Source: Novakomyces olei (lineage: Eukaryota). From it: 64,000 bases of DNA. Both the position numbers and the translations under genes were made by a program. The DNA lies in assembly GCA_016906335.1 (NCBI GenBank), contig JADEYG010000003.1, positions 1,302,001 through 1,366,000 of the forward strand. The letters are read 5' to 3'. Numbering within the stretch: position 1 is the stretch's first letter; every line of letters begins with the position of its first letter. Of the stretch, positions 1 to 64,000 are shown piece by piece. Below the pieces are notes generated by a model that did no database searches, had not been told where the DNA came from, and saw nothing but the letters and a program-made list of their open reading frames with translations.

Positions 1-1575
1 CAGGCGAAATCGTACGTGAGCTGCATGAACAGGGCAAATTTTCACAGCTCTTGCAACATGATCAACTGTTCGATCAGATAAAGCTTAATAATTCCTTTAC
101 AAATTTTCACGAGGCACCAATAACGTTTCCGGCCACGTTCAAGTACGACAAAGGCACAAGCGTCTTTGATACGAGTGAAAAGAATCGGGTCCCGAGTTGG
201 ACAGACCGGATTCTTTACAGCTCAGAGCGCGTTTCTCCCGAGCAGTATGATAGTGTAATGAGTCTGGTGGACAGCGATCACAAGCCCATTTTCCTGCAGT
301 GTGCTACGCCCACACTGGCGATTGTGGAATCTCGATACAGAATTGTACGTGACCTAGTTCAGCGTAGACTCGACCTCTTCGAGAATGCCGTATTGCCCAA
401 ACTCGACCAGGATAAAGACGTGTCTGACTTGTCTACTGTTCTTTTCCGCACTGGAAGTCGAGCGGCCTTTCGCCTCGAGAATAAAGGTCCAGTTGACTGT
501 TTTTTCACCATTCAAATAGTCTGCTCAATAGGTGAACTGGCAAAGTCTTTCTCCGTTCAGCCGCAAACTGGCACTGTAAAACGCAGCCAGTCAGTGACGG
601 TTAATTTGCAATTATATGTAGCTCACCAACTGCCCGATCCCGCTGATGGTGCGTTTGAACTGTTTGCTGTTACACACATTGTGGGTGGACAAGATTTATT
701 TCATTCTATTAGAGGCGAATATGTCTCTACTTTTCTGGGCAAAAGTCTGCAGGCACTGGTGAAGCAAGATGAAGAAGCAGGGATCGTTTCAGCTTCGTCT
801 TTGCCTCACGTCCTGTACCGGCTGTTTAATTTTTTGATGAGTTATGCTGTCAAAGAGGTAAGATGAGGCGGAGTTTGTTCCACAGAAAACAAAACATTGT
901 TAATCATATAAATTGGATTAATACAACCTTCACAAAATAAAGATTCAGGATTTGCTAATCTTCATAGCCCGGTCTATTTGTCGAGTCTAGTTCTCCGGAG
1001 GAACGAGCCAAATTCCTGCAACGTTTGAGTTTAGGGCAGAATATAGATGAGCTGGTTGGAGACGCAGAGACTTCGCGTCCGTGGATCTTGGCTGCAGGCA
1101 AAGTTCTTTTGGAATTTTTTGAAGCCTTGCCCTCTCCGTTTATAAAGGCGGACGAACTCGAACAGTGCGCCGCTGCGGCTGAAGGGTCGCCTGAGAGTGT
1201 ATGCGATTGATATGAATTTGTTGTTTTCTATCAATAAATTGTTTATTTATTTATTTATTTATTCATTTATTTATTCATTTATTTTATTCAATCGCTAACA
1301 AGTTGTAAAGGCGGTTGACATTCTTGATCCAATCAAGACAAATATACTAATGACATTCTGTGGCTTTTTCAAGATCCATGTGCAATCTCTCAATATGAGT
1401 CGGGGAGAAATTCGACAGATTGGTGAGCAATGACCGCACAATATTTCCATAGCTAATACTTTTAGTCAATCTCTGCGCGAGATCGATGTTTTGTCAGGAC
1501 GTCAAAAGTAGCCGCGCGGCAGTGAATACAGGAGTGCGATTAATACTGTCTATAGCCGGCGTGCCTGAAGAATAG
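1..1575 (+). CDS. OCRL/INPP5B-like inositol polyphosphate 5-phosphatase with ASH and RhoGAP-like C-terminus (5' partial; exons <1-857, 968-1198, 1311-1422, 1466-1575)
   Basis: 5-phosphatase motifs FPATFKYD, RVPSWTDRIL and SDHKP, then an Ig-like segment (FSVQPQTGTV) and RhoGAP-like motifs (LPHVLYRL..FL, PGLF, LLEFFEALPSP). GT-AG introns with CTAAY branch points keep the frame to TAG at 1573-1575. Confidence 0.8.
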
Positions 1576-1801
1576 CTTAATCAGGTGGGCTTTTGATTAT
1601 TGGACCTGTTTGATTTTAGACGATTTTGTAATATATTTCAAGCAATGCTAGATTTTGATATTTGTTCTAATGTAATTGACATCACACACCAAAACCTTTT
1701 GGTACAATTGAATTTCAAGTCACAATTCCAAGTTCATTATTTGTTGCTCTGATCGCAAATGCATCAATGAATCATTTCGAGCGCGTAAACAGCCGGGCTA
1801 C

Positions 1802-2747
1802 TTATAGCAAGTTGCTTACAACACTATCTAACCCCCCTTCATACTTGTTTAAGTCCTTTTGAGTTTTTATACCGAGTCGGCGAAGCACTTCAATCACTCG
1901 GCCACGAGAAAACCCCATACCTTCCAGCTGCTCTACCAGACCCAGGTCTATTCCGTACAGGGCAGCCTCGTCAGAAACAGCACTGTCATTACCACGTTTA
2001 GCAGCACTGGCATATGTATGAGCCCAGTACCTTGCCGTGTCCTCGAATCCCTTTTTGTCTCGTAAATAATGACTTGCTACCTCAGCATCTTGTGGATCAT
2101 TCGGTTCTGGAGAGCACAGTAGCGATTGCAAGCTGATGAGAGCGGATTTCAAAGTGAGAACGGGGGACCATTGGTCTTTCAAGATATCGAGGCAAATTGC
2201 CCCCGTAACACTGGATATATTGGGGTGATAAACTTTAGTTTCGAATTTCATCCGTGGCGGCTTGAACGGGTATTCGACAGGAACATCGATATTAACCGTA
2301 TAAATTCCGTCTATAATTGTTAAAATGCCTGGCTTGTCTCTAACCTTTGACTATTACCTTCGTAAGGCGTTTCCGGTGGGCCTTTGAACCGTCCTGTGTA
2401 TGACGCGTTAGAAGTCGAATAGAGATAGACGTCTGGAAAGTATGTCCACGTTATACATGGACAAGCTTTTCTTCACTCTTTATCCATTTCTTCTCTCTTT
2501 ATCATTTTCTTCTCTCTTTATCATAATCTTCTCTCTTCATCCTCCGTACCTTTTAGTTTTGCTACAAAAAGTTAGTCAGCGATGAGATTTAAAAACGTTG
2601 CTACTCACTCAAGTTGGAATCAATTATTTCTAATTCGACACCGGACGTTTTGTCTTTAAAGCAGTCTGGAAGTGTAAGCGGCCTCGATCGTAGAGACACA
2701 TCAATACCATCAATTTCTTTCCGTAATCTTCGCGATCGTGGGTCCAT
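1802..2747 (-). CDS. UBC1: Ubiquitin-conjugating enzyme E2-25K/Ubc1 with C-terminal UBA (exons 2747-2708, 2665-2609, 2561-2550, 2393-2358, 2310-1802)
   Basis: [31 protein letters not shown] and a UBA-like EGMGFSR tail. The spliced model is in frame from ATG 2747. Confidence 0.92.
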
Positions 2748-3074
2748 CTCGATTCGTCTTTAAGCCGAGAATTATTTGCAATGATCCCCTATTGCTCTTC
2801 AATTTGCCGTTTAGCTAGTGACGATGACACCGTATTTGCCAATATAAAATTCAGTGTATAAAAACACCGTTACAAATCCATATAATTGGCCAGCTGGCGG
2901 GTATACTATCTTTTTCACCGCACTAATGATATCAGGGGAATGAATAACCTTATGATAACTAACCCTAACCCTCGGAACTGATAACAGCTGGGTATTACTA
3001 ATACCGTTTATTCTGTCAATTGAGCAATATTAAATCGCAAATACTATTATGGTACAGTATCTCCTGCCACACAA

Positions 3075-4794
3075 ATGGAGCAAACGCCAAAGGATTTGGA
3101 GTATATCGTGGGCCAATTGAAGGACTATGCTTTCTACACAGCATTAGCAATTAGGCCGCCTCCTTCAGGTGCAGAGGATTTGGATAATGCCGCCTTAATA
3201 CACGCGCCTATTACTATATACCCTTCGCCTTTCCCGCGTCGGCAGTTGGCGCTTGCGCGTGAAGTTCAAACTGCTTACAACCGACTGTACCAGCTCGTAT
3301 CGCAAGACACAAAGTTTTTGCTTTCTATCATCGAACCGTACTGTATCTTTTTTTTTCTACTTTTTCTTTTTTTAGTTTTAATTTTAATTTATTGTTTTAG
3401 CGTTTGACTAATGGGACCAGCATTGCGAAGGTCGATCCTTTTACTCGTGATCTTTTAAGTGTGCATGAGCGCGTAATAGCTAATGGTGGGTACCGTCACC
3501 AATTGGCTCTCGGAGTGTTTCGCTCGGATTATTTGCTTCAGTCGTCTCGGGGCACAGAGTCGATAAAGCAGGTCGAGTTCAATACTGTATCCGTTTCTTT
3601 TGGGGGTCTATCTCCTCGCGTTGCTCGAGCTCACAAGTATGTTGATCTCAGCCATGTACTGCCATGGTTGAATATTTATTTTGATGTTTGGTCCACCCAT
3701 TGTTTTATTCTCTTTTTGCCATGTATTTTCAGTTTTATTTTTTAGTTTTATTTGATTTGAAGCAACTAATTCCAAGGTATCTCGCCAAAATTGGTGCCTA
3801 CAAGGGCATTATTTCCAAAGAGAGCATTGTAGAGACCCGGGTTGATCGTGGAATTGCTGCCTCACTTGACGCGGCTGCCAGAGCTTATGATAAACTTTAT
3901 TCTGTATCAAGCATAGTCCTTTTCATCGTACAGCCAGGCGAGCGTAATATCATGGATCAGCGAGTTATCGAGTTTTCATTGTTGGAAGAGTATGATTGAA
4001 TTTTTTTTTTTTTAATCAAATTATTAATTCTTAGATTTGCCGTGCTGGCGTACAGGGCTTCGCTAGCAGAAATTGTGGCAAAAACCAAAGTAACTTCAGA
4101 GGGTGCGCTCTTCTTCCGGGAAACACCCTCCTCCACTTGGAAAGAAGTATCAGTCGTATACTATCGGGCCGGTTACACACCAGATGATTATACTTCTAAC
4201 GCGGACTGGACTGCCCGGTATACTTTGGAGGCTTCACGGGCTATAAAGTGCCCTACCATTCTCACGCATTTAGCTGGAGCCAAAAAAGTGCAACAAGTCT
4301 TAGCAGAGACGGGGATGTTGGAACAATTTCTAAAGGAAGGAGACATTGTCGACAAGGTGAGAGCAACATTTGCTGAATTGCATACTTTAGATACGTCGTC
4401 TCAAGGCCTGGCAGCTCGACGATTGGCGTTAGAGCAGCCCGAGACTTTTGTACTTAAGCCGCAACGTGAAGGAGGCGGCAATAACGTTTACCGAACAAAA
4501 ATTCCTCCATTCTTAAAGTCTATACCGGAAGATCATTGGTCGGGGTACATTTTAATGGAGCTTATCGAACCTCCGCCTTTAGTAAATAGTATCCTCCGCG
4601 CTGGTAAGGTTCAAAGTGGCAGTGTTATTGATGAGATCGGTATTTTTGGCGATATTTTGTGGGACGTGAAGACTGGTCAAGAGGTACGAAACACAGAGTT
4701 TGGATATCTTTGCCGTACAAAAGGCCGTGAGAGTGAAGAAGGCGGTGTGGCCGCTGGGTTTGGAGCTGTCGGCGCTCTTTACACTACGGATTGA
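3075..4794 (+). CDS. GSH2: Glutathione synthetase (4 exons)
   Basis: RSDYL, KQVEFNTVSVSFGGL, VVYYRAGY, VLKPQREGGGNN and EGGVAAGFG motifs across ORF pieces joined by GT-AG introns. Confidence 0.95.
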
Positions 4795-5314
4795 TTAGAA
4801 AATACGTAAAGTTATGGTCAGAGCCCAATTTAGTAGCAATCGGGATAGCACTGGGCTGGAGTGGAGTCTTTGATTTATCGGAATTGAGGCCAAGCATATT
4901 GGTTATTACTACCTGTAAATGTGCAATTGTTTCCATAGGGTCTAGTGCTTTGCATACGTGATTATAGGCATATCTATTCTTGTTTCCTCACAGAATTCAT
5001 GCACCGTTCAGGCCGGAATTGACACAAGACTTGATATGATTATTGGCGCTTTATGTTTAGAGGCAAACTATGGTTGTTACGTACTCTAGTCGTATACAAC
5101 TATGATAGCTAATTTAGCAGTAGCGTTACTTGTAGCCTTCTCCTGTACTGACCTGTTATATTTGTGCTTTTTTCCGTGTTTATAACACGGTTCATATAGT
5201 ACGAAGCATTATTTGGCGTATGATTCACAGTGAAATAAATACCGCCATATTATGTTTTCTCTATAATATTTATATTTTGCTAATTGATGACGCGGACGGC
5301 ATCGTAAAACCATA

Positions 5315-6759
5315 ATGGTAAGAAGGCTTCAATAAACGAATGCTAAAGCAGTAGGGTAACGCTCAATCTGGAGGACTACCGCCCTTTGGAGGCCCCGGCA
5401 AGGATGGAGATAAAAAGGTAAACTGGTTTGATGGTTTTTGTATTCTATTACGTTCCCTGTCCTAACGGAAATCAGAAGAACGAGAAACCAAAATATGAGC
5501 CTCCCGTGGCCTCGCACATCGGTAAACGCAAGAAGCGAACGAACCAAACGGCCGATTCGGCTACAAGATTACCGACCGTGCTGCCAAACACGCGATGCAA
5601 ATTGAGGCTTCTTAAAATGCAGAGAGTACACGATCATTTGTTAATGGAAGAGGAGTATATAAAGAACCAGGAAATTCTGCGCCCGCAAGACGAAAAGTCT
5701 CAGGAGGAACGTAACCGCGTGGATGATATGCGCGGAAGCCCTATGACTGTCGGCACTTTGGAAGAGATTATTGATGATGATCATGCTATAGTGTCCTCTG
5801 CAGCTGGACCCGAATACTATGTTTCTATCATGAGCTTTGTCGACAAGGATCAGCTTGAGCCAGGGTGCAGTGTCCTGTTACACCATAAAGCTGTGGCTAT
5901 AGTAGGAGTGCTTTCAGACGACACGAACCCAATGGTCAATGTTATGAAGCTGGATAAAGCTCCTACTGAGAGCTATGCTGACATTGGAGGCTGTGAGTCT
6001 CAGATTCAGGAAGTTAAAGAGGCGGTAGAGCTTCCGCTTACTCATCCGGAACTGTACGAAGAAATGGGTATCGCTCCTCCCAAGGGTGTTATCCTTTACG
6101 GAGCTCCCGGTACGGGAAAGACTTTACTGGCAAAAGCAGTAGCTCACCAGACAAGTGCAACTTTTCTCCGCGTTGTTGGCAGTGAATTAATTCAAAAGTA
6201 CTTGGGCGAAGGTCCGAAACTGATTCGCGAACTGTTTAGGACGGCTCAAGATAACTCTCCTTCTATAATCTTCATCGACGAGATTGATGCTATTGGTACG
6301 AAGCGGTATGATGCTCAGTCTGGAGCGGAACGTGAAATTCAGCGTACTATGCTCGAGCTGCTCAATCAGCTCGATGGGTTTGATAATATGCGTGACGTTA
6401 AGGTATTGATGGCAACAAACCGGATCGCTGACCTTGATCCGGCCCTTATCCGTCCCGGTCGAATTGACCGCAAGATCCTGTTTGAAAACCCTGATGAGCA
6501 AACCAAACGCAAGATCTTTCAGATTCACACGGCAAAGATGAACCTCGACGATAGTGTAACCAATGGAGGATTGGAAGAACTGATAACGAGCAAGGACGAT
6601 TTGTCTGGCGCGGAGATCAAAGCAATTGTGACGGAGGCAGGCCTACTGGCTCTTCGTGAGCGACGGATGCGTGTAACGATGGCCGATTTTAGGGAAGCGC
6701 GAGAAAAAGTGCTCAAGACAAAGAACGAATCTGGGCCGGAAGGCGGGCTTTACCTGTAA
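5315..6759 (+). CDS. RPT2: 26S proteasome AAA-ATPase subunit 4 (exons 5315-5317, 5355-5417, 5476-6759)
   Basis: GAPGTGKT Walker A, IFIDEID, C-terminal GLYL HbYX tail. The spliced N-terminus MGNAQS fits the known Rpt2 N-myristoylation motif. Confidence 0.96.
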
Positions 6760-7417
6760 TTTGTAAAGGCAGAGAGATTGTAGTCATTTATCAATACTTT
6801 AAACTATAAGAATAACAACAAGTCTACAGAGAAAGAGCTGAAACAATTCAGTAGAGAGTTTTTTGTCCCATTTTAGTAGGGTAAGGCTATATCCGGTTCC
6901 TTTATATAGGACTTTGTCACTGTCGAAATTGGATCAGTACACCGTTTGGGTTTGCTGAGGCGAAAAGTATACCACTTGCGAGAACGCGGTCATTTTACAA
7001 AGCAATTTCTATCACGCTGAACTAGTCACAATAGACTTGATTATGGAGAAAAGATCTGTGTGCCACCCGTACGTATAATAATTGTTGTACTACGAAAACC
7101 GACCAAAATTATGAAATAAAGTCATAAAACAATGATATTCTCTATAGCGCTACAGTACAGTAAGACACTTTTATACGTTATATATATCTAATATATATAT
7201 ATATATATACAGCACACGCGGCCATAAAAATAACGATACTCTGGTTCGCATATAGTAATACATGTATTGGGGTGTAAGTAGTCTCCGTCATACTAACGCG
7301 TCGCCTCCTCAAAGAGATTAGGCGTTCGTTCGCGTCAACGGCTGATTAACAAGGCGGCATTGAGTCGAGAATTATACTTAATAAAGAATAAAGCTGCCGA
7401 CGGCCGCGGCTGAGAGA

Positions 7418-10753
<3,336 letters not shown>

Positions 10754-12018
10754 GGGGACCAGTAATTACTCGCCAAACAAAAAGTTAAGAAAGTCAAGAG
10801 ATTTTACAAGCTAAAGATGAAAGAAAAGGAACTGTTTTGGAATGTTTGGCGGCTTGCCTTGGGATTCATGGATTAACCTTTTGAATATTCCTAATTGCTT
10901 GTTCATTATTTTGTGTCGGGTATATGTTATATTATATTTTACTTTTTCTTGCGACCGTAATATGGACTTTAATATGGATTCCGCGGTTTTGCCATCGAAA
11001 ATTTAATGTCATGGCACTTACTTTATTTTGTAGTTATGCACAGGGTGTTTTTATCTGTATAGGTTCAAAATGATTTTATTTGCAAGAATAGCAACAGTGC
11101 AGTCAGTGGCCCTTGCAGGCTTCTATTTAATATTGTCAAGGTATGTCTTCACAAATGTCTTTTATTTGTGTCGTAATCCTTTCTGCTCTTTCTTTTGTAA
11201 AGTATTTCAACTTTCATGAGACTGTATACGATGCATGACGTGCGGAGACAGGAACATTCATATCTTTAGTGTAATGCATTAAAGCAAATTAGCCTTCAAC
11301 ATTATACATCCTTGCATAGCTCTGACGGCTTCTGAATCAAGAGATCGCTCGAACGAGATTTCACATGTTCGCTGTTTTTCATTGCAAATTACCAGTCTGA
11401 ACATAATCAAGACCGCGCGGACTGTGACGGCGCGCTTGTAACGTGACAAGCAGACGCGTAAATTGAACAAGTCACGTGATCAACACTGTTTCTTGCTTTT
11501 ATAAATTATTTATTGCACGCACATATACAGCTATTATTTCTTAAAATTGTCAAGTAGAGGTAATCCTTAGATATTTGGAGTATTCGAACATTTCAGTCCA
11601 CGCGGACGGCCGTTTAATTCTTGGTAGCGCAATTTGTACCGCCCTTTCACTTGGGTGCAGGTGGTTTGTTTTTCATACGCAATGGAATTGAAATTCTTAG
11701 ATTTTTATTTGTATCATATTGTAGATGAGTGTATAACTAGTCTTTGACAAAGATGCTGTAGATGGTGGTGTGAACAAGAGCATCCGTTGATACAAACAGC
11801 AAACAAGCGAATTATAAATATTAATTAATGAATAAATAAATAAATAAAGCATAAATCAATTTATTGCGCAAAACAACAACAACTGCTTACAAACTTATTG
11901 GACTGCAACGTCGGACGTTTCAAATATCTCATTCAGCTTTGGGTATTCAAAATAAACCCTAACCCTTGATTGCCATTTTTTATTATCATTACATGGTCCC
12001 ATCCCCTTTAAATGTGTG

Positions 12019-13920
12019 CTAATCCGCCCAGTGCGAGCGCGAACGAATCTGTTTGCCGTAGCGGACAAGTATAAAAGGCACAACCGATAAAATTGCCGCC
12101 ACAAACCCCAGTAGACTGCACGCCCAGGGCACGCCAAGATTATGGAACATTCGATCCGTTAGCATGCAAAAAATAAAGGCAACAATCGCCCGCAAGAATG
12201 CATTGGCTGCGAGGGCACTCGCTGCCCACCGCGGGAACGTATCACCCAGGTATGACTGTGCTTGTATAAAAATTAAACTAAAAGAAAACCCAACGAAAGC
12301 GCCGCCCACGCATTGAACGATCCAGTGTGTATAATGAGCCCAGCCAAACCAAAACAGTCCGATCGGAAAAGTAATGCCTCCAATCTGTGTGGGCACCATT
12401 CGCTCTTCCGGATCTGCCCGAATACCCTTGCGTTCAATATTGCGTCGGTACCGAGGATTGAAAAGAGCAACAAGCGTGGTTGCACAGACAATGCCTACAA
12501 AAACGGAAACAAAAGGCAGAGCACCGACTCCCGGTCTCCAGCCACGGTGCTCTTCAAATTCAATAGGAAAAGCGGAAAGAATAGCGTACTGCACACCGTA
12601 GCAAAGGGCCACATGGACACTGATAAACAGAATAATACTGTCGGTAAACAGCATCTTTAATGGTCGCATAATTTGCCGGGTAGCCAATTCCTTGATGGAT
12701 ATCGTCTCCAAGTCCAGAGCGGCATAGTAATAAGGAGCATCCGGATCATCTCCCTTAGCAGCTTGCGCCCGTAACCGTTTTGCCCTTTTCTGTAAGATTA
12801 TCGGGTGGTAAGTCTCCGGTAAGAAAACAAGGCCTAAAGCTCCAACTGCCCCGGCAAAAATAACCACTATCCACGAAGTCCATCGCCAACCAATCGAGCT
12901 TTGCACAATAAACCCACCGATAATCGGACCCGTACAGGGCCCAGCAAAAGTTGCCACGGAAAAGAAAGCAAGAGCATAGCCCAAGTAAGAAGGCGGGTAC
13001 ATGTCTACAAGGCAGCCCGGAGCTACGGAGAAAGTGCTTGAGGCAAACACGCCACCCAGAAACCGGCATATGGCAATAGTGTAGAAATTACGGGACACAC
13101 TTACCCCGACTTGCAGGAGAATGTAGCAGGCAAAAGCAGGTACAAGGGCCCAGTACCGGCCATAACATTCAGACAAGGGCGAAAACACTACGGGTCCAAC
13201 AGCAAAAGCCAAAACAAAAAGCGCCAAACCCAGAAGTGAAACTTGAACATCCACTCCAAACTGCTGGGCAATTGGTCCAACGGCACTAGAGTAGGTAGAG
13301 GACCCGAGAGAGCAGGCCAGTGTCATTATAATAACAATTATAGTAACTCCAATCTTACGGCCAGAAGACCAATTGTACGGGCACTCTGGATCATCTGGAC
13401 CGGACCATTCAACTAGAGTCCTTGGCGTTTTGCCTTCACCTGTCTCTTGCATGGAAGCAGCGTGACGTGAAACGACGCGAGTAAGTTGGTACTCCAAATC
13501 TCCCCCGTCAGTTTCGTCATTTGCCTGCTTGAACGCTGAAGTGCTTTGGGCCATACTTAGCCGATGAGCAGAGATGCGACTGGCACTTCGCTCACGGGAA
13601 AGAGATGAGGCAAGATTAGAGGCCATTGAAGACGCTCGCCGACGATTTCGTGATCTGCCTCCTCCCGACTCTTGTCTTCCATCTAAAAAAGCCTCATCAT
13701 TCTTCTCTCCTTCTCCTCCATTTCTGTTATTTGTACTCGTTGACCGCCGGGCAGAACTGCCACTACGACGAATCCATTGCCACGTTCGGTCCTCTTGGCC
13801 ATTAGCCGCTGTTGGCTGTTCTGGTACACGAGCCTCGTCTTTGTCAGAGTACAAAGACGCAGATCGCCGCGTTGACTGCCGATTAAGGCCGCTGTCGCCA
13901 CTGTTTGATTCCTCTGCCAT
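12019..13920 (-). CDS. MFS drug:H+ antiporter (DHA1 family)
   Basis: WSGPDDPECPYNWS motif, PLSECYGR, WRW, PET motif; about 12 hydrophobic segments. Confidence 0.9.
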   Translation of the reverse strand: MAEESNSGDSGLNRQSTRRSASLYSDKDEARVPEQPTAANGQEDRTWQWIRRSGSSARRSTSTNNRNGGEGEKNDEAFLDGRQESGGGRSRNRRRASSMASNLASSLSRERSASRISAHRLSMAQSTSAFKQANDETDGGDLEYQLTRVVSRHAASMQETGEGKTPRTLVEWSGPDDPECPYNWSSGRKIGVTIIVIIMTLACSLGSSTYSSAVGPIAQQFGVDVQVSLLGLALFVLAFAVGPVVFSPLSECYGRYWALVPAFACYILLQVGVSVSRNFYTIAICRFLGGVFASSTFSVAPGCLVDMYPPSYLGYALAFFSVATFAGPCTGPIIGGFIVQSSIGWRWTSWIVVIFAGAVGALGLVFLPETYHPIILQKRAKRLRAQAAKGDDPDAPYYYAALDLETISIKELATRQIMRPLKMLFTDSIILFISVHVALCYGVQYAILSAFPIEFEEHRGWRPGVGALPFVSVFVGIVCATTLVALFNPRYRRNIERKGIRADPEERMVPTQIGGITFPIGLFWFGWAHYTHWIVQCVGGAFVGFSFSLIFIQAQSYLGDTFPRWAASALAANAFLRAIVAFIFCMLTDRMFHNLGVPWACSLLGFVAAILSVVPFILVRYGKQIRSRSHWAD

Positions 13921-15338
13921 TTTGCTCTCAAATAGCTTCAGAGGGTAGGGAGCACGATGCCTGCTCCTTCATTTGGGCGCTTGATTTTTTGTCGATTTGC
14001 GAGTTTGGGATGCTGTTTGTGGGATTAAGATAACCCTATTCCAGTTTAGTGTATCCTGGCCAAATAGTGTTGCATGGGTTACGATAGATGCGGTCGGGAT
14101 TATGGGGGTTATGGGCAAAGGATTTTGAACATCAATATATATATGGAGAGAGCGATAGAGAAGTGCTAAAGTTATACGATAGTACTACTAACTCACAACT
14201 CTGCTTGAGTGCATATAATTTTTTTTGTGCGCATACATATCTTTATTCTGTATACCACTTTTGAACACAATGATTGGTCCTGGAAATGCATTATTATTAT
14301 AATTGTTAACCACACGCAAGGTTCACAGCGCTTAAAAATGGGGTAATCTGGATCAGTAGAATAAAAGCTTTATACAAACATAGTGAACATGACTTGTGTA
14401 TGTATACATAAACACAAATATCCTGGCTGTGAAATAATCCATGTTTACTGGCTCGGGGTTAAACATAGTTTAATGTGGCAAATTAAAAATTATCGGGTGG
14501 ATTGCACGTATGCATTGAAAGAGAAGGCCGCATGTAATGTAACGGCAAATTCATATTGAGGTCAATTAGAGATCTATGGCTCATCCATTGACCTGCAGTA
14601 TTGAATCACGCGTTTAATAAAGGAAATCGAACGCATTTCTATATTCATACCTGCAAGATTTGGTTTTTTTGCACTCGAAGACGAATGATGCGGGGTAAAA
14701 TGTGCAAAAAGATTAATAGTTACAATGTGGCGCTTGAGCGGACAATACCATTAAAATGAGCGTCCGCTGACATCCGCTGATATGGAACATTTAAAAATTA
14801 CCGAGATACTGGCCTGCACGAGGTTACATGAAATCATGTCTTTTGCTGTATGAACTTGTATAGGAAGTAAAATTCCACGAAATGTGGAGAAGCCCAATGG
14901 CATATAACGAAGTGCTTATGCGCTGAAATGGTAAAATTGGTTTCAAGTCTACTGCAAGACTCTAAAAAAAAATTTCCATCAAAAATTGTATTCAAATCAC
15001 AAACGCTATCATCACGAGTGGTATCAAGTTAAAAAAAAAATCATCCCTTTTTAAAAGGATTCACGCAAAATTAACGAAATGTCGTCTATCCAAAGTAGCA
15101 TAAATGTTTAAAGAGAGAAGAGAAACATATAATGAAAATAAAATCGAAACAACAATGAAAACAGATGTAAAATTTCATCGAAAAATTTGAGAAATGATTC
15201 GGTACCAACATCTGCCAATTCAACAATGGTCAGTCGCAAGCATCAAGATTGCTTTGAAGTATATCAGCTGACAACCGATCAATAAAAGGCAAATAAGCTT
15301 GAGACAGACACGGAAACAAAAAGGTCCTCCAATCCACG

Positions 15339-16766
15339 TCATACGCGCTGTCCCGTATCCCGTTTGTGGTGGAACAACTTTCGTAGAGTAAAAAACCCGC
15401 TAGACCGATGATGGCTGCCACTCTCGTTGCTGCTGCCAGACTTTCCCGTTGAATTGTGAAGAGAATCACTGCCGCTGCCACCATCCCCGTATCCGTAACC
15501 ATAATCATCGGCCCTTTCTCCCTGTGGAGCACGCAAACTAGACATTCGTGTATGTTTACTCGGCGGCCGCTTACTTTTCAAACTGCTGTTTGTCGGTCGC
15601 AGGGATAAAGTGCGTGAAAGAAGCTTCAAAGGAAATAGTGAACGACCCTCTGAGACAACTACATCATTTTCATCTTCCGGTAAAGCCTCACGGGTAGGGT
15701 ATCGGTTACTCCCAATCCCCGAAGCCGGAGTAGTAGCCGTTGTGTGCACGGAAACAGCAGAGGAAAGCGGTGGCGAGAAAGAAAACGAAGGCGATGTCGA
15801 TCGTGTTGAAGAGGAGAGAGTGAGTGGGGGCGAAGGTGAAGAAGGATGTAGAGTTGGATTTAGACCGTTAGAAGAGGCTATACTAGAAGCCGAAATACTG
15901 CTGGCAGAAGGAATAGTAGGCATCCTCATAGGTGCCTGATGAGCCTGGTTAGTTCGCTGAGAAGGAGCAACGGCAGGCATCTCGGCGATAGCGCCCAGTG
16001 TCCGACGAGTACGCAAAGTCAGGCTCATCTCTGGATCAAAGCAACAGATCCAGGCAGCTGTATACAGGATTAACCGCTCGAGCCGGTCACTGCCCATAAT
16101 CCAGTGGTTCCTTATCTGTGGACCACCGACATCCTTCGGCACAACGATACAACTGTCAGTCAAGACAGCAAGCGGATCAAACATGGGCACTGGGAATATA
16201 TCATCAGCGTTATCGCAGACACAAAAGACCCAATTGTTTTTGCGCCGTCGTAACCACCGCAGTCGAACGTAGTACCGTGAAGCGTAGCATAAGGGCATAG
16301 AAAAGTAATAACAAAGAGCCGATTCTTCCTCTGACAATTCAGAGTTGCTGCTGCTGCTGCTACTGCTGGAATTTTTGCTATTCTTTTGCCTTGCTTTGCT
16401 GTTCTTGCTATTGTTGTATCCTTGAGACCGGTAATCGCCTCTACCAGCGGTAGATGTCTCCACATCTAGTCGCAAGTTAATTGTTCCAAAGGTAAGACTT
16501 TGCCTTTCCAGCGTCACATCAAAGTGGGCCGCAGAACCGGGTGTACTATTCCGCGGAAGAACACGGTACGCGTGGTTACAGCGTCGCAACGGGACCGTGT
16601 CAATGACTGGTTTCGCCTTGTATGTGGGAAAAGATTGCTGGAGCAGACGGAACTGAACTACCGGCTGTGAAGAATGATGATGGAAAGCAGATTTTTTGCT
16701 TGGCGGAGGTAGTGCCAAGTCATAGCGTTTGAGATCCGAGAACGCTGGTGTGGCCGAGGATGCCAT
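15339..16766 (-). CDS. Hypothetical protein, 475 aa (globular N-half, Ser/Pro-rich disordered C-half)
   Basis: Long ATG-initiated ORF with AT-rich flanks; no family recognised. Confidence 0.7.
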   Translation of the reverse strand: MASSATPAFSDLKRYDLALPPPSKKSAFHHHSSQPVVQFRLLQQSFPTYKAKPVIDTVPLRRCNHAYRVLPRNSTPGSAAHFDVTLERQSLTFGTINLRLDVETSTAGRGDYRSQGYNNSKNSKARQKNSKNSSSSSSSSNSELSEEESALCYYFSMPLCYASRYYVRLRWLRRRKNNWVFCVCDNADDIFPVPMFDPLAVLTDSCIVVPKDVGGPQIRNHWIMGSDRLERLILYTAAWICCFDPEMSLTLRTRRTLGAIAEMPAVAPSQRTNQAHQAPMRMPTIPSASSISASSIASSNGLNPTLHPSSPSPPLTLSSSTRSTSPSFSFSPPLSSAVSVHTTATTPASGIGSNRYPTREALPEDENDVVVSEGRSLFPLKLLSRTLSLRPTNSSLKSKRPPSKHTRMSSLRAPQGERADDYGYGYGDGGSGSDSLHNSTGKSGSSNESGSHHRSSGFFTLRKLFHHKRDTGQRV

Positions 16767-18152
16767 TATCGCTCATGCTAAGGAAGTACGGCAAATTTGA
16801 AAAACGTCGTAACGAGTCACGGATCTTTTGGAAGATCGGTATACCCCGGATAGAGCCACAATAAATTCTACTTTCCCCTTTAATTATTTTTTTGTCGTCT
16901 TCCTTCCCTTGAACTCTCCCTGCTCTTTAAAGAAGCAAGTCGAGGTCTTGTGACCCAGTCTATCGACGAAGGATACTCGTTCCAACTCGAAGGCAATTTT
17001 CAATCGAGTTGTCTCCACTCGTATAAATTTGCTTTTATTACAAGGTTTAGATCCGGCTGCAATATTATATGCATTTATATATATTGTGTGAATTACAAAT
17101 GATTATACAAATCCTTCACATCGTATAATTTGCTACGTAATTTTATACGGAGTATATACAAATCCGTACATCGGACCTACACGCATTGCCAAGATAAGTC
17201 GTTATTCGAAAAACTATTCAAGCAAGCAATAGGACTTGTGTACACAATGCTCAAATAGTCAATGAAAGCAAGGAGGGACCCTTTGCTGTTCCTCTTGCAC
17301 GTGACTCATCCCTACATTATTACAAATGCTGCTTATTAGAAACAGCTTTCAAACAATAAAAAGTATACATTGGTCTCCCCCCGTATCCTCTTTTCATCAG
17401 TTATTACAAATGTTTTTCTATATATTACAAATACAACTAACAGCTTCGACCCTTTTACTCCATGCTCTTCTTACTGCATTTAGCTGTCAAAATATAAGGT
17501 TGGACCTGAATCTCCCTTTATCCATGCCCGAATCGGCCGACCGAAACTCCGATACGACGGACCGACTCATAGATATGTCAAGCCGATGTTTAATATTAAA
17601 TCCACCTTATATGCTTTTGGTTCGGTTTCGGTTAAAATGTTTCCGGAATGTTTACCGATCGACAATAAATCTGCATAATTTTGGCACAACAATTTATACC
17701 TCGGAGCCGATGAAAGATAATTAATTACTTGGGAAGACTTTTCACATGCGAAAAAATTGCGCGCCTGCAGCTCAGTACTAAAAATGACATGAAAAGATCA
17801 CATTTATCTATACTTATATATAAATGATTTTGGTTTTGTTCTTTAAAGTAATATCCAACTGGCACTAATATTACTTGATGTACCTTGCTAGTTCTAACGC
17901 ATGGCAGCGATCAATATAATCTGGCCCGCCTAATGTTTGGTGGAAAATAACAAAATGTTAATCAAATAATTGTGCTGAGCGAATATATACTGTAGCCCAA
18001 ATGAAAATAAACAAAATAAAGTATTAATCTATCAACCAGTTAGCGGCATTACCAATCAATAGACACAATCGACACAATCATACAATGTACATCTTCCCCA
18101 AAGTCAATTACACTTATCTATATACGTCTAATTTAATTGACTCTATACTGGT

Positions 18153-19750
18153 TTATTTATCGTCCGACCTCTCGATCCCCACATATACAGCCCACCGCGT
18201 ATTAGCAATGTTGCCAGAATCGCTCATTATATCACGCACTCTCTGTGCCGTACGTGACTGCATTGCCAGCTCTGCAGTTTCTCCCATTGGTCCTCCCAGT
18301 AAACGCACACTCAAGACTGCTAGGCCTTGCTGTGGCAGAGGCTGCCATACCTGTGCACGGACTGCAGCTCCTGGTCCCGTGTCTTTTGCTGTCTGAACAC
18401 AGGCTTCCACGTCACAATCACCAGGACTCGCCATCAGTAACATTCGGCCTAGTCTTGATAGCAAATGTATCGCTATCCAGCACATTGCTAGTGCTGCTAC
18501 CGTCGATAGGACATGATCAGCAGATTGCTCCAGCGTTAAGCCTGTAATAGCAGACAGAAGTAGAACTGCCAAAGGCCCGAGGGACAGTGCTTCAATAATC
18601 GGTAGCCTCTGCAGCTCCCGGCTCATTATGCTCTGAAGGCGAGCAGTAGCAGATGGGAGAGCAACTGCTCTTGTTGCAGACAGAAGAAAGGCTGTAGCTA
18701 AAACAGCAACAAATCCTTGCTTATTAGATCCTACAACAACACTGCTCTGCGAATGGCGGTGAGCATGTTCCGTTTGTTCAACTGGCTGAATAAAAACTGC
18801 ATCCTCAATAGGCTCTCTCAGTAGAATGAGACCATTGTAGAGAAGAAGCATGGAGAGAGCGAAATCTCCTAGTACAGCACTGTGTTGAAGACCAAAAGGC
18901 ATTCCAATTGACGGAGTTTTCCAAACATCAAAGGCATCCATACCTTCAAAGACCGCATTCATAGCTACACAGAATGCTTCGAATACAAGAGCACAAACAG
19001 CACCTGCCTGCAGACGTGTGTGGCCAGCGTCGAGCGCATAAAGGAAAACAGATAGTGTTAATAGAGCAAAGCTCAACGCAAATTGCAGTTTTTGTCTTTG
19101 TCCCAGCATTCCAGCAAACTCGCGTAGTGTTGGAACTGGGAACGATTCACGAAACGTTAGTGGCGCTCGTGATTTGGGTGGTAAGAAGAATTGCTGAGAG
19201 AGCGAGTGTTTGTGATGATGGCCTCGGCGGTGACTCTGGATTATCAGGTTAGCAAATAAAAGTCATTGAAAATTAAAAAGGTTGTGATATTCATAAAAAC
19301 CGAGCCTTAGCCTACTTATCATCGAACGTAGACCGTCGAGACAAATAGACAGCTAATAAATAAAAAAGAAATTGTCAATTTTCTGAAAAAGAATCCTACA
19401 GGTCTGGCGGGACTCGGTGCTAAATGCGGACTAAGTCGGCCGTTCAAATTAGCAGTAGCAACGCCACGTTCTGGTGAGGGCGTGCGTAATTGTGCGGCCG
19501 GTGATAAGTCGCGTCTTTGAGGTGAAGGAAGCCGTGGTGGGACTTTGAATCGTGAAGGAGTCGATAAATGTGTGCGACCCCTTGGACTAAAATCATTCTC
19601 ACCCACTGGCGACGGAGAGCGTAGCGGCAATTTGGTTTGCTGAGGCAGTAACGATGGCAAAAACACGTCTTCATTTCCATCTGAGCGTACCGGCTCCGAG
19701 TCCCGTGACAACTCGCGCCGAAGAGGGCTCGGCGAGCGTACACGAGCCAT
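18153..19750 (-). CDS. ZRG17: Zrg17-like cation diffusion facilitator (exons 19750-19400, 19235-18153)
   Basis: The spliced product has RRGHHHKHSLSQQFFLPP..RAPL..S.P.PT (Zrg17-type N-terminal motif) and PFGL....VL.DF....LLL...LREPIE (CDF TM segment). Confidence 0.75.
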
Positions 19751-20421
19751 TCGGGCTGTGCGACCTTTACGCTGTTCGCGTAAGGTTCCTTCCGTTTAAT
19801 CCGATGTTGTGCAAGCAGACGGGAAAAGAAGCGTGCACATGTCCAGCAAATAGTCTTGTGCTCATGTATAAATTACATATATTAATTATAAAGCTGGCCT
19901 TTTTTGCAGATACATACTCTCTGGCACTGTTACTTGCTTGAAACTATGGTGCTACTTGGCATAATATAAAGTAATCATAAATCAATCCAGAGTGTTGTTA
20001 TGTTGAGTTTACAAGTCAGTAAATTAGCTTGAATGTCATCTAAATCTGAATCTGGGTGCCCGCTGTACTTGCATAGTCTTCTATCCAAGTCACATACTAA
20101 AACTTTCAATCCTCAGCATTATTTTGCTTAATCTAATGTTACCTGACTGACCCTAACCCTGTGTGCAACCTTTAGTTAAATTTACTTGTTTTAATATATG
20201 CGAATGCTAGCCAAGCGTTTTATTTTTTGGCCAGAATAATATCGACAGTGTTTTCTACGATTTCAACATACTGTAATTGTTATATTAAGACACGCTTTAC
20301 CGTACTCCTCTTGGGTTCCTCATAGTAAAATATCAACCAAAAAAGTAGGGATTAATGTGCGGGGCCTTGTATACGCGTACCATATATATAAACTCATATA
20401 AGCCAATGAGTCTTGGGTACA

Positions 20422-20858
20422 ATGGCGGCCGAGACGCAGGGAGACATAGTCCCACCGAGCAATACCATCACAGAACCTCAAAGCGTTGAGAGCAGCAGCG
20501 ATGGCATTGCGCTGAGCAGTAGCAGCACTGCTGCCCCAACTCACTCAGCGTCAATCCATGAGATCTCGTTCAAGGTACGTGGCACCGCATCATTCTTGCC
20601 GCTTCCAATTCTCTTTATCCTCGGAATATCGATTGCCTTCAACTGGAATCTAACTGCATTTAGATTGAAAGTATAATTGAGCGGCTCGAGTCCGATATCC
20701 GTGAAAAAACGCGTTCAGTCTTGGACCAGATTGAATCTATAGGCGATCGAGCTGATCGCCTACAGGAAAACGTTAGCCAGTTGGTCGCGGAGGCAGATGC
20801 TCAGCGGACTCATTCCGTTATATCACAGCCTCATACTGTCGCATCTACATCCAGATAA
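20422..20858 (+). CDS. Heat shock factor-binding protein 1 (HSBP1)-like coiled-coil protein (exons 20422-20574, 20664-20858)
   Basis: Intron GTACGT..CTAAC..TAG. Exon 2 reads IESIIERLESDIREKTRSVLDQIESIGDRADRLQENVSQLVAEA, which resembles the HSBP1 heptad pattern. Confidence 0.65.
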
Positions 20859-21006
20859 CACAAACTGTATGATACTTGCATTCGTTCGACATGGATTCTC
20901 GAGATGAATCCAAACGAAAGACGACAAATACCCTAATTAAGCTACGGTGAAATTTATAATATTGCTAATTGATGAATTCATTTGCCCTAAAGTTCAATAC
21001 CAGACT

Positions 21007-22137
21007 CTAATTTTCTTGTTGCACATTCATATGCAGAGCACGCTCGCCTGCGCCTGGAGCTGCCGCGTCAAACTCGCCCTTATCATTCAACCCGTCGTGG
21101 CCTTTTACATGAGGCAAATCGACATGACCTTCTTCAAGTGCCTTGGAAGTGCTGTTAACAGTTGATGGAGATGCACCCTTACTACCGGAATGATCTCCCA
21201 ATGATTGCTCCTGCGACTCAAGGCTGCGTGTCGTAGAAGGTTTATCCGTATGCTTGGGAATACCAGGTGCCCTATCTCCAAGGGTCTGCTCTGCTGATTC
21301 GAGACTGCTTGCAGTTGAAGATTTGTTGGGATTGTTTTGCATTTTTGCGCCTTTGTCGCCTAAAGACTGCTCTGCCGATTCAAGGCCGCTTGTAGTTGAG
21401 GGCTTTTTGGAGTTACCTCCCAATTTTGCGCCTTTGTCGCCTAAAGACTGCTCTGCCGATTCAAGGCCGCTCGTAGTTGAGGGCTTGCTGGAAAAATTTG
21501 CACCCTTATCTCCTATATCTTTCTCTTCAGCTTCTAGGGTACTGGTCTCATTCTTGCCTTTACCGCCAAGTGCCCCAGATACGTAGCTAGCGGTAGAGGA
21601 TACAATGCTGCCACTTCCAGTAGACTGCGACGACTTTTGTCTTGTAGCAGGCAAAGAATCAGCTTTGCCTGCCTCTTGGCCAGTAACACTTTCTTCCTCG
21701 CCGTCGTCCTTTTTGCCAGCATCCGCAGCTACAGCTGCTGCCGCTGCCATAGCTCTATCGTGCTGGCTGCTTCCGCCTTGCACATGAATGCCCACTTTTT
21801 CACGAGAACTCGTTGGGGCTTTGTCCCGTAGAGCAGAGCCCTCTAAATGTCCGGAAACTGAGTCACTGCTGCTGCTGCTCCTCTTGCTCTCAGACAAAGA
21901 CTCTTGCTCTTTAGACTTTTCCGCGTCACCCGAGCCAAAAGCGCTGCTTACATAGTTAATTGCTTCAGAAATGAGCCCGCCCGCTCCATCAGACTTGTTG
22001 GCTTGCTCCATACTGGGATCGTCAGTAGCATTGTCTTTTGCTGTGGAGGGGATGCCGCCGGGCATCGGGTAGTCATTCTGATCGGCACCGCCCGAGCGGG
22101 TCTGATTTGCAGTTTTCGATTCAGAAGCAGTGGACAT
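21007..22137 (-). CDS. Hydrophilic, hydrophilin/LEA-like protein with ~27-aa repeats
   Basis: G/S/K/E-rich ORF from ATG 22137; repeats of KPSTTSGLESAEQSLGDKGAK. Confidence 0.7.
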   Translation of the reverse strand: MSTASESKTANQTRSGGADQNDYPMPGGIPSTAKDNATDDPSMEQANKSDGAGGLISEAINYVSSAFGSGDAEKSKEQESLSESKRSSSSSDSVSGHLEGSALRDKAPTSSREKVGIHVQGGSSQHDRAMAAAAAVAADAGKKDDGEEESVTGQEAGKADSLPATRQKSSQSTGSGSIVSSTASYVSGALGGKGKNETSTLEAEEKDIGDKGANFSSKPSTTSGLESAEQSLGDKGAKLGGNSKKPSTTSGLESAEQSLGDKGAKMQNNPNKSSTASSLESAEQTLGDRAPGIPKHTDKPSTTRSLESQEQSLGDHSGSKGASPSTVNSTSKALEEGHVDLPHVKGHDGLNDKGEFDAAAPGAGERALHMNVQQEN

Positions 22138-23043
22138 TGGTGGTTCACTCAATTGAGGACAAATTAAATGAGCCCCGTAAATGCAAAGCAACAGAGTTGT
22201 TTGAGCTGAGAATGAGTTTGTTGTTGAAAGTCGCACACACAATAGCCGATTGGTTAGCTATTGTGTCACTTTTGAGTTCGCTTGGAGAGTAGCACAGTAT
22301 TAATACTGAGTCTGATTGTGCATGCGTGATTCCAGCGTACGACGTCGTCATTGTCTCCTTACGGATGACATCACACAATGGACTATGTTGACGAGCATCG
22401 GCTATTTTGCTTGTTCCTGCAGCGTATGTAATTAGGAAAACGCGATTTTTAAAGCTATTTTCAAGTATGCAAAGCCAACCATGGGCTTCTATTGAATTTA
22501 GGGAATATTAAAGCGGGGATTGTTAGTATACGTTTGCTTACAAGTCATTTATACGACCAAATGCGTGATTTTTGTTCACCCATATCTTTATCATATGTAG
22601 CGTAGATCAATCAACTGACTGACTCACAGTGGATTCAATAAATGTGATAAATTTAATTTACTGGAGTATATTGCTAGGGGAAAAATTTCAACATTATTGT
22701 GGACGGCACATTATCTCTGCAAGGTTTGTACAACTGCCGAGCTCTTTTTATGCACTTGATGTGATCCTTAGTGTGGGGGACAAACAGTTTCTATACATAA
22801 TTATTATTATCAGACCGCACCTCAAACTACCGCTGCAGATCTCAGTACTACTATAATTTGATGTATTACGTCATATCTACCGTCTATCTTATGACAAAAC
22901 AAAACTTTAATTAAACTTTCTAGTTATTATGCAATCAACTTGTAAGCTGCAATTGTTTTGTACTTTAATTTACGTGGCTCAAGAAAAGAATCTCGTTCTT
23001 TTAATGCCGATAGTACGTTATGCGTTTAAAATTGAATGCCCAT

Positions 23044-24259
23044 TCATGCCTTGGACGAAGCATTCAATTTTGTCGGGCCCACTTTAAGAAGAGATTTGCC
23101 TACATTGGCACCAACAAATAGCTTGTTTAGTGCTTCTGGAGCCGCCTCCAGACCATTATATATAGTCTCACGAGTCTTGAGCTTTCCTTCACCCCGCAAT
23201 TTCCCGAGAAACAGCTGCGCTTCAGGGAATATCGCAAGGTTATCGCTCCTAAAAAATTGGTAAGCTAGGGGATTAGAAAACGCAGATCTTACACAATAAA
23301 GCCCTGGTACTTGAGGCGCCTAGTAATGATGTTTGTGTAATTTTTCAATGCGTATGGGTGATCACCAAGATATTGCGAAATTGCACCACACGCTACAATA
23401 CGACCAAAGTCGGCAGCGAGGGCAAGGCATTCGTCCAAAATTTCTCCTCCGACTGTTCGGTAAGATAACACCATTCATTAACAGATAAAGGTTGCAACGC
23501 TGACGTAAATACAAACAAGACTATAAGAAAAGACAGGAGTAGTGACATTGATTTGAATATTATCTCACCATTGTCGTAATAAATATCAATTCCATCCGGA
23601 GTAGCACGACGCAACTGTTCCTTCCAATCCGCATCCTTGTAGTTTATGACAACATCAGCACCAATTTCACTGGCAAAGTCCAGTTTGTCGCGAGTTCCGG
23701 CGAGAGCCACAACCCGAGATCCAAAGGCCTTTGAAATCTGTACGGCAGTTGATCCAGTAGCTCCCCCGGCAGCGCTAATCACAACAGTATCATGCTTTTT
23801 ATCCTTAATTTCGCCAACACGCATGAGTCCGATATAAGCTGTTATTGCAGTCACCCCAAATGAGCTCAAGTAATCGGATTCAACGACTCCAGGCATAGCG
23901 GGCAATTTTCGTAGATTTTTAGCGTCCACAATAGCGAATTCCGTCAACCCCGACATACTAAACACCAGATCACCCTGGGCGAACTCGGGGCTCTTGCTTT
24001 CGCGCACATACCCCACAGAGTAAGCGTCCATAACGGCACCCAATTTCGCAGGTTCGCGATATCCTTTCCTGTCGCTCATCCAACCAACCATTGCCGGGTC
24101 GATGGAAATAAAACTCGCCTGGATTAGCGCCTGACCTGGATACAGGTCGTTTACTGTAGGAATTTGACGTGTTTCCAGCTCAAATACATTGCCAATGCCG
24201 ATCGGCTCACCGGATTTAGGGCGCGATTTTAAAATCAAGCTTTTGTATGTTGACGACAT
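23044..24259 (-). CDS. NADP-dependent alkenal reductase / prostaglandin reductase-like MDR oxidoreductase (3 exons)
   Basis: SIDPAM, GVTAITAYIGL, VVISAAGGATG, DIYYDN(V)GG, CGAISQY and GANVGK motifs. Confidence 0.9.
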
Positions 24260-24474
24260 TGCCTTTGGTTTTGCCTGTTGTGCTGGTTTTCGGGTTTCGG
24301 CTTGACTGCGCACAGAAGATATTGGAGAAATTAAAAGTACCGAGGCTACGTGCCTATGATATAATAATTATAAAAAGGCAGTCAAGTATAGGTATTATTA
24401 CATTATAAGTGTCGTCGATAACGTCTACTGCTAACACAAATTATGGGTTCATATTTTTGTTAATTAATTAACTA

Positions 24475-24503
24475 ATAAATAAATAAATAAATAAATAAAT
24501 AAA
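24475..24503. repeat. (AAAT)n microsatellite
   Basis: About 7 tandem AAAT units; similar TTTA runs at ~1243-1282 and 11830-11848. Confidence 0.85.
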
Positions 24504-24691
24504 TAGAATAAAAGCCGCGTAAATTATAACTATACTAGATGGCTATGTTGCTTAGTCAAACATCAATATTGCGATAATACTAGAGCGATACGGCAGGACG
24601 TCAAGACAGATAATTTATCGAATTATGAGGATGTCGAATTACAATCACCCAACAAATCTTTGTCCTTCAAGATAAGAGGAATTTGCATAAT

Positions 24692-25896
24692 ATGGCGCCA
24701 CTCGTGCGTACAAATTGCGGGCCTCCGCTACGTCTTATTGCCCGTGGAAAAGTTCGGGATATTTATGCAATTGACGGAGTCGAAGACGCACTTCTTTTCG
24801 TCGCCACAGATCGAATTAGTGCGTTTGATGTGATACTGGAGAATGTATGGTTTCTATAGTGCCAAGATTGCTGATCAGAGTCAGGGAATTAAAGACAAAG
24901 GCCGCGTACTCACGGCTGTATCCTCTTTCTGGTTTTCATACCTATCCGATACTTGTCCAAATCACCTTATCACAGCTGACATTGAAAAAATGCCGCCGTC
25001 TGTCTTGATGTATAGAGATCAGCTGGAAGGCCGCACAATGCTAGTCCGCAAGTTGCGCGTCCTACCAATCGAAGCAATCGTTCGCGGATATGTTTCTGGT
25101 AAGTACTTGCTCTAAAGTCTATTATCTTGTTCAGTCGCACGTTGCCTTTACTTTTTTAATTAATTGGCTGTTTTTCGTTACTGGCTTATATAATTTGGCG
25201 CAAAAGTCTAGCAGATGTATTCAATTATATGAAGTATATGTGTATTCAGTTTGTATTCAATTTCAACTGCTAACTATTCAGGCTCTGCTTGGAAAGAGTA
25301 TCTCAAGACTGGGACCGTTCACGGTATCCGAATGCCGGAAGGTTTACAAGAGTCTCAAGAACTCGAGCGACCAATTTTCACTCCTAGCACAAAAGCAGAG
25401 CAAGGACAGCATGGTATTACTTTATCATTTATTTTATTTTATTTTATTTTTTATTTTTATTTTTATTTGAAATTCCAAAATTCTTATTATAGACGAAAAT
25501 ATACATCCAGACAAGGCCAAAGAAATAATTGGTGAAAAGCACGCAGCAGAGGTCGAACGGCTTGCTCTTGCTCTTTATTCTAAAGCTAGAGAATACGCGA
25601 AATCAAAAGGCATTATTATTGCAGACACAAAATTTGAGTTTGGCGTTGATGAGAATGACAATGTTGTACTTGTCGACGAAGTGCTAACGCCGGATTCTTC
25701 ACGGTTTTGGCCGGCTAAGCTCTATCATGTTGGTGAATCACAGCCATCATTTGATAAGCAGTATTTGCGCGATTGGCTAATCGCATCTGGCCTGGATGGC
25801 AAAGATAGCACTACGATTTCGGAGGATGTGGCCCAAAACACTTCTTCCAAATACAAGGAAGTATACGAAATATTGACAGGGAAAGCATTCAATTAA
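24692..25896 (+). CDS. ADE1: SAICAR synthetase (4 exons)
   Basis: [63 protein letters not shown]. Confidence 0.96.
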
Positions 25897-26485
25897 TCTG
25901 TCCAAATTCATTATCGTAGGACGATTAGTTCAGGCAAACAATAGCAAACCGCATATATACCTTTGTATAATGTGATAGACTTTACAGAATCAAGCGCGCT
26001 TCAATGCGTTTGACACAGATTTTTGCAAGCAAGCATTTAACGCGCGATAATTACGATAGTTGCAACGAGGACATTACACGAAACGTGTATTGTAGAGATT
26101 GAACATAATTTCATATATTTATACCATAATTATGTATAACAACTACATTATATAATATTGATTAGCCAACCCCACCCGATTTATATGCACAACAGATATA
26201 TGCACAACAGAGCTCCCAGCTCAGGAAAATTAAAAAAATAAAATAAAGCCCACACCCAGACAGCGATCCATTCTATGCCATTTCCATTTCTCCCGATAAT
26301 TACGGTCTTAATGCAGATATCTTCTGCTCTTTCTCTCTCCCTTCTCCATCCTTCAAGCATCGACACGAAAATTAAATAATAAAGATTATAATAAAAATGT
26401 AATTAAGGGAAAAAATAAAACAAATATACCAGGTAAAAAAGAGAATTTGAAATTTAACAAATATCTAGACAATCGAGATGAGGTA

Positions 26486-28792
26486 TCATATCGGTATAAA
26501 TCGTCGGACACGTAACTTTTTCCGCTTTTTCTGTTTACTCGATCGTTTAAACTCCTTGAAACGAGGGTTGAGTCGGTGCACACTCGACCAAATCTGAGGC
26601 GATATTTCACGCGGCAGTTTCTTGCCGCGCAAACACTGATCAACGAACCAAGTTCCGACTATAAACTCCTCCCGATCAAGCGCACCGCACTTGTGTCTGT
26701 CTACAAGCCTCCATATTCGTGAAAGCTGCTCATCCGGAAGATTACTGCGTCTCCATAGTTCCCGGACGACGATGTTAGATACCAAATCTTTTGCCTTGAG
26801 AGACGCTGGTAATAAAGCATTCTTCAAAGAAATTAAAGACTTTGAAGACGGGCCGTGTGATCCTTTTTCACCGCTAGATTCATCACTATCATCGTCATCG
26901 TCGTCATCGTCATCATCGTCGCCGCCGTCTATTTCGGGTAAAAGTTTATTTGATAAAAGTCGATTGCTCACAGCCTCCTGAACTTCAGGACTGGCCAGCA
27001 TGGCCAATTGAGCCATCGTAGAACTGACCCAAAGGCCCTTATTGGCCGCCCAAAGCCCCTCATAACGTCGCTTTTCCGCGTCCGTAATTACACTTTTACT
27101 ACGTAAATGTGGATGCTGATGACCAGCACGATAAACTTTCCCAGTTTTGCCTGGATCCAGATTTGTGGCCTTGTTGCTGTCGTCCGAATCTTTTCGAAGA
27201 CTTTTGAGTATTGTTTGCTTTGAAGGGTTTCGTTTCCTGCGATTGGCTAAAGGCTGATCGTCTGCAGAAGAAGAAGCATTTGGAAAAGTACCACCCACTG
27301 CCCCCTGGTCAATATTGGCTTTGGCCGCTGCCTTTCTCGCCAGATACTCGTACAGCTCTGCACTCGAGTTCATTGAATCTTTTCTATACGAATCCTTTCT
27401 GTACGTAAGATTATCTGCTTCAGGTGCTACACGAAGAGCACCCGTTGAAGCTGCAAATCCTGGATATTGATAGGGTAAAAGGTGGGCAGCACTTTTTGCA
27501 GCTGTCGGAGCACTAGAGGGAGTAATTACAGAATCCTGAGCTGGAGCAAAGCTCGGTAAATCGATAACTGATTTCGAGCCTTGAGGACTTGTGTCAACTA
27601 AGTCGTAAAACTCGTCAGCAGAATTGTCAGTGCCACTAATAAATTGCTCAGCGTTATAATAAGGATAGTGCCTTTCTACACCCGCAAATCCGCCATCTGT
27701 CTCTCTCTGTTGCCGAGCCTCTGTGTCCGACGAGGGGAGAATAGAGACCGAGTTGAGAGCAGCTTGTTTAGAAAAGATTGAACCAAAATTTGGAGGCGAT
27801 TGTTGATGTTGAAGGGGACTTGAATAAGACGTAGTAGCACTTGCGTTAGTATTAGCATTAGCAGCGGCCGTGGTTGCCGCCGCTGCTGCTGCTGCTCCGA
27901 CCGCAGACAAACTGCCTTCTTTAATTGGACCCGGTCTCTTTGCTGCAGCCGCAGTTGTTGCAGCCGCAGTTGAAGAAGACGATACTTCTTCAGAATTATG
28001 TTCAGCCGAGCTATGGTCCAATGAAAGCACAGACCGGTTAGACGGAGGTGAAAGTGCTACTTGCTGTGGTTCCTCTGTATAAATATGCTCCTGACTGCGG
28101 TCATTAGGTGCAGAAGCAGAAGTAGCAGCAATGATCTCCTCAATTCGTCGACGAGCTGCCTCCTGCTCTTCCAGCTGGCGCTGCTGTTCTGCTAGCAAAA
28201 GCGCTTTACGTTCTTTTTGTAGGGCTACACTGTTAATAGCAGCGGCACTAGCAGACTCTGAGCCTCGAGTGCCTATATCAAATTTTCGGTTCTGTGAAGA
28301 ATTTGATCCCTGGCGTTGTTGTTTTTGCTGAGCAGTTATTGATTTGTTGTTTAAAGAAGGACTACGACTGCTAGCCAGCTTCGCTGCTTCCATTGCACCA
28401 TTCTCATTACTCGAAGCGGGCCCAGTTTCGTCAGCAGCTTCATAGCCCCGATCGTCGTCATGAAACTGCAGCACTCTGCTGAAGCTGGAAGACAGAGAGT
28501 TGCCAAGAGGCGGTGCAGTTTTAGCTTTTGTGCCTGGAGAGCGCGACGTCTCATTTACGCCTCGAGACCTTGCTGCACCGGAGGCAGCTATCCGCATAGC
28601 CGCATCCAGAGCGCCACTACGAGCTTCCACAGTTCCTTGGGTCTGGTTACGCTGGCTCGTGTTCTTTGTACTACTTGAAATACTAGCCGAGGGCGAAAGC
28701 GTGTTGAAGCTCTTTAGTGCCGCTGCTGCTGCTCTATTAGTGCCTGAAGGCACAGGCCTTGCTTTTGCCTGCTGAGCAGAGCTCGAGCTCAT
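26486..28792 (-). CDS. EH-domain protein, Irs4/Tax4-like
   Basis: EKRRYEGLWAANKG and C-terminal EH domain (NIVVRELWRRSNLP..L..IW.LVD....G.LDREEFIVG.W.VDQCLRGKKLP); first in-frame ATG at 28792. Confidence 0.85.
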   Translation of the reverse strand: MSSSSAQQAKARPVPSGTNRAAAAALKSFNTLSPSASISSSTKNTSQRNQTQGTVEARSGALDAAMRIAASGAARSRGVNETSRSPGTKAKTAPPLGNSLSSSFSRVLQFHDDDRGYEAADETGPASSNENGAMEAAKLASSRSPSLNNKSITAQQKQQRQGSNSSQNRKFDIGTRGSESASAAAINSVALQKERKALLLAEQQRQLEEQEAARRRIEEIIAATSASAPNDRSQEHIYTEEPQQVALSPPSNRSVLSLDHSSAEHNSEEVSSSSTAAATTAAAAKRPGPIKEGSLSAVGAAAAAAATTAAANANTNASATTSYSSPLQHQQSPPNFGSIFSKQAALNSVSILPSSDTEARQQRETDGGFAGVERHYPYYNAEQFISGTDNSADEFYDLVDTSPQGSKSVIDLPSFAPAQDSVITPSSAPTAAKSAAHLLPYQYPGFAASTGALRVAPEADNLTYRKDSYRKDSMNSSAELYEYLARKAAAKANIDQGAVGGTFPNASSSADDQPLANRRKRNPSKQTILKSLRKDSDDSNKATNLDPGKTGKVYRAGHQHPHLRSKSVITDAEKRRYEGLWAANKGLWVSSTMAQLAMLASPEVQEAVSNRLLSNKLLPEIDGGDDDDDDDDDDDSDESSGEKGSHGPSSKSLISLKNALLPASLKAKDLVSNIVVRELWRRSNLPDEQLSRIWRLVDRHKCGALDREEFIVGTWFVDQCLRGKKLPREISPQIWSSVHRLNPRFKEFKRSSKQKKRKKLRVRRFIPI

Positions 28793-29165
28793 GCCTGAAG
28801 GGGACAAACGGTCTATGCCATCCCGCTCAACTTGAGATCAATTGGAGATTATTTTGTGGTTCATGTTGTATGAGGGCTCACGTTCTTTTGTATAGCGTAA
28901 AAATATAGTATACGGTATACATTATGCGTATAATCTGCTATACTATATAACCAGCAGTATGTAATTTGTGTCTATAAATTACAGCCGTACATTAAACAAA
29001 TGAACGCATAAATAATGTACAAATTAATTGCTAGTACCGCCAATAGGATCCAAGTATTTGCTTCTCATCGTTGTGACGTAGATCAATATAGGCAAAACTA
29101 TTCGTAAAGGCTGTTTAGACTATCAAGACTGGCGACTGACTGGGCTTTTTATTGATGGTGTACGC

Positions 29166-32100
29166 ATGTCGGCCATGGAGGCAGAAGGGCCAAACGACTT
29201 ACCAGCCGAATCGGTAGACGATTTTGATATAGAACCACCGCAAAATCACGGTAGTTCTCCACCGTTTCGTGAATTGGTTACAACGCTCCTGGAGCCGCTT
29301 GAAAGTCGGCCTTACTCGCGCTTTGGAGGCACTCGCGCGGCAAAAGCCAGCCGTGCGGATGTCATTAACCGCTTTATCAAACGCTGGCGCAAAGATGTTG
29401 GGCCCAACATCTACCCTGCTTTTCGTTTAGGTACAAGTGCTCTTTAAACAACCTGTTAATTTGCTAACAGACTGATGTGTATAGTTATGCCTGATGTAAG
29501 CCACGGATTATATTTGAAATGCCGTTTCTAAATTTGCACAGAAAGATAAAGACCGACCTATGTATGGCATCAAGGAAGCTGTACTAGGCCGAATTCTCAC
29601 AAAGGCAAGCAATCCGTATTTTGTGGTATGCTAATATCATTCAACAGGCTCTGCGAATAAGTCCACAATCGGAAGACGCACAGAATTTGAAGAATTGGAA
29701 GCAGCCTGGGCAGGTAAGTGATGATCACAAAAACAAATTCTGAACTACCTTATCAGTGGCGTATGTTTCTAAGTCATTTGTAGTCTCGCTCAGCGGGAAA
29801 TTTTGCCGGACGAGCTTATGGTAAGATTTTAGAAACAAGACCAGACTACGGAAGCAAGCATGAACGAATTAAAGTCTTCTAATTTCCACCGATAGAGTTG
29901 CTTGAAAAAAGGCCATTGCGTATGGAATGGAGCAATTACACTGTGGATGATATCAATGATATCTTGGACCAAATATCTCAGGCTACTAAAGAGTAAATTA
30001 TTTGTTCAAATAAAAAAAACATATTTTGATTGCTGCAGGGATGCTCAGAGGCCGATTATCGAAAATTTGTATGAAAGCATGTGTCCTATTGAACTCAAGT
30101 GGATCATAAAAATCATCCTTAAATGTATGCTTAAACTATGTTTTGCAGATTCTTGCTAACACAATTATAGCGACGAAAATTGGGGCTACTGAAAAAACAA
30201 TATTAAATTTTTTTCACCCAGATGCGGCAAAACTTTACAATGTATGTTCTTCTCTTAGAAGAGTTTGCTGGGAGCTATACGACCCTAATAAGCGTCTGGA
30301 GAGCGAGCTATCAGATGTTAGACCCTTCCAATGCTTTATACCACAATTTGCGAATTTTAAAAAGCACAAACTTGAGCAGACAATAGCAAAATTCAACGGT
30401 AAACCCTTCTGGATAGAGGAGAAACTTGATGGTGAAAGAATTCAGCTGCACATGGTTAACGGGCAATTTCGCTTCTTTTCGAGACGCGCTACTGATTACA
30501 CGTATCTTTACGGTGAATCATACGATGATGAAACAGGCGCTTTGGCCAAATATTTACGAAATGCCTTTGTTGAGGGTGTAAACGAGGTAATTTTAGACGG
30601 CGAAATGATCACATGGGATCCATTAGAGGAAGCACGAGTACCTTTTGGCAGTCTCAAATCTGCTGCTCTTGGAGAAAAAGAAACGCTTTGGAGCAATACA
30701 AACAATCAACGTCCCTGCTTTATAATGTTTGATATTCTTTACCTCAACGGAACTTCGCTGGTTGATTATACATTACGAGAGCGTCGGAAAGCTCTGCACA
30801 GAATTATTCGGCCGATAGATAAACGTTTTGAAGTGATTCATCATGTTGAAGCAGTTTCCGTCAGGGAAATAGAGACAATGCTTAAAAACGTAGTGGAGGA
30901 GGCTTCTGAAGGCCTCGTGATTAAAGACACAAGCGCTCCTTACTGTGTAAATGAACGCAATGATACTTGGATCAAAGTAAAGCCAGAGTATATGATGGAG
31001 TTTGGAGAGAATCTTGATCTGCTTGTTATCGGCGGTTACTTTGGCAGTGGCCGGAGAGGTGGACGATTGGCCTCCTTTTTGTGTGGGCTTCGTGTAGACG
31101 GAGAAAATGGTGGAAAAAACACAGAACAAATGAAGTTTTATTCATTTTGTAGAGTTGGTGGCGGGTTCAGTGCTGGCAATTACACAGAGATATCTCAAGC
31201 TACTCAAGGCCAATGGCAGCCTTGGGATGCTGTCAGGGCGGGCAAGTATTTTGAGTTTGCAGCCAATTACCGCTGGAAACCGGATCAGTGGATTCAGCCG
31301 GACAAGTCAGTTGTGTTTCAGATTAAAGCAGCACAGCCGATCCCATCTGATCTTTTTCGGACTGGAATAACCCTAAGGTTCCCACGATTTCAGAGGCTTC
31401 GGGAGGACAAGGACTGGACTACTTGTCTGTCAATTCATGGGTTTCATGATCTTCGCTTGGAAGTGGAAAAAGAAGTACAAGAACAGGAACAGGAGCGTCG
31501 AATGACTGTCGAAAGGAAAAGACCCGCAAAACGGATCAAACGTGACTTTAATGTATTAGGCGCTGAATTGAGCTCGCAAAAAGACGATAATAGCAACACT
31601 GAGCAGGGGGCACAGGCACAAAGTCTGATATTTGCAGGGATTAAAGCATGCATTGTTACAGACGCGAGTGATATACATAAAACAAAACAGCAACTCGAAA
31701 CTATTGTAAAGGCAGGTGGTGGAGAGGTCTATCAAAGCCTTGATTCCCAACCTAATATGATCTTGATCGCCACGAAACTTACATTTTCCCTTACTGCGTT
31801 TCTTAAGAAGCATGATCAGTCGGTCATCAGACCACAATGGCTTTTGGCTTGTGTTGCTTCTGGAGAGCTGATGCCGTGCCAGACTCGAGACTTTCTTGAA
31901 ATTTCATCCAGAGATCGAAAACGGCTAAAGAAGGACACAGATCCTTTTGGCGACAGTTACAATGCGAACACGACAGCTGATACTTTAAAGAGGGTATTAG
32001 ATTCAGAGGCGTTTGGCGAAAATTTTGCCAACAGCTCTGTTAATAACGTTGCTTGTAAAATGGAAAAGTTGATGCTTGATGAACCCGAATTTTACGGTTT

Positions 32101-32548
32101 CCCTCAGTGGGCATTGCTTCCTTGTGTGATCTACGTCGAGGATAAGGAGGACAAAATTTCCAGATGTATTGTTTTGGCGTTGGACGGAAAACTTGCAACG
32201 AGCGTCGATGATTCTGCTCTTACACATATTGTGCTAAATGATTCCCGGGACAAGACAAAAATTCAAGATATTCGTAAAGAAATTTCAAGGTACGTCATAT
32301 CTCATTTTGACTAGAGCTCACCATGAACAGGAAGGCAAAAATCCCAAAGCTTATTCGAAAGGATTGGCTTTGGCAGTGTTGGCAATGTAAAACTTTTGTA
32401 GATGATGATAGTAAGGATTTACTGACTTTTTATTTATTTTGTTTTGTTTGTAATCAAGTCTCTGTTTCTCTTGGATCACATCTACTTGATATTCTCTCTT
32501 TTTTGTCTCAAACTCAAAGCTTTTCTAGATTTCACTTGCTGTTGCTGA
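29166..32548 (+). CDS. DNL4: DNA ligase IV (about 10 exons; last exon/stop uncertain)
   Basis: EEKLDGER adenylation motif, EGLVIK, WIKVKPEY, LRFPRF and tandem BRCT-like C-terminus. The exon chain was reconstructed in frame from ATG 29166. Confidence 0.93.
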
Positions 32549-32620
32549 ACAATAGTGTTTTGGATTTAAAAACCGGCTTTCAATCTCGAAATAATTCAAT
32601 TAAAGCATTCAATAAAATAT

Positions 32621-33872
32621 CTATTTTAAAGAGCTGATGGCAGCTTGGTATTTCTGAAGTTTATTGAGTAAAACATCTCCCTGTCGTATGACTTCCTGAT
32701 ATTGCCGATTCTTTTCATCGGGCCGGTTGGTCTCAATAATGCCATTGACGCGATCGATAACACAATTTAATTTCTTTTCGGGAATAAATGTTGAGAGATC
32801 ATTGTCCAAAAATTCGGGAGTCACTCCAAATGCAGATGCCATACTTTTAATGCTTAATGCTCGGTAGCTCTAAATAATAAAAATTAGTAAATAACAATAT
32901 TTCTCAATAATATATATAAAAGCCGATAATTACCTCTAATAATTGCGCGTAGCCTCGCCGACGCATTTCACGCACATAGTATCGAGTATGAGGGTACAAG
33001 TACCGGCTCGTTTTCAAGTGTTCTTGTTCGACCTTAGCTAAAGCTTTGAAAAACCCGGCATAATCACATAGATACAAACTGTTTACGCAACCCTCGAGAC
33101 TAGCCAGTTTTGTGTCAGACGGGAGTATTGCAAGTACTTCGGGACTATCAACAATTTTACGTTTCATATCCACACGTGACAACGAAATTGTGCCAGAAAT
33201 TACGGCAAATTTAACAATATCGTTGTAAGAAACTAATTCAGTGCTCGAGAAAGTGGATATACTGTCCAGCAGAAGATTTGCAGCTCCCGGAAAATCGCGG
33301 CAGTAAAGTTTGTACAGCCCATCATACGCACGCATTCGGTTGCGACGGTCCCAGTCGCCGCCCTCCTCAATAAGCACATTAGCCTTTGATAATGTCGATC
33401 CCACAACTGCCCACTCTGAGAAAAAGAGCGCTAGACGAACAATGCCAAAGAGCAAATCTATTCGGGTACCAAGCGTAGCTGTTCGATCAAATGCTGCCTG
33501 ATAAGCAGCCATTCCGTTTTCCTTGTCTAGTATTTTGGCCAAATATTCAGCTTTCAAACGAAAAGCCTCAGTCACCTCATGTTCCCCATTCATCTCCTCT
33601 GCTTGCTTGATACTTTTTTCCAGTTTCGCAAGCTCTTCGCTATTGGCCTTCGCATACTGCTCATAAAGGGCAGCATCCCAGCTGATTTTGTCTCTAGTCG
33701 CATGGTTCTCATGCAAAAATAAGTACAATGGAGCCAACTTGTCTTTATTTATCGCATCCAAGAGCGCCGTTTTCGCCGCTTCGTGTTCCGACACTAAATG
33801 CGGCATGCTTAGTGTAAAAACATGGTCGGCCAAGGAAAGATCGGGAATCGAAGGAATTGAAGCTTCTGCCAT
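32621..33872 (-). CDS. RPN7: 26S proteasome lid subunit Rpn7 (2 exons)
   Basis: GGDWDRRNR, YYVREMRRR and PCI C-terminus LNCVIDRVNGIIETNRPD. Confidence 0.95.
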
Positions 33873-34151
33873 AGCTGACAAGTTCAATAAACCGTTGAGT
33901 TTGTTCCTTTCAAGTGCTCCTATAATAGCGACGCCTTCGTCTACAGGAGCTGACGTGTCGTATATGTATGTATGACTAGACCAGATTTGTATGTTTAGAT
34001 AATAGTCCACTGGTTTACTGGTTTATCTGCGTCATCGAAATCGTGTATACTATATTTATGGGTATCGCACAGAGAGCGCAATAATTCCATTGAGTCAATA
34101 ATTTTTACCTTTAAATTGGCCACTCCACATTATTGAGTTAAAGCGCGCAGG

Positions 34152-34805
34152 ATGAGATCAATAATTGGCAGCAATTTGACGACAGAGCGTCAACGTGCGC
34201 TACCAGAATTATGCCCGCGGAGTATTTACAATGCAGAATTAACAAAGGATATTGTTAAAATCTCAAGCCCATGCTTACGCGCAGGGCTCTACCTCATTAA
34301 TGATGGTAATTACATTTGGAATTAGTACTTGGACTTCTAATACTGGCAGACATTAGCAATGCACATGTACGCTTAAATTAAATGATAATCCTAATGGCTA
34401 AATTATGGCCGTTCTTAGATGGTCTATATTTCCGTTTTGTCTCTACTGTTTTATTTCTGTTCTGCTCACACAAATGACAGGAAACGGCGCAGGCTTTCGA
34501 TAACGATACGGCAAATTACTGGCATGCAATTTTGCACAGACGCGAAGGTGACTTTTGGAATAGCAAGTATGAACTTGTACTTAGTTTTAGCTAAAAAATT
34601 TAGATGGTGGCTATCACGAATCTCGCATCCTGTGCTGCAAAAGGTTTGGGCTCAGGGCGGTAGCATATCACAAGCCCGCCAAAAGGCTAAAGCCTTTGTG
34701 GACGAGTGTCAGACGGCCACGTCAGCTTCTGAACAGGATTTGAAAGCCAAGCAGTGGGAAGAAATGAGCGCCTTGTTGGCGTACTGTGATGAACATACCG
34801 TATAA
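34152..34805 (+). CDS. Conserved-looking uncharacterised 152-aa protein with YWHAILHRREGDFWNSKWW motif (exons 34152-34305, 34350-34366, 34481-34566, 34604-34805)
   Basis: Three GT-AG introns with branch points join exons in frame: ...LRAGLYLINDDISNAHETAQAFDNDTANYWHAILHRREGDFWNSKWWLSRISHP... The ORF track does not give this frame. Confidence 0.8.
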
Positions 34806-34922
34806 CATATTTGTACAGGGTGCCTTAGCAGGGGTAAAGAATGATATGCCAGATTGTAGATTATTAATATAATGTTTTCGAAAATAAATTGTTCAAATCC
34901 GCCAAGTATCCGTTTATACGCT

Positions 34923-35773
34923 CTAATTTTCTTCCTCGTCAATCTCGGAGTCATCATGTTCATCGCTGTCATCATCATCAGCTTGCAGCTTGATAACCTT
35001 TGACGAACTCTTATCATAGTACGCCTTTAGCTTGATACGAAATTCACTCATAACAATTCCAAAGTGTTTTAATAAATGCGTTTGTCGAGAATCAAGAGTT
35101 TGGCCCTTGCGACAAATTTCATGATCTTCAAGAACGTGAATCACGCCATTTTTCAACGATGTTGGGAGCCCTAGTTGTCGAAACTGAGGCTCCATAGTGT
35201 GAGACACCAAGTAGTCGTCTTCAATCGGAATCGTACCGGCCCTAGAATACAGAGGGCCTTGAGGGACTATGATCGTGTCGGTCGCCTTTGTGCCGGCACG
35301 GGCGTAATCACTTTTTACAAAAGTCTCAAAATAAGACTTGACAACATCCGGTTCTTCGTTCGTTGCTAATAATCCCATGTTGCCTTTTAAAATACTTGAG
35401 AGTTCGTGTAAATTTTCGCTGTACTCTTCCTCTCTACTAGTCCCTAATGCCTTTGCCATCACTTTGATTTTCCCAAAAAAAATTCGGCTTCCCCGCCAAT
35501 CTTCACGAACTGTTTTCAGGTATGTATTGCGCATGTTTGCGACAGAAAAAGCCCAAAGCTTTATCACATGTTAGCCACATAAAATATTTCAGCAATTTTT
35601 GTTACATATTTATTCTCATCCACAGCATCTTGCAATGCGCCAAAAAGCAATTGCTTTCCTTCTTGTCCTTTCTTCTCCGTTTTTGTGAGTGAAACTGAAA
35701 AGCGTTAGCGGGACAATGTCTTCAGCCAATCCGAATAGAGCATACCAATCTTGTTCCTTCTTGAGCGCGGCAT
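34923..35773 (-). CDS. MRT4: Ribosome assembly factor Mrt4 (3 exons)
   Basis: MPRSRRNK start, NMRNTYLK, FFGK.KVM.KALG, EPQFRQLGLPT. Confidence 0.95.
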
Positions 35774-36255
35774 TTCGATTAGAGCAGAATAATATTTTTT
35801 TTTCGTAATAAAAAAAAAAGAATTTTAAAATATTGATATGTTATTTTAAAGTGCTACTAACAACGTATCTAATAACTTCATGTTCAAGTAAAGTTATATG
35901 TACGGTCCAGACATCTCTATTATTATATTTATTAATATTAATATGATATATAATGTATTTCTAATCTAACATATTATTAGTACAGAAACTTTCTGCGCTC
36001 CACAGACATCTTATAAACATTACAGAAAAAAGTCTCTTGTCAGTAGCTGTTCCTTAACTGTTGCTCTGTTTACAGATTGGTATTGTGAGGCTACTTGAGC
36101 AGGATGAGATATTTGTCAGTTGAGCGCTCGCTGCATTATGACAAATTGTGAGAAGCAATGTATAATGCCATATGATTTTACATTATGCATTGACTTATTG
36201 AATAAATTAGGTCGTCTTTTAAATACGCAGTTGAGACTGTTGCCTCATCATCATT

Positions 36256-37352
36256 ATGTTACAATCAATAATCCGCTCTTTTTGTGAGAAGACCGGGTGG
36301 AATTATGAAAACTCATATACTGAACTGGACGCGACTGCAAGCAATGTACTGGATTTCTCAGTCCGGGGAGGTTGTAATTTGGAAGTACTCTCACCTCTTG
36401 AATCTACTGGATTAGCTTCATGTGGAAATCTCTCAGCAGTGCCGATTCTTCATGGATCTTTGGCTTACCTTTGGTCTACAATAAAATGGGACTCTCCGCC
36501 TATTATCGGCTTCAAAGCGGTGACTGTTCCTGCTTACAGGCAACTGAAAATGCCTTTAGCACCACCTGATGCAATGTACTGGCAAAGACACAATATCAAA
36601 CGAGATGTCTTGTTGTATGGTCGCCTTTTTCTCCCGCAAAACAGATTAGATGCCCTAGTGTTGCGAAGAATTTCTCCAGATACCCAAGCAACTCTAAGGT
36701 ACGCTTCTTGCACAATCCCTCTGCCTGAGGCTACAATGACTGCTGAATTGCAGAAGGATGTTGGCAAGTGGAACGTGGAAGGAATTTACAGCACTGCAGA
36801 CTCTGTTCTTGGCCTTCGTGGTTTGTTTAATTTCGGTCCTGATCCCCGGAAATACCGATTTGTTACCGCCAGTCCAAACTATCCACCTCAAGGTATTTTG
36901 AGTGCTGGTGCCGAGCTATACTATGGTCTATCAAACAAAAACGCTGGGAGTAAGATTGGATTCTTTTTGATCCATTAAACTGATAAATAGTTTCCACTGG
37001 AATACGATATACGACATTACCGAATTACTCTCTGAACCCGGTCACCATGACTTTGGTTGTCAACCCTTTGATGGGACATGTCTCTGCGGCTTATTCTACA
37101 AAGCTGCGCGACAGCTATACTGCCTACAGCACGAGATACACGTACAATGTTTATTCGTATGAGAGTCGCCTGGACGTAGGTCTGGAGAGCTGGAATGAGC
37201 ATGGAGTGGCAAAGGCTAGCGTTGGTACTAACAAGTCAATGAGAGTATCCTGGGCATGTCGATGGAAGCAGCTTGTTTTAAATTTTGGTCTTCATGTGGG
37301 GCTGGACGGTGTACGATCAGCCGGTATGGAATTAAAGTATCATCATACTTAA
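36256..37352 (+). CDS. MDM10: Mitochondrial distribution and morphology protein 10 (ERMES/SAM beta-barrel; 2 exons)
   Basis: TGWNYENSY, GSLAYL, LLYGRLFLP...LDAL, D.GKW..E.IYST...LG.RGL.NF, SAGAELYY, NPLMGH, Y.YNVYSYES. Confidence 0.9.
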
Positions 37353-37690
37353 CAAACAAATTATAGATGTTGTAATAGAAGCTGTATATTATTTTATGGC
37401 AAGCTATTTCACTAAATTCCTGGGCAAACATTTTCTAGAATATATTGCTTAGTATCCTCGTCTTGCCCGTATAATTATTGCTCATATGTTAATATAATAG
37501 GCGACTATAAAAAGCTTGGAAAATTGAACTTCATTATCTATGGAGAAAGAGGAATAACTAGACTTGTCGGTAATTAGCAGCACATTGGTACTTGTCCTAG
37601 CCTTGTCCGGCAAAATCCTGTGCGAGGTGGGGCATCCTGTGAACTAAATTTTGTGTTGATAGATTTTGTCATGATCAGCTTTTTGCTATA

Positions 37691-38397
37691 ATGTCGGATG
37701 AAGTTGACCGACTTTTGAAACGAACTGAGACGCAGTTTGACAATGTATATTACATTTTGATTTTCGTTTACTAAACAGAAAACAGGAGCGAGAAATAAAG
37801 CGTATTTTAAATGCTTTCAAGCTCAATGCTTATGAGGTTCTGGGTATTACGCCCGGAATATCTGACGACGATATTCGCAATTTGTATCGCCGGAAATCGT
37901 TGTTGCTCCATCCCGATAGAAATCGAAACAATGCAGAGGCTGCTGCGGCTGCTTTCGACAAGCTCAAAAAGGCAGAGGCTGAATTATTAGATGTCAAAAG
38001 GCGTGAGCAGCTTGATTCTGCTTGGGTTGACGCTCGAAACCTTTTAATTCGGGAGCGGAAGCTAAGTCGCGATGATGACAAGGAGTTTCTTTCTAGCAGT
38101 GAATTTTTGGCAGATTTACATGTGAAATGGCGCGAGGTATTAATTGAGGACGAATTACGATTACGGAAAAAGCGTCAGATTGCTATGGCGGAAGAAGGCA
38201 GGCAGCTTGCGCGCGAAGAGGAAGAAATCGCAGAGCGAACACGTAAAGTGAAGGAAAAAGAAGCCTGGGAAGCCACGCGAGATAACCGTGTACAAAACTG
38301 GCGTAGTTTTCGAGGAAAACCTTCGACAAATAGTTCGTCGGAGCTCTCAGGAAAGCCTCCTCCAAAAAAGAAGAAAAAGCCACAGCTATTAGGATAA
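37691..38397 (+). CDS. DNAJC8/Spf31-like J-domain protein (intron 37745-37785)
   Basis: FKLNAYEVL, YRRKSLLLHPD, WEATRDNRVQNWRSF. Confidence 0.9.
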
Positions 38398-38696
38398 GGA
38401 TACACGTTTTGAACTTCTTTAAATTTGTTACTTATATCATAGCAGACTACTTTAATCTGCCAAAGAATCCAAATATGCAAAGATGAAGAAAAATAAAATA
38501 TTTACAAATAAAAGGGATGGCGGAAAAAAAAAGAGATGGTGAGTGAATTGGAACAGAAACAAATTGCTGATTAAATGAAGTACAAATATTAATAACAGCG
38601 ATCCGTCACACAATTAATAAGAACCGTATTTCGCCTTAAACCATAGAACAAAGAAGAAAAATCAAAAACATCCCATAATCAATAAACTAACACCCG

Positions 38697-40214
38697 CTAT
38701 CCCAAAATGTCTTTCATGCCAATCCTCATACGGCGTGCTGGTGAAGACAGATCTGCCTCGTCTTCGCCAATCATATTTGACTCTACTTCGTCGTCCAAGA
38801 CGGTCTTTTGCGCCAGTTTCTTGCTGAGGTAATCGTCAACCTGCTCCTTGTGGCTTGAGGCATGCCCTTCTTGATTGTGTTCCGAGCCATCGGGAAATTT
38901 CCCAGTCTGCCGGTCAACGCTCGACCTACGATCACTTATAGGAGGTAAGCGCAGATTAAATTGCCCCTGTCCCGATTCTAATTCCTGTCCTGAGGCGGCA
39001 ACATGTTGTTTGAAAACATGGTGATCAACAGCATTCATGAAAGAAGCGTACCGAATATACATATTGGAAACAGGCTTGCTGCTTCTTTGTCCACCAGAAT
39101 ATCCGTGCTGCTGATGTTGATTTTGGAGCTGATTCTGGGTAAATATGAGTGAAGAGGACGAAGATGCCTCTGCTTCCGTAGGCGAAGTTGCTAAATCTGG
39201 TTTGTACTGAAATGTATAACACGTGGATTCAGCAATTGCGGGCGATGTATTGCTCGACGAAACAATTGGGCTAGCCCTGTCAAAAGTAAAATGCTTATTT
39301 GAGCGGGGCGATTCTGCAACAGCTAATTCATCTTTTTCACAATATCCAGGTGCAGATAAAGCAGGACGCATCATAGCGAAATACTTTGCGGAAGACACTA
39401 AACCCTGAGGGTCCAGCATACCCGGATAGTTGTCATTAGCCACCGCATTTGGGGTAAAACTTGGTGAGGTCGCATACCCTGCGGCTTGTAACGGCCGATC
39501 GTACATTCCGCTTGTTTTGTCGGGAAGTGCTATTTTGGGTACATTGTCATAATCCTTGGCAGCTATGTTTTCTGGTGGAGGTTGTGAGGAGCCAAAAGAA
39601 CAAGATCTAGAGTGCGATGTATATGAATGTGAACCGCTGCTCTTGTCTCCTGATGAATTGACGGTCATCGCTTGTGCATAAACAGGAGCGCTCGGGAACA
39701 GCTTGCGTTGTAATTGCTCCTGAGGCCGCTTAAAATGAAATAAAGAATTGTGGAAACTGGGATCAGCGCTTCCGACTTCAGAATATTGAGCATCGCGGAT
39801 GCGAGGGCGGCCGCGCCGTTTGTGCGGCACATCAATGCAACTTGCTTCTTTATTCAATGTTATACACCTCCGACACGGCCGAGACTCTTTATAGATTAGA
39901 TTTAATCTTACATAAATCAAGATAAAACAGAAATCGTGAATTCACTTACCATCACAGGCTAGATGAGCTCGTTTACAGTTTGAGCAGGCACTGGCGACGT
40001 GAGATTTATATCGTTTAGCATCACTCAGGCTTGCCTCCAGAATAGCGGTCTCGGGTTTTGAAATCGTACCGTCAGCAGTTTGATGTTTGTCTGGTAAACA
40101 ATCTAGAGAACGGTCCAGAGCATGATGATCCATGCTTTTTGCCGATTTCAAGTTTGCTGTTGCTTTTGTTGTTTGCCCCACTATCCCGCCATGGAAAATT
40201 TGCGCCACTAGCAT
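38697..40214 (-). CDS. Zn(II)2Cys6 transcription factor (intron 39949-39887; start codon uncertain)
   Basis: Spliced ACSNCKRAHLACDESRPCRRCITLNKEASCIDVPHKRRGRPR. Confidence 0.88.
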
Positions 40215-42112
40215 TTGTTTGGATGAGCGAAAGCCGTAGTTAAAAGCGTAGTGAAAAGCGAGACGCAAAGGAGAGTTGAGCACACAAGCGTAGAGCGGAA
40301 TTCAATTAAATGCTATTATTTGATCTCACACTACTCGGCAAGATAAGCGCGAGCTTAAATACATTGTGCCCTGGGGCGCTCTATATAAACTATACGTAAC
40401 TTGTACTAGTCACAAAATACACTTGTATGTTTGTCAAATGTACTTATTCGAAGGCCGAGACTCTGCTCTCTATAGGATAATTTCGCCTGGAAGCGATATC
40501 TATTACTTAATTGTGACTTGAAGAGTGTGCGAGGATTATATCGCTCGCTGACTTTTTACTGTCCATCCCAAAAGGGCAGTCTAAAACGGTCGGCGATCTT
40601 GTAAATGTTCCGACAATTTATTGCGACCACTTTACAGCGGCATTATTTAGCTAAATCTTATTTATGTATTTATGAACATATATATTCTCCTCGTCACAAT
40701 GAAGATGAAGGCTTTCTAATTCCAGAGATAGAGGTTAACAAGCTTGTGATGTGTGAGAGCTATCTAAGAGACAGAGAGTGCTTTCCCCCTCTCAACTGTC
40801 AAGTTTAAAACAATTTCTCTTCGAATCCCAAAGAGGCAAAATCCCGCAGAAAATCAAAAATAACACGGGAATCAAACCCCAAGGCCCTGACAGGTGGACA
40901 AGCATCCCAAATTTGGAACGCCAACCTACATATAAAATTCGCCCCATACTTTCCTCTCCATAACACTCTTTTACTAAGTAATAGCTGATGCAAAGTCAGG
41001 GCGCCTCTTGCCATGTCGGGCCCATGAGTTCTCTTTCTCCGCTCTCTATGGCTTTTTGGGCTTAAGAAACTAACTTCCCCTCACTCCTTGCAAAGTTATA
41101 ATTTTCCTATCCTTCGAAGCTGCAGAATAAATGAAAACAATTAATCCGACTCACCGCCCTCAGCCTTCCGTTAGATATTCTCCTCAAATCATAAAGTGTG
41201 CACGTATGAGTTTACCAACTCGGCCCGACCTTGTTCGCAAATCGTTGTCGCTATGCCTTTTCCGGATACGCGGAACGCCACGTAGCGTTCATATGAGCTG
41301 ACCGTATATAAATTCCACATTACAACAATATATAATTAATAATATTCGCTTTGATTTGGTATGCTCCAATTTTGGTGTCCTACAAACGTTTGAATTGTTT
41401 ATCCCACTAAAAGGTTGCATAGTCCCTAGCTATGTGCTTTCGAGTACTGGAATAACTGCGCTGCATGCCACATGTGCGTCAACCCAAAATTACTTGTGAT
41501 GCAGCTTCATGTAATGCGCTATAATTTTATCAGTAGATTTAAACTCTCTATATGCGACTTTTCATTGGTGAATAAGTTCGCCTGTAAACGACTTATCACA
41601 TGTGGATCGAATGCCAAAAACGATAGCGCAAGCTATTGAAATATGCGTGGAGAGATGCTAGTTGGAAGATGTTAGTTGGAAACGTCTACAGAATTTGCAT
41701 CAGCAAAGGCCATAGCCAGGTCATCCGTATAATATGCTAGGGTGAAGGGAGAGAGGAGTAATTAAAATGCACACATACTCCCGACAGCCTATACTGCTTT
41801 TTAGGCAGAAAATAAAAATTAGAGCAATACTAAGACTAAAACTAGAATTAAAATTTAAATCATTAGAAGTTCGAGCAGCTTTTAAAAAAGAATGATGTTT
41901 ATTTCACTGCAATAATATTGGTTCAGACACTTCCAAGGAACTAAAAATTAGGCAATTTTGCGATTCGGCACAATGCACTAAAACTCATCTATAGATCTTG
42001 CAGGATCTTTGTATAAAAACGGTTGCTACAGAACCTGCCAAAGTACTGCGACCTTTCACAGTACTTGCCTATGCTCATTTTTTAATAGCCACCACCTTTT
42101 CCCAAACATTTC

Positions 42113-43977
42113 TCAAAGCCGACTTCGCGCCTCGGACTCTGCCATTCTACCTACAAAATCAAAACCTTTTAAAACCTGTAATAGTTAATAATTCCCATTT
42201 ATCATACAGTTTCGCTCGTTTCCTTACCTCGTCCAAAGCCTGCCACACATCATCAACATAGACAAATTGCATATCTCGCTGAGCGTCTGCAGGAATGTCG
42301 GCCTCCACATTACGCTTGTTCCTAGAAGGGAGAACAACTTTTGTGATACCCGCGCTTTTTGTAAATCCTATGTTAGCCCACTTTGAATTGAAATTCTATC
42401 ATTTTTTTTATACAAAGGCATTTCTTTGGCCTATTTTTTGCCTCTTTTTTTTCTTCTTTCCCATGCAACCCTGACACACATACCGATTTGCCGCTAAAAC
42501 TTTTTCGCGGATACCTCCAACAGGTAAAATTCGTCCACGTAAAGTCACCTCACCCGTCATTGCAGTATGCGGGTCAACTGCCGTTTTTATCACCATACTT
42601 ACTAGCGCTACTACCATTGCTACTCCCGCACTAGGGCCGTCTTTAAGCACCGCCCCTGCAGGTGCATGAATATGAATATCTTGGCCATTAAAGACTGAAG
42701 AGCTTCTTGAGTTGGTGTCGCAACCAGCGTATGACAGGCCCAGGGCCTTTGCATTTGAGCGTACTAACGAGACCGCTAAAACGGCAGATTCACGTATAAC
42801 TTCACCTAGCCTTCCAGTCAAGATAAGACTCCCTGAGTGCTCCAGATCATGCGATGGCATCGATGCTGCTTCCAGAAATAAGAGTCCCCCATTTCCGGAG
42901 CCCATGTAGGCTAAGCCAGTAACAACCCCTGGCCGTCCTGCACGTGCAGCAAGCTCTGGCTCGTACAATTGAGCACCCAGTACCTTTTCCACGTCATCAA
43001 TTGCAGCACTATACTCATTTTCTCGATCTTTGTCGCGCAACGCTGAAAGTTCAACTGCTTTGGCCCGACAAAGGCTGGCTATTTTGCGTTCCAGCTCTCT
43101 TACTCCTGGCTCCCGCGTCCATCCGCTCGCAATGGACATAATCTGACTGTCGCTCAGCTTTAATTGCTCCGCATTTAATGCGTTTGCTTCAATTTGCTTC
43201 GGTAATAAATGTTTACGAGCGATTTGTAATTTTTCTTCAAACGTATAACCCGCTAGCTCTACAACTTCCATGCGATCCATCAAAGGTGCTGGTATAGTAT
43301 CTAATGTGTTTGCTGTAGCCATAAAGAGCTTGACCCAGTTAATGATTCAATTCCAAAAATTTAATAAAAAGATATAAATGTCAACTTCAAAGAGAACTAA
43401 GAAAAGCAGAAAAGGAAGAAAGAGCAACAGAAACGAAGCTAACTACGGCATTCGACCATGCCCAATAAAAAAGGAACTCCTAATTGATTACCACGTGTGA
43501 CAGGTTCACTGGTGCGTCAGGACCCAAGTAGTGATCAACAAATGCACTGTTCTGCTCTGGATCGAGTACTTCCTACTGAATTAGTGCTCAAACATTGATA
43601 TTGAACGATGTAAGTTGCTACATAGGTGCCTTCGTACCAGCATCGCGGCGCTAGGATCTCCACGAAGACCATCACGTCCCAATTTATCAACTTCGTCCAA
43701 TAGAATAACGGGGTTAGAACATTTGACCCTACGCAGCGCTTGCACAATAAGGCCGGGCATAGCACCTACATACGTCCGGCGGTGTCCACGAATATCTGCC
43801 TCGTCGCCTACACCACCCAACGAAATGCGCGTGAAATTTCGTCCAAGGCTTCTAGCCACGGATTTAGCCAGGGATGTTTTACCCGTTCCGGGTGGCCCAA
43901 CAAGAAGTAATATCGGTGTCTGCGTGAATGTTAATATAAAGGTTACAACCCTGTCTTACGCTGCTGTAGTTTGACAT
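42113..43977 (-). CDS. Peroxisomal Lon protease (AAA+ and protease domains, PTS1 -SRL), apparently lacking the N-terminal Lon domain; 471-aa model, 6 exons
   Basis: [23 protein letters not shown] (catalytic Ser), GGIREK (Lys) and C-terminal EARSRL*. Exons 43977-43960, 43919-43638, 43572-43492, 43328-42484, 42354-42228, 42175-42113. Confidence 0.85.
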
Positions 43978-44861
43978 CTTGCTGCAGCCTGTTTGTCATG
44001 CGGGGGTTTTGGTGGTAATTATGCTATATATACATTCACTCCTCATTGATGCCGTTAACCCTGGCTAACCCTACAGTTGACAATAACAAAACGTACTTAT
44101 ATGGATCCAATTTAAATACGAATTACGCTTTAGCTAAGCTTATTGCGGCATGGAGGTAGGCAACGTGAAACAAGTAACCATCCCAAAACATGCGCTTCGC
44201 GTATAATGATTATTTGACTTGGCTCCCTATAATGACTCTCAAAGAAAAGAATAGTTGATTCACTATTTTATCAATCATTAGGGTTTTGTAAGGCAGCAAT
44301 GTTTTTGGGCCTACTATTCATGTACTCGTTGAGAAAAAGGTTTACAATACGGTTCTTATTTGCCTCCATTCAAAATTCATAAGACGCGTTTTCATGTAGA
44401 TTATTTCTGTTTTGCATGCATCGGGCTCCAATGGCTATGAGGATCCTTCCATATAAAATTTAAAACGCTGCAGCCAATAACGAATAGACACAAACCCAAA
44501 TTGATATTATATAAACCGGCCGAGGGCGAATAGAAGCGTGGAATTTTCTACTCTTCGTTTTTTCAATAGATAAGCCGCTTTGGTATATAATATAATTGTT
44601 ACGTCTTTTGTACTTAATAATCTAGTTAAGTATATTACGTCATAAACTTTGGATATCTAACTAGGTACGATCTATATTGTAAACAAGACAACACTATAAA
44701 ACGAGTGTTAATGAGCATTTGTTTTTATCACACCATTGTTTAGCTTTTGCCTAAGAACGGTTCAAACTGACATCAAAATACAAATTTTGATCATCTTTTG
44801 ACTCTCGATATAAACGAGAAGAACTTAGTACGCCACAGTCTTGGGGAATAGGAGTGCGATA

Positions 44862-46283
44862 ATGGGCGACAACGAAGCTGTTCCGCATGGCGTTGAAAGC
44901 GCCGATCCGACTGCGCCATTGATGCGCCGCATGGAGGCATGGAAACATATTATCGACAACTTGGCGCAAGTTTACGATGAGGTCGAAGTTCTTCACAAGA
45001 CTCTCGGTAAGAGCTACTCTAAACTTGGGGCTTCAGTGCAAGTGCCATTCCGAGATGTGGGCGTGTTCCATCAAAGCGGTGTGCAGCAAATCTATCAGGA
45101 TTTGCGCGATAAGCTTCAAGTAATCTCTCGAAATCACGATCAGGAGGCTTCAGAGATAAGTACAACTCTGCGTAAAGATATGGAGAATGTCAAAGCCGAG
45201 ATCAAGCAGCAAATTTCGAGACTAAAATCTGATAGTCTAAAAGATGCCAAAAAGGTGGATTCTTTACGTGCAGATTCCCAGAAATACATCGAGAATCTTG
45301 GCAGATCGATCGCAACTGCAGATTCGAATGCTGGTAGTATCACTACAAAGGACGACCCTTTTATCGTGCGGCGTCAATTGTTGCATAATCTTAGCCGTCA
45401 GTCTGTGGAGGAGAACAATCACAATCAGGCGCTCATTACACTTCAAGACGACTTTCGTCGATTCGAGGCTTATATTCTCCAAAAAATACAAGAAAGCGTA
45501 CGCTCTTGGAATGAATTGGCCGGTCGAGAGTCGAGCGGGTATCTGCAAGCTCTCAAATCTGTCGATACCACCGCTCAGGCAGTGCCCCGAGACTTGGAAT
45601 GGAACGATTTCGCTAGTCGGGAGAAAAGTTTGGTGAATCCATCTATAGGAAAGCGCGTAGCGTCCGAGCTAGAATATCCAGGAAAAAATAGCCCGTCAAC
45701 AATTCCAGTCGTGGAAGGCCTGCTTGCGCGCAAAACTCGTGTCTTGAAAAAATATCAATCGGCTTACTTCGTTCTTACTAAGAGCAAATACTTGTACGAG
45801 TTCAAGAGCTCTGACGCTGCGACTGATTCTGAGCCAACGTTTGCTCTTTATCTGCCAGACTGTGATATAGGTGAAAAATCTTCTCCTAATTCAGGAAAGT
45901 GCAAATTTGTGATCGCAGGAAAAGAAGCTGGCAAATTAATTACGACTAAGCACAGTTATTCATTTCGCGCCAACACAGTAGGCGAGCTCGACAAATGGTA
46001 CGATAGCATCGTAAGAGCGATCGGACATGCTCCAGTATCAGCAAAATCTTATGGATTTCAATCTGATGACGATGACGAGGTCGTCGCTACTCCTTCTCTA
46101 GGAAACTCGCCAGTCGACGCGACAGGAAGTGGCAGTGGTGCAAATAGTTTGGGTACTAATCCCGCTACCAATATGAGTGACGAATCTGCTACTAGAGGCG
46201 CGGTGAATGATTCGGTAAATTCTGCAACAGCTGTCCATGAAAATGTTTCCACAAACGCTCAAACTCAAAGCAGAGCGTTGTAA
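44862..46283 (+). CDS. Slm1-like BAR-PH domain protein
   Basis: L.RR.EAWK N-terminus, DPF..., EW.DF, and PH domain (EGLLARKTRVLKKY..AYFVLT.SKYL.EFKS). Confidence 0.85.
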   Translation: MGDNEAVPHGVESADPTAPLMRRMEAWKHIIDNLAQVYDEVEVLHKTLGKSYSKLGASVQVPFRDVGVFHQSGVQQIYQDLRDKLQVISRNHDQEASEISTTLRKDMENVKAEIKQQISRLKSDSLKDAKKVDSLRADSQKYIENLGRSIATADSNAGSITTKDDPFIVRRQLLHNLSRQSVEENNHNQALITLQDDFRRFEAYILQKIQESVRSWNELAGRESSGYLQALKSVDTTAQAVPRDLEWNDFASREKSLVNPSIGKRVASELEYPGKNSPSTIPVVEGLLARKTRVLKKYQSAYFVLTKSKYLYEFKSSDAATDSEPTFALYLPDCDIGEKSSPNSGKCKFVIAGKEAGKLITTKHSYSFRANTVGELDKWYDSIVRAIGHAPVSAKSYGFQSDDDDEVVATPSLGNSPVDATGSGSGANSLGTNPATNMSDESATRGAVNDSVNSATAVHENVSTNAQTQSRAL

Positions 46284-47918
46284 GTTCGCGATCTGAATTC
46301 ACCACCCGTGATATTCTTGTGCTATTGGCAACATTTGTTTTACTTAGCTATCTGAATTGTAATTGAATTATTTTAGTATAATATGATATATTGGATGTGC
46401 CAATGGATGTGCCAATGGATATGCCAACAATTTCTAATTTAGCGGACAATAATTAAAACTTCATGATCTTTTTAAACTGCACCGAAGATCTGATGTCGGA
46501 GAGAAGTATAGTCAGCAACAAACGCTAGATATTGAGTTTAAGATAGATCACGCCTACCGTTAAAGAAATCAACAATTCCGGTACCACCTTATTACAATCT
46601 CAGTATTTGCTTGAGCCTTTTGCTACGCTTGAATATTTAATGAGCGCTCACCTTAGTGAGCAATAAATAGGTGCTGATTGACTGTGACAAGTGAGCCGCA
46701 CTGAACAGCCAATCGATAGAGCTTAGACACGATAGAAAAGAACTCATCTACATGGATTAATATGATGACTCACTAATATTCAAGACTGTAATAATATAGA
46801 TAAAATGATGGGTCTTGATGTGGTCGGGTACCTTCCCTGCCAGCCATTGAGCTAGTTATGTATTTTCTACTTGCATCATCAAACAGGGAAACGTCGGAAC
46901 CATGATGCATCTATCGTCCGAGGTTCCCAAAATTAAAAAAAAAGAGGTTTGTCAAAATATAAGTAAGATAAGTCGATCGGGGTTCGAGAAGCATGATGAT
47001 AATATTTTGCCATTGCTCATACTGAGCATCTACAACAATATGACTATGCAAACTGATACGTGCATGTAAGACTGATTCAAGTGGAGCTTTTGTCTTGAAT
47101 TGAATTTCCCACCACATAAGAACAAGTCCATCTCTGTCCTTATTTCGCTCAATCATCACCTCCAGCCGATCGAAAAATCAAATTGTAGCTGCAGTGGCTT
47201 TAAAAAAGTATTTGGTGCCAATAATGTATCTTATCTTATCGCAATCATTTTAATTTTGTATTCATACGTTCTGACCAAAGCAAGCAGAGTTTCGTATTTT
47301 AAGTCGTATTAATATGACAAAATACCTCCGTCTAAATAAGCGATCTCTGAATAAGATAAGCCTTTTGAATTGAGAGCCGATTTGACTATGTGAAGCGAAA
47401 GACTCGAAATGTGCAGCCAATCATGCCAGATGCTTAAGTAATCTTCAAACGAGAAAAGGGATCAGCCAAAAGATTGACTAGATGTTGTACAGCAATTGAC
47501 TTCTGAACTCCACAATACAAACATAGAACTAATTCGTTTATGGTATTGCATGAAGAGAATCAACTACACAAAACTTCCAAATACAGATATCATAATATGA
47601 TTCTAGAAAGAATACGAGCAAGTAATATAATATAACGTCTACACGGAAGAGATATGCAAGGAGAGATACCAATTACTTGAATACAGAACATACGTAACCT
47701 TCATGCTTACACAAATAGCCAACCTAAACGTTCTTGGCTAAACATGGACCAATTTTGTTGATGCTCCACCGTTGGGCTCACAGAAGACCAAACCACACGC
47801 ATGTACAAAACTTGTTTTATAGATGCATTACTCTGTATGATAAAAATCAAGCTTTCAATTACAGTTCTAATTGTGGTGAGTTAGTTGTCGAAAAACGATT
47901 GTCATTTTAGCTTACAAG

Positions 47919-48265
47919 TGTTATAACTGGAAGTAACTCACTGTTATAACTCTTTAGATTAATTGAATCTACTCTTAAACTATGGAAAACCTTGTCCTTT
48001 TATAGACTTCAAGGCTCAGCTCTTATCTCAGAGATAGGATCAAGACTTTCCTATCAATTAGTAATCAGATAGGATCAGAAGTAACCGATCAATTAGTAAT
48101 CACCTTATCATTGATAGGTTACAGATACCCGATCAGTGGCGTGATTTAATGATTAGTAATTAAATATTCCTCCAAATCGGTTAAATTCCGTATTTGGAGT
48201 GAATTAATTTAATTTAATTATGTCATTTTAAATTTAAATTTTACTATCTACACTATGGCCTAACA
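47919..48265 (-). repeat. Element A 3' LTR
   Basis: Direct repeat of 60076-60422; preceded on the minus strand by purine tract GTGGGGGAGGA. Confidence 0.95.
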
Positions 48266-48528
48266 TCCTCCCCCACTAATTCGAGATGTGTCGAATTGTA
48301 GTTGTTCAGCAGGTTGGTTGAGTTAGCCAAGTGAGATTTAGGTTCCCATGTATCGTCTTCAGGTCCATAGCCTTCCCAGCGGATTCGGTATAATAGCTTA
48401 TACCCCTGTTTCGGTGTATTGGATTTTTTAGACCCTTTGAACCATCCATGGTCAACGATTTGTTGGATCAAATATAATTCTGTGTTGTCTTTGTAGCGTC
48501 GCAGAGCTTTAGGCTTAGGTTGTTCTCT
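48253..48528 (-). pseudogene. Element A integrase C-terminal chromodomain, separated by B insertion
   Basis: YRIRWEGYGPEDDTWEP. Removing B plus one TCTCT copy restores the frame (..NTREQPKPK..). Confidence 0.9.
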
Positions 48529-49159
48529 TGTAAGACGGTCCTTACAGCTACAATCGCTGGAGGCCGGCCGTGTATAGTTTAAATAAAGTAAAGGAATAAG
48601 AAAGACCAGGAAAGCAGAAAGCGATTACTGTAAAGCTTACCAGGAGTAATATAATGTATTACTCCCACTTTGAGATAATCAACCCGTGAAGGGCGAGAGG
48701 CCTTCACGGGCAACTATAAACTAAACTAAGTTGCGGAGGAGCGGATGCTCCTTCGCATTCTAAACTACTCTTCCCAAGCTAACTTATGCGAAGGTCGCAC
48801 AAGTTAGAGAGGGAAGCTCTCAGCCTAAACTAGTCTATGGAAATAACTATGAATGTTCTCGCGCTAGCGGAGTGCGAAGGGTCGCACTCGCTAGCGTGCG
48901 AGGATGAGAACGGGAAGCGAGGTCCGTGCACATTGTGCATGGAGCCCCTCGCTCCCGTGGGCCAAGCTGGCTTAGTGCGCGTACCTACATGCACACTAAG
49001 ACAACTTCTACGTCCCAAGACCATCGCGTTACGCGCCGACTGGTCTTGGGCCGCGTTGGCGAAGCTTGCGACGCGCGGACATCCCAAGTCCGACTACAGG
49101 CGTCGCCCCTCGCTTCCCAACGCGGTTGTCAGGAACTCGTCAAGGCGAGGATCATGACA
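48529..49159 (-). repeat. Element B 3' LTR
   Basis: TGTAAG...ATGACA; direct repeat at +6003. Confidence 0.95.
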
Positions 49160-49743
49160 GTATCCCCCCCTCCCTTGGGCGAGGTCCCCGCGCCCGCAAA
49201 ACATAAAATATCCCAAAACAATAGTAAGGCGAAAATAAAAACAACAGACTTCCCAGCTTTCAATATAATAAGGCACTCCAAGCATAAAAAATTGCAACTC
49301 TTCCATAGTCTCGTTCCAATGAAATAGCATGGGTAAATCAACTCAATCAAATAAATGTTCGCATTGCTTTGCGTAAGGAAAGAAAATTCAAATGCGAGCA
49401 CGAACACATGTAGACCATACTGTCTTTCAACTGCGGACCAAGTCGTATCTCTGCTCGGTGTTCTCATTGCTCGTCCGTATAAAGCGTGTATGTCGTGCGA
49501 TAAGATAAATAATAGTCGCGTTCGTTTTGTCAACGCCGTGAATAATTAAAGCGGTGTTAGCTTCAGTTTAATAATTTTTTTTTTGCATGATTTTCAAAAA
49601 CGTTTTTTCCAAATAGCGATAAATAACTAGTGCGAATTGTGTATTATATCGCAGTCGTAAACAAAAATCAAGAGTTGAGTCTCGCGATTGCGTAAGATTA
49701 CGTGAGTTGAATGACGTAACCTGTATCGCGATTAACGTAAACA

Positions 49744-52700
49744 TCATAGCTTCGGCTTAGCCGGGTGTAATCTGTGAAATTCTTTCACTAAATCGTCGCA
49801 ATTTGTCAAATTGCCTGCCGGCTCCCAAGTGCGATTAGCACTATCGTATCCCTTCCAGTGTACGAAGTATTCCAATTTGTTTCTTCGCTTCCTTGAGTCC
49901 AACACTTCCTCTACCTCCCACTCTGGTGTATTCTCAATTATTATTGGTGGTGGTGGTGCTGTCTGCTGTCGCACAATCGTAGACGTAGACTTGTACGATT
50001 CCAATAAAGAAGCATGGAATACTGGGTGTATTCTCATCGTGTTCGGTAAATCCAACTTGTATGCACGTAAACCGATACGTTCCAAGATTGCAAAGGGTCC
50101 AATCTTCCTGTAATCCAACTTGTCGCTTGGCCTAGTGGTACTGATGTTCTTTCTCACTAGCCATACTTTCTGACCGACTTCAAAATTCTTGTCGACACGG
50201 TGCGTATTAGCAAACCGTGCTTGATCGCTAATGGCGTGCTTGATTTCGATCTGTAAAAGGCGATGTAGCGTTCGCAAGAAATCAATCCGATTGTCCGCCG
50301 ATGGACACTGCCGTGCTGTTGCTATCGTAAAACGGCATTTGGGGTGATACCCATATAAAGCGTAACTAGGGGTCGCTTTTATTGATGATTGCTCAGTATT
50401 GTTATATGCGAACTGTGCAAAAGGTAGCAAGTTTACCCAATTCGTTTGTTGGTAATTGCTGTAAATTCTCAAATATTGCTCGAGGCTCTGATTAAGCCTT
50501 TCCGTTGTCCATCGCTCTGGGGATGGTACGCAGTTGATAACCTTTGCTTGATATCACAATGTGCGAGTAAATGCTTTGTAAAATGTGATACGAAAACTGA
50601 TCCACGATCTGAGATAATTTCTTCTGGCAGTCCAAAGTTAGCAAATACTCTGTGAGCGTATAGCAATGCTAGTTCTTTCGCGCTCATGGTCTCGCATATT
50701 GGTACAAAGATGCCTATCTTCGTAAAGCGACATACTATAACCCAAATTGAGTCGTAGTCTTTGCCTGTGATGACATCTCTTGACACCGGGAGCTTCACAA
50801 TGAAGTCCATAGCAATGCTTTCCCAAGGCTTTGTAGGCACTCGCAACGAATGTAGTAGACCATAAGGAGCATGACGCGATGGTTTACTTCGTGCGCAAGT
50901 GTCGCATGAGTCCACATAGTTAAATACGTCCTTCCGCATCCTAGGCCAGTAGTAATTTCGTGTCACAAGCTCTAGCGTCTTAGCCTGTCCGGGGTGACCT
51001 GAAGTCTGCGAATCATGACATTCTTGCATGATTGATAATCGCAAATCGTTGTCTCTGGGTATGTAAATCAAACCCGAGAACATTAACAGACCTTCCTTGT
51101 CTATTGTATAGTTCTCCAAATGAGCAGCACGAGGCTTGCTCTTTAACTCCTCAATAATATTTTTGCAAATGCTGTCCTTCTCGTAGCATTTCTTAATATC
51201 CTGTGCCAGCGTTTTGTTGTCCTCAATCGCAAACACAAATTGCGATTTGTCCAAAAGCACCATTGTTCGTTCTGGCTTTTCCTCCTCTTCGCTGCTAACG
51301 TAATCGCTTCTTCGCGATAAGGAGTCAGCCTTGTGGTTAAACTTTCCCGCACGATACACGATCACAAAATCGTAAGACGCAAGTAACTGCGACCAGCGCA
51401 TTTGCCGTCTATTCAGGACACGCGCGGTCCAAAAGTACACAAGATTGCGATGATCCGTGTATATCGTGGTTTTGTGAAGGGGACTCTCCAAGTATACCCT
51501 CCATTCCCGAAGACATACAACAATAGCTAATAGCTCCTTGTCGTGAATGTCGTAGTTCGTCTCTGCGCTTGTCATCTTGCGCGAGTAAAATGCGATTGGT
51601 CTCGTGTCGCCGTTTTCATCCTTTTGCGAAAGGATCCCGCCTATCGCAAAATCTGAGGCGTCCGTTTCCAAGAAGCTCGGCTTTTGTGGATCAAAGTGCA
51701 CAAGAATAGGTGCGCCTAAGAATGCATCCTTCAACGCATTGAATGACTCCCTGCATTCGTCGCTAAACACGAACTTTGTATCCTTCTTTAAAAGCCGGGT
51801 AAGAGGTACCGTAATCTTGCTGTAGTTGGCGATGAATCTTCGGTAATAGTTCGCCAGTCCCAGGAACGACATAACCTCCTTAACATTCTTTGGCTCGGGC
51901 CATGTTTCAATCGATTTGACCTTCGTATTTTCCATCGACACACCTTTCGTTGAAATCACGAAGCCAAGAAACTCCGTTGTGTCGGTATGGAATTCGCATT
52001 TCTCCAATTTGACAAATAAATTTGCCTTGCGAAGTCTCTCCAATACTCCGCGCACGTGCTCCACGTGTTCTTCCTCTGTATTTGAGTAAATCAGTATATC
52101 GTCCAAGTAAACGACAACATATCGATCCAGGCAATCTCGCAAAGTGTCGTTGGCGAGTGCTTGAAACGAAGCCGGGGCATTCGTAAGCCCAAACGGCATG
52201 ACTTGGTACTCGTAGTGGCCGTACCTCGTACGAAAGGCCGTTTTCCATTCGTCGCCTTTTCGTATCCTAACCAAATTATATGCACCGCGAAGATCCAATC
52301 GCGTAAAAATAGTTGCTTGGCGAATGCGATCTAGAAGTTCGGATATAAGCGGTAATGCATATCTGTTTTTGACAGTGATTGCGTTCAGACCGCGATAGTC
52401 AACGCATAATCTAAGCGATCCATCTTTCTTTTTGACAAATAAGATCGGCGCCCCCGCGGGCGACGACGACGGTCGTATAAAACCTTTAGCGAGGTTTTCC
52501 TTGATATAATCTCTCAGCGTTTGCAATTCGCGTTCGGCGAGCGGGTAGATCGGACCAAAAGGCGGCTTTGCATTTTCGGCCAAGGGTATCGCATGATCCC
52601 AAGGTTGATGTTTCGGCAAAACGTCCGCGTTCTTCTTCTCAAATAGGTCGCGATATCCCTCGTAGAACCCAGGCAATGTAACTCGAGGCTTGATATCTTG

Positions 52701-53290
52701 CTCGTCCGTTGCGTACACACATAAAATACCTGATTCTCCATTACGAGCCAATCTTGCAAATTCGGTTGCGCTGACTTGCATGGATTCGGATAATGTACTG
52801 CACTTCAAACAGTTCGCCAACAGTAGTTCGACTTAAACTCGACGTTTGCGCGACTCCATCCGATCGTAGGCTCATGCTTGTCCAACCATGGCTTGCCCAA
52901 GATAGCATCGTATCCACGAAGAGGTATGACATTGAAGGTCATCCTTTCTCGATGTTCGCCAATTGATATATCCATCTCGCTGGTGTGAAAGCGAATACCT
53001 CCTGACTTGATTGTCCTTCCATCAACGACTCTGATGGGCTCGGTCTCGCTCTTCTCCGTAAGCTTAATAAAAGCATGCGATGCGAGTTTCTCGCTGATAA
53101 AATTAGAGGTAGCTCCTGAGTCAATCAGGGCTCTCGCGTTCAACTCTCCATCCTCTGTCTTGACTTTCACGACGACAGTCAGATGCTTTGCTTTGTCCGG
53201 TTCCGTAAAAACTGTCATAACTTCTGGTGGCCTAAATTGTTGTTTGCCCAGATCAGGCCTTTTCATTGGACCTGGGCGTTCGCTTTTCCC
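49744..53290 (-). CDS. Element B Pol (PR-RT-RH-IN-chromodomain), -1 frameshift from gag; two 1-bp deletions (~52820, ~50503)
   Basis: ALIDSGAT, LCVDYRGLN, MPFGLTNAP, YLDDI, TDAS, HHCC, SDRG, GPF and chromodomain YFVHWKGYDSANRTWEP. Confidence 0.92.
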
Positions 53291-54195
53291 AAATCGGAAA
53301 ATTCGTGCGTGAATGCAGCGACGTGTTGCTGATTGTACGTCTTCTTCTTCTGCTTGCATTCTTTTGCTCGATGACCCACGCGTCCACAGTTAAAGCATTT
53401 GATGTTGCTTTTGCGATGGTTGTTATCCTCCTTTTCCAAACTAATCGCGTCCACATCCATAGGAGTAAAACTTGTACTCGCGTTTGCAGCCGGGCGGTTG
53501 TTGGAATATTTCACGGAACCGCGGCTTGCACTCTCGATGTGCCTGTCGGATATTCTTCCATCCACGCGAACTGAAATCTCAATCATTTCATTCAAAGTGC
53601 GGGGTCTGTCCATCCTGGAAAGCTCATCCTTGATGCGATCCTTCAGCCCCTGATAATACATGAACGTCAGCGCACTGTCATTGAAATCCAAATACGAAGC
53701 AATTCTTTGAAAAATGCTCGCATAAGATGCTGCTGATCCACGTTGTCTCAAGGCGGCTAACTCTCTTTGCGCCTGACTCACCCTGTCGACTTTGCCGAAA
53801 TTCGCGGCCAACGCTTCGCAAAAGGCTTCAAAAGTAGGTACTACCGAAGCAAAGTCGTTGTTGCGAAGGTGTGGTTCGAACCACGCAAATGCGGCGTCCC
53901 GCAAATACGAAGCTGCGAACAAAACCTTCGAACGCTCGTCGCGAAACTCGTGCGGTTTCAACATGATGTAAAGGCGAAGCTGCGCCAAAAAATTCTCGAC
54001 CATTCTGCGGTCCCCACGAAACGCGTCGGGCTTCATCACCGCTGGTCCGTCACTCGTCGGAGCTCTCTTAGCTCGCGAACCGATCTCCTGGGTCAGATGC
54101 GCAATGTGCGATCGCCCTTTCTCGTTCTCTGCCTTCAACTCGGCAATCTGAGTTTGCAGGGATTGCAAAAAGGTGTTGAGTTCCTCTTGCGACAT
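53263..54195 (-). CDS. Element B Gag
   Basis: Retrotrans_gag-like motifs (KVLFAASYLRDAAFAWF, LRQRGSAASY, YYQGLKD) and CCHC CFNCGRVGHRAKEC. Confidence 0.93.
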   Translation of the reverse strand: MSQEELNTFLQSLQTQIAELKAENEKGRSHIAHLTQEIGSRAKRAPTSDGPAVMKPDAFRGDRRMVENFLAQLRLYIMLKPHEFRDERSKVLFAASYLRDAAFAWFEPHLRNNDFASVVPTFEAFCEALAANFGKVDRVSQAQRELAALRQRGSAASYASIFQRIASYLDFNDSALTFMYYQGLKDRIKDELSRMDRPRTLNEMIEISVRVDGRISDRHIESASRGSVKYSNNRPAANASTSFTPMDVDAISLEKEDNNHRKSNIKCFNCGRVGHRAKECKQKKKTYNQQHVAAFTHEFSDLGKANAQVQ

Positions 54196-54531
54196 CTTGT
54201 CCCTCGTACCGCAAAACTCGTAATCGTAATCGTTCTTCCAGAACCGTTCTTCGTAAATTGTTCACTCAATCGTCGACTATCCAAGCCGATACTCAATAAC
54301 TCAAAATAACTGTGTTTCACCGGAACACTCGATAACTCAAAATTCTCAAACTCGAATCCACGTCCTTCACTCGACGCTTTAACCGTTTTAACTTCCGTAA
54401 AAATCCGTAAAAATAAGTACCGAACCGCGTCTTTGACTCGACGTCCGAAACTCTCTCGAATCCGAAGGAAATAAAACACAAACAATTCCAAAAAACTTCA
54501 AACTTCAACGACCGGGACGGGTTGATTATAG

Positions 54532-55162
54532 TGTAAGACGGTCCTTACAGCTACAATCGCTGGAGGCCGGCCGTGTATAGTTTAAATAAAGTAAAGGAAT
54601 AAGAAAGACCAGGAAAGCAGAAAGCGATTACTGTAAAGCTTACCAGGAGTAATATAATGTATTACTCCCACTTTGAGATAATCAACCCGTGAAGGGCGAG
54701 AGGCCTTCACGGGCAACTATAAACTAAACTAAGTTGCGGAGGAGCGGATGCTCCTTCGCATTCTAAACTACTCTTCCCAAGCTAACTTATGCGAAGGTCG
54801 CACAAGTTAGAGAGGGAAGCTCTCAGCCTAAACTAGTCTATGGAAATAACTATGAATGTTCTCGCGCTAGCGGAGTGCGAAGGGTCGCACTCGCTAGCGT
54901 GCGAGGATGAGAACGGGAAGCGAGGTCCGTGCACATTGTGCATGGAGCCCCTCGCTCCCGTGGGCCAAGCTGGCTTAGTGCGCGTACCTACATGCACACT
55001 AAGACAACTTCTACGTCCCAAGACCATCGCGTTACGCGCCGACTGGTCTTGGGCCGCGTTGGCGAAGCTTGCGACGCGCGGACATCCCAAGTCCGACTAC
55101 AGGCGTCGCCCCTCGCTTCCCAACGCGGTTGTCAGGAACTCGTCAAGGCGAGGATCATGACA
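54532..55162 (-). repeat. Element B 5' LTR
   Basis: Direct repeat of 48529-49159. Confidence 0.95.
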
Positions 55163-55262
55163 CGAAGCTTGCGACGCGCGGACATCCCAAGTCCGACTAC
55201 AGGCGTCGCCCCTCGCTTCCCAACGCGGTTGTCAGGAACTCGTCAAGGCGAGGATCATGACA

Positions 55263-56584
55263 TCTCTGGTGTTGTGACTGTTCATTGGATGATGTTTCTT
55301 TAATTGAGAAATGTGAACAACGGGATGATATTTTATTGATGTTGGTAGTTCCAATTCATATGAAACAGGACTGATTTTTTGAATAATTTTGAATGGACCA
55401 ATGTATTTTAATTGTAATTTTCGTGTGAGAACATCGTGGAATAGCTCCGGTATTTCTCGTATGTTGGCTGTGCTTAAATAAGCCAGGTCATTAACATTAT
55501 ATTCAACATTTATTCGCTTTTTATCCGCATAGATTTTTGATAAATCATGTGCTGTTCTGATAGCATCTTGACAAAGAATTTTGTTGGCCTCCAGAGTGTT
55601 TATAAAAGAGGAAGTATCTTTGTTCGGTGTTTCGGGCATTGATAAGTCAGTAAGACTACGTGGAATGTAGCCAAGATCCGCCTCAAAGGGTGTCATTGAT
55701 ATGGCGGAGTGTTGGCTTGAAGAGTAAAAGAATTCGGCAAACGATAATAATGTGTGCCAGCTGAAGTTCTTTTTATTGGCATAAATGAAAAGACGAAGAT
55801 AGTCTTCCAATACACGATTTGTGCGTTCGGTTTGACCGTTGGACTGTGGGTGATAGCTTGATGATGGCTTCAAATTGATTTGAAGAGTTTTTGTAAGTGT
55901 CTGCCAAAATTCAGACATAAATCTTACATCTCTGTCACTTATTATTGCAGTTGGTAAGCCGTGTAGACAGAAATATCTTTCCAAAAATAGCTGTGCAGTT
56001 CCTTGTGCTGTTATAGTTGTGTGCGTGGGCCAGAAATGAGCTCTTTTGGTTAGACGATCAACTATGCAAATTATAGCATCAAACTTTCGAGTCCCCGAAG
56101 CTGGTAGTCCAGTGATAAAGTCCATGCCTATTGTTTGCCATCGATTACTCGGTATATCGAGTTCTTGCAATAGTCCCATTGGCTTTTGAGGTATTATTTT
56201 GCTTTTAGCGCACGTTTCACATGATCTGACATATTCATTTATTTCTTTTGCCATGCCTGGCCAGTAGTATTTGCGGCCTACGCCTGCTATTGTTTTCTTT
56301 ATACCTCCATGCCCTCCTTGGTAGGTGTCATGTGATTCTCTTATTATGATGTTTGTGAAATCTGTTGGTAGGCAGATTCGATCATCGTATTGGAGATGTA
56401 TTATACCGTCTTGGATGTAGTAGCGCGATTTGATTTTTACGCTTTCGTTGTCTGTGAAACTGTCTGGATTTTTCAAAATAGTGAGTATTTTGGACCAATG
56501 TCTGTCCTTTTCGTAGGCCAACTCAAATTTTAAATTATTCTGGGGCGAAATTTGTACGGAAATTGCACCTACATCAGATGTTTT
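55263..56584 (-). pseudogene. Element A integrase, in frame with pol after a single TGA, cut by element B
   Basis: HHCC (H..GGH...C..C), MDFITGLP, SDRD, HPQSNGQTER, GPF motif. Confidence 0.9.
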
Positions 56585-59278
56585 TCAGGGTGTTCTTGAA
56601 AGTAGATCCGCCAAGACATTTTCAGTTCCGGGAACATGAATAATATTTATATCGAACTCATTTAAAAAATCCATCCATCTAAGGTGTCTTCGTGAAAGCA
56701 TAACATTTTTAGAGTAAAGGAGGCGACTCAGAGCTTGGTTGTCTGTCAAACAATTGACTTGGTAACCTCGAGCATATATTTCAAAATGATCAAGAGCTCG
56801 TATGCATGCAAGATATTCAAGTTCATGTACAGGATAATGTGATTCAGCTATCCCTAATTTTTTCGACGTGAAGCCTATTACTCTGCATTTTCTCCAGTCT
56901 TGTCCTTGTCCTAGCCATCCACCTGTACCAACTAGTGAAGCATCTATTCCCATGAATAGCTTTTCTGTACCATTATTCAGGGGTTCAGGGTCAAACGGTG
57001 AAAGTACTATGTCGTGCTGAACTGCTTTCTTGATTTTATCAAAGCCTTTTTGTTTTGTTTCGTCCCAAGAAAAGTCCTTCATCTCAGTGAATGTTGAAAT
57101 GTGAGAGGATAAGTTTGGTATAAACGTTGAAACCCAATTCAGCATTCCAACTAATCTTTGTACTTGCTTAATATTCTTTGGTGGTTCCAGTCGCAATATG
57201 GAGTTTTTTGATTTATCAGTCATTTTGATTCCTTCATCACTGATTTGTCGTCCCAGCACAACAAAGTTCTTGCAAAACGGAAATGTTTTGGTTGGACTCG
57301 CGTATAGTTCCCACTTTGACATAATACAAAAAACTAGCACCAAATGGTCCAAATGTGCTTGGACATCATCGTCGTATATTATTATGTCATCGACATAGAC
57401 TGTCATCCATATTCCAATGTAAGGTCTGAAGAGCTCCTCCATAAGTTGTTGCTGTATAGCAGTGGAATTACGATCTCCTTGAGGCATGACGTTCCACTGA
57501 TATATCCCAAATGGTGTCCAGAATGCCGTGTAGTGTTCTTGTCCGGGTTGTATTCTTGATTGAAAGAAAGCGTCCTTCAAATCAATCTTAGTTCTGTATT
57601 TTGCTCGTGCAATGTCTTGTACAACTATGTCAATACGTGGTACTTGAATGTAGAAACGCTTCATGTTTGCATTGCGAGGTCGAGCATCATTAACAAATCT
57701 CAAATATTTAATTATTTCTTTAGGATCTGTTAGCTTGTTAACCATTTCTTTGTCTTTGGGAATAGGAAACAGTATTGCACTAGGTTCTTCGCTAGAGATT
57801 GAGATCATCTTTGCTTTTAATAGCTCATCAATCTTTACTTTCAGAGGCAACATAAGCTTTTTGCTTGGGTACCACTTTTTTATGTTATACCTTTTTTCTG
57901 GATCAATTGGCTCATATGTAGCAACCACAGGTCTCATTATAGGCAACTTGCTTGGAGGATCCTTGATCAAAGTTTGATCAAACTTGTCTTGAAGTATCTG
58001 CAGTACTTTTTCTGGGTCAACCAAGTCCTCATTTGTAACTTGTTGGACTTCAATTCTCTTGTTGTCATCGATTGTTATTGAGCTGACTACAGGAAGTACT
58101 TCTGGCTTGACAAACCTTCTTTCATTTGCATCTTCCTGCCATTGTATATGTCGTTTGCGAGTGTTCACAATTGCCCCAAGCTTACTCAGTGTTCCCATGC
58201 CAATCAATAGATCAGAAGTTCTGAGTCTTGCAACGGCGCAATTTAACTCGCTGCCTTTGAACATGACTTTGGCCATATATCTGCTCACAGTTTTCGATCC
58301 TTGAAAGGCCATTTGAATTTTGTGGTCACTTTCTTTGTATGTTGGTCGGTGAACATTGCAAAAGTTTGAGTCAATAACATCAATATCACTTCCAGTATCA
58401 ATCAGGACCTGACATTTGATTTCTTTATCATTTATTTCCACAGGTAGATTTACTAGAAATTGTTGGTTTGTGTTTTGGACAGCAGAACAATTGTAATCAA
58501 GTTTGATTTCTTTGCTAACTATTTCAGAATCATCTTTAAGAGCACTGATGGTTGATTGATTCTTTCGTTTAAAGCACTGCTCGTACGTGTGCCCAGTGCG
58601 GCGACAAAAGGTACATCTTGTTCTGAGGGCTGGCTTCTCTGGTTCTTTCTTCTCAGAAGTAGTTGCCTTTGCTTCAGTTTGTTGGTTGCCTTGTTTAGGA
58701 TTCATGCTCCCTATGTATGGTCTTGTTGCAGTAAAATCGTAGCCTGTTGCCACATCAACCACACTTTGCCATTTCCATTTCGTCATTCCTGTGTTGTTTC
58801 CCGACTGATTTCCAAATGCGCTTCTCAAAGATCCCATTATTTGAGGCTTTGTTCTCTCATTTAGCCCATGTATGAATTGTTGAATTAAGATGGCTTCGTT
58901 AACTATTTCTAGTTCCATTGATTTCAATTTAAGCTGCGTGGCATATTGGCTAATGCTTTTTGTTCCTTGAGCGAAGGTAACAAACTTGCTGTAAGCGCGT
59001 GGTAAATAGTCGTTGGGTACAATGCTTCGCTCCAGATGATCAAGCATCTGATCTGTCGTTACACTAGCATTGTCCCTGAGTTCTTCAGCATAGATTGTAG
59101 CGTTCGATTCGAGGAACATGCTAATTAAGTCTATATCTGAAATCCCGGTAACACTGCCTCCTGCTTTGGCATATGTCAGCCATTTAACCACAGAGCTTCT
59201 CCATGATTGGAACTCTCTATGGGTCATTGAATGACCATTCAGCTTTGCTGGTTCAGGCAGCTTGATTTTGAAGTCCAT
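56585..59278 (-). CDS. Element A Gag-PR-RT-RNaseH polyprotein (single frame)
   Basis: CCHC knuckle CTFCRRTGHTYEQC, LIDTGS protease, YVDDI RT, IDAS/ELE/TDN/DLLSR RNase H. Confidence 0.93.
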   Translation of the reverse strand: MDFKIKLPEPAKLNGHSMTHREFQSWRSSVVKWLTYAKAGGSVTGISDIDLISMFLESNATIYAEELRDNASVTTDQMLDHLERSIVPNDYLPRAYSKFVTFAQGTKSISQYATQLKLKSMELEIVNEAILIQQFIHGLNERTKPQIMGSLRSAFGNQSGNNTGMTKWKWQSVVDVATGYDFTATRPYIGSMNPKQGNQQTEAKATTSEKKEPEKPALRTRCTFCRRTGHTYEQCFKRKNQSTISALKDDSEIVSKEIKLDYNCSAVQNTNQQFLVNLPVEINDKEIKCQVLIDTGSDIDVIDSNFCNVHRPTYKESDHKIQMAFQGSKTVSRYMAKVMFKGSELNCAVARLRTSDLLIGMGTLSKLGAIVNTRKRHIQWQEDANERRFVKPEVLPVVSSITIDDNKRIEVQQVTNEDLVDPEKVLQILQDKFDQTLIKDPPSKLPIMRPVVATYEPIDPEKRYNIKKWYPSKKLMLPLKVKIDELLKAKMISISSEEPSAILFPIPKDKEMVNKLTDPKEIIKYLRFVNDARPRNANMKRFYIQVPRIDIVVQDIARAKYRTKIDLKDAFFQSRIQPGQEHYTAFWTPFGIYQWNVMPQGDRNSTAIQQQLMEELFRPYIGIWMTVYVDDIIIYDDDVQAHLDHLVLVFCIMSKWELYASPTKTFPFCKNFVVLGRQISDEGIKMTDKSKNSILRLEPPKNIKQVQRLVGMLNWVSTFIPNLSSHISTFTEMKDFSWDETKQKGFDKIKKAVQHDIVLSPFDPEPLNNGTEKLFMGIDASLVGTGGWLGQGQDWRKCRVIGFTSKKLGIAESHYPVHELEYLACIRALDHFEIYARGYQVNCLTDNQALSRLLYSKNVMLSRRHLRWMDFLNEFDINIIHVPGTENVLADLLSRTP

Positions 59279-59345
59279 ATTTAAAATATATTTTAATCAA
59301 TTTAAATTAAATTGATACAGAATTAAATATATTAAATATAAAAGA

Positions 59346-60099
59346 CTAATACAAAGTATTAAAAAACGCTGGTGATTGCTGTCCACTTTTCAAGTGCTCG
59401 TAGTAATCCTTCTCAACTTTGTTTGGATCTTCTCCTCTGTAAAGACGAATTTTGAATCTGTCCTCAACAATGTTGTCCAGAAGATATTTTGTTTTCTTCC
59501 TGTTGTGCAGTTCTTGAATGCGATTGGCCACCAATTTGTTGTATGTTTCCTCGTAGCGTAGATTTGCCGCCGCTTTGCTTGTCCAGTGCGCTTGTTTTCG
59601 AAAAACTTCTTCCTCTGATAGAGGCAAGCGAGGAGTTGTAGCAGAAATAGTGGCCAGAGAAACTGAAGGAACTGTGGGAGCTGGGTAAGGACCAAGTCTC
59701 TGCGCTGGTGGAGGAGGTTTTCTGAGCACCTTTGCCGCAATAGCAGCAATTGACTCAGGCTCCTTGGAAATTCGACCGTTGCGTTTACGCTCTTTGAATG
59801 CCTGCGATCGGCGAGCGTTTCTTTCTTTCCTCTTATTCAATTGATGAATAGAGGTATTTTTCTCTGAATGGGCACTCTGGTCGGTAAGTCCAGACACAGA
59901 GGTTTTATCCTTATCCTTGGGTGTATTGCTTCGGCGGATAGAGCCAGCCGAGACAACAACCTTTGGATCGGTTTTTGCCTGCTTCAAGAGATTTGCAAAT
60001 GTCTCAGAGTAGACAATGCGAGGCCGTCGGCTGTCTCCTGACGGATTCACTGACAATGTTAGCAGTGAAAAAAGTTGTTATAACTGGAAGTAACTCACT
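59346..60099 (-). CDS. Element A accessory ORF0 (234 aa; ATG formed by splicing intron 60098-60050)
   Basis: Met-free open frame 60056-59346. Donor GTGAGT at 60098, branch TGCTAAC, acceptor CAG ending at 60050. The junction A|TG gives MNPSGDSRR in frame. Confidence 0.7.
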
Positions 60100-60422
60100 G
60101 TTATAACTCTTTAGATTAATTGAATCTACTCTTAAACTATGGAAAACCTTGTCCTTTTATAGACTTCAAGGCTCAGCTCTTATCTCAGAGATAGGATCAA
60201 GACTTTCCTATCAATTAGTAATCAGATAGGATCAGAAGTAACCGATCAATTAGTAATCACCTTATCATTGATAGGTTACAGATACCCGATCAGTGGCGTG
60301 ATTTAATGATTAGTAATTAAATATTCCTCCAAATCGGTTAAATTCCGTATTTGGAGTGAATTAATTTAATTTAATTATGTCATTTTAAATTTAAATTTTA
60401 CTATCTACACTATGGCCTAACA
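60076..60422 (-). repeat. Element A 5' LTR
   Basis: Direct repeat of 47919-48265; TATAAAAG on the minus strand at ~60154-60161. Confidence 0.95.
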
Positions 60423-60689
60423 ACAAGTGTAGAAATTTAATTTGGCTTGTTGTAGAGAATAGTGTTGTATCTCCTTTTAGCTACTTTTCTAAGTCTACTG
60501 ACGCTGTACTATATAGTTTCTTTGGTTCCAGCCACCGAGTTACACTTTGGTAGCGCAAGCCTCTTTGTACTCAGTTCCAGCCACTCCAGCCACTCCAGCC
60601 ACTCCAGCCACTCCAGCCACTCCTCCTCTTTTCTGTAGCCAGCCTTCCTGTTCTTTTTCTGTGACGTCCAAGCTTGACATATTCCTATA
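60423..60689 (-). repeat. Probable copia C 3' LTR (5' part; remainder at ~47838-47913 beyond element A)
   Basis: Starts TATAGGAATA right after the PPT; contains five GGAGTGGCT 9-mers and a TATA-like CTATATAG. No second copy in the window. Confidence 0.55.
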
Positions 60690-62472
60690 CTCCCTCTCAA
60701 GCTTGTTGTCGTCACTTTCACGTGTTTCGCCTTTAAGTATCTTTTGTTGTAGGTAGTTAAATATTTTTTTTGCACAAGGGCTTTGTAAGTATATCCGCCA
60801 CTTGTTCTTTTGTGGAAACATAGTCCATAATAATTCTGCCCTTCTCAGTAAGGTCCCGTAAAAACATGAAGCGCACATCCAGGTGTTTTAAGCGTCTCAT
60901 AGGGCTCGCTTTGTGTGATACGTAAATTGCGCTGTTATTGTCCGAGCACACTCTTAGGGGGTGGTCCAGGTTAAGTATTTTTTTGACCAGATTTTTTATT
61001 CCCAGTCCCGTTACAATTGCAGAGCACGCACTGACATATTCTGCTTCGCATGTTGATAATGCAATAATTTTTTGTTTTGAGGAACTCCAGTGAATTAGCG
61101 ATGTTCCTAAAAACATTGCCATTCCTGATGTGGAGTGTCTGTCAGATGCTTCGCTAGCGTAATCGGCGTCACAGTAAATCGTAAGGGTGCAAGGGACAGT
61201 GTTGCTTTGGTATTCGATTCCAAGTTCCTTCGTGTCTCTTAAGTAAGTTGTAATTTGTTTAATTAGTTCCAGACATTCGGTAGTTGGGTTTTCTTGAAAT
61301 CTTGCAGCGTGGGATACGGCAAATGCTATGTCTGGTCTTGTGCATCTGCTTATCCATAGTAGCATTCCAACGCATTTTCGGTATTCCGTCTGCTCAATCG
61401 GTTTTCCATTTAACACAACGTAATTTTTAATTGGCGTCTTTTTTCTTGGTGTATCTTGACAGTTAATTTCTTTTACTGCCTTTGAAATGGCAGCTTTTTG
61501 GGTAATTTTCATGTTGCCGATTTTTCTGTCATAACTGAATTCCATACCAAGGAATTGGTGAATTTGTCCAAGGTCATTAATTTTAAAAGCCTGCCCGAGT
61601 TTTGTTTTCGTGTTATCGATTTCGTACATTTCTTCACCAATAATAATTATATCGTCAACATAAATTAACAAAAACGAATTTCGTTTTGCATTGTGTAAAA
61701 TGCAGTTTTCTGTTGTGGATTCCAAAAATCCTAAAGCTGATAATGTTGTAAATAATTTTTTGTACCAGCATCTCGGGGCCTGCTTTAGTCCATAAAGTGA
61801 CCGTAGTAGTTTGCAAACTCTTCCGGTTCCATCATCAAAGCCTTCGGGCTGTCTCATAAAGACACATTCTTCCAGGTCTCCATTTAGAAACGCCGTTGTT
61901 ACGTCCATTTGATGGATATGCCATTTCTTTGAAACGGCAAAGGCAAGAAGTGTGCGTAGTGATTCAAGGGCCATAGTTGGTGCGTAAGTTGCCTGATAAT
62001 CAATACCCTCGCGTTGCGAAAATCCCTTTGCAACCAGCCTTGCTCTATATCGTTCAACTTCTCCTTGATTATTGGCTTTCGCTTTAAAAACCCACCGGTT
62101 TCCAATTATATCAGCTCCCTCTGGAGCATGTACCAATTTCCACGCATTGTTTTCCTTCATTGCATTTAATTCAGTCTCCATAGCCTCTTCCCATTCCCGA
62201 GCGTGCAAACTGTTGCGCGCCTGCTTTGTATTGTTTGGCTCTATAATTTCATTTATTGCCACATGCGCTCTATCATAAATTCCTGGAGCATGACGAATTC
62301 TGGTTGAGCGTCTGATTCCGTCGTTTGAAATGGTTGTTCCTAATTCTTGTGTATCATTCTGCTGCTGTGTTTCGTGATTGTCCTGATTTTCGTCCTCTAG
62401 TATATCGTCATTAACATTAATTGAGTCAGTCGTGTCTTGAAAAAATTGCTCCGAGTCTTTTGACGTGCCATC
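60690..62472 (-). mobile_element. Element C: Ty1/copia RT-RNaseH 3' portion, truncated by element D
   Basis: RYRARLVAKGFSQREGIDY, HQMDVTTAFLNG, SLYGLKQAPR, YVDD, YCDAD, STCEAEY, ADILTKP; PPT GAGAGGGAG at 60698-60690. Confidence 0.93.
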
Positions 62473-64000
62473 TGATGAGGTGATACATTCTATACATCGG
62501 AACAAAGTTTTGAAGATACTCTAGAAAATATGTGTCATATCAATATGACATAATTCCGTTTTCATCGGAGATAATCCGTTCGATTGCGGATTATTTCCAA
62601 TTCCGGAATTTTAGTTAGCCACTTTGTGGCTTAGACAGTCTTTTCCGTAGTTGTTTCTATTTTTAGTTATAGTTAGTTAGTTCCAGCAAGGATAAAAGGA
62701 GGCCCGTTCGCACTTTTATCCGACGCTGATTATCGACCGTGTTGACCGTGTAAACCGTTTTAAGTACTATTACCTTCCATTTGGCTTCCCACCACAGTTG
62801 CCGTGAAAGCAACACAGCCGTACCCAAACCAAACAAAGAAAAACACAACAGTATAATCAGCCCACGTTGTGGTGCCGAGCCGTTCGTCATGGAAGGTGTC
62901 GACATGAATCGTCTGAACCAATTTGTTGAGGAAACAACAGCGAAGTTACAGCTACTGGAGCATGAGAACATGATGCTGAAGGTCAAATTGGAAAACGATC
63001 AGGAGAGTCGACATGCGACGTTCAACCGGGAGCCCAAGTTAGCCCCGCCACCTTTGTTTTTTGGCGAGAGAGCTAAGGCTCGTGAATTTATCACCCAAGT
63101 GAAAATGATAACCGACGCACTACCCTCGAGATACGGATCGGACCGCCAGAAGGTCACGTTTGCAGCAACCTATTTGCGAGGAACCGCGTTCAGGTGGATT
63201 GAGCCTCACATCCTAGGGGAAAACGAAGGAATACTCAACGATTTTGAGACGTTTTGTGATTCATTCCTACAGATGTTTGGTGATCGAGATATTAGAAAGC
63301 AGGCGCAGAAGCAAATTCGCAATCTGAAGCAGTCTGGAGCTGTTGCTCAGTACGCAGCCGAGTTTGACAGACTCAGAGCGAACTTTAGCTGGAACGAAGA
63401 AGCGTTGATTTCGCAGTACTACGAGGGCCTTAGCGACAGGCTTAAGGACGAATTGGCAAGAACGACAGAGCCTAGTACCTTGCGAGAGATGATCGAGATG
63501 ACGATCAGTATTGATAATCGTCTATTTGAGAGACGTAAAGAGAGACAGAGAACAAGTTACGAACCGAGAACGTATTATGAGCCGAGATTTACGGGCAGAA
63601 GTAACCAGACGACTGCACCGATGGAAATTGATTTGGCGGTTGCCGGTGCCAGAGGAGCAGGCAGACCCGCAAGAGAGTACAAGACGAATGACAGAGAGCA
63701 CAAGACGAATTACAGAGACGCGAGAGACGCGAGAGAAAGAGAGAGAAGTCACGACAACAGAAACGTACAGTGTTATAATTGCCAGAAGAAAGGGCATATT
63801 GCAAAAGAGTGCAAAGAAAAGAGAATTCCGTTTGTAAGCCGTCAAGCTGCAATGACGACGAACGATTTGAGCGACGACTCGGGAAAAGATTTCGCCTAGA
63901 GAAAGAAGTGGTTTCTCTAGGACAAGCTGAATTAAAAGCCACTGAAAGACGACGAGATACTGGAGTGAGACATTTGGAGACGGACGTCCAAATAAATGGG
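62473..64000 (+). mobile_element. Element D: Ty3/gypsy retrotransposon 5' part (LTR ~62473-62850, gag, start of pol)
   Basis: LTR ends CAACA at 62850, followed by a PBS complementary to an LTR-internal 9-mer; gag and a frameshift signal follow. The LTR left edge is uncertain. Confidence 0.85.
62889..63899 (+). CDS. Element D Gag
   Basis: KVTFAATYLRGTAFRW, LKQSGAVAQY, YYEGLSD, APMEID, CYNCQKKGHIAKEC. Confidence 0.92.
   Translation: MEGVDMNRLNQFVEETTAKLQLLEHENMMLKVKLENDQESRHATFNREPKLAPPPLFFGERAKAREFITQVKMITDALPSRYGSDRQKVTFAATYLRGTAFRWIEPHILGENEGILNDFETFCDSFLQMFGDRDIRKQAQKQIRNLKQSGAVAQYAAEFDRLRANFSWNEEALISQYYEGLSDRLKDELARTTEPSTLREMIEMTISIDNRLFERRKERQRTSYEPRTYYEPRFTGRSNQTTAPMEIDLAVAGARGAGRPAREYKTNDREHKTNYRDARDARERERSHDNRNVQCYNCQKKGHIAKECKEKRIPFVSRQAAMTTNDLSDDSGKDFA

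Follow-up and report, generated by a model that had tools for sequence, protein, structure and literature searches.

Upstream of the gag gene of element A, a young Ty3/gypsy LTR retrotransposon, the sense strand contains no ATG in any of the three reading frames over 989 nt; no gap of this kind is longer on either strand of the window (the whole 64-kb stretch of DNA that was analysed). This ATG-free stretch encloses a long open frame, which we refer to as ORF0 and which itself lacks an ATG, and a candidate 49-nt intron whose removal would create an ATG in the ORF0 frame. The explanation that we favour, with moderate confidence, is that the unspliced RNA would be scanned through to gag, whereas ORF0 would be translated from a spliced RNA, starting at an AUG made by the splice junction. 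We regard this interpretation as partly supported, with sequence statistics and the anatomy of the element arguing strongly for it.

Structure and state of element A

Element A is bounded by two LTRs of 347 bp that are 100% identical to each other and have TG...CA ends, and a 5-bp target duplication, ACAAG, is present on both of its flanks (the coordinates of this and other features are collected in Table 1). The polypurine tract reads AGTGGGGGAGGA in element sense, which corresponds to TCCTCCCCCACT in the plus-strand flank. The Pfam domains of the element occur in the order Retrotrans_gag, gag-asp_proteas (a weak match), RVT_1, RT_RNaseH, Integrase_H2C2, rve and SH3_Tf2-1, with the Retrotrans_gag domain occupying residues 51-141 counted from the gag ATG at 59278. 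The direct LTRs with TG...CA ends, the target duplication and the gag-protease-RT-RNase H-integrase order are those of Ty3/gypsy elements (Metaviridae). The present copy is defective twice, due to an in-frame stop and due to the nested insertion of element B; the in-frame TGA is located between RNase H and integrase, and it is replaced by a sense codon in all contigs that cover the site in run X2, which carries a second organism label. Transcription would be expected to start approximately 30 nt downstream of the TATAAAAG box, that is, at the position suggested by the box itself.

The relatives of element A are distant. The best matches of its RT-RNase H are only 33-35% identical, no relatives of the gag-protease part were found at E <= 1e-5, and searches of metagenome and viral contigs, by protein as well as by a DNA pattern from the LTR end, revealed no related locus. 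The Rfam search over 59000-60500 matched no family, giving a single snoRNA match at chance level (E = 0.71). A primer-binding site of the tRNA type (TGG) was not recognised after the 5' LTR; the window contains no tRNA gene for comparison. The host genes of the window encode a proteasome ATPase, a PAK kinase, DNA ligase IV and Rpn7, and their introns follow the pattern GTRAGT...CTRAY...YAG, an indication that the host is a fungus-like eukaryote.

Table 1. Features of element A and its upstream region (positions in the window)
Feature	Position	Strand	Basis or remarks
Element A, complete Ty3/gypsy LTR retrotransposon with element B nested in it	47919-60422	-	LTRs, target duplication, domain order
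5' LTR of element A (U3-R-U5)	60076-60422	-	exact 347-nt match to 47919-48265
TATAAAAG box, presumed promoter	60154-60161	-	read in LTR, 78 nt before LTR end
ATG-free stretch, all 3 frames, 989 nt	59279-60267	-	starts in U3, ends directly ahead of the gag ATG
Candidate 49-nt intron	60050-60098	-	GTGAGT 60098-60093, CTAAC 60062-60058, CAG 60052-60050
ORF0, 243 stop-free codons then TAG, no ATG	59346-60077	-	open frame; codons 60077-59349
AT-rich spacer, 67 nt, also ATG-free	59279-59345	-	between ORF0 stop and gag ATG
gag ATG	59276-59278	-	A at -3, G at +4
gag-protease-RT-RNase H frame	56585-59278	-	ends at in-frame TGA in this copy
Integrase part, same frame as gag-RNase H	55232-56584	-	Integrase_H2C2, rve, SH3_Tf2-1; truncated by nested element
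Nested element B, Ty3/gypsy, 631-bp LTRs	48529-55262	-	inserted in element A integrase region
Polypurine tract	48266-48277	-	directly upstream of 3' LTR
3' LTR of element A	47919-48265	-	paired with 5' LTR

Extent and statistical significance of the ATG-free stretch

The original prediction stated that the leader of element A, approximately 870 nt long, has no ATG in any frame. A direct trinucleotide count bears this out: the number of ATGs in the 875 nt of 59279-60153 on the minus strand is zero, and the gap is even longer than claimed. On the plus strand the stretch is flanked by CAT at 59276, which is the gag ATG (A at 59278), and by CAT at 60266, which is an ATG in U3 (A at 60268), and the gap reaches approximately 107 nt upstream of the TATAAAAG box. 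The next longest gaps in the window measure 687, 566 and 553 nt. The two strands of the window contain 987 and 998 ATGs (1,985 over both) at a mean spacing of ~64.5 nt, and from this number and spacing a gap of at least 990 nt is calculated to be expected ~4e-4 times per window.

The composition- and codon-shuffled controls for which the prediction had called were also run. Mononucleotide shuffles of the 875 nt contained 14.4 ATGs on average and dinucleotide shuffles 9.8; the minimum was 2 in both cases, and a sequence with zero ATG was obtained in 0 of 20,000 and 0 of 5,000 shuffles, respectively. When the codons of ORF0 were shuffled, a procedure in which Met is absent by construction, the mean was 4.8 out-of-frame ATGs and none occurred in 57 of 20,000 shuffles. 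The depletion is specific to one strand, as the leader contains 10 CATs and no ATG on the same strand, and it ends abruptly at gag: 10 ATGs are found in the 234 nt of 59045-59278, right after the gag start, and the density in gag-pol is 23.7 ATGs per 875 nt.

The leader also lacks GGG, and TAG and GTA are rare in it, which is what one might see if the missing ATGs were a product of chance or base composition. We find such an origin hardly credible, since it would have to account for a state reached by none of the 25,000 mono- and dinucleotide shuffles and for a gap of the rarity calculated above, as well as for the strand specificity and for boundaries that fall in the promoter region and right at the gag ATG. 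Symmetric mutation bias, for example repeat-induced point mutation, is excluded because the depletion is strand-specific; the identity of the LTRs also stands against it.

Two further statements of the original prediction concern the meaning of the depletion. The first, that no AUG of the unspliced RNA precedes that of gag, is correct only if transcription starts downstream of 60268, which is where the TATA box would place the start. The second, that AUGs were removed by selection for the benefit of scanning ribosomes, agrees with a depletion that exceeds chance, is strand-specific and extends from the promoter region to the gag ATG, and it is from these properties that we infer scanning.

An ATG-free leader is by itself ordinary in this window. 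The nested element B has 565-566 ATG-free nt ending at its gag ATG at 54195, and a third gag, at 62889 on the plus strand, is preceded by 344 ATG-free nt. All three LTR elements of the window that carry gag thus obey a first-AUG rule, with ATG-free leaders of ~990, 566 and 344 nt, and the leader of element A stands out only by its length and by the gene embedded in it.

ORF0 as a probable coding sequence

The length of ORF0 is not matched in dinucleotide shuffles of the leader, of which 0 in 5,000 contain an open frame of 243 codons (the maximum is 221). Codon log-likelihood is positive in the ORF0 frame only, at +0.11 per codon with the codon model of the element itself and +0.20 with a model from 9 host ORFs, compared to -0.15 to -0.25 in the other frames. 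Met accounts for 0 of the 243 residues (gag-pol 2.6%, host 1.8%), Cys is likewise absent, and the single Trp codon is preceded by CAC, a codon that does not end in A.

The choice of codons within the frame also bears on the avoidance of ATG. Codons for Asn, Asp, His and Tyr precede a codon starting with G at 4 of 36 sites in ORF0 versus 71 of 230 in pol (binomial 0.005). All 4 such codons in ORF0, which encode Asn or Tyr, end in C where T would make an ATG; pol uses the T-ending codon at 52 of its 71 sites, giving 0.27^4 = 0.005 for the four C-ending codons of ORF0. The Fisher test within ORF0 for the C-ending choice gives 0.08. Synonymous permutations of ORF0 that keep the protein contain 1.6 ATGs on average, and because zero ATG was reached in 1,916 of 20,000 of them and the Fisher test gives the above value, the signal of synonymous ATG avoidance is weak when taken alone.

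The product of ORF0 has no detected relatives. There were no homologs among 1,401 word-sharing candidates, an exhaustive phmmer search against 1.84 billion representative proteins returned 0 matches, no Pfam family was matched at E <= 0.1 or at E <= 10, no match was found in PHROG and no usable one in the ESM Atlas, and the best match to PDB sequences had E = 0.29. ORFs that lack an ATG are invisible to gene callers, and this may be why ORF0 is without a relative in a collection of that size. The single-sequence AlphaFold model has a mean pLDDT of 56.8, which is too poor for a fold search; in this low-confidence model, residues 72-99 form a basic helix and residues 155-213 a long helix. The basic stretch at approximately residues 80-100 has what we take to be a resemblance to fungal bZIP motifs. 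We rejected the assignment of ORF0 as a bZIP transcription factor, given that no Pfam family appears at E <= 10 and no PDB match below E = 0.29.

Copies of the element in run X2 provide 12 variants of ORF0, of which 5 are synonymous and 7 are not. None of the 12 introduces a stop or an ATG, and none falls in 59869-60275, a range that includes the splice signals considered below; 10 of the 12 come from one contig and lie in the proline-rich linker of ORF0. As 144 of the 2,625 possible substitutions create an ATG, 12 variants are expected to yield just 0.66 new ATGs, and the variants are therefore uninformative on ATG avoidance. Their dN/dS is ~0.43, which is not significantly below 1 (P = 0.13); the corresponding value for gag-pol is 0.27 (P = 0.004).

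Several of these results would be compatible with an unexpressed ORF0. The open frame would then be what is left of a coding sequence that was captured or has decayed, within a long 5' UTR from which selection keeps out upstream AUGs, as is usual. All gag-bearing elements in the window have ATG-free leaders, ORF0 has neither homolog nor family, its fold is of low confidence and its dN/dS falls short of significance. Nevertheless, we consider a relic rather unlikely: purging approximately 10-20 ATGs takes time, during which an unselected frame should gain stops, yet all 243 codons have stayed open; the codon signal is specific to this frame, within which ATG is avoided by codon choice; and the junction ATG described below would have to be pure coincidence. 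A frame that is kept open while ATGs are purged from it is hard to explain unless ORF0 is translated and also scanned through. As part of the explanation that we favour, we propose that ORF0 is probably a real accessory gene restricted to its lineage.

Two ways of joining ORF0 to gag were considered and rejected. A frameshift is precluded by the frames, which do not overlap and have stops in between, and splicing from the GTATTA near the end of ORF0 is, as judged by eye, out of frame with either of the nearby acceptors.

Candidate intron and junction ATG

The leader contains a consensus 5' splice site, branch point and 3' splice site, which together delimit the candidate intron (Table 1). Its GTGAGT at 60098 is the sole donor-like site in the leader, and its CAG acceptor follows 9 nt after the branch A. 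The intron would cover the last 23 nt of the LTR as well as the position expected for the primer-binding site. The predicted junction reads ...AACA/TGAAT... (ACA/TGA, the slash marking the junction), where the A at 60099 and the TG at 60049-60048 form an ATG that is in frame with ORF0 and has A at -3; the predicted product has 234 aa. Splicing the leader in silico leaves exactly two ATGs, the one at the junction and that of gag.

The pattern GTRAGT...CTRAY...YAG has 15 matches in 128 kb (both strands), and a junction-spanning ATG arises in this one only. From the same 15 matches per 128 kb we estimate a chance of roughly 1e-4 that such an intron ends no more than 30 nt into ORF0 and yields an ATG in that frame at its junction. 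Introns of the host PAK-kinase gene share the signals, with GTGAGT or GTAAGT, CTAAT and CAG. The candidate would be unusually short for this host, at 49 nt versus ~154 and 181 nt for verified host introns and 130-250 nt for other plausible ones.

In the predicted fold, the donor is placed in the loop of a stem formed by the palindrome GUUAUAAC, and a second predicted hairpin has the branch point in its loop and the acceptor in its 3' arm; the z-scores of the two hairpins are -3.3 and -2.4. The leader as a whole is predicted to be more structured than its shuffles (z = -4.9, with 0 of 20 shuffles as stable), compared to z = -1.45 for an equal piece of gag. Such strong predicted structure would not favour easy scanning, and it could instead reflect constraints at the level of RNA. 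Strongly structured leaders are typical of retroviruses. No RNA run was found to contain the stretch. Raw reads of three RNA-seq runs under the same species label (X6, X7 and X8) yielded 2, 0 and 3 matches, each of which fits the LTR only in part, and none contains a splice joint; the strain sequenced may not carry the element.

The mechanism suggested by this arrangement would operate as follows. The ATG-free stretch would serve as the 5' leader of the full-length (genomic) RNA and would contain ORF0. Selection would have purged ATG from all three frames of ORF0 and of its flanks, and cap-loaded ribosomal subunits would therefore meet no start codon before the gag AUG at 59278, which is in strong context and would be reached by scanning the unspliced RNA. 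ORF0 would be made from a second RNA, in which removal of the 49 nt (60098-60050) joins A to UG and thereby places an ORF0-frame AUG ~30 nt from the presumed cap. With the intron, the RNA would lose the end of U5 and the place of the primer-binding site, and its spliced form would hence act as mRNA only and not as a template for reverse transcription; we judge the loss of the primer-binding site from its expected position. The original prediction had seen in the ATG-free leader an independent argument for a splice switch and for ORF0 being a maintained gene. Both gain from the open frame, from its codon score and from an intron with an in-frame junction ATG, which are the observations from which we infer splicing and expression.

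A single unspliced RNA could also produce both proteins if ORF0 started at a near-cognate codon and most ribosomes leaked past it to gag, as in rice tungro bacilliform virus. GUG at 60050, CUG at 60065 and UUG at 60056 are all in frame at the start of ORF0 and are closely followed by hairpins, an ATG-free ORF followed by a strong gag AUG fits this arrangement equally well, and the virus offers a precedent, with an AUU start and ~900 nt devoid of AUG (PMC5902531). Initiation of this kind is credible in principle and in our estimate unlikely here, as the context of the first near-cognate codons is poor, with none or one of the two favourable positions, and as it leaves unexplained why an intron is placed so that it turns GUG into an in-frame AUG, a coincidence of ~1e-4.

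Finally, gag might be expressed by another route, from a different spliced RNA (60098 joined to the TAG at 59346, with ORF0 removed), from an internal promoter or by internal ribosome entry, with the ATG-free state serving some other end. A TAG acceptor coincides exactly with the ORF0 stop and is preceded by TTAAT (59362), a weak branch-like sequence, and the predicted structure of the leader would also suit such a route. TTAAT, however, differs from the branch consensus of the host introns, and none of these routes needs an ATG-free ORF0, which therefore leaves the main observation unexplained; we hold them to be very improbable.

Possible significance

If the favoured model of an unspliced gag mRNA and a spliced ORF0 mRNA holds, element A has found a compact route by which a retroelement obtains two proteins from one promoter: the AUG-free upstream gene would let the genomic RNA translate gag, and a splice of 49 nt would build the missing start codon. 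A hidden class of accessory genes could come to light if the leaders of retroelements were screened for ATG-free frames whose ATG is made at a splice junction.

A bolder extension is that element A, a fungal LTR retrotransposon, would follow the logic of complex retroviruses. Here the start codon would be made by splicing, the ORF0 product would act back on the intron-retaining genomic RNA, in its export, translation or packaging, like Rev or the CERV protein of Cer1, and the ratio of spliced to unspliced RNA would be a switch between synthesis of the regulator and synthesis of Gag-Pol together with replication. This extension is speculative, and we think it improbable. The layout of the ORF0 product in such a reading, according to the low-confidence model, comprises a helix rich in arginine and lysine, a linker rich in proline and, at the C-terminus, a long helix.

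Comparison with known systems

Element A resembles the Tf1/Tf2-like fungal Ty3/gypsy elements in having gag, protease, RT, RNase H and integrase in one frame, a Tf2-1-type SH3 domain in integrase, and no recognised tRNA-type TGG primer-binding site after the LTR, although the similarity of its proteins to any relative is as low as reported above. Tf1 primes itself. A search by eye for self-priming of the Tf1 type in element A yielded just an 8-bp pairing with one G:U, between 60113-60106 and 60076-69, which we did not find convincing. We know of no ORF upstream of gag in Tf1. In murine leukaemia virus, an upstream non-AUG start in the leader gives rise to an extra protein, glyco-Gag, and most ribosomes continue to the gag AUG. 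Glyco-Gag is an in-frame N-terminal extension of Gag, whereas the frame of ORF0 differs from that of gag and stops 67 nt short of it. An intron reportedly splits the start codon in rare cellular genes and in engineered splicing reporters, where translation depends on splicing. These are not mobile elements, and no ORF further downstream in them requires the unspliced form to lack AUGs.

The ingredients of the proposed arrangement are known singly, AUG-free ORFs from rice tungro bacilliform virus (PMC5902531) and spliced accessory mRNAs from retroviruses and Cer1 (PMC10309623). Their combination was not found in the literature searched; this literature, with most subscription journals outside its scope, contained no fungal LTR retrotransposon in which a gene precedes gag or splicing creates an AUG.

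Rice tungro bacilliform virus (Tungrovirus, Caulimoviridae) offers the closest parallel to the leader itself. In this virus, ~900 nt are scanned through ORFs I and II, which have no internal AUGs, ORF I starts at AUU, and a splice fuses a leader uORF to ORF IV (PMC5902531). As in the proposed scheme for element A, we thus have a reverse-transcribing element with AUG-free upstream ORFs that are scanned and with splicing that supplies the start codon of another ORF (PMC5902531). The trait of a long upstream ORF without AUG in all frames before the AUG of the main ORF is found in element A. The virus differs in being a plant pararetrovirus without LTRs and integrase. Its first ORF is translated from AUU on unspliced RNA after ribosome shunting, and its splice joins an existing leader uORF to a distal ORF (PMC5902531), whereas the splice of element A would assemble the start codon itself from A/UG. 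In element A, the AUG-free ORF lies upstream of gag in an LTR retrotransposon of the fungal type and is known here from sequence.

With regard to splicing, the closest counterparts are the Ty3/gypsy element Cer1 of C. elegans and the retroviruses, in which accessory proteins come from spliced RNA and Gag-Pol from unspliced RNA (PMC10309623). There too the donor is in or near the leader and the unspliced RNA is both genome and gag mRNA, and CERV of Cer1 is, like the ORF0 product in our proposal, an accessory protein without outside homologs that is made from a spliced RNA (PMC10309623). CERV and the accessory and env genes of retroviruses lie inside gag-pol or beyond its end and use an AUG that is already there. 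Element A is unlike them in that its accessory ORF lies upstream of gag, the candidate intron spans only 49 nt, and the AUG would be absent until splicing creates it.

Leader boundaries and predicted RNA structure

The ATG-free leader ahead of the gag gene of element A, the minus-strand Ty3/gypsy LTR retrotransposon, is bounded upstream by U3 sequence in which the nearest two ATGs each open a frame of only two or three codons (see table). We did not find a TGG-type tRNA primer-binding site after the 5' LTR of this element (60063-60075, minus strand), and the 64-kb window contains no tRNA genes. The leader RNA (59279-60130, minus strand) is predicted to fold with an energy of -226 kcal/mol, much more stably than shuffled sequences (-193 kcal/mol, z = -4.9), whereas a gag piece of equal length gives z = -1.45 in the same comparison. 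Such strong predicted structure may represent packaging or dimerisation signals.

Coordinates of features in and around element A
Feature	Positions	Strand	Remarks
Element B, nested Ty3/gypsy	48529-55262		identical 631-bp LTRs
Final 100 nt of element B LTR, in tandem	55063-55162, 55163-55262		present once more
In-frame TGA, element A	56585-56587	minus	RNase H part/integrase part boundary
Branch-like TTAAT, then TAG	59346-59362	minus	TAG is the ORF0 stop codon
Second stop-free frame	59390-59836	minus	148 codons, overlaps ORF0
Two predicted hairpins	60036-60112	minus	at candidate intron
U3 ATG frame	60268-60257	minus	3 codons, ATG ATA AGG TGA
U3 ATG frame	60383-60375	minus	2 codons, ATG ACA TAA
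9-nt tandem repeat	60580-60625	minus	GTGGCTGGA, ~5 copies
Copia RT	60757-62520		member of LTR cluster
Gypsy gag	62889-63899		member of LTR cluster

Related copies and neighbouring elements

Contigs related to element A occur in run X2, a sequencing run under a second organism label. In one of them the gag match ends exactly at the gag ATG (59278) and the 30 letters seen beyond it are unrelated; therefore, that organism carries at least one copy whose leader differs. A further two contigs break within ORF0, the 243-codon ATG-less frame of the leader, at 59783 and 59834 (30 letters of each seen). All run X2 contigs that span the in-frame TGA of element A have a sense codon at that site, and consequently this copy is defective. 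Its LTRs are identical despite the defective coding frame.

At least four LTR elements cluster between 47.9 and 64 kb: A, B, one represented by a copia RT and one by a further gypsy gag. In element B, the 565 nt of leader that precede the gag ATG (54195) lack ATG, and CAT is likewise scarce in them (2 occurrences). The 9-nt tandem repeat lies immediately outside the element A 5' LTR, inside a copia-type fragment.

Predicted hairpins, a possible alternative splice and the overlapping frame

The 148-codon frame scores negatively for codon usage and matches no family; it is probably a by-product of ORF0 composition.

At the candidate 49-nt intron, the 5' splice site is placed in the loop of a predicted hairpin whose stem is a self-complementary GUUAUAAC pair, while the second predicted hairpin (UUCACUG/CAGUGAA) encloses the branch point and holds the acceptor within its 3' arm. 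If formed, the two hairpins could tune the share of spliced RNA. The donor at 60098 could instead be joined to an acceptor at the TAG of the ORF0 stop, which follows a branch-like TTAAT; use of this splice would remove the whole ORF0 and bring gag near the cap.

Follow-up and report, generated by a model that had tools for sequence, protein, structure and literature searches.

A candidate splice-made start codon for an ATG-free reading frame upstream of gag in a young chromovirus of Novakomyces olei

How can a long open reading frame be translated that lies between the 5′ LTR and the gag gene of a retrotransposon and contains no ATG? This question is raised by an element, here called element A, on the minus strand of the 64-kb window analyzed (64,000 nucleotides of Novakomyces olei, contig JADEYG010000003.1, positions 1,302,001 to 1,366,000). 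The usual view is that LTR retrotransposons express Gag and Pol from a single unspliced RNA, and accessory genes with spliced subgenomic RNAs are seen as retroviral refinements; the few retrotransposon cases known to us are CERV of Cer1, the env of errantiviruses, and Ogre. For element A, an earlier note based on the DNA letters had proposed that removal of a short intron at the end of the LTR creates the start codon of the upstream frame. The features considered are compiled in Table 1.

Table 1. Features of element A and of the element nested within it. Positions are those of the window.
Feature	Position	Strand	Basis or remark
Target-site duplication CTTGT, 5′ side of element A	60423..60427	minus	read from sequence
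5′ LTR of element A, 347 nt, TGTTA...TAACA	60076..60422	minus	exact identity with 48265-47919
TATAAAAG, putative TATA box in the LTR	60154..60161	minus	62 nt upstream of the exon end; putative promoter role
ATG-free stretch in all three frames, ending at the gag ATG	59279..60267	minus	990 nt from ATG to ATG
Candidate 49-nt spliceosomal intron	60050..60098	minus	donor GTGAGT, T-rich tract, branch TGCTAAC, acceptor CAG; splicing predicted only
Position required for the primer-binding site, AC TTTTTT CACTG CTAAC...	60056..60075	minus	no recognizable tRNA or self-primer complement
ORF0: TG of the split start codon, 233 codons and TAG stop	59346..60049	minus	basic, no Met, no Cys; orphan
Spacer between ORF0 stop and gag ATG, 67 nt, very AT-rich	59279..59345	minus	read from sequence
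gag-PR-RT-RNaseH ORF, 897 codons, ending at in-frame TGA 56587-56585	56585..59278	minus	Pfam and ORF reading
Integrase of element A (zinc finger, core, SH3_Tf2-1), in the frame of the gag-PR-RT-RNaseH ORF, split by element B	55263..56584	minus	Pfam
Gypsy element B, nested in the integrase of element A, target-site duplication AGAGA	48529..55262	minus	LTR comparison, Pfam, frame reading
C-terminal end of the integrase of element A with chromodomain	48259..48528	minus	PF00385, E 1.5e-10
Polypurine tract AGTGGGGGAGGA, adjoining the 3′ LTR	48266..48277	minus	read from sequence
3′ LTR of element A	47919..48265	minus	exact identity with 5′ LTR
Target-site duplication CTTGT, 3′ side of element A	47914..47918	minus	read from sequence

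The earlier note had treated element A as a retrotransposon, and its anatomy bears this out. The two LTRs are 100% identical and are bordered on both flanks by the same 5-bp target duplication. In the 897-codon ORF, which starts at the ATG at 59278, Pfam recognized Retrotrans_gag, gag-asp_proteas (below the cut-off), RVT_1 and RT_RNaseH. The integrase ORF continues in the same frame, the in-frame TGA being the sole separator, and contains Integrase_H2C2, rve (below the cut-off) and SH3_Tf2-1, so that the overall order is gag-PR-RT-RNaseH-IN. Past element B the frame resumes and ends in a chromodomain, which scored 41.3 bits against a cut-off of 25.1. Element A thus is a chromovirus, a Ty3/gypsy element with an integrase chromodomain, and the identical LTRs, the target-site duplication, the complete set of gag, PR, RT, RNaseH and IN domains, the chromodomain and the polypurine tract identify it as a complete and recent insertion.

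The relatives of this element are distant. The RT-RNaseH part retrieved 53 proteins at E ≤ 1e-10, most of them with identities of about 25-35%. Apart from one short match of 25% coverage that reached 45%, the closest pol relatives were approximately 33-35% identical, and the named proteins among the top-scoring matches were basidiomycete. The gag part had no match in the protein search, a scan of viral contigs revealed no relatives of the gag-pol sequence, and within the window the family is represented only by the two LTRs of element A itself. Two metagenome loci (L001 and L002), which had been considered as relatives on the basis of 33% identity over 95 residues, were dropped because both are degenerate and have no long ORFs.

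Between the 5′ LTR and gag, an open frame of 243 codons without Met extends from 60077 to the TAG at 59348-59346. None of 3,000 dinucleotide shuffles of the 874-nt leader reached this length (mean of the longest frame 79 codons, maximum 224), and the codon-position composition is like that of gag-pol, with a purine-rich first position and an A-rich and G-poor second position. Because of its length and composition, this frame, here called ORF0, reads as coding. The predicted product of 233 residues has a pI of 10.2 and contains 46 Lys and Arg, but no Cys. A single-sequence AlphaFold2 model of low confidence (mean pLDDT 59, pTM 0.23) consists mostly of long helices, with one helix over the basic cluster and a long helix at the C-terminus. 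By eye the basic cluster resembles a bZIP basic region, a candidate assignment that was rejected as Pfam gives no support for it; a nucleic-acid-binding or regulatory role suggested by the same cluster is only a guess. Homologs of ORF0 were found neither in Pfam nor by a word-index protein search at near lengths nor by phmmer against 1.84 billion representatives, and none appeared in viral contigs, prokaryote genome contigs or the ESM Atlas. Since the 64-kb window contains no paralog either, ORF0 is, as far as these searches extend, an orphan.

An orphan frame of this kind might also be an unexpressed, decaying or co-opted remnant, in which case the motifs GTGAGT, TCACTG and CAGTGA near its beginning would be parts of U5/PBS hairpins that serve priming or packaging, and transcription may begin at or after the supposed splice donor. 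The in-frame TGA before the integrase fits this reading, as it implies that the copy need not be fully functional. On the other hand, a frame length that the shuffles did not attain, together with the lack of ATG in all frames, points to long-term selection for a leader that codes and not to noise or recent capture. We consider the remnant reading quite unlikely, although the local RNA structure described below would suit it.

The leader of element A was found to contain no ATG in any frame between 60267 and 59279 on the minus strand, the next ATG being the gag start at 59278. This observation goes beyond the earlier note. The gap is the largest of 1,983 ATG-to-ATG gaps on both strands of the window, followed by gaps of 687 and 566 nt. 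In shuffles of the 874-nt leader 9.8 ± 2.5 ATGs occurred, and none of 2,000 shuffled sequences was free of ATG (minimum 2). The 699 nt of ORF0 likewise contain no ATG at all, compared with 18-27 per kb in the gag-pol/IN ORFs of element A and the gag and pol ORFs of element B, and about 15.5 per kb in the window as a whole. The gag ATG is therefore the first AUG on unspliced RNA. We read the ATG-free leader as the outcome of selection that lets scanning ribosomes reach gag on full-length RNA, which would explain the absence of Met from ORF0. The same feature makes it less likely that a host fragment was captured recently, because such a fragment would be expected to have ATGs in all frames. The leader of element B shows the same pattern, with a 566-nt ATG-free stretch that ends at the first ATG of its gag gene.

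Since the leader offers no ATG, ORF0 very likely needs an unconventional start. One such start would be an inefficient non-AUG initiation on unspliced RNA, for example at CUG 60065, UUG 60056 or GUG 60050, with most ribosomes scanning through the ATG-free ORF0 to the gag AUG and with the intron signals described below being coincidental or otherwise used. The model for this is RTBV, a plant pararetrovirus for which the available part of PMC5902531 describes an AUU start of ORF I, about 900 nt of ORFs I-II without internal AUG, and a spliced RNA for P4. Element A resembles RTBV in having a long AUG-free ORF without an AUG start ahead of the main polyprotein ORF, and a 990-nt ATG-free stretch over a long ORF is, to judge from the same part of that source, a hallmark of RTBV ORFs I and II (PMC5902531). 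Non-AUG initiation would thus account for the leader (0 ATG in 874 nt) as well as a splice-made AUG does. In addition, the open frame reaches 9 codons upstream of the proposed AUG, its tenth codon being the GTG at 60050-60048, and in-frame near-cognate codons lie within its first 10 codons. The contexts of these codons are less favorable to this reading: at -3, T is present in front of both CTG and GTG, and TTG, although preceded by A at that position, is followed by T at +4. G at +4 is found with none of the three, let alone together with a purine at -3. As a criterion, context is weak, and it lowers the probability of non-AUG initiation without removing it. A further difference is that RTBV, as far as the available text goes, uses AUU on unspliced RNA, whereas element A has a consensus intron that offers a real AUG. 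Overall, non-AUG initiation seems possible but doubtful.

The candidate intron that would supply this AUG spans the end of the 5′ LTR. The earlier note had described an intron of 49 nt with consensus donor, branch point and acceptor, and all signals were located in the expected arrangement on the minus strand: the donor GTGAGT at 60098-60093, a run of six T at 60073-60068, the branch site TGCTAAC at 60064-60058 and the acceptor CAG at 60052-60050. A distance of 9 nt separates the branch A from the acceptor, which is the first AG past the branch point; two more CAGs follow downstream (60040-60038 and 60033-60031). A T-run upstream of the branch point is typical of fungal introns. The putative upstream exon ends with AGTTATAACA at 60099, and the acceptor is followed by TG (60049-60048) and then AAT CCG. 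Joining A60099 to T60049 replaces the G of the GTG codon, so that the predicted junction reads as an ATG in frame with ORF0, in the context AAC-AUG-A with A at -3; the proposed in-frame start codon was thus confirmed at the level of the DNA, as was the Met-free ORF of 234 amino acids after splicing (AUG plus 233 codons). If transcription began approximately 30 nt after the putative TATA box, the first exon would be short, approximately 30 nt.

The size of the candidate intron, which the note had placed in the host range, agrees with the host genes in the window. The DNA ligase IV gene contains a 46-nt intron of like build (30125-30170; GTATGC...TGCTAAC-N10-AG), and a PAK-type kinase gene contains two introns of about 155 and about 181 nt with the donors GTGAGT and GTAAGT. 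These boundaries were set by eye according to protein continuity, using what we take to be conserved motifs of the DNA ligase IV and the PAK-type kinase. The candidate thus fits the short-intron type of the host.

Chance estimates were obtained in two ways. The pattern GTRAGT..CTAAC..YAG within 90 nt occurs three times on both strands of the window (128 kb), namely in the candidate intron, at the same donor in the 3′ LTR combined with chance signals in the flank, and in a likely host intron at 2608-2562. Furthermore, 20,000 dinucleotide shuffles of 60152-59988 were evaluated, in which the open frame and the ATG-free state were not preserved. With strict-consensus signals, 106 shuffled sequences contained an intron and 2 contained one that made an in-frame ATG; with relaxed signals these counts were 929 and 17, and with any GT..YAG they were 19,995 and 2,032. 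A splice-made AUG is well matched to the locus because of these statistics and the ATG-free leader, while non-AUG initiation leaves the combination of donor, T-tract, branch site, acceptor and resulting in-frame ATG as a coincidence (2 of 20,000 strict, 17 of 20,000 relaxed). One repeat qualifies this argument. The motif CAGTGA is present twice, at the donor (60100-60095) and at the acceptor (60052-60047), and each copy can pair with TCACTG at 60068-60063. If the repeat is there to form a structure in the RNA for reverse transcription, an A|TG junction comes with it automatically and the chance estimate for the intron is too generous.

The earlier note had the intron cover both the end of U5 and the position of the primer-binding site. 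The intron does contain the last 23 nt of the LTR, whose end at 60076 is set by the 347-nt identity and the CTTGT duplication, as well as the next 26 nt, but a primer-binding sequence could not be recognized there. As the primer has to pair close to the LTR end, no more than a few bases away, the site falls within 60075-60056, inside the candidate intron. To judge from the window, a tRNA primer appears unlikely, as no TGG occurs within 46 nt of the LTR end and the window contains no tRNA gene. A self-primer was not found either, no complement of at least 9 nt being present anywhere in element A. In Tf1 self-priming, the transcript start is complementary over 11 nt to a primer-binding site that abuts the 5′ LTR. 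The best LTR complement in element A, CAGTGA (60100-60095) to TCACTG (60068-60063), comprises 6 nt plus one G-U pair, and Tf1-like 5′ self-priming was rejected because this complement sits 7 nt past the LTR end and a primer there would make those 7 nt part of the LTR, in conflict with its boundary. Even so, the conclusion of the earlier note that spliced RNA should not be reverse-transcribable holds in its logic, as the primer site must abut the LTR end and the end of U5 would be lost in addition.

RNA folding of the U5/PBS region predicted three local hairpins (z = -2.9), and none of 200 shuffles folded as well. The first is formed by AGAUU...AAUCU. The second comprises two palindromic copies of GUUAUAAC and holds the splice donor in its loop, and the third, formed between UUCACUG and CAGUGAA, has the branch point in its loop and the acceptor in its stem. 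These predicted hairpins could slow splicing down; alternatively, the motifs could be present because of the hairpins. The latter would be in line with ORF0 being a remnant, as two features have the look of structural or priming elements, namely the CAGTGA-TCACTG-CAGTGA arrangement and the occurrence of AGTTATAACA at both 60108-60099 and 60085-60076. Moreover, unusual priming has been reported for fungal-type chromoviruses of the Tf1/Tcn1 groups in the available parts of PMC6317226 and PMC2864245, although the Tf1-type mode is the one rejected above. A more speculative possibility is that the polyadenylated 3′ end of the element itself could prime the minus strand, given a poly(A) site right after 60095, as CAGUGA with adenosines behind it would pair perfectly with the 11 nt of T6-CACTG (60073-60063).

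Taken as a splice switch, the locus would work as follows. The leader would encode an orphan, basic and largely helical or disordered ORF0 protein and is kept ATG-free from inside U3 to the gag ATG, so that ribosomes scanning unspliced RNA would meet gag first. Full-length unspliced RNA would serve as genome and as gag-pol mRNA. Some transcripts that start upstream of 60099 would lose the host-type intron 60098-60050, and its removal would join A to TG. The resulting AUG would be the only one before gag, would lie in the ORF0 frame and would have A at -3. As the primer site and the last 23 nt of U5 would be lost with the intron, no integration-competent cDNA would arise from this RNA, which would be a dedicated, unreplicable ORF0 mRNA. 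We regard this splice switch as probable, if only just. The splice signals are optimal and not weak, which speaks against it, as genomic RNA would be starved unless splicing were restrained. It is derived from one copy of element A, with an assumed upstream exon.

Three RNA-seq runs that match the species by label (2026; about 11-12 million reads each) were compared with 55300-61000 and yielded 2, 0 and 3 reads. All matching reads and one contig were partial matches of 18-19 nt inside the LTR that ran into unlike sequence, and none of the three runs covered ORF0, gag or pol to any depth. The element is silent or absent in those samples, and the three runs therefore count neither for nor against the splice.

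Several known systems share single traits with the proposed splice switch. In foamy viruses the major splice donor is located in the R region of the LTR, upstream of the PBS, and the available part of PMC5035957 thus provides a parallel for a donor inside the 5′ LTR, spliced RNAs that have no PBS and express other genes, and an unspliced RNA that is both genome and gag mRNA. Unlike in foamy viruses, the intron of element A is only 49 nt long and host-like, the ORF lies upstream of gag and not downstream of pol, and the start codon would be split between two exons instead of being whole in one. Elements of the Drosophila MDG1 group carry sORF1/sORF2 upstream of gag; according to the accessible part of that preprint (bioRxiv 10.1101/2025.03.14.642691), these accessory ORFs occupy the sense strand of the region that separates the 5′ LTR from gag and depend on the LTR promoter, as ORF0 would. 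They are small, in contrast to the 233 codons of ORF0, which has no ATG and belongs to a fungal-type chromovirus. The wider homolog search of the MDG1 study was limited to canonical start codons, and this part of it describes no split start codon (10.1101/2025.03.14.642691).

For the function of ORF0, a plausible model is CERV of the Caenorhabditis elegans element Cer1, a lineage-specific accessory protein made from a spliced mRNA that, in the available part of PMC10309623, controls the export of unspliced genomic RNA; no sequence relation was found, as phmmer with ORF0 gave zero matches. By this analogy, the mini-intron over U5 and the primer site might act as a two-way switch in which ORF0 feeds back on the splicing or export of the genome as Rev or CERV do, an extension that we hold to be unlikely. 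In the plant Ty3/gypsy element Ogre, a spliceosomal intron is removed from part of the transcripts and sets the ratio of products (available part of PMC6317226). Unlike the intron of element A, that of Ogre joins gag-PR to RT-RH-IN and, by the same account, neither spans U5 and the PBS nor makes a start codon. Spliced env-like messages are also mentioned in the available part of a review of additional ORFs in plant elements (PMC7264820).

Among chromoviruses, the Tcn1-like SM-Tcn1 is described in the accessible portion of PMC2864245 as having no PBS for a tRNA or self-primer and a conserved sequence rich in T downstream of the 5′ LTR. Element A is similar in that it has no recognizable PBS and is T-rich just after its 5′ LTR. 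The legend of Figure 3 of that article refers to fungal elements with an ‘additional ORF of unknown function’, and its supplement, as cited in the accessible portion, tabulates the structures of fungal gypsy elements including ‘additional ORF’ families, which may bear on the novelty of ORF0 (PMC2864245). A literature search that covered few subscription journals revealed no retrotransposon in which the start codon of a leader ORF is split or created by splicing. The parts of the proposed switch are individually known, as illustrated by the LTR donor of foamy viruses and the upstream ORFs of the MDG1 group, and only their combination with a split start codon looks new.

If the splice switch is real, it would be a compact new way to part ‘genome’ from ‘messenger’ RNA, with a start codon that the spliced RNA alone possesses, in a leader otherwise devoid of ATG, and ORF finders that require an ATG would systematically miss such genes. 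The missing PBS touches on the unsolved priming of reverse transcription in Tcn1-like chromoviruses. Whatever the start mechanism, a 990-nt ATG-free coding leader is a clean and searchable mark of hidden upstream genes in retroelements.

The hexamer CAGTGA is present once at the donor and again at the acceptor of the 49-nt candidate intron that spans the LTR end of element A, the minus-strand chromovirus (60045-60108, minus strand), and the sequence TCACTG, which lies between these two copies, is complementary to both of them. The motif AGTTATAACA likewise occurs twice (60108-60099 and 60085-60076, minus strand), and just past the LTR follows a T6-CACTG stretch whose complement exactly matches CAGUGA plus A residues. 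Introns of host genes in the window were placed by protein continuity, judged by eye against conserved motifs; the distance from branch point to acceptor was 9-12 nt in the three introns of the DNA ligase IV and PAK-type kinase genes (see table).

Features in the window outside the candidate intron
Feature	Position	Strand	Remarks
Host intron, PAK-type kinase gene, ~155 nt	about 9908-10063	plus	donor GTGAGT, branch CTTAC
Host intron, PAK-type kinase gene, ~181 nt	about 10163-10343	plus	donor GTAAGT, branch CTAAT
416-codon open frame	21007-22257	minus	holds tandem repeats
Host intron, DNA ligase IV gene, 46 nt	30125-30170	plus	donor GTATGC, branch CTAAC
Element B, second gypsy element	48529-55262	minus	inside integrase of element A; TSD AGAGA
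Very AT-rich spacer, 67 nt	59279-59345	minus	ORF0 stop to gag ATG
Copia-type ORF with RVT_2	60757-62520	minus	just upstream of element A
Further gypsy gag with zinc knuckle	62754-63899	plus	just upstream of element A

The spacer that separates ORF0, the Met-free frame preceding gag, from the gag start codon could be the site of a premature poly(A) signal giving rise to a short ORF0 mRNA, by analogy with the Drosophila 412 element, for which such a signal has been reported between the small ORFs. Alternatively, the stretch ahead of the gag AUG could simply serve as an unstructured run-up.

Between RNase H (...ADLLSRTP*) and integrase, the reading frame of element A is interrupted by an in-frame TGA (56585-56587, minus strand), and the copy carrying it has identical LTRs. 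This codon represents either programmed readthrough or a defect in a copy that was mobilised in trans. Element A is located in a transposon cluster, with the copia-type ORF and the further gypsy gag (60757-63899) just upstream. Elsewhere in the window, the 416-codon frame contains three 81-nt tandem repeats (21275-21517; 63-73% identity to the first).

The LTRs of the nested element B, each 631 nt long, are also identical, and the first 100 nt of its 5' LTR are present as one additional tandem copy of 100 nt (55262-55163). Three overlapping ORFs encode the gag, protease and pol of this element. Like that of element A, the leader of element B lacks any ATG, here for 566 nt (54196-54760, minus strand) up to the first ATG of gag (54195); ATG-free leaders seem to be the rule among the gypsy elements in the window.
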